Notes: generated by a model from the letters alone, not told the origin. A stretch of 64,000 nucleotides of DNA from Camelus dromedarius (GCF_036321535.1 NC_087436.1:3906001-3970000), one strand, 5' to 3'. Positions 1 through 64,000 are shown, counted from the first letter of the stretch. Numbers and translations: made by a program.

Positions 1-1339
1 AACTTTGTGTTCCCAACAAGCTAGGTGAAGAACGGCTTTCACACACAATTATCTCTCAGAACTGAGCATGTGGAGAGACGTTCGTTCATCTAGCACAAAG
101 GAACGTGTTGCAGGAGAAACTTTTACTCTGGTTTCTCAGTCTGTTTCCTAGTGCCTGTCTGAAGTTCCTGCAGTTTTCACTGTAAAACCGAGTTGGAGCT
201 AGTACTTCCCCGTATACATGTATGGAGTGGAGTTTGCAACTGAAAAGAAATTTTGTATTCCCAACAAGCTATGTGAAATACGGCTTTCACACACACTTAT
301 CTGTCAGAAATTAGCGTATGGAGAGACATTCGTTCATCTAGCAAAAAGGGAACTGGTTGCAGGAGAAACTTTTACTCTGGTTTCTCAGTCTGTTTCGTAG
401 TTCCGGTTTTAAATTCCTGCACTTTTCACTGTAAAACCGAGTTGGAGCTAGTACCTCCCCATATATATCTATGGAGACGAGTTTGCAAATAAAAAAAACT
501 TTGTGTTCCCAACAAGCTAGATGAAGGACCGCTTTCACACACACATATATCTCAGAACTGAGCATGTGGAGAGACGTTCGTTCATCTATCACAATGGGAA
601 CTGGTTGCAGGAGAAACTTTTACTCTGTTTCCTCAGTATGTTTCCTCGTACCTGTTTGAAAGTCCTGCAGTTTTCACTGTTAAACCGAGTTTGAGTTAGT
701 ACCTCCCCATATATGTGTATGGAGTGGAGTTTGCAACTGAAAAGAATCTTGTGTTCCTAACAAGCTTGGTTAAGGACGGCTTTCACACACACTTATCTCT
801 CAGAACTGAGCATGTGGAGAGACGTTAGTTCATCTAACACAAAGGGACCAGGTGCAGTAGAAACTTTTACTCTGGTTTTTCAGTCTGTTTCCTCGTGCCG
901 GTTTGAAGTACCTGCATTTCTCACTGTAAAACCGATTTGGAGCTAGTTCCTCCCCATATATATGTATGGAGTGAAGTTTGCAACTGAAAATAAACTTTGT
1001 GTTCCCAACAAGCTGTTTGAAGTACGGCTTTCACACACAATTACCTCTCAGAACTGAGCATGTGGAGAGACTTTCGTTCATCTAGCACAAAGGGAACGGG
1101 TTGCAGGAGGAACTTTTACTCTGGTTTCTCAGTCTGTTTCCTAGTGCCGTTTAGAAGTTCCTGCAGTTTTCACTGTAAAACCGAGTTGGAGCTAGTACCT
1201 CTCCATATATATGTATGGATTGGAATTTGTAACTTAAAAGAAATTTTGTATTCCCAACAAACTAGATGAAGGAAGGCTTTCACACACACTTATTCCTCAT
1301 AACTGAGCATGAGGAGAGACGTTCGTTCATCTAGCACAA

Positions 1340-4300
1340 AGGGAACTGGTTGCAGGAGAAACTTTTACTCTGGTTTCTCAGTCTGTTTCCTAGTGCCGGT
1401 TTGAAGTTCCTCCAGTTTTCACTGTAAAACGGTGTTGGAGATAGTACCTCCCCGTATATATGTATGGAGTGGACTTGGAAACTGAAAATAAACTTTGTGT
1501 TCCCAACAAGCTAGGTGAAGGAATGCTTTCACACACACTTATTTCTCAGAACTGAGCATGTGGAGAGACTTTCGTTCATCTAGCACAAACTTAAGGGGTT
1601 GCAGGAGAAACTTTAACTCTATTTCCTCAGTCTGTTTCCTAGTGCCGGATTGAAGTTCTTGCAGATATTTCTGTAAAACCGAGTTGGAGCTAGTACCTCC
1701 CCATATATATGTATGGAGTGGAGTTTGCATCTGAAAAGAATCTTTGTGTTCCCAACAAGCTAGTTGAAGAACAGCTTTCACAAACAATTTTTCTCAGAAC
1801 TGAGCATGTGGAGGGACATTCGTTCATCTAGCACAAACTTAACTGGTTGCAGGAGAAACTTTAACTCTATTTACTCAGTCTGTTTCCTAGTGCCGGATTG
1901 AAGTTCTTGCAGATATTTCTGTAAAACCGAGTTGGAGCTAGTACCTCCCCATATATATGTAAGGAGTGGAGTTTGCAACTGGAAAGAAACTTTGTTTTCC
2001 CAACAAGCTAGATGAAGGACGGCTTTCACACACACTTATCTCTCAGAACTGAGCATGTGGAGAGACGTTCGTTCATCTAGCACAAAGGGAACGGTTTGCA
2101 GGGGAACTTTTACTGTGGTATCTCAGTGTGTTTCCTAGTGCCGTTTTGAAGTTCCTGCAGTATTCACTGTTACCGAGTTGGAGCTGGTACCACCCCATAT
2201 ATATGTATGGATTGGAGATTGCAACTGGAAAGAAACTTTGTTTTCCCAACAAGCTAGATGAAGGACGGCTTTCACACACACTTATCTCTCAGAACTGAGC
2301 ATGTGGAGAGACGTTCGTTCATCTAGCAAAAAAGGAACGGGTTGCAGCATAAACATTTACTGTAGTCTCTCAGTCTGTTTCCTATTGCCGGTTTGAAGTT
2401 CCTGCAGTTTTCACTGTAAAACAGATTTGGAGCTAGTACCTCCCCATATATATGTATGGAGAAGGGTTTGGAACAGAAAAGTAACTTTGTGTTCCCAAAA
2501 TCTAGGTGAAGGACGGCTTTCACACACACTTATCTCTCAGAACTGAGCATGTGGAGAGACGTTCGTTCATCTAGCACAAAGGGAACGGTTTGCAGGAGGA
2601 AATATTACTCTGGTTTCTCAGTCTGTTTCCTAGTGCCTGTTTGAAGTTCCTGCAGTTTTCACTGTAAAACCGAGTTGGAGCTAGTACTTCCCCATATATA
2701 TTAATGGAGTGGAGTTTGCAACTGAAAAGAAATTTTGTATTCCCAACAAGTTAGATGAAGGACCGCTTTCACACACACGTATTTCTCAGAACTGAGCATG
2801 TGGAGAGACGTTCGTTCATCTAGCACAGTGGGAACTGGTTGCAGGAGAAACTTTTACTCTGGTTCCTCAGTATGTTTCCTCGTACCGGTTTGAAAGTCCT
2901 GCAGTTTTCACTGTTAAACCGAGTTTGAGTTAGTACCTCCCCATATATGTGTATGGAGTGGAGTTTGCAACTTAAAAGAATCTTTGTGTTCCTAACAAGC
3001 TTGGTTAAGGACGGCTTTCACACACACTTATCTCTCAGAACTGAGCATGTGGAGAGACGTTAGTTCATCTACCACAAAGGGACCAGTTGCAGTAGAAACT
3101 TTTACTCTGGTTTCTCAGTCTGTTTCCTCGTGCCGGTTTGAAGTACCTGCAGTTCTCACTGTAAAACCGAGTTGGAGCTTGTACCTCCCCAAATATATTT
3201 ATGGAGTGGAGTTTGCAACTGAAAAGAAACTATGTGTTCCCAACAAGCTAGTTGAAGGACGGCTTTCACACACACTTATCCCTCAGAAATGAGCATGTGG
3301 AGAGACGTTCGTTCATCTAGCAAAAAGTGAACTGTTTGCAGGAGAAACTTTTCCTCTGGTTTCTGAGACTTTTTCCTAGTGCCGTTTTGAATTTCATGCA
3401 TTTTTCACTGTAAAATCGAGTTGGAGCTAGTACTTCCCCATATATATGTATGTAGTGAATTTTGCACCTGAAAAGATACTTTCTGTTTCCAACAATCAAA
3501 GTGAAGGACGGTTTCACCCACACTGATCTCTCAGAACTGAGCATGTGGAGAGATGTTCGTTCATCTAGCACCAAGGGAACGGGATGCAGGAGAAACTTTT
3601 ACTCTGGTTTCTCCGTCTGTTTCCTAGTGCCGGTTTGAAGTTCCTCCAGTTTTCACTGTAAAACGGGGTTGGAGATAGTACCTCCCCGTATATATGTATG
3701 GTGTGGACTTGGAAACTGAAAATAAACTTTGTGTTCCCAACAAGCTAGGTGAAGGAATGCTTTCACACACACTTATTTCTCAGAACTGAGCATGTGGAGG
3801 GACATTCGTTCATCTAGCACAAACTTAACGGGTTGCAGGAGAAACTTTAACTCTATTACCTCAGTCTGTTTCCTAGTGCCGGATTGAAGTTCTTGCAGAT
3901 ATTTCTGTAAAACCGAGTTGGAGCTAGTACCTCCCCATATATATGTATGGAGTGGAGTTTGCAACTGAAAAGAATCTTTGTGTTCCCAACAAGCTAGTTG
4001 AAGAACAGCTTTCACAAACAATTTTTCTCAGAACTGAGCATGTGGAGGGACATTCGTTCATCTAGCACAAACTTAACGGGTTGCAGGAGAAACTTTAACT
4101 CTATTTACTCAGTCTGTTTCCTAGTGCCGGATTGAAGTTCTTGCAGATATTTCTGTAAAACCGAGTTGGAGCTAGTACCTCCCCATATATATGTAAGGAG
4201 TGGAGTTTGCAACTGGAAAGAAACTTTGTTTTCCCAACAAGCTAGATGAAGAACGGCTTTCACACACACTTATCTCTCAGAACTGAGCATGTGGAGAGAC

Positions 4301-5810
4301 GTTCGTTCATCTAGCACAAAGGGAACGGTTTGCAGGGGAACTTTTACTGTGGTATCACAGTGTGTTTCCTAGTGCCGTTTTGAAGTTCCTGCAGTATTCA
4401 CTGTTACCGAGTTGGAGCTGGTACCACCCCATATATATGTATGGAGAAGGGTTTGGAACAGAAAAGTAACTTTGTGTTCCCAAAATCTAGGTGAAGGACG
4501 GCTTTCACACACACTTATCTCTCAGAACTGAGCATGTGGAGAGACGTTCGTTCATCTAGCACAAAGGGAACGGTTTGCAGGAGGAAATATTACTCTGGTT
4601 TCACAGTCTGTTTCCTAGTGCCTGTTTAAAGTTCCTGCAGTTTTCACTGTAAAACAGAGTTGGAGCTAGTACTTCCCCATATATATTAATGGAGTGGAGT
4701 TTGCAACTGAAAAGAAATTTTGTATTCCCATCAAGCTAGGTGAAGGAAGGCTTTCAAACACAATTATTTCTCAGAACTGAGCATGAGGAGAGACGTTCGT
4801 TCATCTAGCAACAAGGGAACGGGTTGCAGGAGAAACATTTACTCTGGGTTCTCAGTCTGTTTCCTAGTGCCGGTTTGAAGTACCTGCAGTTCTCACTGTA
4901 AAACCGAGTTGGAGCTAGTACCTCCCCATATATATCTATGGAGAGGAGTTTGCAAATAAAAGAAACTTTGTGTTCCCAACAAGCTAGATGAAGGACCGCT
5001 TTCACACACACGTATTTCTCAGAACTGAGCATGTGGAGAGACGTTCGTTCATCTAGAACTGTGGGAACTGGTTGCAGGAGAAACTTTTACCCTGGTTCCT
5101 CAGTATGTTTCCTCGTACCGGTTTGAAAGTCCTGCAGTTTTCACTGTTAAACCGAGTTTGAGTTAGTACCTCCCCATATATGTGTATGGAGTGGAGTTTG
5201 CATCTTAAAAGAATCTTTGTGTTCCTAACAAGCTTGGTTAAGGACGGCTTTCACACATACTTATCTCTCAGAACTGAGCATGTTTAGAGACGTTAGTTCA
5301 TCTACCACAAAGGGACCAGTTGCAGTAGAAACTTTTACTCTGGTTTCTCAGTCTGTTTCCTCGTGCCGGTTTGAAGTACCTGCAGTTCTCACTGTAAAAC
5401 CGAGTTGGAGCTTGTACCTCCCCAAATATATTTATGGAGTGGAGTTTGCAACTGAAAAGAAACTATGTGTTCCCAACAAGCTAGTTGAGGGACGGCTTTC
5501 ACACACACTTATCCCTCAGAAATGAGCATGTGGAGAGACGTTCGTTCATCTAGCACAAAGTGAACTGTTTGCAGGAGAAACTTTTCCTCTGGTTTCTGAG
5601 ACTTTTTCCTAGTGCCGTTTTGAATTTCATGCATTTTTCACTGTAAAATCGAGTTGGAGCTAGTACTTCCCCATATATATGTATGGAGTGAATTTTGCAC
5701 CTGAAAAGATACTTTCTGTTTCCAACAATCAAGGTGAAGGACGGTTTCACACACACTGATCTCTCAGAACTGAGCATGTGGAGAGATGTTCGTTCATCTA
5801 GCACCAAGGG
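1340..5810 (+). repeat. Tandem duplication with a ~2233 bp period (9 monomers), 2 copies
   Basis: Near-identical ORF pairs at 1539/3773 (offset 2234), 3047/5280 and 3317/5550 (offset 2233). Diagnostic monomers appear in the same order (GGAGATAGT, AAACTTAA x2, GGGGAAC, GAAAGTCC, ACCACAAAGGGACC, AAGTGAACT). Confidence 0.9.
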
Positions 5811-5849
5811 AACGGGATGCAGGAGAAACTTTTACTCTGGTTTCTCAGT

Positions 5850-8800
5850 CTGTTTCCTAGTGCCAGTTTGATGATCCTGCAGTTTTCACTGTAAAAGAGT
5901 GTTGGAGCTAGTTCCTCCCCATATATATGTATGGAGTGAAGTTTGCAACTGAAAATAAATTTTCTGTTCCCAACAAGCTGGGTGAAGTACGGCTTTCACA
6001 CACAATTATCTCTCAGAACTGAGCATGTGGAGAGACGTTCATTCATCTAGCAAAAATGGAACGCGTTGCAGGAGAAACTTTTACTCTGGTTTCTCAGTCA
6101 GTTTCCTAGTGCCGCTTTGAAGTTCCTGCAGTTTTCACTGTAAAACCGAGATGGAGCTAGTACCTCCCCTTATATATGTATGGAGTGGAGTTTGCAACTG
6201 AAAAGAAACTTTGTGTTCCCAACAAGCAAAGTGAAGGACGGCTTTCACACACAGTTATCTCTCAGAACTGAGCATGTGGAGAGACGTTCGTTCATCTAGC
6301 ACAAAGGGAAAGGGTTGCAGGGGAAACTTTTACTCGGGATTCTCAGTCTCTTTCCTAGTGCCGGTTTGAAGTTACTGCAGTTTTAACTGTAAAACTGAGT
6401 TGGAGCTAGTACCTCCCCATATATATGTATGGAGTGGATTTTGCAACTGAAAAGAAACTTTGTGTTCCCAAGAAGCTAGGTGAAGGACGGCTTTCACACA
6501 CACTTATCTCTTAGAACTGAGCATGTTAGAGACGTTCGTTCATCTAGCACAAAGGGAACGGGTTGCAGGAGAAACTTTTATTCTGGTTTCTCAGTCTGTT
6601 TAATACTGCCGGATTGATGTTCCTGCAGTTTTCACTGTAAAACCGATTTGGAGCTAGTACCTACCCATATATATATATGGATTGGTGTTTGCAAGTGAAA
6701 AGAAACTTTGTGTTCCCAACAAGCTATGTGAAGGACGGCTTTCACACACACTTATCTCTCAGAACTGAGTATGTGGAGAGACGTTCGTTCATCTAGCTCA
6801 AAGGGAACGGGTTGCAGGAGAAACTTTTACTCTGGTTTCTCAGTCTGTTTCCTAGTGCCTGTTTGAAGTTCCTGCAGTTTTCACTGTAAAACCGATTTGG
6901 AGCTTGTACCTCCCCATATATATGTATGGAGTGGAGTTTGCAAATGAAAAGAAACTTTGTGTTCCGAACAAGTTAAGTGAAGGACGGCTTTCACACACAC
7001 ATATCTCTAAGAACTGAGCATGTGGAGAGACGTTCGTTCATCTAGCACAAAGGGAACGGTTTGCAGGAGAAATTTTTACTCTGATTTCTCTGTCTGTTTC
7101 CTACTGCCGGTGAAGTTCCTGCAGTTTTCACTGTAAAACTGAGTTGGAGCTAGTACCTCCGCATATATAAGTATGGGGTGGAATTTGCAAGTGAAAAGAA
7201 ACTTTGTGTTCCCAACAAGTTAGGTGAAGGACGTCTTTCACACACACTTATTTCTCAGAACTTAGCATGTGGAGAGACGTTCGTTCATCTAGAACAAAGG
7301 GAACGGGTTGCAGGAGAAATTTTACTCTGGTTTCTCAGTCTGTTTCCTGTTGCCGGTTTGATGTTCTTGCAGTTTTCACTGTAAACCGAGTTGGAGCTAG
7401 TACTTCCCCATATATATATATGGATTTGAGTTTGCAACTGAAAAGAAACTTTGTGTTCCCCACAAGCTAGGTGAAGGAAGGCTTTCACTCACACTTAACT
7501 CTCAGAACTGAGCATGTGGAGAGACGTTCATTCATCTAGCAAAAAGGGAACGATTTGCAGGAGAAAATTTTATTCTGGTTTATCAGTCTGTTTCCGAGGC
7601 CCGGTTTGAAGTTCCTGCAGTTTTCACTGTAAACCGAGTTGAAGCTATTTCCTCCCCATATATATGTATGGAGTGGTGTTTGCAACTAAAAAGTAACTTT
7701 GTGTTCCCAACAAGCTAGGTGAAGGACGGCTTTCACACGCAATTATCTCTCAGAACTGAGCATGTGGAGAGACGTTCGTTCATCTAGCACAAAGGGAACG
7801 GGTTGCAGGAGAAACTTTTACTCTGGTTTCTCAGTCTGTTTCCTTGGCCCAGTTTGAAGTTCCTGCAGTTTTCAATGTAAACCGAGTTGGAGCTAGTTCC
7901 TCCCCATATATATGTATGGAGTGGAGTTTGCAACTGTAAAGAAACTTTGTGTTCCCAACAAGCTAGTTTAAGTACGGCTTTCACACACACTTATATCTCA
8001 GAACTGAGCATGTGGAGAGACGTTCGTTCATCTAGCACAAAGGGAACGTGTTGCAGGAGAAACTTTTACTCTGATTTCTCAGTCTGTTTCCTAGTGCCGG
8101 TTTGAAGTTCCTGCAGTTTTCACTATAAAACCGAGTTGGAGCTAGTACCTCCCCATATATATGTATGGAGTGGATTTTGCAACTGAAAAGAAACTTTGTG
8201 TTCCCAACAAGCTAGGTGAAGGACGGCTTTCACACACACTTATCTCTCAGAACTGAGCATGTGGAGAGACTTTCGTTCATCTAGCACAAAGTGAACGGTT
8301 TGCAGGGGAAACTTTTACTCTGGTTTCTCAGTCTCTTTCCTGTTGCCGGTTTGATGTTCCTGCAGTTTTCACTGTAAAACCGAGTTGGAGCTAGTACATC
8401 CCCATATATATGTATGGATTTGAGTTTGCAACTGAAAAGAAACTTTGGGTTCCCAAGAAGCTAGGTGAAGGACGGCTTTCACACACACTTATCTCTCAGA
8501 ACTGAGCATGTGGAGAGAAGTTCGTTCATCTAGCATAAGGGAAAGTGTTGCAGGAGAAAATTTTACTCTGGTTTCTCAATTATTTTCCTAGTGCCGGTTT
8601 GAAGTTCCTGCAGTATTCACTGTAAAACAGAGTTGGATCTAGTACCTCCCCATATATATGTATGGAGTGGAGTTTGCATGTGAAAAGAAACTTTGTGTTC
8701 CCAACAAGCTTTGTGAAGGGCGGCTTTCACACACACTTCTCTTAGAAATGAGCATGTGGAGAGATGTTCGTTCATCCAGCACAAAGGGAACGGGTTGCAG

Positions 8801-11450
8801 GAGAAACTATTACTCTGGTTTCTCAGTCTGTTTCCTAGTGCCGGTTTGAAGTTCCTGCAGTTTTCACTGTAAAACCGAGTTGGAGCTAGTACCTCCCCAT
8901 ATATATGTATGGAGTGGATTTGGCAACTGAAAACAACTTTGTGTTCCCAACAAGGTAGTTGAAGGCGGCTTTCACACACATTTATCTCTCAGAACTAAGC
9001 ATGTGGAGAGACGTTCGTTCATCTAGCACAAAGGGAACGGGTTGCAGGAGAAAATTTTACTCTGGTTTCTCAGTCTGTTTCCTAGTGCCGGTTTGAAGTT
9101 CCTGCAGTTTTCACTGTAAAACCGAGTTGGAGCTAGTACCTCCCCATATATATGTATGGAGTAGAATTTGCAAGTGAAAGAAACTGTGTACTCCAAACAA
9201 GCTAGGTGAATTACGGCTTTCAAAAACACATATCTCTCAGAACTGAGCATGTGGAGAGACGTTCGTTCATCTAGCACAAAGGGAACGGGTTGCAGGAGAA
9301 ACTTTTACTCTGGTTTCTCAGTCTGTTTCCTGTTGCCGGTTTGATGTTCCTGCAGTTTTCACTGTAAATCCGAATTGGTGCTCGTACATCCCCATATAGA
9401 TATATGGATTGGAGTTTGCAACTGAAAAGAAACTTTGTGTTCCCAACAAGCTAGGTGAAGGACGGCTTTCAAACACACTTATCTCTCAGAACTGAGCATG
9501 TGGAGAGACGTTCATTCATCTAGCAAAAAGGGAACGGTTTGAAGGAGAAACTTTTACTCTGGATTCTCAGTCTGTTTATAATGCCGGATTGAAGTTCCTG
9601 CAGTTTTCACTGTAAAACCGATTTGGTGCTACTACATCCTCATATATATCTATGGAGTGTAGTTTGCAACTGAAAGGAAAATTTGTGTTCCCAACAAGCT
9701 AGGTGAAGGACGGCTTTCAGACACACTTATCTCTCAGAACTGAGCATGTGGAGAGACGTTCGTTCATCTAGCACAAAGGGAACGGGTTGCAGGGGAAACT
9801 TTTACTCTGGTTTCTCAATCTTTTTCCTAGTGCCGGTTTGAAGTTCCTGCAGTTTTCACTGTAAAACAAGGTTGGATCTAGTACCTCGCCATAAATATGT
9901 ATGGATTGGAGTTTGCATGTGAAAAGAAACTTTGTGTTCCCAACAAGCTTGGTGAAGTACGGCTTTCACACACACTTATCTCTTAGAAATGAGCATGTGG
10001 AGAGACGTTCGTTCATCTAGCACAAAGGGAACGGGTTGCAGGAGGAACATTTACTCTGTTTTCAAGTCTGTTTCCTAGTGCCGTTTTGAAGTTCCTGCAG
10101 TTTTCACTGTAAAACCGAGTTGGAGCTAGTACCTCCCCATATATCAGTATGGAGTGGAATTTGCAACTGAAAAGAAGCTTTGTGTTCCCATCAAGCTAAG
10201 TGAAGGACGGCTTTAACACACACTTATCTCTTAGGACTGAGCATGTGGAGAGACGTTCGTTCATCAAGCACAAATGGAACGGGTTGCAGGAGAAACTATT
10301 ACTCTGGTTTCTCAGTCTGTTTCCTAGTGCCGGTTTAAAGTTCCTGCAGTTTTCACTGTAAAACCGAGTTGGAGCTAGAACCTCCCAATATATATGTATG
10401 GAGTGGATTTTGCAACTGAAAAGAAACTTTGTGTTCCCAACAAGCTATGTGAAGGTTGGCTTTCACACACACTAATCTCTCAGAACTAAGCATGTGGAGA
10501 GACGTTCTTTCATCTAGCACATAGGGAACGTGTTTCAGGAGAAACTTTTACTCTGGTTTCTCAGTCTGTTTCCTAGTGCCGGTTTGAAGTTCCTGCAGTT
10601 TTCACTGTCAAACAGAGTTGGAGCTAGTACCTCCCCATATATATTTATGGAGTGGATTTTGCAACTGAAAAGAATCTTTGTGTTCCCAAGAAGCTAGATG
10701 AAGGACGGCTTTCACACACACTTATATCTAAGAACTGAGCATGTGGAGAGACGTTCGTTCATCTAGCACAAAGGGAACGGGTTGCAGGAGAAACTTTTAC
10801 TCTGGTTTCTCAGTCTGTTTCCTGTTGACGGTTTGATGTTCCTGCAGTTTTCACTGTAAAACCGATTTGGAGCTAGTACATCCCCATATATATATATGGA
10901 GTGGAGTTTGCAACTGAAAATAAACTTTGTGTTCCCAACAAGCTAGGTGAAGGACGGCTTTCACACACTTTTCTCTCAGAACAGAGCATGAGGAGAGACG
11001 TTCTTTCATCTAGCACAAAAGGAACGGGTTGCAGCATAAAGATATACTGTAGTTTCTCAGTTTGTTTCCTATTTGGTATGAAGTTCCTGCAGTTTTCACT
11101 GTAAAACATATTTGGAGCTAGTTCCTCCCCATATATATGTATGGACTGGAGTTTGCAACTGAAAAGAAACTTTTTGTTCCCAAAAAGCTAGGTGAAGAAC
11201 GGCTTTCACACACACTTATCTCTCAGAACTGAGAACGTGGAGAGACGTTTGTTCATCTAGAACCAAGGGAACGGGTTGCATTAGAAACTTTTACTCTGGT
11301 TTCTCAGTCTGATCCCTAGTGCCGGTTTGATGATGATGCATTTTTCACTCTTAAACCGAGTTGGACATAGAAACACACCATACATATGTATGGAGTGGAG
11401 TTTGCTACTGAAAAGGAGCTTTGTGTTCCCAACAAGCTAGGTGAAAGACG
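5850..11450 (+). repeat. Domain of near-consensus monomers with private mutations and only degenerate higher-order periodicity
   Basis: ORFs here have no near-identical partners elsewhere, and most diagnostic HOR monomers are absent. The variant CCTGTTG(C/A)CGGTTTGATG occurs at 7348, 8341, 9331 and 10823. Confidence 0.7.
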
Positions 11451-14199
11451 GCTTTCACACACACTTATCTCTCAGAACTAAGCATGTGGGGAGACGTTCG
11501 TTCATGTAGCAAAAAGGGAACGGATTGCAGGAGAAACTTTTACTCTGGTTTCTCAGTCTGTTTCTAGTGCCGGTTTGAAGTACCTGCAGTTTTCGCTGTA
11601 AAACAGATTTGGAGCTAGATCCTCCCCATATATATGTATGGAGTGGAGTTTGCAACTGAAAAGTAACTTTGTGTTCCCAACAAGCTATGTGAAGGACGAC
11701 TTTCACACACACTTATCTGTCAGAAATTGGCATATGGAGAGACATTCCTTCATCTAGCACAAACGGAACGGTTTGCAGGATAAACTTTCTCTATGGTTCC
11801 TCAGTCTGTTTTTTAATTCCGGTTTGAAGGTCCTGCAGTTTTCACTGTGAAAACGAGTTGGAGCTAGTACCTCCCCATATATATCTATGGAGAGGAGTTT
11901 GCAAATAAAAGAAACTTTGTGTTCCCAACAAGCTAGATGAAGGACCGCTTTCACACACACATATTTCTCAGAACTGAGCATGTGGAGAGACGTTCGTTCA
12001 TCTAGCACAAAGGGAACTGTTTGCAGGAGAAACTTTTACTCTGGTTCCTCAGTATGTTTCCTCTTACCGGTTTGAAAGTCCTGCAGTTTTCACTGTTACA
12101 CCGAGTTTGAGTTAGTAACTCCCCATATATGTGTATGGAGTGGAATTTGCAACTGAAAAGAATCTTTGTGTTCCTAACAAGCTTGGTTAAGGACGGCTTT
12201 CACACACACTTATCTCTCAGAACTGAGCATGTGGAGAGACGTTAGTTCATCTACCACAAAGGGACCAGTTGCAGGAGAAACTTATACTCTGGTTTCTCAG
12301 TCTGTTTCCTCATGCCGGTTTGAAGTACCTGCAGTTCTCACTGTAAAACCGAGTTGGAGCTTGTACCTCCCCAAATATATTTATGGAGTGGAGTTTGCAA
12401 CTGAAAAGAAACTATGTGTTCCCAACAAGCTAGGTGAAGGACGGCTTTCACACACACTTATCCCTCAGAAATGAGCATGTGGAGAGACGTTCGTTCATCT
12501 AGCACAAAGTGAACTGTTTGCAGGAGAAACTTTTCCTCTGGTTTCTGAGACTTTTTCCTAGTGCCGTTTTGAATTTCATGCATTTTTAACTGTAAAATCG
12601 AGTTGGAGCTAGTACTTCCCCATATATATGTATGGAGTGAATTTTGCACCTGAAAAGATACTTTCTGTTTCCAACAATCTAAGTGAAGGACGGTTTCACA
12701 CACACTGATCTCTCAGAACTGAGCATGTGGAGAGACGTTCGTTCATCTAGCACAAAGGGAACGGGTTGCAGGAGAAACTTTTACTCTGGTTTCTCAGTCT
12801 GTTTCCTAGTGCCGGTTTTACGTTCCTGCAGTTTTCACTGTAAAACAGACTTGGAGCTAGTAACTCCCCATATATATGTTTGGAGTGGATTTTGCAACTG
12901 AAAAAAAACTTTGTGTTCCCAACAAGCAAGATGAAGGACGGCTTTCACACATCCATATTTCTCAGAACTGAGCATGTGGGGAGAAGTTCGTTCATGTAGC
13001 AAAAAGGAACGGGCTGCAGGAGAAACTTTTACTCTGGTTTCTCAGTCTGTTTTCTAGTGCCGGTTTGAAGTTCCTGCAGTTTTCGCTGTAAAACAGAGTT
13101 GGAGCTAGTTCCTCCCCATATATATGTATGGATTGGAGTTTGCTACTGAAAATAAAGTTTGTGTTCCCAACAAGCTAGGTGAAGGACGGCTTTCACACAC
13201 ACTTACCTCTCAGAAATGAGCATGTGGAGAGACGTTCGTTCATCTAGCACAAAGGGAACTGGTTGCAGGAGAAAATTTTACTCTGGTTTCTCAGTCTATT
13301 TTCTAGTGCCTGTTTGAAGTTCCTGCAGTTTTCACTGTAAAACCTAGTTGGAGCTAGTACCTCCCCAAATATATGTATGGATTGGCGTTTGCAACTGAAA
13401 AGAAAATTTGTGTTCCCAAAAAGCTAGTTGAAGTACGGCTTTCACACACAATTATCTCTCAAAACTGACCATATGGAGAGACGTTCGTTCTTCTAGCACA
13501 AAGGAAACGGGTTTCAGGAGAAACTTTTATTCTGGTTGCACAGTCTGTTTCCTAGTGCCGGTTTGATGGTCCTGCAGTTTTCACTGTTAAACCGAGCTGG
13601 AGCTACTACCCCCCAATATAAATGTATGGGGTGGAATTTGCAACTGAAAAGAATCTTTGTGTTCCCAACAAGCTACTTGAAGAACAGCTTTCTCAAACAA
13701 TTATTTCTCAGAACTGAGCATGTGGAGAGACATTCGTTCATCTAGCACAAACTTAATGGGTTGCAGGAGAAACTTTTACTTTGTTTCCTCAGTCTGTTTC
13801 CTAGTGCCGGTTTGAGGTTCCAGCAGATATCTCTGTAAAACCGAGTTGGGGCTATTACCTCCTCATATATATGTATGGATTGGAGTTTGCAACTGAAAAG
13901 AAACATTGTGTTCCCTTCAAGATAGGTGAAGGACGGCTTTCACACACACTTATCACTCAGAACTGAGCATGTGGAGAGACGTTCGTTCATCTAGCACAAA
14001 AGGAACGGATTGCAGCATAAAGTTATACTGTAGTTTCTCAGTTTGTTTCCTTGTACTGGTATGAAGTTCCTGCAGTTCTCACTGTAAAACATATTTTGAG
14101 CTACTACCTCCCCATATATATGTATGGAGAAGGGTTTGGAACAGAAAAGTAACTCTGTGTTCCCAACAAGCTACGTGAAGGACGGCTTTCACACACTTA

Positions 14200-16450
14200 T
14201 CTCTCAGAACAGAGCATGAGGAGAGACGTTCGTTCATCTAGCACAAAAGGAACAGTTGCAGTAGAAACTTTTACTCTGGTTTCTCAGTGTGTTTCCTAGT
14301 GCCGGTTTGAAGTTCCTGCAGTTTTCACTGTAAAACAGACTTGGAGGTAGTATCTCCCCATATATATGTTTCGAGTGGTGTTTGCAACTGAAAAGAAACT
14401 TTGTGTTCCCAACAAGCTAGGTGAAGAACGGCTTTCACACACAATTATCTCTCAGAAATGAGCATGTGGAGAGACGTTCGTTCATCTAGCACAAAGGGAA
14501 CGGGTTGCAGGAGAAACTTTTACTCTGGTTTCTCAGTCTGTTTCCTAGTGCCTGTCTGAAGTTCCTGCAGTTTTCACTGTAAAACCGAGTTGGAGCTAGT
14601 ACTTCCCCGTATACATGTATGGAGTGGAGTTTGCAACTGAAAAGAAATTTTGTATTCCCAACAAGCTATGTGAAATACGGCTTTCACACACACTAATCTG
14701 TCAGAAATTAGCATATGGAGAGACATTCGTTCATCTAGCAAAAAGGGAACTGGTTGCAGGAGAAACTTTTACTCTGGTTTCTCAGACTGTTTCGTAGTTC
14801 CGGTTTTAAATTCCTGCACTTTTCACTGTAAAACCGAGTTGGAACTAGTACCTCCCCATATATATCTATGGAGACGAGTTTGCAAATAAAAGAAACTTTG
14901 TGTTCCCAACAAGCTAGATGAAGGACCGCTTTCACACACACATATTTCTCAGAACTGAGCATGTGGAGAGACGTTCGTTCATCTAGCACAAAGGGAACTG
15001 GTTGCAGGAGAAACTTTTACTCTGTTTTCTCAGTATGTTTCCTCGTACCGGTTTGAAAGTCCTGCAGTTTTCACTGTTAAACCGATTTTGAGTTAGTACC
15101 TCCCCATATATGTGTATGGAGTGGAGTTTGCAACTGAAAAGAATCTTTGTGTTCCTAACAAGCTTGGTTAAGGACGGCTTTCACACACAATTATCTCTCA
15201 GAACTGAGCAAGTGGAGAGACGTTCGTTCATATTGCCCCAAGGGAACGGATTGCAGGAGACACTTTTTCTCTGCTTTCTCAGTCTGTTTCCTAGTGTCGG
15301 TTTGAAGTACCTGCAGTTTTCACTGTAAAACCGAGTTGGAGCTAGTACCTCCCCATATATATGTATGCAATGAAGTTTGCAACTGAAAAGAAACTTTGTG
15401 TTCCCAACAAGCTAGGTGAAGGACGGCTTTAACACACACTTATCTCTCAGAACTGAGCATGTGGAGAGACGTTAGTTCATCTAGCACAAAAGGATCAGTT
15501 GCAGTAGAAACTTTTACTCTGGTTTCTCTGTGTGTTTCCTAGTGCCGGTTTGAAGTTCCTGCAGTTTTCACTGTAAAACAGACTTGGAGATAATACCTCC
15601 CCATATATATGTTTGGAGTGTGGTTTGCAACTGAAAAGAAACTTTGTGTTCCCAACAAGCTAGGTGAAGAACGGCTTTCACACACAATTATCTCTCAGAA
15701 CTGAGCATGTGGAGAGACGTTCGTTCATCTAGCACAAAGGGAACGGGTTGCAGGAGAAACTTTTACTCTGGTTTCTCAGTCTGTTTCCTAGTGCATGTCT
15801 GAAGTTCCTGCAGTTTTCACTGTAAAACCGAGTTGGAGCTAGTACTTCCCCGTATACATGTATGGAGTGGAGTTTGCAACTGAAAAGAAATTTTGTATTC
15901 CCAACAAGCTATGTGAAATACGGCTTTCACACACACTTATCTCTCAGAAATTAGCATATGGAGAGACATTCTTTCATCTAGCAAAAAGGGAACTGGTTGC
16001 AGGAGAAACTTTTACTCTGGTTTCTCAGTCTGTTTCGTAGTTCCGGTTTTAAATTCCTGCACTTTTCACTGTAAAACCGAGTTGGAACTAGTACCTCCCC
16101 ATATATATCTATGGAGACGTGTTTGCAAATAAAAGAAACTTTGTGTTCCCAACAAGCTAGATGAAGGACCGCTTTCACACACACATATTTCTCAGAACTG
16201 AGCATGTGGAGAGACGTTCGTTCATCTAGCACAAAGGGAACTGGTTGCAGGAGAAACTTTTACTCTGTTTCCTCAGTATGTTTCCTCGTACCGGTTTGAA
16301 AGTCCTGCAGTTTTCACTGTTAAACCGATTTTGAGTTAGTACCTCCCCATATATGTGTATGGAGTGGAGTTTGCAACTGAAAAGAATCTTTGTGTTCCTA
16401 ACAAGCTTGGTTAACGACGGCTTTCACACACACATCTCTCAGAACTGAGC
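14200..16450 (+). repeat. Tandem duplication with a 1243 bp period (5 monomers), ~2 copies; a related block lies at 1-800
   Basis: ORF pairs 14615/15858 and 14735/15978 have offset 1243. The same ORFs occur at 218 and 338 (offset 14397 to the first copy). Confidence 0.9.
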
Positions 16451-19400
16451 AAGTGGAGAGACGTTAGTTCATCTACCACAAAGGGACTAGTTGCAGTAGA
16501 AACTTTTACTCTGGTTTCTCAGTCTGTTTCCTCGTGCCGGTTTGAAGTACCTGCAGTTCTCACTGTAAAACAGAGTTGGAGCTTGTACCTCTCCAAATGT
16601 ATTTATGGAGTGGAGTTTGCCACTTAAAAGAAACTATGTGTTCCCAACAAGCTAGGTGAAGGACGGCTTTCACACACACTTATCCCTCAGAAATGAGCAT
16701 GTGGAGAGACGTTCGTTCATCTAGCACAAAGGGAACTGTTTGCAGGAGAAACTTTTCCTCTGGTTTCTGAGACTTTTTCCTAGTGCCGTTTTGAATTACA
16801 TGCATTTTTCACTGTAAAATCGAGTTGGAGCTAGTACTTCCCCATATATATGTATGGAGTGAATTTTGCACCTGAAAAGATACTTTCTGTTTCCAACAAT
16901 CTAAGTGAAGGACGGTTTCACAAACACTGATCTCTCAGAACTGAGCATGTGGAGAGACGTTCGTTCATCTAGCACCAAGGGAACGGGATGCAGGAGAAAC
17001 TTTTACTCTGGTTTCTCAGTCTGTTTCCTAGTGCCTGTTGGATGGTCCTGCAGTTTTCACTGTAAAACAGAGTTGGAGCTAGTTCCTCCCCATATATATG
17101 TATGGAGTGAAGTTTGCAACTGAAAATAAACTTTGTTTTCCCAACAAGCTGTGTGAAGTACGGCTTTCACACACAATTACCTCTCAGAACTGAGCATGTG
17201 GAGAGACATTCGTTCATCTAGCACAAAGGGAACGGGTTGCAGGAGGAACTTTTACTCTGGTTTCTCAGTCTGTTTCCTACTGCCGGTTTGAAGATCCTGC
17301 AGATTTCACTGTAAAACCGAGTTGGAGCTAGTACCACCACATATATAATTATGGAGTGGATTTTGCAACTGAGAACATACTTTCTGTTTTCTACAAGCTA
17401 GGTGAAGTACGTTTTCACACACACTTATCTCTCAGAACTGAGCATGTGGAGAGACGTTGGTTCATCTAGCACCAAGGGAACGGGTTGCAGGAGAAACTTT
17501 TACTCTGGTTTCTGAGCCTTTTTCCTACTGCCGGTTTGAACTTCATGCAGTTTTCACAGTAAAACCGTGTTGGAGCTTGTTCCTCCCCATATATATGTAT
17601 AGAGAATGGTTTGCAACTGAAAAGAAACTTTGTTTTCCCAACAAGCTAGTTGAAGAACGGCGTACACACACACTTATCCCTCAGAACTGATCATGTGGAG
17701 AGACCTTCGTTCATCTAGCACAAAGGGAACGGGTCCCAGGAGAAACTTTTACTCTGTTTTCTCAGTCTGTTTCCTCGTGCCGGTTTGAAGTTCCTGCAGT
17801 TTTCACTGTAAAACAGACTTGGAGCTAGTACCTCCTCATATATATGTTTGGAGTGGAATTGGCAACTGAAAAGAAACTTTGTGTTCCCAACAAGCTAGGT
17901 GAATAACGGCTTTCACACACAATTATCTCACAGAACTCAGCAGGTGGAGAGACGTTCGTTCATCTAGCACAAAGGGAACGGGTTGCTGGGAAACATTTAC
18001 TCTGGTTTCTCAGTCTGTTTCCTAGTGCCTGTTTGAAGTTTCTGCAGTTTTCACTGTACAACCGAGTTTGAGCTAGTACCTCCCCATATATTTTAATGGA
18101 TTGGAGTTTGTAACTTTAAAGGAATTTTGTATTCCCAACAAGCTAGGTGAAGGAAGGCTTTCACACACACTTATTCCTCATAACTGAGCATGAGGAGAGA
18201 CGTTCGTTCACCTAGCACAAAGGGAACTGATTGCAGGAGAAACTTTTACTCTGGTTTCTCAGTCTGTTTCCTAGTGCCGGTTTGAAGTTCCTCCAGTTTT
18301 CACTGTAAAACGGTGTTGGAGATAGTACCTCCCCGTATATATGTATGGAGTGGACTTTGAAACTGAAAATAAACTTTGTGTTCCCAACAAGCTAGGTGAA
18401 GGAATGCTTTCACACACACTTATTTCTCAGAACTGAGCATGTGGAGAGACTTTCGTTCATCTAGCACAAACTTAACGGGTTGCAGGAGAAACTTTAACTC
18501 TATTTCCTCAGTCTGTTTCCTAGTGCCGGATTGAAGTTCTTGTAGATATTTCTGTAAAACCGAGTTGGAGCTAGTACCTCCCCATATATATGTATGGAGT
18601 GGAGTTTGCAACTGAAAAGAATCTTTGTGTTCCCAACAAGCTAGTTGAAGAACAGCTTTCACAAACAATTTTTCTCAGAACTGAGAATGTGGAGAGACGT
18701 TCGTTCATCTAGCACAAAGGGAACGGTTTGCAGGGGAACTTTTACTGTGGTATCTCAGTGTGTTTCCTAGTGCCGTTTTGAAGTTCCTGCAGTATTCACT
18801 GTTAAACCGAGTTGGAGCTGGAACCATCCCATATATATGTATGGATTGGAGATTGCAACTGAAAAGAAACTTTGTTTTCACAACAAGCTAGATGAAGGAC
18901 GGCTTTCACACACACTTATCTCTCAGAACTGAGCATGTGGAGAGACGTTCGTTCATCTAGCAAAAAAGGAACGGGATGCAGCATAAACATTTACTGTAGT
19001 CTCTCAGTCTGTTTCCTATTGCCGGTTTGAAGTTCCTGCAGTTTTCACTGTAAAACAGATTTGGAGCTAGTACCTCCCCATATATATGTATGGAGAAGGG
19101 TTTGGAACAGAAAAGTTATTTTGTGTTCCCAAAATCTAGGTGAAGGACGGCTTTCACACACACTTATCTCTCAGAACTTAGCATGTGGAGAGACGTTCGT
19201 TCATCTAGCACAAAGGGAACGGTTTGCAGGAGGAAATATTACTCTGGTTTCTCAGTCTGTTTCCTAGTGCCGGTTTGAAGTTCCTGCAGTTTTCACTGTA
19301 AAACAGACTTGAAGCTAGTACCTCCCCATATATATGTTTGGAGTGGAGTTTGCAACTGAAAAGAAACTTTGTATTCCCAACAGCCTGGTAAAGAACGGCT

Positions 19401-21375
19401 TTCACACGCAATTATCTCTCAGAACTGAGCATGTGGAGAGACGTTCGTTCATCTAGAACAAAGGGAACAGGTTGCAGGAGAAACTTTTACTCTGGTTTCT
19501 CAGTCTGTTTCCTAGTGCCTGTTTGAAGTTCCTGCAGTTTTCACTGTAAAACCGAGTTGGAGCTAGTACTTCCCCATATATATTAATGGAGTGGAGTTTG
19601 CAACTGAAAAGAAATTTTGTATTCCCAACAAGCTAGGTGAAGGAACGCTTTCACACACAATTATTTCTCAGAACTGAGCATGAGGAGAGACGTTCGTTCA
19701 TCTAGCAACAAGGGAACGGATTGCAGGAGAAACATTTACTCTGGGTTCTCAGTCTGTTTCCTAGTGCCGGTTTGAAGTACCTGCAGTTCTCACTGTAAAA
19801 CCGAGTTGTTGCTAGGACCTCCCCATATATATCTATGGAGAGGAGTTTGCAAATAAAAGAAACTTTGTGTTCCCAACAACCTAGATGAAGGACCGCTTTC
19901 ACACACACATATTTCTCAGAACTGAGCATGTGGAGAGACGTTCTTTCATCTAGCACAAAGGGAACTGGTTGCAGGAGAAACTTTTACCCTGGTTCCTCAG
20001 TATGTTTCCTCGTACAGGTTTGAAAGTCCTGCAGTTTTCACTGTTAAACCGAGTTTGAGTTAGTACCTCCCCATATATGTGTATGGAGTGGAGTTTGCAA
20101 CTTAAAAGAATCTTTGTGTTCCTAACAAGCTTGGTTAAGGACGGCTTTCACACACAATTATCTCTCAGAACTGAGCATGTGGAGAGACGTTAGTTCATCT
20201 ACCACAAAGGGACCAGTTGCAGTAGAAACTTTTACTCTGGTTTCTCAGTCTGTTTCCTCGTGCCGGTTTGAAGTACCTGCAGTTCTCACTGTAAAACCGA
20301 GTTGGAGCTTGTACCTCCCCAAATATATTTATGGAGTGGAGTTTGCAACTGAAAAGAAACTATGTGTTCCCAACAAGCTAGGTGAATAACGGCTTTCACA
20401 CACAATTATCTCACAGAACTCAGCAGGTGGAGAGACGTTCGTTCATCTTGCACAAAGGGAACGGGTTGCAGGGAAACATTTACTCTGGTTTCTCAGTCTG
20501 TTTCCTAGTGCCTGTTTGAAGTTCCTGCAGTTTTCACTGTACAACCGAGTTGGAGCTAGTACCTCCCCATATATTTTAATGGATTGGAGTTTGTAAATTA
20601 AAAGAAATTTTGTATTCCCAACAAGCTAGGTGAAGGAAGGCTTTCACACACACTTATTCCTCATAACTGAGCATGAGAAGAGACGTTCGTTCATCTAGCA
20701 CAAAGGGAACTGGTTGCAGGAGAAACTTTTACTCTGGTTTCTCAGTCTGTTTCCTAGTGCCGGTTTGAAGTTCCTCCAGTTTTCACTGTAAAACGGTGTT
20801 GGAGATAGTACCTCCCCGTATATATGTATGGAGTGGACTTTGAAACTGAAAATAAACTTTGTGTTCCCAACAAGCTAGGAGAAGGAATGCTTTCACACAC
20901 ACTTATTTCTCAGAACTGAGCATGTGGAGAGACTTTCGTTCATCTAGCTCAAACTTAACGGGTTGCAGGAGAAACTTTAACTCTATTTCCTCAGTCTGTT
21001 TCCTAGTGCCGGATTGAAGTTCTTGCAGATATTTCTGTAAAACCGAGTTGGAGCTTGTACCTCCCCATATATATGTATGGAGTGGAGTTTGCAACTGAAA
21101 AGAATCTTTGTGTTCCCAACAAGCTAGTTGAAGAACAGCTTTCACAAACAATTTTTCTCAGAACTGAGCATGTGCAGGGACATTCGTTCATCTAGCACAA
21201 ACTTAAAGGGTTGCAGGAGAAACTTTAACTCTATTTCCTCAGTCTGTTTCCTAGTGCCGGATTGAAGTTCTTGCAGATATTTCTGTAAAACCGAGTTGGA
21301 GCTAGTACCTCCCTATATATATGTATGGAGTGGAGTTTGCAACTGAAAAGAAACTTTGTGTTCCCAACAAGCTAG

Positions 21376-24300
21376 GTGAAGGACGGCTTTCACACACTTA
21401 TCTCTCAGAACAGAGCATGTGGAGAGACGTTCGTTCATCTAGCACAAAGGGAACGGTTTGCAGGGGAACTTTTACTGTGGTATCTCAGTGTGTTTCCTAG
21501 TGCCGTTTTGAAGTTCCTCCAGTATTCACTGTTAAACCGAGTTGGAGCTGGTACCACCCCATATATATGTATGGATTGGAGTTTGCAACTGAAAAGAAAC
21601 TTTGTTTTCCCAACAAGCTAGATGAAGGATGGCTTTCACACAGACTTATCTCTCAGAACTGAGCATGTGGAGAGACGTTCGTTCATCTAGCACAAAAGGA
21701 ACGGGTTGCAGCATAAACATTTACTGTAGTTTCTCAGTCTGTTTCCTATTGCCGGTTTGAAGTTCCTGCAGTTTTCACTGTAAAACAGATTTGGAGCTTG
21801 TACCTCCCCATATATATGTATGGAGAAGGGTTTGGAACAGAAAAGTAACTTTGTGTTCCCAAAATCTAAGTGAAGGACGGCTTTCACACACACTTATCTG
21901 TCAGAAATGAGCACGTGGAGAGATGTTTGTTCATGTAGAACCAAGGGAATGGGTTGCAGGAGGAACTTTTACTCTGGTTTCTCACTCTGTTTCCAAGTGC
22001 CGGTTTGAATTTCCTTCAGTTTTCACACTTAAACCGAGTTGGACCTAGAAACGCAACATATATATGTATGGAGTGGAGTTTGCTACTGAAAAGAAACTTT
22101 GTGTTCCCAACAAGCTAGGTGAAGGACGGCTTTCACACACACTTATCTCTCAGAAATGAGCATGTGGAGAGACTTTCGTTCATGTAGCACAAAGGGAACG
22201 GGTTGCAGGAGAAACTTTTACTCTGCTTTCTCAGTCTGTTACCTAGTGCCTGTTTGATGGTCCTGCCGTTTTCACTGTAAAACAAAGTTGGAGCTAGTCC
22301 CTCCCCATATATATGTATGGAGTGAAGTTTGCAACTGAAAATAAACTTTCTGTTCCCAACAAGGTATGTGAAGTACGGCTTTCACACACACTTACCTCTC
22401 AGAACTGAGCATGTGGAGAGACTTTCGTTCATCTAGCACAAAGGGAACGGTTTGCAGGAGGAAATTTTACTCTGGTTTCTCAGTCTGTTTCCTAGTGCCG
22501 GTTTGAAGTTCCTGCAGTTTTCACAGTAAAACAGACTTGAAGCTAGTACCTCCCCATATATATGTTTGGAGTGGAGTTTGCAACTGAAAAGGAACTTTGT
22601 ATTCCCAACAGCTAGGTAAAGAACGGCTTTCACACACAATTATCTCTCAGAACTGAGCATGTGGAGAGACTTTCGTTCATCTAGCACAAAGGGAACGGGT
22701 TGCATTAGAAAATTTACTCTGGATTCTCAGACTTTTTCCTAGTGCCGGTTTGATTTTTCTGCAGATTTCAATGTAAAATCGAGTTGGAGCTATTACCTCC
22801 CCATATAAATTTATGGAGTGGAGTTTGCAACTGAAAAGAAACTTTGTGTTCCCAACAAGCTAGGTGAAGGAAGGCTTTCACACACATATATCCCTCAGAA
22901 CTGAGCATGTGGAGAGACGTTCGTTCATCTAGCACAAAGGGAACGGGTTGCAGGAGAAACTTTTACTGTGGTTCCTCATTCTGTTTTCTAGTGCCGGGTT
23001 GATGGTCCTGCAGTTTTCAATGTTAAACCGATTTGGAGCTAGTACCTCACCATAGATATGTATGGAGTGGTGTTTGCAACTGAAAACAAACTTTGTGTTC
23101 CCAACAAGCTAGGTGAAGGACGGCTTTCACACACACTTATCTCTCAGAACTGAGCATGTGGAGAGACGATGGTTCATCTAGCACAAAGGGAATGGGTTGC
23201 AGGAGAAACTTATACTCTGGTTTCTGAGACTTTTTCCTAGTGCCGTTTTGAAGTTCATGCAGTTTTCACTGTAAAATCGAGTTTGAGCTACTACTTCCCC
23301 ATATATATGTATGGAGTGAATTTTGCACCTGAAAAGATACTTTCTGTTCCCTAGAATCTAGGTGAAGGACGGTTTCACACACACTGATCTCTCAGAACTG
23401 AGCATGTGGGGAGACGTTCGTTCAGCTAGCACAAAGGGAACGGGATGCTGGAGAAACTTTTACTCTGGTTTCTCAGTCTGTTTCCTAGTGCCTGTTTGAT
23501 GGTCCTGCAGTTTTCACTGTAAAACACTGTTGGAGCTAGTTCCTCCCCATATATATGTATGGAGTGAAGTTTGCAACTGAAAATAAGCTTTGTGTTCCCA
23601 ACAAGCTAGGTGAAGAACGGCTTTCACACACACTTACCTCTCAGAACTGAGCATGTGGAGAGACGTTCGTTCATCTAGCACAAAGGGAACGGGTTGCAGG
23701 AGGAAATTTTACTCTGGTTTCTCAGTCTGTTTCCTAGTGCCGTTTTGCAGTTCCTGCAGTTTTCACTGTATAACCGTGTTGGAGCTAGAACCTCCCGATA
23801 TAAATGTATGGAGTGGAGTTTGCAACTGAAAAGAAACTTTGTGTTCCCAACAAGCTAGGTGAAGGAAGGCTTTCACACACCTTTATCCCTCAGAACTGAG
23901 CATGTGGAGAGACGTTCGTTCATCTAACAAAAAGGGAACGGATTGCAGGAGAAATTTTTACTGTGGTTCCTCTGTCTGTTTTCTAGTGCCGGGTTGATGG
24001 TCCTGCAGATTTCAATGTTAAACCGAGTTGGAGCAAGAACCTACCCATATATATATATGGAGAGGAGTTTGCAACTGAAAAGAAACTTTGTGTTCCCAAC
24101 AAGCTAATTGAAGGACGGCTTTCACACACACATATTTCTCAGAACTGAGCATGTGGAGAGACTTTCGTTCATCTAGCACAAATGGAAAGGGTTGCAGGAG
24201 AAACATTTACTCTGGATTCTCAATCTTTTTCCTAGTGCCGGTTTGAAGTTCATGCAGTTTTCACTGTAAAACCGAGTTGGAGCTAGAACCTACCCATATA

Positions 24301-27300
24301 TATGAATGGATTGGAGTTTGCAACTGAAAAGAATCTTTGTGTTCCCTACAAGCAAGGTGAAGGACGGCTTCCCACACATTTATCACTCAGAAATGAGCAT
24401 ATGGAGAGACGTTCTTTCATCTAGCACAAAGCGAATGGGTTACAGGAGAAACTTTTACTCTGGATCTCAGTCTGTTTCCTAGTGCTGGTTTGAAGTTCCT
24501 GAAGTTTTCACTGTAAAACCGAGTTGGAGCTAGTACCTCCCCATATATATGTATGGAGTGGAGTTTGCAACTGAAAAGAATCTTTATGTTCCCAACAAGC
24601 TACTTGAAGAACGGCTTTCACACACACTTATCTCTCAGAAAGGAGCATGTGCAGAGACGTTCGTTCATTTAGCACAAAGGGAACTGGTTGCAGGAGAAAG
24701 TTTTACTCTGATTTCTCAGCCTGTTTCCTAGTGCCTGTTTGAATTTCCTGCAGTTTTCACTGTAAAACCGTGTTGAAGCTAGTACCTACTCATATATATT
24801 TATGGAGTGGAGTTTGCAACTTAAAAGAAACTTTGTGTTCCCAACAAGCTAGGTGAAGGACGGCTTAACACACACATCTCTCAGAACTGAGCATGTGGAG
24901 AGAAGTTCGTTCTTCTACCACAAATGGAACGGGTTGCAGGAGAAACTTTTATTCTGGTTCCACAGTCTGTTTCCTAGTGCCGCTTTGATAGTCCTGCAGT
25001 ATTCACTGTTAAACAGAGTTGGAGCTGGTAGCACCCCATATATATGTATGGATTGGAGTTTGCAACTGAAAAGAAACTTTGTTTTCCCAACAAGCTAGAC
25101 GAAGGGCGGCTTTAACAAACACTTATCTCTCAGAACTGAGCATGTGGAGACACGTTCGTTCATCTAGCACAAAGGGAACACGTTGCAGGAGAAACTTTTA
25201 CTCAGGTTTCTCAGTCTGTTTCCTAGTTCCGGTTTGAAATTCCTGCAGTTTCCACTGTAAAACAGTTTTGGAGCTAGTGCCTCCCCATATATATTTATGC
25301 AGAAGTGTTTGCAACTGAAAAGAAACTTTGTGTTCCCAAAAAGCTAGGTGAAGGACGGCTTTCACACACATATATTTCTCAGAACTGAGCACGTGGAGAG
25401 ACGTTTGTTCATCTAGAACCAAGGGAACTGGTTGCAGGAGGAACTTTTACTCTGGTTTCTCAGTCTGTTTCCTAGTGCCGTTTTGAAGTTCCTGCAGTTT
25501 TCACTCTTAAACCGTATTTGACCTAGAAACGAACCTTATATATGTATGGAGTGGAGTTTGCTACTGAAAAGAAACTTTTTTTTCCCAACAAGCTAGGTGA
25601 AAGACGGCTTTCACACACACTTATCTCTCAGAACTAAGAATGTGGGGAGACGTTCGTTCATTTAGCACAAAGGGAAAGGGTTGCAGGAGAAACTTTTTCT
25701 CTGGTTCCTCAGTGTGTTTCCTAGTGCCGGTTTCAAGGTCCTGCAGTCTTCACTGTAAAATCGTGTTGGTGCTAGTACTTCCCCATACATACATATGGAT
25801 TGGAGTTTACAACTGAAAGCAAACTATTTGTTCCCAAAAAGCTAGGTGAAGAATGGCTTTCACACACACTTATCTCTCAGAACTGAGCTTGTGGAGAGAT
25901 GTTCGTTCATCTAGCACAAAGGGAACGGGTTGCAGGTGTAACATTTACTCTGGCTTCTCATTCGGTTTCCTAGTGCCGGTTTGAATTTCCTGCAGTTTTC
26001 ACTGTAAAACCGAGTTGGGGCTACTACTTCCCCATATATATGTATGGAGTGGATTTTGCACCTGAAAAGTTACTTTCTGTTCCCTACAAGCTAGTTGAAA
26101 GACGATTTCACACACACTTATCTCTCAGAACTGAGCATGTTGAGAGACGTTCATTCATCCAGCACAAAGGGAACGTTTTGCAGGTGTAACTTTTACTCTG
26201 GCTTCTCAGGCTGTTTCCTAGTGCCGGTTTGAAGTTCCTGCAGTTTTCACTGTAAAAAAAAGTTGGAGCTTGTACCACCCCATATATATGTATGGAGAAG
26301 TGTTTGCAACTGAAAATAAACTTTTTTTCCCAACAAGCTAGTTGAAGGACGTCTTTCACACACACTTATCTCTCAGAACTGAGCAAGGGGAGAAAAGTTC
26401 ATTCATCTAGCACGAAGGGAACGGGATGCAGGAGAAACTTTTATTCTGGTTCCTCAGTCTGTTTCTAGTGCCGGTTTGAAGTTCCTGCAGTTTTAACTGT
26501 AAAACCGTGTTGCAGGTATTACCTCCCCATTTATATGTATGGAGTGGAGTTTGCAACTTATAAGAAACTTTGTGTTCTCAAAAAGATAGGTGAAGGACGG
26601 CTTTCATACACACATATCTCTAAGAAATGACCTGTAAGGGAGACGTTCGTTCATCTAGCACAAAGGGTACGGTTTGGAGGAGAAACTTTTACTCTGGTTT
26701 CTCAGTCTGTTTCCTAGTCCCGGTTTGAAGTTCCTGCACTTTTCACTGTAAATCCGAGTTGTAGGTAGTACCTCCCCATATATATGTATGTAGTGGGGTT
26801 TGCAACTGAAAAGAAACTTTGTGTTCCCAACAACCTAGTTGAAGGACGGCTTTCACACACAGTTATCTCTCAGAACTGAGCATGTGGAGAGACGTTCGTT
26901 CATCTAGCACAAAGGGAACGGGTTGCAGGATAAACTTTTACTGTGGTTTCTCAGTCTGTTACCTAGTGCCGGTTTGAAGTTCTTGCATTTTTCACTGTAA
27001 AACCAGGTTGGAGCTAGTACCTCCCCATATATATGTATGGAGGGAAGTTTGCAACTGAAAAGAAACTTTCTGTTCCCAACAAGTTAGTTGAAGTACGGCT
27101 TTCACACACACTTATCTCTCAGAACTGAGCATGTGGAGAGACGTTCGTTCATCTAGCACAAAGGGTACGGTTTGGAGGAGAAACTTTTACTCTGGTTTCT
27201 CAGTCTGTTTCCTAGTCCCGGTTTGAAGTTCCTGCACTTTTCACTGTAAATCCGAGTTGTAGGTAGTACCTCCCCATATATATGTATGTAGAGGGGTTTG

Positions 27301-29822
27301 CAACTGAAAACAAACTTTGTGTTCCCAACAAGTTAGTTGAAGTACGGCTTTCACACACACTTATCTCTCAGAACTGAGCATGTGGAGAGACGTTCGTTCA
27401 TCTAGCACAAACGGAACGGTTTGCAGGAGGAACTTTTACTCTGGTTCCTCAGTCTCTTTCCTAGTGCCAGTTTAAATGTCCTGCAGTTTTCATTGTTAAA
27501 CCGAGTTGGAGCTAGAACCTCCCCATATATATGTATGGAGTGGAGCTTGCAACTGAAAAGAAACTTTGTGTTCCCAACAAGATAGTTGAAGTACGGCTTT
27601 CACACACACTTATCTCTCAGAAATGAGCAAGTGGAGAGACGTTCGTTCATCTAGCACAAAGGGAACGGTTTGCAGGGGAACTTTTACTGTGGTATCTCAG
27701 TGTGTTTCCTAGTGCCGTTTTGAAGTTCCTGCAGTTTTCACTGTTAAACCGAGTTGGAGCTAGAACCTCCCCATATATATGTATGGAGTGGAGTTTGCAA
27801 CTGAAAAGAAACTATGTGTTCCCAACAAGCTAGGTGAAGGACGGCTTTCACACACACTTATCCCTCAGAAATGAGCATGTGGAGAGACGTTCGTTCATCT
27901 AGCACAAAGTGAACTGTTTGCAGGAGAAACTTTTCCTCTGGTTTCTGAGACTTTTTCCTAGTGCCGTTTTGAATTTCATGCATTTTTCACTGTAAAATCG
28001 AGTTGGAGCTAGTACTTCCCCATATATATGTATGGAGTGAATTTTGCACCTGAAAAGAAACTTTGTGTTCCCAACAAGCAAGATGAAGGACGGCTTTCAC
28101 ACATCCATATTTCTCAGAACTGAGCATGTGGAGAGAATTTCGTTCATCTAGCACAAAGGGAACGGGTTGCAGGAGAAACTATTACTCTGGAATCTCACTC
28201 TTTTTCCTAGTGCCGGTAGGAAGTTCATGCAGTTTTCACTTTAAAACCGAGCTGGAGCTAGTAACTCCACATATATATGTATGGAGTGGAATTTGCAACT
28301 GAGAACATACTTTCTGTTTTCTACAAGCTAGGTGAAGTACGGTTTCACACACACTTATCTCTCAGAACTGAGCATGTGGAGAGACGTTGGTTCATCTAGC
28401 ACCAAGGGAACGGGTTGCAGGAGAAACTTTTACTCTGGTTTCTGTGCCTTTATCCTACTGCCGGTTTGAACTTCATGCAGTTTTCACAGTAAAACCGTGT
28501 TGGAGCTTGTAACTCCCCTTATATATGTAGAGAGAAGGGTTTGAAACTGAAAAGAAACTTTGTTTTCCCAACAAGCTAGTTGAAGAACGGCGTACACACA
28601 CACTTATCCCTCAGAACTGATCATGTGGAGAGACCTTCGTTCATCAAGCACAAAGGGAACGGGTCCCAGGAGAAACTTTTACTCTGTTTTCTCAGTCTGT
28701 TTCCTCGTGCCGGTTTGAAGTTCCTGCAGTTTTCACTGTAAAACAGACTTGGAGCTAGTACCTCCCCATATATATGTTTGGAGTGGAATTTGCAACTGAA
28801 AAGAAACTTTGTGTTCCCAACAAGCTAGGTGAATAACGGCTTTCACACACAATTATCTCACAGGACTCAGCAGGTGGAGAGACGTTCGTTCATCTTGCAC
28901 AAAGGGAACGGTTTGCAGGGAAACATTTACTCTGGTTTCTCAGTCTGTTTCCTAGTGCCTGTTTGAAGTTCCTGCAGTTTTCACTGTACAACCGAGTTGG
29001 AGCTAGTACCTCCCCATATATTTTAATGGATTGGAGTTTGTAACTTAAAAGAAATTTTGTATTCCCAACAAGCTAGGTGAAGGAAGGCTTTCACACACAC
29101 TTATTCCTCATAACTGAGCATGAGGAGAGACGTTCGTTCATCTAGCACAAAGGGAACTGGTTGCAGGAGAAACTTTTACTCTGGTTTCTCAGTCTGTTTC
29201 CTAGTGCCGGTTTGAAGTTCCTCCAGTTTTCACTGTAAAACGGTGTTGGAGATAGTACCTCCCCGTATATATGTATGGAGTGGACTTTGAAACTGAAAAT
29301 AAACTTTGTGTTCCCAACAAGCTAGGTGAAGGAATGCTTTCACACACACTTATTTCTCAGAACTGAGCATGTGGAGAGACTTTCGTTCATCTAGCACAAA
29401 CTTAACGGGATGCAGGAGAAACTTTAACTCTATTTCCTCAGTCTGTTTCCTAGTGCCGGATTGAAGTTCTTGCAGATATTTCTGTAAAAGCGAGTTGGAA
29501 CTTGTACCTCCCCATATATATGTATGGAGTGGAGTTTGCAACTGAAAAGAATCTTTGTGTTCCCAACAAGCTAGTTGAAGAACAGCTTTCACAAACAATT
29601 TTTCTCAGAACTGAGCATGTGGAGGGACATTCGTTCATCTAGCACAAACTTAACGGGTTGCAGGAGAAACTTTAACTCTATTTCCTCAGTCTGTTTCCTA
29701 GTGCCGGATTGAAGTTCTTGCAGATATTTCTGTAAAACCGAGTTGGAGCTAGTACCTCCCCATATATATGTATGGAGTGGAGTTTGCAACTGAAAAGAAA
29801 CTTTGTGTTCCCAACAAGCTAG
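21376..29822 (+). repeat. HOR unit variant, 8447 bp (34 monomers)
   Basis: ORF offsets 20903/29350, 21376/29823, 21687/30134 and 22433/30880 are all 8447. Confidence 0.85.
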
Positions 29823-32800
29823 GTGAAGGACGGCTTTCACACACTTATCTCTCAGAACAGAGCATGTGGAGAGACGTTCGTTCATCTAGCACAAAGGGAA
29901 CGGTTTGCAGGGGAACTTTTACTGTGGTATCTCAGTGTGTTTCCTAGTGCCGTTTTGAAGTTCCTGCAGTATTCACTGTTAAACCGAGTTGGAGCTGGTA
30001 CCACCCCATATATATGTATGGATTGGAGTTTGCAACTGAAAAGAAACTTTGTTTTCCCAACAAGCTAGATGAAGGATGGCTTTCACACACACTTATCTCT
30101 CAGAACTGAGCATGTGGAGAGACGTTCGTTCATCTAGCACAAAAGGAACGGGTTGCAGCATAAACATTTACTGTAGTTTCTCAGTCTGTTTCCTATTGCC
30201 GGTTTGAAGTTCCTGCAGGTTTCACTGTAAAACAGATTTGGAGCTAGTACCTCCCCATATATATGTATGGAGAAGGGTATGGAACAGAAAAGTAACTTTG
30301 TGTTCCCAAAATCTAGGTGAAGGACGGCTTTCACACACACTTATCTGTCAGAACTGAGCACGTGGAGAGATGTTTGTTCATGTAGAACCAAGGGAACGGG
30401 TTGCAGGAGGAACTTTCACTCTGGTTTCTCAGTCTGTTTCCTAGTTCCGGTTTGAATTTCCTTCAGTTTTCACACTTAAACCGAGTTGGACCTAGAAACG
30501 CAACATATATATGTATGGAGTGGAATTTGCTACTGAAAAGAAACTTTGTGTTCCCAACAAGCTAGGTGAAGGACGGCTTTCACACACACTTATCTCTCAG
30601 AAATGAGCATGTGGAGAGACTTTCGTTCATGTAGCACAAAGGGAACGGGTTGCAGGAGAAACTTTTACTCTGCTTTCTCAGTCTGTTTCCTAGTGCCTGT
30701 TTGATGGTCCTGCCGTTTTCACTGTAAAACAAAGTTGGAGCTAGTCCCTCCCCATATATATGTATGGAGTGAAGTTTGCAACTGAAAATAAACTTTCTTT
30801 TCCCAACAAGGTATGTGAAGTACGGCTTTCACACACACTTACCTCTCAGAACTGAGCATGTGGAGAGACTTTCGTTCATCTAGCACAATGGGAACGGTTT
30901 GCAGGAGGAAATTTTACTCTGGTTTCTCAGTCTGTTTCCTAGTGCCGGTTTGAAGTTCCTGCAGTTTTCACTGTAAAACAGACTTGAAGCTAGTACCTCC
31001 CCATATATATGTTTGGAGTGGAGTTTGCAACTGAAAAGAAAATTTGTATTCCCAACAGCTAGGTAAAGAACGGCTTTCACACACAATTATCTCTCAGAAC
31101 TGAGCATGTGGAGAGACGTTCGTTCATCTAGCAACAAGGGAACGGGTTGCAGGAGAAACATTTACTCTGGGTTCTCAGTCTGTTTCCTAGTGCCGTATTG
31201 AAGTTCCTGCAGTTTTCACTGTAAAACAGAGTTGGAGCTAGAACCTCCCCATATAAATGTATGGAGTGGAGTTTGCAACTGAAAAGAAACTATGTGTTCC
31301 CAACAAGATAGATGAAGGACGGCTTTCACACACACATATTTCTCAGAACTGACCATGTGCAGAGACTTTCGTTCATCTAGCACAAACGGAACGGGTTGCA
31401 TTAGAAAATTTACTCTGGATTCTCAGACTTTTTCCTAGTGCCGGTTTGAATTTTCTGCAGATTTCAATGTAAAATCGAGTTGGAGCTATTACCTCCCCAT
31501 ATAAATTTATGGAGTGGAGTTTGCAACTGGTTAGAAACTTTGTATTCCCAACAAGCTAGGTGAAGGAAGGCTTTCACACACATATATCCCTCAGAACTGA
31601 GCATGTGGAGAGACGATCGTTCATCTAGCACAAAGGGAACGGGTTGCAGGAGAAACTTTTACTGTGGTTCCTCATTCTGTTTTCTAGTGCCGGGTTGATG
31701 GTCCTGCAGTTTTCAATGTTAAACCGATTTGGAGCTAGTACCTCACCATAGATATGTATGGAGTGGTGTTTGCAACTGAAAACAAACTTTGTGTTCCCAA
31801 CAAGCTAGGTGAAGGACGGCTTTCACACACACTTATCTCTCAGAACTGAGCATGTGGAGAGACGATGGTTCATCTAGCACAAAGGGAATGGGTTGCAGGA
31901 GAAACTTATACTCTGGTTTCTGAGACTTTTTCCTAGTGCCGTTTTGAAGTTCAAGCAGTTTTCACTGTAAAATCGAGTTTGAGCTACTACTTCCCCATAT
32001 TTATGTATGGAGTGAATTTTGCACCTGAAAAGATACTTTCTGTTCCCTAGAAGCTAGGTGAAGGACGGTTTCACACACACTGATCTCTCAGAACTGAGCA
32101 TGGGGGGGGACGATCGTTCAGCTAGCACCAAGGGAACGGGATGCAGGAGAAACTTTTACTCTGGTTTCTCAGTCTGTTTCCTAGTGCCTGTTTGATGGTC
32201 CTGCATTTTTCACTGTAAAACACTGTTGGAGCTAGTTCCTCCCCATATATATGTATGGAGTGAAGTTTGCAACTGAAAATAAACTTTGTGTTCCCAACAA
32301 GCTAGGTGAAGAACGGCTTTCACACACACTTACCTCTCAGAACTGAGCATGTGGAGAGACGTTCGTTCATCTAGCACAAAGGGAACGGGTTGCAGGAGGA
32401 AATTTTACTCTGGTTTCTCAGTCTGTTTCCTAGTGCCGGTTTGAAGTTCCTGCAGTTTTCACTGTAAAACCGTGTTGGAGCTAGATCCTCCCGATATAAA
32501 TGTATGGAGTGGAGTTTGCAACTGAAAAGAAACTTTGTGTTCCCAACAAGCTAGGTGAAGGAAGGCTTTCACACACATTTTTCCCTCAGAACTGAGCATG
32601 TGGAGAGACGTTCGTTCATCTAACAAAAAGGGAACGGATTGCAGGAGAAATTTTTACTGTGGTTCCTCTGTATGTTTTCTAGTGCCGGGTTGATGGTCCT
32701 GCAGTTTTCAATGTTAAACCGAGTTGGAGCAAGAACCTACCCATATACATATATGGAGAGGAGTTTGCAACTGAAAAGAAACTTTGTGTTCCCAACAAGC

Positions 32801-35800
32801 TAATTGAAGGACGGCTTTCACACACACATATTTCTCAGAACTGAGCATGTGGAGAGACTTTCGTTCATCTAGCACAAATGGAAAGGGTTGCAGGAGAAAC
32901 ATTTACTCTGGATTCTCAATCTTTTTCCTAGTGCCGGTTTGAAGTTCATGCAGTTTTCACTGTAAAACCGAGTTGGAGCTAGAACCTACCCATATATATG
33001 AATGGATTGGAGTTTGCAACTGAAAAGAATCTTTGTGTTCCCTACAAGCAAGATGAAGGACGGCTTCCCACACATTTATCACTCAGAAATGAGCATATGG
33101 AGAGACGTTCTTTCATCTAGCACAAAGCGAATGGGTTACAGGAGAAACTTTTACTCTGGATCTCAGTCTGTTTCCTAGTGCTGGTTTGAAGTTCCTGAAG
33201 TTTTCACTGTAAAACCGAGTTGGAACTAGAACCTCCCCATATATATGTATGGAGTGGAGTTAGCAACTGAAAAGAATCTTTATGTTCCCAACAAGCTACT
33301 TGAAGAACGGCTTTCACACACACTTATCTCTCAGAAAGGAGCATGTGCAGAGACGTTCGTTCATTTAGCACAAAGGGAACTGGTTGCAGGAGAAAGTTTT
33401 ACTCTGATTTCTCAGCCTGTTTCCTAGTGCCTGTTTGAATTTCCTGCAGTTTTCACTGTAAAACCGTGTTGAAGCTAGTACCTACTCATATATATTTATG
33501 GAGTGGAGTTTGCAACTTAAAAGAAACTTTGTGTTCCCAACAAGCTAGGTGAAGGACGGCTTAACACACACATCTCTCAGAACTGAGCATGTGGAGAGAA
33601 GTTCGTTCTTCTAGCACAAATGGAACGGGTTGCAGGAGAAACTTTTATTCTGGTACCACAGTCTGTTTCCTAGTGCCGCTTTGATAGTCCTGCAGTATTC
33701 ACTGTTAAACAGAGTTGGAGCTGGTAGCACCCCATATATATGTATGGATTGGAGTTTGCAACTGAAAAGAAACTTTGTTTTCCCAACAAGCTAGACGAAG
33801 GGCGGCTTTAACAAACACTTATCTCTCAGAACTGAGCATGTGGAGACACGTTCGTTCATCTAGCACAAAGGGAACACGTTGCAGGAGAAACTTTTACTCA
33901 GGTTTCTCAGTCTGTTTCCTAGTTCCGGTTTGAAATTCCTGCAGTTTCCACTGTAAAACAGTTTTGGAGCTAGTGCCTCCCCATATATATTTATGCAGAA
34001 GTGTTTGCAACTGAAAAGAAACTTTGTGTTCCCAAAAAGCTAGGTGAAGGACGGCTTTCACACACATATATTTCTCAGAACTGAGCACGTGGAGAGACGT
34101 TTGTTCATCTAGAACCAAGGGAACTGGTTGCAGGAGGAACTTTTACTCTGGTTTCTCAGTCTGTTTCCTAGTGCCGTTTTGAAGTTCCTGCAGTTTTCAC
34201 TCTTAAACCGTATTTGACCTAGAAACGAACCTTATATATGTATGGAGTGGAGTTTGCTACTGAAAAGAAACTTTTTTTTCCCAACAAGCTAGGTGAAAGA
34301 CGGCTTTCACACACACTTATCTCTCAGAACTAAGAATGTGGGGAGACGTTCGTTCATCTAGCAAAGAGGGAACGGGTTGCAGGAGAAACTTTTACTCTGG
34401 TTTCTCAGTCTGTTTTCTAGTGCCGGTTTGAAGTTCCTGCAGATTTCACTGTAAAACCGAGATGGAGCTAGTACCTCCCCATATATATGTATTGAGTGGA
34501 GTTTGCAACTGAAAATAAAATTTGTGTTCCCAACAAGCTAGGTGAAGGTCGGCTTTCACACACATTTATCTCTCAGAAATGAGCAAGTGGAGAGACTTTC
34601 GTTCATTTAGCACAAAGGGAAAGGGTTGCAGGAGAAACTTTTTCTCTGGTTCCTCAGTGTGTTTCCTAGTGCCGGTTTCAATGTCCTGCAGTCTTCACTG
34701 TAAAATCGTGTTGGTGCTAGTACTTCCCCATACATACATATGGATTGGAGTTTACAACTGAAAGCAAACTTTTTGTTCCCAAAAAGCTAGGTGAAGAATG
34801 GCTTTCACACACACTTATCTCTCAGAACTGAGCTTGTGGAGAGATGTTCGTTCATCTAGCACAAAGGGAACGGGTTGCAGGTGTAACATTTACTCTGGCT
34901 TCTCATTCGGTTTCCTAGTGCCGGTTTGAATTTCCTGCAGTTTTCACTGTAAAACCGAGTTGGGGCTAGTACTTCCCCATATATATGTATGGAGTGGATT
35001 TTGCACCTGAAAAGTTACTTTCTGTTCCCTACAAGCTAGTTGAAAGACGATTTCACACACACTTATCTCTCAGAACTGAGCATGTTGAGAGACGTTCATT
35101 CATCCAGCACAAAGGGAACGTTTTGCAGGTGTAACTTTTACTCTGGCTTCTCAGGCTGTTTCCTAGTGCCGGTTTGAAGTTCCTGCAGTTTTCACTGTAA
35201 AAAAAAGTTGGAGCTTGTACCACCCCATATATATGTATGGAGAAGTGTTTGCAACTGAAAATAAACTTTTTTTTCCCAACAAGCTAGTTGAAGGACGTCT
35301 TTCACACACACTTATCTCTCAGAACTGAGCAAGGGGAGAAAAGTTCATTCATCTAGCACGAAGGGAACGGGATGCAGGAGAAACTTTTATTCTGGTTCCT
35401 CAGTCTGTTTCTAGTGCCGGTTTGAAGTTCCTGCAGTTTTAACTGTAAAACCGTGTTGCAGGTATTACCTCCCCATTTATATGTATGGAGTGGAGTTTGC
35501 AACTGAAAAGAAACTTTGTGTTCCCAACAACCTAGGTGAAGAACGGCTTTCACACACAATTATCTCTCAGAACTGAGCATGTGGAAAGACGTTCGTTCAT
35601 CTAGCACAAACGGAACGGTTTGCAGGAGGAACTTTTACTCTGGTTCCTCAGTCTCTTTCCTAGTGCCAGTTTAAATGTCCTGCAGTTTTCACTGTTAAAC
35701 CGAGTTGGAGCTAGAACCTCCCCATATATATGTATGGAGTGGAGTTTGCAACTGAAAAAAACTTTCTGTTCCCGACAAGCTAGTTGAAAGACGGCTTTCA

Positions 35801-38800
35801 CACACATTTATCTCTCAGAACTGAGCATGTGGAGAGACTTTCGTTCATCTAGCACAAAGGGAACGGGTTGCAGGATAAACTTTTACTGTGGTTTCTCAGT
35901 CTGTTACCTAGTGCCGGTTTGAAGTTCTTGCATTTTTCACTGTAAAACCGAGTTGGAGCTAGTACCTCCCCATATATATGTATGGAGGGAAGTTTGCAAC
36001 TGAAAAGAAACTTTCTGTTCCCAACAAGTTAGTTGAAGTACGGCTTTCACACACAATTATCTCTCAGAACTGAGCATGAGGAGAGACGTTCGTTCATCTA
36101 GCACAAATGGAACGGGTTGCAGGAGAAACTTTTACTGTGGTTTCTCAGTCTGTTACCTAGTGCCGGTTTGAAGTTCCTGCGGTTTTCAGTGTAAAACCGA
36201 GTTGGAGCTACTACCTCCACATATATATATATGGAGTGGAGTTTGCAACCTAAAAGAAACTTTGTTTTCCCAACAAGGTAGGTGAATGACGGCTTTCACA
36301 CACTTATCTCTCAGAACTGAGCATGTGGAGAGACGTTCGTTCATCTAGCAAAAACGGAACGGGTTGCAGGAGGAACTTTTACTCTGGTTCCTCAGTCTCT
36401 TTCCTAGTGCCAGTTTAAATGACCTGCAGTTTTCACTGTTAAACCGAGTTGGAGCTAGAACCTCCCCATATATATGTATGGAGTGGAGTTTGCAACTGAA
36501 AAGAAACTTTGTGTTCCCAACAAGATAGTTGAAGTACGGCTTTCACACACACTTATCTCTCAGAAATGAGCAAGTGGAGAGACGTTCGTTCATCTAGCAC
36601 AAAGGGAACGGTTTGCAGGGGAACTTTTACTGTGGTATCTCAGTGTGTTTCCTAGTGCCGTTTTGAAGTTCCTGCAGTTTTCACTGTTAAACCGAGTTGG
36701 AGCTAGAACCTCCCCATATATATGTATGGAGTGGAGTTTGCAACTGAAAAGAAACTATGTGTTCCCAACAAGCTAGGTGAAGGACGGCTTTCACACACAC
36801 TTATCCCTCAGAAATGAGCATGTGGAGAGACGTTCGTTCATCTAGCACAAAGTGAACTGTTTGCAGGAGAAACTTTTCCTCTGGTTTCTGAGACTTTTTC
36901 CTAGTGCCGTTTTGAATTTCATGCATTTTTCACTGTAAAATCGAGTTGGAGCTAGTACTTCCCCATATATATGTATGGAGTGAATTTTGCACCTGAAAAG
37001 ATACTTTCTGTTTTCAACAATCTAAGTGAAGGACGGTTTCACACACACTGAACTCTCAGAACTGAGCATGTGGAGAGACGTTCGTTCATCTAGCACCAAG
37101 GGAACGGGATGCAGGAGAAACTTTTACTCTGGTTTCTCAGTCTGTTTCCTAGTGCCTGTTTGATACTCCTGCAGTTTTCACTGTAAAACAGAGTTGGAGC
37201 TAGTTCCTCCTCATATATATGTATGGAGTGAAGTTTGCAACTGAAAATAAACTTTGTGTTCCCAACAAGCTGGGTGAAGTACGGCTTTCACACACACTTA
37301 CCTCTCAGAACTGAGCATGTGGAGAGACTTTCGTTCATCTAGCACAAAGGGAACGGGTTGCAGGAGGAAATTTTACTCTGGTTTCTCAGTCTGTTTCCTA
37401 GTGCCGGTTTTAAGTTCCTGCAGTTTTCACTGTAAAACAGACTTGGAGCTAGTACCTACCCATATATATGTTTGGAGTGGATTTTGCAACTGAAAAGAAA
37501 CTTTGTGTTCCCAACAAGCAAGATGAAGGACGGCTTTCACACATCCATATTTCTCAGAACTGAGCATGTGGAGAGAATTTCGTTCATCTAGCACAAAGGG
37601 AACGGGTTGCAGGAGAAACTATTACTCTGGAATCTCACTTTTTTCCTAGTGCCGGTAGGAAGTTCATGCAGTTTTCACTGTAAAACCGAGCTGGAGCTAG
37701 TACCTCCACATATATATGTATGGAGTGGAATTTGCAACTGAGAACATACTTTCTGCTTTCTACAAGCTAGGTGAAGTACGGTTTCACACACACTTATCTC
37801 TCAGAACTGAGCATGTGGAGAGACGTTGGTTCATCTAGCACCAAGGGAACGGGTTGCAGGAGAAACTTTTACTCTGGTTTCTGTGCCTTTTTCCTACTGC
37901 CGGTTTGAACTTCATGCAGTTTTCACAGTAAAACCGTGTTGGAGCTTGTAACTCCCCTTATATATGTAGAGAGAAGGGTTTGCAACTGAAAAGAAACTTT
38001 GTTTTCCCAACAAGCTAGTTGAAGAACGGCGTACACACACACTTATCCCTCAGAACTGATCATGTGGAGAGACTTTCGTTCATCTAGCACAAAGGGAACG
38101 GGTCCCAGGAGAAACTTTTACTCTGTTTTCTCAGTCTGTTTCCTCGTGCCGGTTTGATGTTCCTGCAGTTTTCACTGTAAAACAGACTTGGAGCTAGTAC
38201 CTCCCCATATATATGTTCGGAGTGGAATTTGCAACTGAAAAGAAACTTTGTGTTCCCAACAAGCTAGGTGAATAAAGGCTTTCACACACAATTATCTCAC
38301 AGAACTCAGCAGGTGGAGAGACGTTCGTTCATCTTGCACAAAGGGAACGGGTTGCAGGGAAACATTTACTCTGGTTTCTCAGTCTGTTTCCTAGTGCCTG
38401 TTTGAAGTTCCTGCAGTTTTCACTGTACAACCGAGTTGGAGCTAGTACCTCCCCATATATTTTAATGGATTGGAGTTTGTAACTTAAAAGAAATTTTGTA
38501 TACCCAACAAGCTAGGTGAAGGAAGGCTTTCACACACAATTATTCCTCATAACTGAGCATGAGGAGAGACGTTCGTTCATCTAGCACAAAGGGAACTGGT
38601 TGCAGGAGAAACTTTTACTCTGGTTTCTCAGTCTGTTTCCTAGTGCCGGTTTGAAGTTCCTCCAGTTTTCACTGTAAAACGGTGTTGGAGATAGTACCTC
38701 CCCGTATATATGTATGGAGTGGACTTTGAAACTGAAAATAAACTTTGTGTTCCCAACAAGCTAGGTGAAGGAATGCTTTCACACACACTTATTTCTCAGA

Positions 38801-39261
38801 ACTGAGCATGTGGAGAGACTTTCGTTCATCTAGCACAAACTTAACGGGTTGCAGGAGAAACTTTAACTCTATTTCCTCAGTCTGTTTCCTAGTGCCGGAT
38901 TGAAGTTCTTGCAGATATTTCTGTAAAACCGAGTTGGAGCTTGTACCTCCCCATATATATGTATGGAGTGGAGTTTGCAACTGAAAAGAATCTTTGTGTT
39001 CCCAACAAGCTAGTTGAAGAACAGCTTTCACAAACAATTTTTCTCAGAACTGAGCATGTGGAGGGACATTCGTTCATCTAGCACAAACTTAACGGGTTGC
39101 AGGAGAAACTTTAACTCTATTTCCTCAGTCTGTTTCCTAGTGCCAGATTTAAGTTCTTGCAGATATTTCTGTAAAACCGAGTTGGAGCTAGTACCTCCCC
39201 ATATATATGTATGGAGTGGAGTTTGCAACTGAAAAGAAACTTTGTTTTCCCAACAAGCTAG
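29823..39261 (+). repeat. HOR unit variant, 9439 bp (38 monomers)
   Basis: ORF offsets 29350/38789, 29823/39262 and 30134/39573 are all 9439. Confidence 0.85.
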
Positions 39262-42200
39262 ATGAAGGATGGCTTTCACACACTTATCTCTCAGAACAGA
39301 GCATGTGGAGAGACGTTCGTTCATCTAGCACAAAGGGAACGGTTTGCAGGGGAACTTTTACTGTGGTATCTCAGTGTGTTTCCTAGTGCCGTTTTGAAGT
39401 TCCTGCAGTATTCACTGTTAAACCGAGTTGGAGCTGGTACCACCCCATATATATGTATGGATTGGAGTTTGCAACTGAAAAGAAACTTTGTTTTCCCAAC
39501 AAGCTAGATGAAGGATGGCTTTCACACACACTTATCTCTCAGAACTGAGCATGTGGAGAGACGTTCGTTCATCTAGCACAAAAGGAACGGGTTGCAGCAT
39601 AAACATTTACTGTAGTTTCTCAGTCTGTTTCCTATTGCCGGTTTGAAGTTCCTGCAGTTTTCACTGTAAAACAGATTTGGAGCTAGTACCTCCCCATATA
39701 TATGTATGGAGAAGGGTATGGAACAGAAAAGTAACTTTGTGTTCCCAAAATCTAGGTGAAGGACGGCTTTCACACACACTTATCTGTCAGAACTGAGCAC
39801 GTGGAGAGATGTTTGTTCATGTAGAACCAAGGGAACGGGTTGCAGGAGGAACTTTCACTCTGGTTTCTCAGTCTGTTTCCTAGTTCCGGTTTGAATTTCC
39901 TTCAGTTTTCACACTTAAACCGAGTTGGACCTAGAAACGCAACATATATATGTATGGAGTGGAATTTGCTACTGAAAAGAAACTTTGTGTTCCCAACAAG
40001 CTAGGTGAAGGACGGCTTTCACACACACTTATCTCTCAGAAATGAGCATGTGGAGAGACTTTCGTTCATGTAGCACAAAGGGAACGGGTTGCAGGAGAAA
40101 CTTTTACTCTGCTTTCTCAGTCTGTTTCCTAGTGCCTGTTTGATGGTCCTGCCGTTTTCACTGTAAAACAAAGTTGGAGCTAGTCCCTCCCCATATATAT
40201 GTATGGAGTGAAGTTTGCAACTGAAAATAAACTTTCTGTTCCCAACAAGGTATGTGAAGTACGGCTTTCACACACACTTACCTCTCAGAACTGAGCATGT
40301 GGAGAGACTTTCGTTCATCTAGCACAAAGGGAACGGTTTGCAGGAGGAAATTTTACTCTGGTTTCTCAGTCTGTTTCCTAGTGCCGGTTTGAAGTTCCTG
40401 CAGTTTTCACTGTAAAACAGACTTGAAGCTAGTACCTCCCCATATATATGTTTGGAGTGGAGTTTGCAACTGAAAAGAAATTTTGTATTCCCAACAAGCT
40501 AGGTGAAGGAAGGCTTTCACACACAATTATGTCTCAGAACTGAGCATGAGGAGAGACGTTCGTTCATCTAGCAACAAGGGAACGGGTTGCAGGAGAAACA
40601 TTTACTCTGGGTTCTCAGTCTGTTTCCTAGTGCCGTATTGAAGTTCCTGCAGTTTTCACTGTAAAACAGAGTTGGAGCTAGAACCTCCCCAAATAAATGT
40701 ATGGAGTGGAGTTTGCAACTGAAAAGAAACTTTGTGTTCCCAACAAGCTAGATGAAGGACGGCTTTCACACACACATATTTCTCAGAACTGAGCATGTGC
40801 AGAGACTTTCGTTCATCTAGCACAAAGGGAACGGGTTGCATTAGAAAATTTACTCTGGATTCTCAGACTTTTTCCTAGTGCCGGTTTGAATTTTCTGCAG
40901 ATTTCAATGTAAAATCGAGTTGGAGCTATTACCTCCCCATATAAATTTATGGAGTGGAGTTTGCAACTGAAAAGAAACTTTGTGTTCCCATCAAGCTAGC
41001 TGAAGGAAGGCTTTCACACACATATATCCCTCAGAACTGAGCATGTGGAGAGACGTTCGTTCATCTAGCACAAAGGGAACGGGTTGCAGGAGAAACTTTT
41101 ACTGTGGTTCCTCATTCTGTTTTCTAGTGCCGGGTTGATGGTCCTGCAGTTTTCAATGTTAAACCGATTTGGAGCTAGTACCTCACCATAGATATGTATG
41201 GAGTGGTGTTTGCAACTGAAAACAAACTTTGTGTTCCCAACAAGCTAGGTGAAGGATGGCTTTCACACACACTTATCCCTCAGAACTGAGCATGTGGAGA
41301 GACGATGGTTCATCTAGCACAAAGGGAATGGGTTGCAGGAGAAACTTATACACTGGTTTCTGAGACTTTTTCCTAGTGCCGTTTTGAAGTTCATGCAGTT
41401 TTCACTGTAAAATCGAGTTTGAGCTAGTACTTCCCCATATATATGTATGGAGTGAATTTTGCACCTGAAAAGATACTTTCTGTTCCCTACAAGCTAGTTG
41501 AAAGACGATTTCACACACACTTATCTCTCAGAACTGAGCATGTTGAGAGACGTTCATTCATCCAGCACAAAGGGAACGTTTTGCAGGTGTAACTTTTACT
41601 CTGGCTTCTCAGGCTGTTTCCTAGTGCCGGTTTGAAGTTCCTGCAGTTTTCACTGTAAAAAAAAGTTGGAGCTTGTACCACCCCATATATATGTATGGAG
41701 AAGTGTTTGCAACTGAAAATAAACTTTTTTTTCCCAACAAGCTAGTTGAAGGACGTCTTTCACACACACTTATCTCTCAGAACTGAGCAAGGGGAGAAAA
41801 GTTCATTCATCTAGCACGAAGGGAACGGGATGCAGGAGAAACTTTTATTCTGGTTCCTCAGTCTGTTTCTAGTGCCGGTTTGAAGTTCCTGCAGTTTTAA
41901 CTGTAAAACCGTGTTGCAGGTATTACCTCCCCATTTATATGTATGGAGTGGAGTTTGCAACTGAAAAGAAACTTTGTGTTCCCAACAACCTAGGTGAAGA
42001 ACGGCTTTCACACACAATTATCTCTCAGAACTGAGCATGTGGAAAGACGTTCGTTCATCTAGCACAAACGGAACGGTTTGCAGGAGGAACTTTTACTCTG
42101 GTTCCTCAGTATCTTTCCTAGTGCCAGTTTAAATGTCCTGCAGTTTTCACTGTTAAACCGAGTTGGAGCTAGAACCTCCCCATATATATGTATGGAGTGG

Positions 42201-43982
42201 AGTTTGCAACTGAAAAGAAACTTTCTGTTCCCAACAAGCTAGTTGAAAGACGGCTTTCACACACATTTATCTCTCAGAACTGAGCATGTGGAGAGACTTT
42301 CGTTCATCTAGCACAAAGGGAACGGGTTGCAGGATAAAATTTTACTGTGGTTTCTCAGTCTGTTACCTAGTGCCGGTTTGAAGTTCTTGCATTTTTCACT
42401 GTAAAACCGAGTTGGAGCTAGTACCTCCCCATATATATGTATGGAGGGAAGTTTGCAACTGAAAAGAAATTTTCTGTTCCCAACAAGTTAGTTGTAGTAC
42501 GGCTTTCACACACAATTATCTCTCAGAACTGAGCATGAGGAGAGACGTTCGTTCATCTAGCACAAATGGAACGGGTTGCAGGAGAAACTTTTACTGTGGT
42601 TTCTCAGTCTGTTACCTAGTGCCGGTTTGAAGTTCCTGCGGTTTTCAGTGTAAAACCGAGTTGGAGCTACTACCTCCACATATATATATATGGAGTGGAG
42701 TTTGCAACCTAAAAGAAACTTTGTTTTCCCAACAAGGTAGGTGAATGACGGCTTTCACACACTTATCTCTCAGAACTGAGCATGTGGAGAGACGTTCGTT
42801 CATCTAGCAAAAACGGAACGGGTTGCAGGAGGAACTTTTACTCTGGTTCCTCAGTCTCTTTCCTAGTGCCAGTTTAAATGACCTGCAGTTTTCACTGTTA
42901 AACCGAGTTGGAGCTAGAACCTCCCCATATATATGTATGGAGTGGAGTTTGCAACTGAAAAGAAACTATGTGTTCCCAACAAGCTAGGTGAAGGACGGCT
43001 TTCACACACACTTATCCCTCAGAAATGAGCATGTGGAGAGACGTTCGTTCATCTAGCACAAAGTGAACTGTTTGCAGGAGAAACTTTTCCTCTGGTTTCT
43101 GAGACTTTTTCCTAGTGCCGTTTTGAATTTCATGCATTTTTCACTGTAAAATCGAGTTGGAGCTAGTACTTCCCCATATATATGTATGGAGTGAATTTTG
43201 CACCTGAAAAGATACTTTCTGTTTTCAACAATCTAAGTGAAGGACGGTTTCACACACACTGAACTCTCAGAACTGAGCATGTGGAGAGACGTTCGTTCAT
43301 CTAGCACCAAGGGAACGGGATGCAGGAGAAACTTTTACTCTGGTTTCTCAGTCTGTTTCCTAGTGCCTGTTTGATACTCCTGCAGTTTTCACTGTAAAAC
43401 AGAGTTGGAGCTAGTTCCTCCTCATATATATGTATGGAGTGAAGTTTGCAACTGAAAATAAACTTTGTGTTCCCAACAAGCTGGGTGAAGTACGGCTTTC
43501 ACACACACTTACCTCTCAGAACTGAGCATGTGGAGAGACTTTCGTTCATCTAGCACAAAGGGAACGGGTTGCAGGAGGAAATTTTACTCTGGTTTCTCAG
43601 TCTGTTTCCTAGTGCCGGTTTTAAGTTCCTGCAGTTTTCACTGTAAAACAGACTTGGAGCTAGTACCTACCCATATATATGTTTGGAGTGGATTTTGCAA
43701 CTGAAAAGAAACTTTGTGTTCCCAACAAGCTAGGTGAAGGAATGCTTTCACACACACTTATTTCTCAGAACAGAGCATGTGGAGAGACTTTCGTTCATCT
43801 AGCACAAACTTAACGGGTTGCAGGAGAAACTTTAACTCTATTTCCTCAGTCTGTTTCCTAGTGCCGGATTGAAGTTCTTGCAGATATTTCTGTAAAACCG
43901 AGTTGGAGCTTGTACCTCCCCATATATATGTATGGAGTGGAGTTTGCAACTGAAAAGAAACTTTGTGTTCCCAACAAGCTAG
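39262..43982 (+). repeat. HOR unit variant, 4721 bp (19 monomers)
   Basis: Identical ORF pairs 39573/44294, 40656/45377 and 41811/46532, offset 4721. Confidence 0.9.
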
Positions 43983-46900
43983 GTGAAGTACGGCTTTCAC
44001 ACACTTATCTCTCAGAACAGAGCATGTGGAGAGACGTTCGTTCATCTAGCACAAAGGGAACAGTTTGCAGGGGAACTTTTACTGTGGTATCTCAGTGTGT
44101 TTCCTAGTGCCGTTTTGAAGTTCCTGCTGTATTCACTGTTAAACCGAGTTGGAGCTGGTACCACCCCATATATATGTATGGATTGGAGTTTGCAACTGAA
44201 AAGAAACTTTGTTTTCCCAACAAGCTAGATGAAGGATGGCTTTCACACACACTTATCTCTCAGAACTGAGCATGTGGAGAGACGTTCGTTCATCTAGCAC
44301 AAAAGGAACGGGTTGCAGCATAAACATTTACTGTAGTTTCTCAGTCTGTTTCCTATTGCCGGTTTGAAGTTCCTGCAGTTTTCACTGTAAAACAGATTTG
44401 GAGCTAGTACCTCCCCATATATATGTATGGAGAAGGGTATGGAACAGAAAAGTAACTTTGTGTTCCCAAAATCTAGGTGAAGGACGGCTTTCACACACAC
44501 TTATCTGTCAGAACTGAGCACGTGGAGAGATGTTTGTTCATGTAGAACCAAGGGAACGGGTTGCAGGAGGAACTTTCACTCTGGTTTCTCAGTCTGTTTC
44601 CTAGTTCCGGTTTGAATTTCCTTCAGTTTTCACACTTAAACCGAGTTGGACCTAGAAACGCAACATATATATGTATGGAGTGGAATTTGCTACTGAAAAG
44701 AAACTTTGTGTTCCCAACAAGCTAGGTGAAGGACGGCTTTCACACACACTTATCTCTCAGAAATGAGCATGTGGAGAGACTTTCGTTCATGTAGCACAAA
44801 GGGAACGGGTTGCAGGAGAAACTTTTACTCTGCTTTCTCAGTCTGTTTCCTAGTGCCTGTTTGATGGTCCTGCCGTTTTCACTGTAAAACAAAGTTGGAG
44901 CTAGTCCCTCCCCATATATATGTATGGAGTGAAGTTTGCAACTGAAAATAAACTTTCTGTTCCCAACAAGGTATGTGAAGTACGGCTTTCACACACACTT
45001 ACCTCTCAGAACTGAGCATGTGGAGAGACTTTCGTTCATCTAGCACAAAGGGAACGGTTTGCAGGAGGAAATTTTACTCTGGTTTCTCAGTCTGTTTCCT
45101 AGTGCCGGTTTGAAGTTCCTGCAGTTTTCACTGTAAAACAGACTTGAAGCTAGTACCTCCCCATATATATGTTTGGAGTGGAGTTTGCAACTGAAAAGAA
45201 ATTTTGTATTCCCAACAAGCTAGGTGAAGGAAGGCTTTCACACACAATTATGTCTCAGAACTGAGCATGAGGAGAGACGTTCGTTCATCTAGCAACAAGG
45301 GAACGGGTTGCAGGAGAAACATTTACTCTGGGTTCTCAGTCTGTTTCCTAGTGCCGTATTGAAGTTCCTGCAGTTTTCACTGTAAAACAGAGTTGGAGCT
45401 AGAACCTCCCCAAATAAATGTATGGAGTGGAGTTTGCAACTGAAAAGAAACTTTGTGTTCCCAACAAGCTAGATGAAGGACGGCTTTCACACACACATAT
45501 TTCTCAGAACTGAGCATGTGCAGAGACTTTCGTTCATCTAGCACAAAGGGAACGGGTTGCATTAGAAAATTTACTCTGGATTCTCAGACTTTTTCCTAGT
45601 GCCGGTTTGAATTTTCTGCAGATTTCAATGTAAAATCGAGTTGGAGCTATTACCTCCCCATATAAATTTATGGAGTGGAGTTTGCAACTGAAAAGAAACT
45701 TTGTGTTCCCATCAAGCTAGCTGAAGGAAGGCTTTCACACACATATATCCCTCAGAACTGAGCATGTGGAGAGACGTTCGTTCATCTAGCACAAAGGGAA
45801 CGGGTTGCAGGAGAAACTTTTACTGTGGTTCCTCATTCTGTTTTCTAGTGCCGGGTTGATGGTCCTGCAGTTTTCAATGTTAAACCGATTTGGAGCTAGT
45901 ACCTCACCATAGATATGTATGGAGTGGTGTTTGCAACTGAAAACAAACTTTGTGTTCCCAACAAGCTAGGTGAAGGATGGCTTTCACACACACTTATCCC
46001 TCAGAACTGAGCATGTGGAGAGACGATGGTTCATCTAGCACAAAGGGAATGGGTTGCAGGAGAAACTTATACACTGGTTTCTGAGACTTTTTCCTAGTGC
46101 CGTTTTGAAGTTCATGCAGTTTTCACTGTAAAATCGAGTTTGAGCTAGTACTTCCCCATATATATGTATGGAGTGAATTTTGCACCTGAAAAGATACTTT
46201 CTGTTCCCTACAAGCTAGTTGAAAGACGATTTCACACACACTTATCTCTCAGAACTGAGCATGTTGAGAGACGTTCATTCATCCAGCACAAAGGGAACGT
46301 TTTGCAGGTGTAACTTTTACTCTGGCTTCTCAGGCTGTTTCCTAGTGCCGGTTTGAAGTTCCTGCAGTTTTCACTGTAAAAAAAAGTTGGAGCTTGTACC
46401 ACCCCATATATATGTATGGAGAAGTGTTTGCAACTGAAAATAAACTTTTTTTTCCCAACAAGCTAGTTGAAGGACGTCTTTCACACACACTTATCTCTCA
46501 GAACTGAGCAAGGGGAGAAAAGTTCATTCATCTAGCACGAAGGGAACGGGATGCAGGAGAAACTTTTATTCTGGTTCCTCAGTCTGTTTCTAGTGCCGGT
46601 TTGAAGTTCCTGCAGTTTTAACTGTAAAACCGTGTTGCAGGTATTACCTCCCCATTTATATGTATGGAGTGGAGTTTGCAACTGAAAAGAAACTTTGTGT
46701 TCCCAACAACCTAGGTGAAGAACGGCTTTCACACACAATTATCTCTCAGAACTGAGCATGTGGAAAGACGTTCGTTCATCTAGCACAAACGGAACGGTTT
46801 GCAGGAGGAACTTTTACTCTGGTTCCTCAGTATCTTTCCTAGTGCCAGTTTAAATGTCCTGCAGTTTTCACTGTTAAACCGAGTTGGAGCTAGAACCTCC

Positions 46901-49900
46901 CCATATATATGTATGGAGTGGAGTTTGCAACTGAAAAGAAACTTTCTGTTCCCAACAAGCTAGTTGAAAGACGGCTTTCACACACATTTATCTCTCAGAA
47001 CTGAGCATGTGGAGAGACTTTCGTTCATCTAGCACAAAGGGAACGGGTTGCAGGATAAAATTTTACTGTGGTTTCTCAGTCTGTTACCTAGTGCCGGTTT
47101 GAAGTTCTTGCATTTTTCACTGTAAAACCGAGTTGGAGCTAGTACCTCCCCATATATATGTATGGAGGGAAGTTTGCAACTGAAAAGAAATTTTCTGTTC
47201 CCAACAAGTTAGTTGTAGTACGGCTTTCACACACAATTATCTCTCAGAACTGAGCATGAGGAGAGACGTTCGTTCATCTAGCACAAATGGAACGGGTTGC
47301 AGGAGAAACTTTTACTGTGGTTTCTCAGTCTGTTACCTAGTGCCGGTTTGAAGTTCCTGCGGTTTTCAGTGTAAAACCGAGTTGGAGCTACTACCTCCAC
47401 ATATATATATATGGAGTGGAGTTTGCAACCTAAAAGAAACTTTGTTTTCCCAACAAGGTAGGTGAATGACGGCTTTCACACACTTATCTCTCAGAACTGA
47501 GCATGTGGAGAGACGTTCGTTCATCTAGCAAAAACGGAACGGGTTGCAGGAGGAACTTTTACTCTGGTTCCTCAGTCTCTTTCCTAGTGCCAGTTTAAAT
47601 GACCTGCAGTTTTCACTGTTAAACCGAGTTGGAGCTAGAACCTCCCCATATATATGTATGGAGTGGAGTTTGCAACTGAAAAGAAACTATGTGTTCCCAA
47701 CAAGCTAGGTGAAGGACGGCTTTCACACACACTTATCCCTCAGAAATGAGCATGTGGAGAGACGTTCGTTCATCTAGCACAAAGTGAACTGTTTGCAGGA
47801 GAAACTTTTCCTCTGGTTTCTGAGACTTTTTCCTAGTGCCGTTTTGAATTTCATGCATTTTTCACTGTAAAATCGAGTTGGAGCTAGTACTTCCCCATAT
47901 ATATGTATGGAGTGAATTTTGCACCTGAAAAGATACTTTCTGTTTTCAACAATCTAAGTGAAGGACGGTTTCACACACACTGAACTCTCAGAACTGAGCA
48001 TGTGGAGAGACGTTCGTTCATCTAGCACCAAGGGAACGGGATGCAGGAGAAACTTTTACTCTGGTTTCTCAGTCTGTTTCCTAGTGCCTGTTTGATACTC
48101 CTGCAGTTTTCACTGTAAAACAGAGTTGGAGCTAGTTCCTCCTCATATATATGTATGGAGTGAAGTTTGCAACTGAAAATAAACTTTGTGTTCCCAACAA
48201 GCTGGGTGAAGTACGGCTTTCACACACACTTACCTCTCAGAACTGAGCATGTGGAGAGACTTTCGTTCATCTAGCACAAAGGGAACGGGTTGCAGGAGGA
48301 AATTTTACTCTGGTTTCTCAGTCTGTTTCCTAGTGCCGGTTTTAAGTTCCTGCAGTTTTCACTGTAAAACAGACTTGGAGCTAGTACCTACCCATATATA
48401 TGTTTGGAGTGGATTTTGCAACTGAAAAGAAACTTTGTGTTCCCAACAAGCAAGATGAAGGACGGCTTTCACACATCCATATTTCTCAGAACTGAGCATG
48501 TGGAGAGACTTTCGTTCATCTAGCACAAAGGGAACGGGTTGCAGGAGAAACTATTACTCTGGAATCTCACTCTTTTTCCTAGTGCCGGTAGGAAGTTCAT
48601 GCAGTTTTCACTGTAAAACCGAGCTGGAGCTAGTACCTCCACATATATATGTATGGAGTGGAATTTGCAACTGAGAACATACTTTCTGCTTTCTACAAGC
48701 TAGGTGAAGTACGGTTTCACACACACTTATCTCTCAGAACTGAGCATGTGGAGAGACGTTGGTTCATCTAGCACCAAGGGAACGGGTTGCAGGAGAAACT
48801 TTTACTCTGGTTTCTGTGCCTTTTTCCTACTGCCGGTTTGAACTTCATGCAGTTTTCACAGTAAAACCGTGTTGGAGCTTGTAACTCCCCTTATATATGT
48901 AGAGAGAAGGGTTTGCAACTGAAAAGAAACTTTGTTTTCCCAACAAGCTAGTTGAAGAACGGCGTACACACACACTTATCCCTCAGAACTGATCATGTGG
49001 AGAGACCTTCGTTCATCTAGCACAAAGGGAACGGGTCCCAGGAGAAACTTTTACTCTGTTTTCTCAGTCTGTTTCCTCGTGCCGGTTTGAAGTTCCTGCA
49101 GTTTTCACTGTAAAACAGACTTGGAGCTAGTACCTCCCCATATATATGTTTGGAGTGGAATTTGCAACTGAAAAGAAACTTTGTGTTCCCAACAAGCTAG
49201 GTGAATAAAGGCTTTCACACACAATTATCTCACAGAACTCAGCAGGTGGAGAGACGTTCGTTCATCTTGCACAAAGGGAACGGGTTGCAGGGAAACATTT
49301 ACTCTGGTTTCTCAGTCTGTTTCCTAGTGCCTGTTTGAAGTTCCTGCAGTTTTCACTGTACAACCGAGTTGGAGCTAGTACCTCCCCATATATTTTAATG
49401 GATTGGAGTTTGTAACTTAAAAGAAATTTTGTATACCCAACAAGCTAGGTGAAGGAAGGCTTTCACACACACTTATTCCTCATAACTGAGCATGAGGAGA
49501 GACGTTCGTTCATCTAGCACAAAGGGAACTGGTTGCAGGAGAAACTTTTACTCTGGTTTCTCAGTCTGTTTCCTAGTGCCGGTTTGAAGTTCCTCCAGTT
49601 TTCACTGTAAAACGGTGTTGGAGATAGTACCTCCCCGTATATATGTATGGAGTGGACTTTGAAACTGAAAATAAACTTTGTGTTCCCAACAAGCTAGGTG
49701 AAGGAATGCTTTCACACACACTTATTTCTCAGAACAGAGCATGTGGAGAGACTTTCGTTCATCTAGCACAAACTTAACGGGTTGCAGGAGAAACTTTAAC
49801 TCTATTTCCTCAGTCTGTTTCCTAGTGCCGGATTGAAGTTCTTGCAGATATTTCTGTAAAACCGAGTTGGAGCTTGTACCTCCCCATATATATGTATGGA

Positions 49901-49946
49901 GTGGAGTTTGCAACTGAAAAGAAACTTTGTGTTCCCAACAAGCTAG
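43983..49946 (+). repeat. HOR unit variant, 5964 bp (24 monomers)
   Basis: Identical ORF pairs 43758/49722, 43910/49874, 43983/49947 and 44294/50258, offset 5964. Confidence 0.9.
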
Positions 49947-52900
49947 GTGAAGTACGGCTTTCACACACTTATCTCTCAGAACAGAGCATGTGGAGAGACG
50001 TTCGTTCATCTAGCACAAAGGGAACAGTTTGCAGGGGAACTTTTACTGTGGTATCTCAGTGTGTTTCCTAGTGCCGTTTTGAAGTTCCTGCTGTATTCAC
50101 TGTTAAACCGAGTTGGAGCTGGTACCACCCCATATATATGTATGGATTGGAGTTTGCAACTGAAAAGAAACTTTGTTTTCCCAACAAGCTAGATGAAGGA
50201 TGGCTTTCACACACACTTATCTCTCAGAACTGAGCATGTGGAGAGACGTTCGTTCATCTAGCACAAAAGGAACGGGTTGCAGCATAAACATTTACTGTAG
50301 TTTCTCAGTCTGTTTCCTATTGCCGGTTTGAAGTTCCTGCAGTTTTCACTGTAAAACAGATTTGGAGCTAGTACCTCCCCATATATATGTATGGAGAAGG
50401 GTATGGAACAGAAAAGTAACTTTGTGTTCCCAAAATCTAGGTGAAGGACGGCTTTCACACACACTTATCTGTCAGAACTGAGCACGTGGAGAGATGTTTG
50501 TTCATGTAGAACCAAGGGAACGGGTTGCAGGAGGAACTTTCACTCTGGTTTCTCAGTCTGTTTCCTAGTTCCGGTTTGAATTTCCTTCAGTTTTCACACT
50601 TAAACCGAGTTGGACCTAGAAACGCAACATATATATGTATGGAGTGGAATTTGCTACTGAAAAGAAACTTTGTGTTCCCAACAAGCTAGGTGAAGGACGG
50701 CTTTCACACACACTTATCTCTCAGAAATGAGCATGTGGAGAGACTTTCGTTCATGTAGCACAAAGGGAACGGGTTGCAGGAGAAAAGTTACTCTGCTTTC
50801 TCAGTCTGTTTCCTAGTGCCTGTTTGATGGTCCTGCCGTTTTCACTGTAAAACAAAGTTGGAGCTAGTCCCTCCCCATATATATGTATGGAGTGAAGTTT
50901 GCAACTGAAAATAAACTTTCTGTTCCCAACAAGGTATGTGAAGTACGGCTTTCACACACACTTACCTCTCAGAACTGAGCATGTGGAGAGACTTTCGTTC
51001 ATCTAGCACAAAGGGAACGGTTTGCAGGAGGAAATTTTACTCTGGTTTCTCAGTCTGTTTCCTAGTGCCGGTTTGAAGTTCCTGCAGTTTTCACTGTAAA
51101 ACAGACTTGAAGCTAGTACCTCCCCATATATATGTTTGGAGTGGAGTTTGCAACTGAAAAGAAAATATGTATTCCCAACAGCTAGGTAAAGAACGGCTTT
51201 CACACACAATTATCTCTCAGAACTGAGCATGTGGAGAGACGTTCGTTCATCTAGAACAAAGGGAACAGGTTGCAGGAGAAACTTTTACTCTGGTTTCTCA
51301 GTCTGTTTCCTAGTGCCTGTTTGAAGTTCCTGCAGTTTTCACTGTAAAACAGAGTTGGAGCTAGTACTTCCCCATATATATTAATGGAGTGGAGTTTGCA
51401 ACTGAAAAGAAATTTTGTATTCCCAACAAGCTAGGTGAAGGAAGGCTTTCACACACAATTATGTCTCAGAACTGAGCATGAGGAGAGACGTTCGTTCATC
51501 TAGCAACAAGGGAACGGGTTGCAGGAGAAACATTTACTCTGGGTTCTCAGTCTGTTTCCTAGTGCCGTATTGAAGTTCCTGCAGTTTTCACTGTAAAACA
51601 GAGTTGGAGCTAGAACCTCCCCAAATAAATGTATGGAGTGGAGTTTGCAACTGAAAAGAAACTTTGTGTTCCCAACAAGCTAGATGAAGGACGGCTTTCA
51701 CACACACATATTTCTCAGAACTGAGCATGTGCAGAGACTTTCGTTCATCTAGCACAAAGGGAACGGGTTGCATTAGAAAATTTACTCTGGATTCTCAGAC
51801 TTTTTCCTAGTGCCGGTTTGATTTTTCTGCAGATTTCAATGTAAAATCGAGTTGGAGCTATTACCTCCCCATATAAATTTATGGAGTGGAGTTTGCAACT
51901 GAAAAGAAACTTTGTGTTCCCAACAAGCTAGGTGAAGGAAGGCTTTCACACACATATATCCCTCAGAACTGAGCATGTGGAGAGACGTTCGTTCATCTAG
52001 CACAAAGGGAACGGGTTGCAGGAGAAACTTTTACTGTGGTTCCTCATTCTGTTTTCTAGTGCCGGGTTGATGGTCCTGCAGTTTTCAATGTTAAACCGAT
52101 TTGGAGCTAGTACCTCACCATAGATATGTATGGAGTGGTGTTTGCAACTGAAAACAAACTTTGTGTTCCCAACAAGCTAGGTGAAGGACGGCTTTCACAC
52201 ACACTTATCCCTCAGAACTGAGCATGTGGAGAGACGATGGTTCATCTAGCACAAAGGGAATGGGTTGCAGGAGAAACTTATACTCTGGTTTCTGAGACTT
52301 TTTCCTAGTGCCATTTTGAAGTTCATAGAGTTTTCACTGTAAAATCGAGTTTGAGCTAGTACTTCCCCATATATATGTATGGAGTGAATTTTGCACCTGA
52401 AAAGATACTTTCTGTTCCCTAGAAGCTAGGTGAAGTACGGTTTCACACACACTGATCTCTCAGAACTGAGCATGTGGGGAGACGTTCGTTCAGATAGCAC
52501 CAAGGGAACGGGATGCAGGAGAAACTTTTACTCTGGTTTCTCAGTCTGTTTCCTAGTGCCTGTTTGATGGTCCTGCAGTTTTCACTGTAAAAAACTTTTG
52601 GAGCTAGTTCCTCCCCATATATATATATATGGAGTGAAATTTGCAACTGAAAATAAACTTTGTGTTCCGAAGAAGCTGGGTGAAGTACGGCTTTCACACA
52701 CACTTACCTCTCAGAACTGAGCATGTGGAGAGACTTTCGTTCATCTAGCACAAAGGGAACAGGTTGCAGGAGGAAATTTTACTCTGGTTTCTCTGTCTGT
52801 TTCCTAGTGCCGGTTTGAAGTTCCTGCAGTTTTCACTGTAAAACAGACTTGGAGCTAGTACCTCCCCATATATATGTTTGGAGAGGATTTTGCAACTGAA

Positions 52901-55900
52901 AAGAAACTTTGTGTTCCCAACAAGCTAGGTGAAGAATGGCTTTCACACACAATTATCTCTCAGAACTGAGCATGTGGAGAGACGTTCGTTCATCTAGCAC
53001 AAATGGAACAGCTTGCAGTAGAAACTTTTACTCCGGTTTCTCAGTCTGTTTCCTAGTGCCTGCTTGAAGTTCCTGCAGTTTTCACTGTAAAATCGTGTTG
53101 GAGCTAGTACTTCCCCATATATATTAAGGGAGTGGAGTTTGCAACTTAAAAGAAATTTTGTATTCCCAACAAGCTAGGTGAACGAAGGCTTTCACACACA
53201 ATTATTTCTCAGAACTGAGCATGAGGAGAGACGTTGTTTCATCTAGAACCAAGGGAACGGGTTGCAGGAGTAACTTTTACTCTGGGTTCTCAGTCAGTTT
53301 CCTAGTGCAGTTTTGCAGTTCCTGCAGTTTTCACTGTAAAACCGTGTTGGAGCTAGAACCTCCCGATATAAATGTATGGAGTGGAGTTTGCAACTGAAAA
53401 GAAACTTTGTGTTCCCAATAAGCTAGGTGAAGGAAGGCTTTCACACACATTTATCCCTCAGAACTGAGCATGTGGAGAGACGTTCGTTCATCTAACAAAA
53501 AGGGAACGGATTGCAGGAGAAATTTTTACTGTGGTTCCTCTGTCTGTTTTCTAGTGCCGGGTTGATGGTCCTGCAGTTTTCAATGTTAAACCGAGTTGGA
53601 GCAAGAACCTACCCATATATATATATGGAGAGGAGTTTGCAACTGAAAAGAAACTTTGTGTTCCCAACAAGCTAAATGAAGGACGGCTTTCACACACACA
53701 TATTTCTCAGAACTGAGCATGTGGAGAGACTTTCGTTCATCTAGCACAAATGGAACGGGTTGCAGGAGAAACTTTTACTCTGGATTCTCAATCTTTTTCC
53801 TAGTGCCGGTTTGAAGTTCATGCAGTTTTCACTGTAAAACCGAGTTGGAGCTAGAACCTACCCATATATATGAATGGATTGGAGTTTGCAACTGAAAAGA
53901 ATCTTTGTGTTCCCTACAAGCAAGGTGAAGGACGGCTTCACACACATTTATCACTCAGAAATGAGCATATGGAGAGACGTTCTTTCATCTAGCACAAAGC
54001 GAATGGGTTACAGGAGAAACTTCTACTCTGGTTTCTCAGTCTGTTTCCTAGTGCTGGTTTGAAGTTCCTGAAGTTTTCACTGTAAAACCGAGTTGGAGCT
54101 AGTACCTCCCCATATATATGTATGGAGTGGAGTTTGCAACTGAAAAGAATCTTTATGTTCCCAACAAGCTACTTGAAGAACGGCTTCACACACACTTATC
54201 TCTCAGAAAGGAGCATGTGCAGAGACGTTCGTTCATTTAGCACAAAGGGAACTGGTTGCAGGAGAAAGTTTTACTCTGATTTCTGTCTGTTTCCTAGTGC
54301 CTGTTTGAATTTCCTGCAGTTTTCACTGTAAAACCGTGTTGAAGCTAGTACCTACTCATATATATTTATGGAGTGGAGTTTGCAACTTAAAAGAAACTTT
54401 GTGTTCCCAACAAGCTAGGTGAAGGAAGGCTTTCACACACAATTAACTCTCACAACTGAGCATGTGGAGAGACGTTCGTTCTTCTAGCACAAATGGAACG
54501 GGTTGCAGGAGAAACTTTTATTCTGGTTCCACAGTCTGTTTCCTAGTGCCACTTTGATGGTCCTGCAGTATTCACTGTTAAACAGAGTTGGAGCTGGTAG
54601 CACCCCATATATATGTATGGATTGGAGTTTGCAACTGAAAAGAAACTTTGTTTTCCCAACAAGCTAGACGAAGGGCGGCTTTAACAAACACTTATCTCTC
54701 AGAACTGAGCATGTGGAGACACGTTCGTTCATCTAGCACAAAGGGAACACGTTGCAGGAGAAACTTTTACTCTGGTTTCTCAGTCTGTTTCCTAGTTCCG
54801 GTTTGAAATTCCTGCAGTTTCCACTGTAAAACAGTTTTGGAGCTAGTGCCTCCCCATATATATTTATGCAGAAGTGTTTGCAACTGAAAAGAAACTTTGT
54901 GTTCCGAAGAAGCTGGGTGAAGTACGGCTTTCACACACACTTACCTCTCAGAACTGAGCATGTGGAGAGATTTTCGTTCATCTAGCACAAAGGGAACAGG
55001 TTGCAGGAGGAACATTTACTCTGGTTTCTCAGTCTGTTTCCTAGTGCCGTTTTGAAGTTCCTGCAGTTTTCACTCTTAAACCGTGTTTGACCTAGAAACG
55101 ACCCTTATATATGTATGGAGTGGAGTTTGCTACTGAAAAGAAACTTTGTGTTCCCAACAAGCTAGGTGAAGTACGGCTTTCACACACTTATCTCTCAGAA
55201 CAGAGCATGTGGAGAGACGTTCGTTCATCTAGCACAAAGGGAACAGTTTGCAGGGGAACTTTTACTGTGGTATCTCAGTGTGTTTCCTAGTGCCGTTTTG
55301 AAGTTCCTGCTGTATTCACTGTTAAACCGAGTTGGAGCTGGTACCACCCCATATATATGTATGGATTGGAGTTTGCAACTGAAAAGAAACTTTGTTTTCC
55401 CAACAAGCTAGATGAAGGATGGCTTTCACACACACTTATCTCTCAGAACTGAGCATGTGGAGAGACGTTCGTTCATCTAGCACAAAAGGAACGGGTTGCA
55501 GCATAAACATTTACTGTAGTTTCTCAGTCTGTTTCCTATTGCCGGTTTGAAGTTCCTGCAGTTTTCACTGTAAAACAGATTTGGAGCTAGTACCTCCCCA
55601 TATATATGTATGGAGAAGGGTATGGAACAGAAAAGTAACTTTGTGTTCCCATAATCTAGGTGAAGGACGGCTTTCACACACACTTATCTGTCAGAACTGA
55701 GCACGTGGAGAGATGTTTGTTCATGTAGAACCAAGGGAACGGGTTGCAGGAGGAACTTTCACTCTGGTTTCTCAGTCTGTTTCCTAGTTCCGGTTTGAAT
55801 TTCCTTCAGTTTTCACACTTAAACCGAGTTGGACCTAGAAACGCAACATATATATGTATGGAGTGGAATTTGCTACTGAAAAGAAACTTTGTGTTCCCAA

Positions 55901-58900
55901 CAAGCTAGGTGAAGGACGGCTTTCACACACACTTATCTCTCAGAAATGAGCATGTGGAGAGACTTTCGTTCATGTAGCACAAAGGGAACGGGTTGCAGGA
56001 GAAAAGTTACTCTGCTTTCTCAGTCTGTTTCCTAGTGCCTGTTTGATGGTCCTGCCGTTTTCACTGTAAAACAAAGTTGGAGCTAGTCCCTCCCCATATA
56101 TATGTATGGAGTGAAGTTTGCAACTGAAAATAAACTTTCTGTTCCCAACAAGGTATGTGAAGTACGGCTTTCACACACACTTACCTCTCAGAACTGAGCA
56201 TGTGGAGAGACTTTCGTTCATCTAGCACAAAGGGAACGGTTTGCAGGAGGAAATTTTACTCTGGTTTCTCAGTCTGTTTCCTAGTGCCGGTTTGAAGTTC
56301 CTGCAGTTTTCACTGTAAAACAGACTTGAAGCTAGTACCTCCCCATATATATGTTTGGAGTGGAGTTTGCAACTGAAAAGAAAATATGTATTCCCAACAG
56401 CTAGGTAAAGAACGGCTTTCACACACAATTATCTCTCAGAACTGAGCATGTGGAGAGACGTTCGTTCATCTAGAACAAAGGGAACAGGTTGCAGGAGAAA
56501 CTTTTACTCTGGTTTCTCAGTCTGTTTCCTAGTGCCTGTTTGAAGTTCCTGCAGTTTTCACTGTAAAACAGAGTTGGAGCTAGTACTTCCCCATATATAT
56601 TAATGGAGTGGAGTTTGCAACTGAAAAGAAATTTTGTATTCCCAACAAGCTAGGTGAAGGAAGGCTTTCACACACAATTATGTCTCAGAACTGAGCATGA
56701 GGAGAGACGTTCGTTCATCTAGCAACAAGGGAACGGGTTGCAGGAGAAACATTTACTCTGGGTTCTCAGTCTGTTTCCTAGTGCCGTATTGAAGTTCCTG
56801 CAGTTTTCACTGTAAAACAGAGTTGGAGCTAGAACCTCCCCAAATAAATGTATGGAGTGGAGTTTGCAACTGAAAAGAAACTTTGTGTTCCCAACAAGCT
56901 AGATGAAGGACGGCTTTCACACACACATATTTCTCAGAACTGAGCATGTGCAGAGACTTTCGTTCATCTAGCACAAAGGGAACGGGTTGCATTAGAAAAT
57001 TTACTCTGGATTCTCAGACTTTTTCCTAGTGCCGGTTTGATTTTTCTGCAGATTTCAATGTAAAATCGAGTTGGAGCTATTACCTCCCCATATAAATTTA
57101 TGGAGTGGAGTTTGCAACTGAAAAGAAACTTTGTGTTCCCAACAAGCTAGGTGAAGGAAGGCTTTCACACACATATATCCCTCAGAACTGAGCATGTGGA
57201 GAGACGTTCGTTCATCTAGCACAAAGGGAACGGGTTGCAGGAGAAACTTTTACTGTGGTTCCTCATTCTGTTTTCTAGTGCCGGGTTGATGGTCCTGCAG
57301 TTTTCAATGTTAAACCGATTTGGAGCTAGTACCTCACCATAGATATGTATGGAGTGGTGTTTGCAACTGAAAACAAACTTTGTGTTCCCAACAAGCTAGG
57401 TGAAGGACGGCTTTCACACACACTTATCCCTCAGAACTGAGCATGTGGAGAGACGATGGTTCATCTAGCACAAAGGGAATGGGTTGCAGGAGAAACTTAT
57501 ACTCTGGTTTCTGAGACTTTTTCCTAGTGCCATTTTGAAGTTCATAGAGTTTTCACTGTAAAATCGAGTTTGAGCTAGTACTTCCCCATATATATGTATG
57601 GAGTGAATTTTGCACCTGAAAAGATACTTTCTGTTCCCTAGAAGCTAGGTGAAGTACGGTTTCACACACACTGATCTCTCAGAACTGAGCATGTGGGGAG
57701 ACGTTCGTTCAGATAGCACCAAGGGAACGGGATGCAGGAGAAACTTTTACTCTGGTTTCTCAGTCTGTTTCCTAGTGCCTGTTTGATGGTCCTGCAGTTT
57801 TCACTGTAAAAAACTTTTGGAGCTAGTTCCTCCCCATATATATATATATGGAGTGAAATTTGCAACTGAAAATAAACTTTGTGTTCCGAAGAAGCTGGGT
57901 GAAGTACGGCTTTCACACACACTTACCTCTCAGAACTGAGCATGTGGAGAGACTTTCGTTCATCTAGCACAAAGGGAACAGGTTGCAGGAGGAAATTTTA
58001 CTCTGGTTTCTCTGTCTGTTTCCTAGTGCCGGTTTGAAGTTCCTGCAGTTTTCACTGTAAAACAGACTTGGAGCTAGTACCTCCCCATATATATGTTTGG
58101 AGAGGATTTTGCAACTGAAAAGAAACTTTGTGTTCCCAACAAGCTAGGTGAAGAATGGCTTTCACACACAATTATCTCTCAGAACTGAGCATGTGGAGAG
58201 ACGTTCGTTCATCTAGCACAAATGGAACAGCTTGCAGTAGAAACTTTTACTCCGGTTTCTCAGTCTGTTTCCTAGTGCCTGCTTGAAGTTCCTGCAGTTT
58301 TCACTGTAAAATCGTGTTGGAGCTAGTACTTCCCCATATATATTAAGGGAGTGGAGTTTGCAACTTAAAAGAAATTTTGTATTCCCAACAAGCTAGGTGA
58401 ACGAAGGCTTTCACACACAATTATTTCTCAGAACTGAGCATGAGGAGAGACGTTGTTTCATCTAGAACCAAGGGAACGGGTTGCAGGAGTAACTTTTACT
58501 CTGGGTTCTCAGTCAGTTTCCTAGTGCAGTTTTGCAGTTCCTGCAGTTTTCACTGTAAAACCGTGTTGGAGCTAGAACCTCCCGATATAAATGTATGGAG
58601 TGGAGTTTGCAACTGAAAAGAAACTTTGTGTTCCCAATAAGCTAGGTGAAGGAAGGCTTTCACACACATTTATCCCTCAGAACTGAGCATGTGGAGAGAC
58701 GTTCGTTCATCTAACAAAAAGGGAACGGATTGCAGGAGAAATTTTTACTGTGGTTCCTCTGTCTGTTTTCTAGTGCCGGGTTGATGGTCCTGCAGTTTTC
58801 AATGTTAAACCGAGTTGGAGCAAGAACCTACCCATATATATATATGGAGAGGAGTTTGCAACTGAAAAGAAACTTTGTGTTCCCAACAAGCTAAATGAAG

Positions 58901-60360
58901 GACGGCTTTCACACACACATATTTCTCAGAACTGAGCATGTGGAGAGACTTTCGTTCATCTAGCACAAATGGAACGGGTTGCAGGAGAAACTTTTACTCT
59001 GGATTCTCAATCTTTTTCCTAGTGCCGGTTTGAAGTTCATGCAGTTTTCACTGTAAAACCGAGTTGGAGCTAGAACCTACCCATATATATGAATGGATTG
59101 GAGTTTGCAACTGAAAAGAATCTTTGTGTTCCCTACAAGCAAGGTGAAGGACGGCTTCACACACATTTATCACTCAGAAATGAGCATATGGAGAGACGTT
59201 CTTTCATCTAGCACAAAGCGAATGGGTTACAGGAGAAACTTTTACTCTGGTTTCTCAGTCTGTTTCCTAGTGCTGGTTTGAAGTTCCTGAAGTTTTCACT
59301 GTAAAACCGAGTTGGAGCTAGTACCTCCCCATATATATGTATGGAGTGGAGTTTGCAACTGAAAAGAATCTTTATGTTCCCAACAAGCTACTTGAAGAAC
59401 GGCTTCACACACACTTATCTCTCAGAAAGGAGCATGTGCAGAGACGTTCGTTCATTTAGCACAAAGGGAACTGGTTGCAGGAGAAAGTTTTACTCTGATT
59501 TCTGTCTGTTTCCTAGTGCCTGTTTGAATTTCCTGCAGTTTTCACTGTAAAACCGTGTTGAAGCTAGTACCTACTCATATATATTTATGGAGTGGAGTTT
59601 GCAACTTAAAAGAAACTTTGTGTTCCCAACAAGCTAGGTGAAGGAAGGCTTTCACACACAATTAACTCTCACAACTGAGCATGTGGAGAGACGTTCGTTC
59701 TTCTAGCACAAATGGAACGGGTTGCAGGAGAAACTTTTATTCTGGTTCCACAGTCTGTTTCCTAGTGCCACTTTGATGGTCCTGCAGTATTCACTGTTAA
59801 ACAGAGTTGGAGCTGGTAGCACCCCATATATATGTATGGATTGGAGTTTGCAACTGAAAAGAAACTTTGTTTTCCCAACAAGCTAGACGAAGGGCGGCTT
59901 TAACAAACACTTATCTCTCAGAACTGAGCATGTGGAGACACGTTCGTTCATCTAGCACAAAGGGAACACGTTGCAGGAGAAACTTTTACTCTGGTTTCTC
60001 AGTCTGTTTCCTAGTTCCGGTTTGAAATTCCTGCAGTTTCCACTGTAAAACAGTTTTGGAGCTAGTGCCTCCCCATATATATTTATGCAGAAGTGTTTGC
60101 AACTGAAAAGAAACTTTGTGTTCCGAAGAAGCTGGGTGAAGTACGGCTTTCACACACACTTACCTCTCAGAACTGAGCATGTGGAGAGACTTTCGTTCAT
60201 CTAGCACAAAGGGAACAGGTTGCAGGAGGAACTTTTACTCTGGTTTCTCAGTCTGTTTCCTAGTGCCGTTTTGAAGTTCCTGCAGTTTTCACTCTTAAAC
60301 CGTGTTTGACCTAGAAACGACCCTTATATATGTATGGAGTGGAGTTTGCTACTGAAAAGA
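49947..60360 (+). repeat. Near-identical tandem duplication with a 5219 bp period (21 monomers), 2 copies
   Basis: Seven ORF pairs at offset 5219 (49947/55166, 50258/55477, 51003/56222, 51588/56807, 52443/57662, 53874/59093, 54122/59341), including the shared +2 TA expansion near 52620/57840. Confidence 0.92.
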
Positions 60361-61159
60361 AACTTTTTTTTCCCAACAAGCTAGGTGAAAGACGGCTTTC
60401 ACACACACTTATCTCTCAGAACTAAGAATGTGGGGAGACGTTCGTTCATCTAGCAAAAAGGGAACGGGTTGCAGGAGAAACTTTTACTCTGGTTTCTCAG
60501 TCTGTTTTCTAGTGCCGGTTTGAAGTTCTTGCATTTTTCACTGTAAAACCGAGATGGAGCTAGTACCTCCCCATATATATGTATTGAGTGGAGTTTGCAA
60601 CTGAAAATAAAATTTGTGTTCCCAACAATTTAGTTGAAGTACGGCTTTCACACACAATTATCTCTCAGAACTGAGCATGTGGAGAGACGTTCGTTCATCT
60701 AGCACAAAGGGTACGGTTTGGAGGAGAAACTTTTACTCTGGTTTCTCAGTCTGTTTCCTAGTCCCGGTTTGAAGTTCCTGCACTTTTCACTGTAAATCCG
60801 AGTTGTAGGTAGTACCTCCCCATATATATGTATCTAGAGGGGTTTGCAACTGAAAAGAAACTTTGTGTTTCCAACAAGCTAGTTGAAGGACGGCTTTCAC
60901 ACACATTTATCTCTCAGAACTGAGCATGTGGAGAGACTTTCGTTCATCTAGCACAAATGGAACGGGTTGCAGGATAAATTTTACTGTGGTTTCTCAGTCT
61001 TTTACCTAGTGCCGGTTTGAAGTTCTTGCATTTTTCACTGTAAAACCGAGTTGGAGCTAGTACCTCCCCATATATATGTATGGAGGGAAGTTTGCAACTG
61101 AAAAGAAACTTTCTGTTCCCAACAAGTTAGTTGAAGTACGGCTTTCACACACAATTATC

Positions 61160-64000
61160 TCTCAGAACTGAGCATGTGGAGAGACGTTCGTTCATCTAGC
61201 ACAAAGGGAACGGGTTGCAGGAGAAACTTTTACTGTGGTTTCTCAGTCTGTTACCTAGTGCCGGTTTGAAGTTCCTGCGGTTTTCAGTGTAAAACCGCGT
61301 TGGAGCTACTACCTCCAAATATATATATATGGAGTGGAGTTTGCAACCTAAAAGAAACTTTGTTTTCCCAACAAGGTAGGTGAATGACGGCTTTCACACA
61401 CACTTATCTCTCAGAACTGAGCATGTGGAGAGACGTTCGTTCATCTAGCACAAACGGAACGGGTTGCAGGAGGAACTTTTACTCTGGTTCCTCATTCTCT
61501 TTCCTAGTGCCAGTTTAAATGTCCTGCAGTTTTCACTGTTAAACCGAGTTGGAGCTAGAACCTCCCCATATATATGTATGGAGTGGAGTTTGCAACTGAA
61601 AAGAAACTTTGTGTTCCCAACAAGTTAGTTGAAGTACGGCTTTCACACACACTTATCTCTCAGAAATGAGCAAGTGGAGAGACGTTCGTTCATCTAGCAC
61701 AAAAGGAATGGCTTGAAGGAGAAAGTTTTACTCTGGTTCCTCAGTCTGTTTCCTAGTGCCGGTTTGAAGTTCCTGCAGTTTTCACTGTAAAACCGAGTTG
61801 GAGCTAGTACCTCCCCATATATATGTATGGAGTGGATTTTGCAACTAAAAAGAAACTTTGTGTTCCCAACAACCTAGGTGAAGAACGGCTTTCACACACA
61901 CTTATCTCTCAGAACTGAGCATGTGGAGAGACGTTCGTTCATCTAGCACAAACGGAACGGGTTGCAGGAGGAACTTTTACTCTGGTTCCTCAGTCTCTTT
62001 CCTAGTGCCAGTTTAAATGTCCTGCAGTTTTCACTGTTAAACCGAGTTGGAGCTAGAACCTCCCCATATATATGTATGGAGTGGAGTTTGCAACTGAAAA
62101 GAAACTTTGTGTTCCCAACAAGCTAGTTGAAGGACGGCTTTCACACACAATTATCTCTCAGAACTGAGCATGTGGAGAGACGTTCGTTCATCTAGCACAA
62201 AGGGAACGGGTTGCAGGAGAAACTTTTACTGTGGTTTCTCAGTCTGTTACCTAGTGCCGGTTTGAAGTTCCTGCGGTTTTCATTGTAAAACCGAGTTGGA
62301 GCTACTACCTCCACATATATATATATGGAGTGGAGTTTGCAACCTAAAAGAAACTTTGTTTTCCCAACAAGGTAGGTGAATGACAGCTTTCACACACACT
62401 TATCTCTCAGAACTGAGCATGTGGAGAGACGTTCGTTCATCTAGCACAAACGGAACGGGTTGCAGGAGGAACTTTTACTCTGGTTCCTCAGTCTCTTTCC
62501 TAGTGCCAGTTTAAATGTCCTGCAGTTTTCACTGTTAAACCGAGTTGGAGCTAGAACCTCCCCATATATATGTATGGAGTGGAGTTTGCAACTGAAAAGA
62601 AACTTTGTGTTCCCAACAATTTAGTTGAAGTACGGCTTTCACACACACTTATCTCTCAGAAATGAGCAAGTGGAGAGACGTTCGTTCATCTAGCACAAAA
62701 GGAATGGCTTGAAGGAGAAAGTTTTACTCTGGTTTCTCAGTCTGTTTCCTAGTGCCGGTTTGAAGTTCCTGCAGTTTTCACTGTAAAACCGAGTTGGAGC
62801 TAGTACCTCCCCATATATATGTATGGAGTGGATTTTGCAACTAAAAAGAAACTTTGTGTTCCCAACAACCTAGGTGAAGAACGGCTTTCACACACACTTA
62901 TCTCTCAGAACTGAGCATGTGGAGAGACGTTCGTTCATCTAGCACAAACGGAACGGGTTGCAGGAGGAACTTTTACTCTGGTTCCTCAGTCTCTTTCCTA
63001 GTGCCAGTTTAAATGTCCTGCAGTTTTCACTGTTAAACCGAGTTGGAGCTAGAACCTCCCCATATATATGTATGGAGTGGAGTTTGCAACTGAAAAGAAA
63101 CTTTGTGTTCCCAACAAGCTAGTTGAAGGACGGCTTTCACACACAATTATCTCTCAGAACTGAGCATGTGGAGAGACGTTCGTTCATCTAGCACAAAGGG
63201 AACGGGTTGCAGGAGAAACTTTTACTGTGGTTTCTCAGTCTGTTACCTAGTGCCGGTTTGAAGTTCCTGCGGTTTTCATTGTAAAACCGAGTTGGAGCTA
63301 CTACCTCCACATATATATATATGGAGTGGAGTTTGCAACCTAAAAGAAACTTTGTTTTCCCAACAAGGTAGGTGAATGACAGCTTTCACACACACTTATC
63401 TCTCAGAACTGAGCATGTGGAGAGACGTTCGTTCATCTAGAACAAACGGAACGGGTTGCAGGAGGAACTTTTACTCTGGTTCCTCAGTCTCTTTCCTAGT
63501 GCCAGTTTAAATGTCCTGCAGTTTTCACTGTTAAACCGAGTTGGAGCTAGAACCTCCCCATATATATGTATGGAGTGGAGTTTGCAACTGAAAAGAAACT
63601 TTGTGTTCCCAACAAGCTAGTTGAAGGACGGCTTTCACACACAATTATCTCTCAGAACTGAGCATGTGGAGAGACGTTCGTTCATCTAGCACAAAGGGAA
63701 CGGGTTGCAGGAGAAACTTTTACTGTGGTTTCTCAGTCTGTTACCTAGTGCCGGTTTGAAGTTCCTGCGGTTTTCATTGTAAAACCGAGTTGGAGCTACT
63801 ACCTCCACATATATATATATGGAGTGGAGTTTGCAACCTAAAAGAAACTTTGTTTTCCCAACAAGGTAGGTGAATGACAGCTTTCACACACACTTATCTC
63901 TCAGAACTGAGCATGTGGAGAGACGTTCGTTCATCTAGCACAAACGGAACGGGTTGCAGGAGGAACTTTTACTCTGGTTCCTCAGTCTCTTTCCTAGTGC
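61160..64000 (+). repeat. Short homogeneous HOR: 996 bp 4-mer x2 followed by a 498 bp dimer
   Basis: The marker CTGCGGTTTT is at 61275, 62271, 63267 and 63765 (spacings 996, 996, 498). The marker AAAAGGAATGGCTTGAAGG is at 61701 and 62697. Confidence 0.9.

Follow-up and report, generated by a model that had tools for sequence, protein, structure and literature searches.

Some satellites have arisen from MITEs or foldback elements, and their monomers frequently contain palindromes, according to the available part of PMC12628747. Among the cases described there, Xstir and miDNA4 of Xenopus and Tetris of Drosophila virilis resemble the camel repeat considered here in carrying an inverted-repeat unit within a tandem monomer, together with an apparent target-site duplication, whereas the camel unit is just 75 nt long, occupies less than one-third of its monomer and has no known dispersed parent. 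At centromeres, Kasinathan and Henikoff (2018) counted short dyads with arms of at least 5 and gaps of at most 20 (PMC5889037, available part), and the consensus of the major satellite of horse, 37cen, lacks a CENP-B box and is mildly enriched in short dyads (PMC11804003, available part).

For camelids, the supplement to Melters 2013 gives a 248-bp repeat in Lama glama (45% GC, 2.9% of the genome) as a candidate for centromere DNA, selected as the tandem repeat of highest abundance; in the available parts of that source (PMC4053949), llama appears in the table only, the centromeric role is assumed from abundance, and the passages on the Lama glama repeat make no mention of a hairpin. The available part of PMC8605555 lists camelid MITE families, not satellites, and that of PMC13751797, which places the camel-llama split at 11-25 million years ago, covers non-centromeric satellites and leaves 248, 249, hairpin and palindrome unmentioned. 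The alpaca satellites of the latter paper were rejected as kin: their units measure 1.8-8.5 kb, and the first 400 letters of each are unlike the 249-bp repeat by eye. No report of a hairpin in the camelid 249-bp satellite was found in the literature searched, which was mostly without subscription papers such as early camelid satellite work. A report on a dromedary centromeric repeat may describe the 249-bp repeat, and so may the VicPac4 paper. Since the repeat has been catalogued before and palindromes are a common feature of satellite monomers, the basic finding is an ordinary one.

The window (the whole 64,000-bp stretch of DNA analysed) is a single, uninterrupted, head-to-tail satellite array (1..64000, + strand) with a period of 249 bp and 257.6 copies by TRF, in which adjacent copies match at 86% and G+C is flat at 41-43%. 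We excised 256 whole monomers, aligned them and derived a majority consensus, to which the monomers are on average 92.6% identical (range 88-97%). They differ from this consensus at a mean of 18.4 positions (at most 14 in 53 of the 256) and from one another at ∼33, and a set of sequences ∼33 differences apart yet 92.6% identical to their consensus indicates radiation from one founder-like sequence. For statistics, monomers at most 12 differences apart were merged into a non-redundant set of 86 representatives.

The llama repeat is collinear with the window consensus over the full monomer, with 14 differences in 249 (∼94%) when compared by eye and a length of 248 rather than 249 bp, and 10 of its 13 substituted letters also occur among the window monomers. 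Both repeats are tandem and very abundant. In 14 of 24 listed sequencing runs, from three organisms, 0.63-0.69 of the sampled words of the camel repeat were present, and between 433,073 and 844,605 contigs, which is not a copy number, matched one monomer in each of three DNA runs; the high word share and the contig counts identify the 249-bp repeat as a major satellite. Judged by its sequence, the camel satellite is the 248-bp candidate centromeric repeat of llama, and one 64-kb window of it need not be an active centromere.

Anatomy and folding of the hairpin

The first-pass annotation had described a 97-bp imperfect palindrome at 11921..12017, and the outer arms, the 5x5 loop, the 10-bp arms and the apical stem of that description were confirmed. 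The monomer that bears this copy (11909..12157, + strand) aligns to the consensus without gaps at 92% identity, its phase being the alignment's own. The 6-bp outer arms lie at 11921..11926 and 12012..12017 on the + strand, and the left one is perfect in 104 of the 256 monomers. Within them, a symmetric 5x5 loop holds a 4-nt direct repeat, ACAA, at 11928..11931 and 12007..12010 (+ strand), a candidate target-site duplication whose two copies are alike in 172 of the 256 monomers. The inner arms, each of 26 nt, occupy 11932..11957 and 11981..12006 on the same strand; each consists of a 10-bp stem (11932-11941 paired with 11997-12006, the latter forming the end of the right arm) and an imperfect extension. 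At the apex, a dyad with 5-bp arms and a 2-nt gap (11967..11978, +) is intact in 173 of the 256 monomers and is 1 of the 10 short dyads of the consensus. Just outside the hairpin, a 7-bp alternative register (11915-11921 with 12006-12012) competes with the outer stem; in the consensus it forms a 9-bp inverted repeat with one wobble.

Folding of the 97-nt copy exceeded that of shuffled sequences, with z values of -5.3 as DNA and -7.5 as RNA and 0 of 200 shuffles as good in either chemistry. This copy is among the best-folding of the array, ranking 11th as DNA and 20th as RNA among the 256 monomers. The 86 non-redundant monomers gave median z values of -2.1 (DNA) and -4.8 (RNA), and at least 7 of the 10 stem pairs formed in 66 of them as DNA and in 80 as RNA. 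Overall, copies fold worse than their consensus, with means of -12.4 versus -17.5 kcal/mol as DNA and -31.5 versus -41.9 kcal/mol as RNA.

The claim that each monomer carries the palindrome holds for a decayed form of it and not for the perfect one: both stems are perfect by Watson-Crick pairing in only 8 of the 256 monomers and intact in 42 when G-T pairs are allowed, and for the 10-bp stem by itself the corresponding counts are 20 and 95. The annotation had also held that a common G allele keeps the 10-bp stem closed as a G-T pair. G is indeed the commonest letter at that site (G 168, T 50, A 36, C 2; n = 256), but the T allele breaks the pair. We also considered whether the A alleles that make the stem perfect mark an ancestral haplotype, and rejected this idea: they do not co-occur, and their carriers are about 30 differences apart versus 32.

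Folding is biased with respect to both chemistry and strand. It is much stronger as RNA and on the + strand, with z values of -7.4 versus -4.6 for the hairpin and -4.2 versus -1.8 for the whole monomer, and the minus strand of the consensus, at z -1.6 as DNA, is near chance. Consensus folding and dyads further outline a second, weaker folding domain (12019..12154, +), with z -2.9 as RNA (4 of 200 shuffles as good) and -3.0 as DNA (1 of 200); its short dyads, placed by way of the consensus and partly broken in the copy described above, fall near 12027-12050, 12086-12101 and 12123-12138. These biases raise the question of whether a structured RNA is made from the + strand now, or was in the past (a centromeric RNA, a small-RNA precursor or a retro-copied hairpin RNA), with the A-rich 5x5 loop as a protein-binding internal loop. 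Besides the folding and the second domain, the confinement of the wobbles to one strand would fit such a transcript, as would the RNA sequencing runs: six of them contain 0.12-0.27 of the sampled words, and in one, 2,196 contigs match monomer 62030-62278. Those contigs show neither strand nor transcription, however, and may be DNA. They carry fewer variant letters than the DNA runs, and the deficit is larger in the hairpin region than outside it (p 0.014), yet it is not stem-specific (stem 0.19 versus loop 0.14, p 0.64); contigs of this run drop rare variants, and its host may differ. The low variant share, no more than a lead, may come from a young subfamily being transcribed, from collapse during assembly or from a different host species.

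Searches for known RNA classes also speak against a structured RNA. Rfam returned only noise (3,001 bases with an E limit of 5, and 581 bases with a limit of 10), ARAGORN found 0 tRNA genes in the whole window, and the best match to a hammerhead core was 5 of 6. A likeness of part of the minus strand to the head of a tRNA-derived SINE was rejected, since 258 of 300 shuffles reached its combined A- and B-box score of 12 of 15, leaving no polymerase III box pair beyond chance. The satellites of newts, schistosomes and cave crickets carry a hammerhead, and in them one monomer strand likewise folds well as RNA; the camel monomer has neither the hammerhead core nor an Rfam match. Together with the absence of covariation described below, and with just three wobbles being independent of the folding program, these results make a structured RNA an improbable source of the hairpin.

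Origin of the inverted repeat

The first-pass annotation had offered, as a second possibility, that the palindrome is the remnant of a foldback or MITE-like ancestor; this proved the best fit to the anatomy and falls short of proof. The 10-bp stems form the ends of the terminal inverted repeats, whose consensus arms are alike in 21 of 27 columns. ACAA directly flanks both ends of the inner 75-nt unit (11932-12006) and lies in the 5x5 loop; if this unit and one ACAA copy were taken out, a hairpin of 6 bp closing a 6-nt loop would remain. The five unpaired positions between two clean stems would thus be accounted for by an insertion that duplicated 4 nt of its target. A flanking direct repeat of at least 4 nt, a feature noticed post hoc, was found for 20 of 2654 shuffled inverted repeats (20 of 1500 shuffles). 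An empty insertion site was not found in the window, where the best match had 5 mismatches in 18, and a metagenome scan with one 21-base pattern gave 0 matches.

The six differences between the consensus arms comprise three transitions, one transversion and two indels, in an array whose Ti/Tv is 0.40. Transition-rich arm differences within a transversion-rich array suggest, from very few events, that decay of the arms preceded amplification. Each of the three arm transitions yields G-T on the + strand, as do all five wobbles of the consensus hairpin, and this one-strand distribution may be due to chance or may point to a past as RNA or as a single strand.

Chance might also be invoked for the hairpin as a whole, as a feature of one founder that amplification multiplied and that needs no special origin. 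All copies do go back to a single independent founder, and the 97-nt window was picked. After correction for the best 97-nt window, the consensus was matched by 7 of 100 shuffles as DNA, and its longest perfect arm, at 7 bp, is ordinary (117 of 150 shuffles). As RNA, by contrast, the consensus was matched by 0 of the 100 scan-corrected shuffles; in the DNA and RNA scans alike, the step was finer for the consensus than for the shuffles, to the advantage of the former. Only 10 of 500 shuffles scored as high when the consensus was aligned as a Watson-Crick-only inverted repeat, and the flanking direct repeat is likewise uncommon in shuffles (20 of 1500). We regard pure chance as very improbable.

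The reading that we favour, and that we consider fairly probable, is that the hairpin is a structural relic of the founder monomer, passively copied with the camelid 249-bp satellite and slowly eroding rather than kept by selection. The first step would have been the insertion of a short element ending in inverted repeats, or of a foldback like it, into a loop closed by a small 6-bp stem, with 4 nt of the target duplicated; the outer stem, the inner arms of 26 nt and the symmetric, A-rich 5x5 loop would all have come about through this one event. The arms would then have diverged, mainly by transitions, before amplification. The monomer would have been amplified to a very abundant satellite before camel and llama split, an order to which the shared repeat points, and its consensus would have barely changed since. 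Finally, as seen within the array, transversion-rich point mutation and local block duplication would have acted on the copies, striking stems as often as loops. This scheme offers a concrete origin, the insertion of an inverted repeat with a 4-nt duplication.

Divergence of stems and loops

If the hairpin were maintained pair by pair, its stems should be conserved or show compensatory change, a test that the first-pass annotation had itself put forward and whose outcome largely refutes maintenance of this kind: we found neither stem-specific conservation nor a compensatory excess. Among the 86 non-redundant monomers, divergence is 0.068 at paired and 0.052 at unpaired sites. Changes on both sides of a pair number 11 versus 13.3 expected, with the pair still formed in 6 versus 6.2 expected, and single changes that break a pair number 309 versus 316 expected. 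Covariation in 60 of the 256 monomers (the copy described above and 59 of the 86 representatives) was no higher than in shuffles (0.049 versus 0.048, 187 of 500 as high), in a set whose power is limited because the monomers radiate from one consensus. RNAalifold did not recover the hairpin from the same 60 monomers, a miss to which we give little weight since the program bars pairs that are broken in more than a few rows. General templated mismatch repair was considered as well and rejected, with 28 events observed versus 32.6 expected.

Recent changes tell the same story. At three cluster thresholds, the per-site numbers of recent differences for stem, loop and the remainder of the monomer were 0.55/0.48/0.45, 0.71/0.74/0.64 and 1.30/1.04/1.07, and these differences strike the three classes alike. 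Letters that break the stem reach 4-23% of the summed contig depth in three DNA runs of three organisms (10 of the 36 rows used, the 36 being 40 of 84 minus 4 in which the minor letter was that of the compared copy). Of the 14 differences of the llama entry, 6 fall within the 97 nt; stems are damaged by four of them, the other two could create extra pairs within the 5x5 loop, and none is compensatory. The two-letter change that the llama entry shows in the left half of this loop recurs in one of the 256 window monomers, at 13904-14014.

Some results point, albeit weakly (p about 0.02-0.03), in the other direction and leave some structural bias possible. In a subset of 29 of the 86 monomers, copies folded slightly better than controls with the variation shuffled between columns that share a base, both as DNA (-12.56 versus -11.37, 11 of 369 as good) and as RNA (-32.06 versus -30.06, 6 of 254 as good). 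Single changes retained the pair in 94 of 403 cases (23%) versus 18% (17 of 1000 shuffles). Both effects stem largely from three variable wobble G sites, at which G-to-A changes that perfect the pair are enriched (p 0.01), as are G-to-T changes (p 0.05). Variation across the 97 nt as a block is lower than elsewhere in the monomer (p about 0.02), and the llama entry is identical to the consensus over the inner 58 nt, which is true of 1 of the 86 window monomers, in a post hoc comparison with an entry that may itself be a consensus. These structure-keeping tests overlap and their p values are uncorrected. Mild regional constraint or local mutation differences fit them better than pair-level selection does. 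Consistent with the relic reading, individual base pairs would not be kept by selection. Per-monomer selection in so large a family would be weak, and a benefit at the level of the array is compatible with the tests.

The substitution spectrum of the array is an observation of separate interest. Relative to the consensus, Ti/Tv is 0.40 (419 to 1044), with values of 0.38-0.43 in recent differences and 0.50 for letters seen once; changes from C:G to A:T and from T:A to A:T lead, and CpG transitions are just about 1.4-1.5 times higher. The DNA runs show the same classes of change, so assembly did not create the spectrum. A Ti/Tv of 0.55 has been reported for active human alpha satellite, with extension to other satellites stated as unknown (preprint PMC13684623, available part). 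The two values are similarly low but not strictly alike, the camel value comparing monomers with a consensus and not orthologous sites. A camel Ti/Tv of about 0.4 bears on whether a transversion-rich spectrum extends beyond active human alpha satellite.

Centromere context and layout of the array

It had been proposed from the sequence that the array could extrude hairpins or cruciforms every 249 bp, in line with the idea that dyad-rich non-B DNA marks centromeres lacking CENP-B boxes. For the 97-bp element the cruciform does not stand up energetically. Conversion to two hairpins costs 93 kcal/mol for the copy described above and 102 kcal/mol for the consensus, junction penalty excluded, versus a supercoil relief of 31-81 kcal/mol from the standard quadratic formula, with 9 turns absorbed in domains of 2-20 kb at superhelix densities of -0.05 to -0.07. 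Because extrusion costs more than supercoiling returns, a full cruciform is unlikely, and folding needs a single strand. On these estimates, folding in single strands only, mainly of the + strand, is plausible; the element would then fold at a replication fork, during repair, in an R-loop or in a + strand transcript.

The centromere context itself was supported: the repeat corresponds to the llama candidate centromeric repeat, lacks a CENP-B core and, in its consensus, appears mildly enriched in short dyads, about 1.9-fold. The CENP-B core had 0 matches within 1 mismatch in the 64 kb, and its best match in the consensus was 6 of 9. By our own count, not that of EMBOSS, the consensus has 10 short dyads at a density of 0.43, compared with 0.23 in shuffles (63 of 2000 as high). 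Camelids thereby join the mammals whose candidate centromeric satellite bears dyads and no CENP-B boxes.

These features would be expected if dyads conferred an advantage on whole arrays. Single-strand hairpins or short cruciforms would favour CENP-A loading where CENP-B boxes are lacking, or would promote amplification through fork stalling and break repair, and single pairs would drift while arrays near the well-folding consensus win. The near identity of the consensus between llama and the camel genome and the weak structure-keeping bias agree with such an advantage, as does the recurrence of the pattern in horse 37cen and in PMC5889037, in the available parts of both papers. However, the mean dyad density of real copies, 0.32, differs from that of shuffles by less than one standard deviation; the main stems are separated by a spacer of 55 nt, whereas the dyad class of PMC5889037 allows gaps of at most 20 nt; and full extrusion is too costly. 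In the available parts of the same two papers, satellite-free equid centromeres show no non-B enrichment (PMC11804003), and the non-centromeric major satellite of mouse has stronger predicted non-B folding than the centromeric minor satellite (PMC5889037), both of which run contrary to the idea. The literature searched yielded no report of CENP-A binding or of in vivo non-B DNA for the camelid repeat. On balance, an array-level advantage appears rather unlikely next to a passively copied relic. If the hairpin were functional, adjacent intact and broken natural copies would make the non-B centromere model directly testable.

A combined and bolder version deserves mention, doubtful as we hold it to be: a captured inverted-repeat element would have founded the main camelid centromeric satellite, and its + strand hairpin, as single-stranded DNA or centromeric RNA, would have made the monomer win and held the consensus almost fixed for more than 11 million years through selection among arrays, not among single copies. 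If true, each monomer of a CENP-B-free centromere in a mammal would carry a single long structure that is defined and can be tested.

In its layout, the window contains near-identical copies in local blocks of 19, 21, 35, 38 and 44 monomers, along with a 4-mer towards its right end, whereas the llama table, in its available part, gives no higher-order repeat. The blocks form a mosaic of recent duplications (22800-63800): a 35-monomer block is duplicated at about 22.8 and 31.5 kb, a 19-monomer block at 39.5 and 44.2 kb and a 21-monomer block, almost every copy of which is identical, at 50.7 and 55.9 kb, with the 4-mer block at about 61.1-63.8 kb. In one sequencing run, 106 contigs diverge behind 62149 (monomer 62030-62278), with a different apical segment and an agreement of 0.66, which hints at a diverged subfamily. 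A PstI site is retained in 167 and an MspI site in 155 of the 256 monomers, and the repeat may be among the restriction-defined camelid satellites of the older literature. There is a weak hint that the monomer (11909-12157) is an ancient dimer of about 124-bp halves, in that 3 of 100 shuffles scored as high in global alignment; by a local test the likeness of the halves was not significant (94 of 200 as high). Positions 5950-14400 hold mainly solitary, older-looking monomers, with a median nearest-neighbour distance of 14-19 differences within the window, and these adjoin the younger homogenised blocks to their right in an arrangement that resembles a layered array edge.
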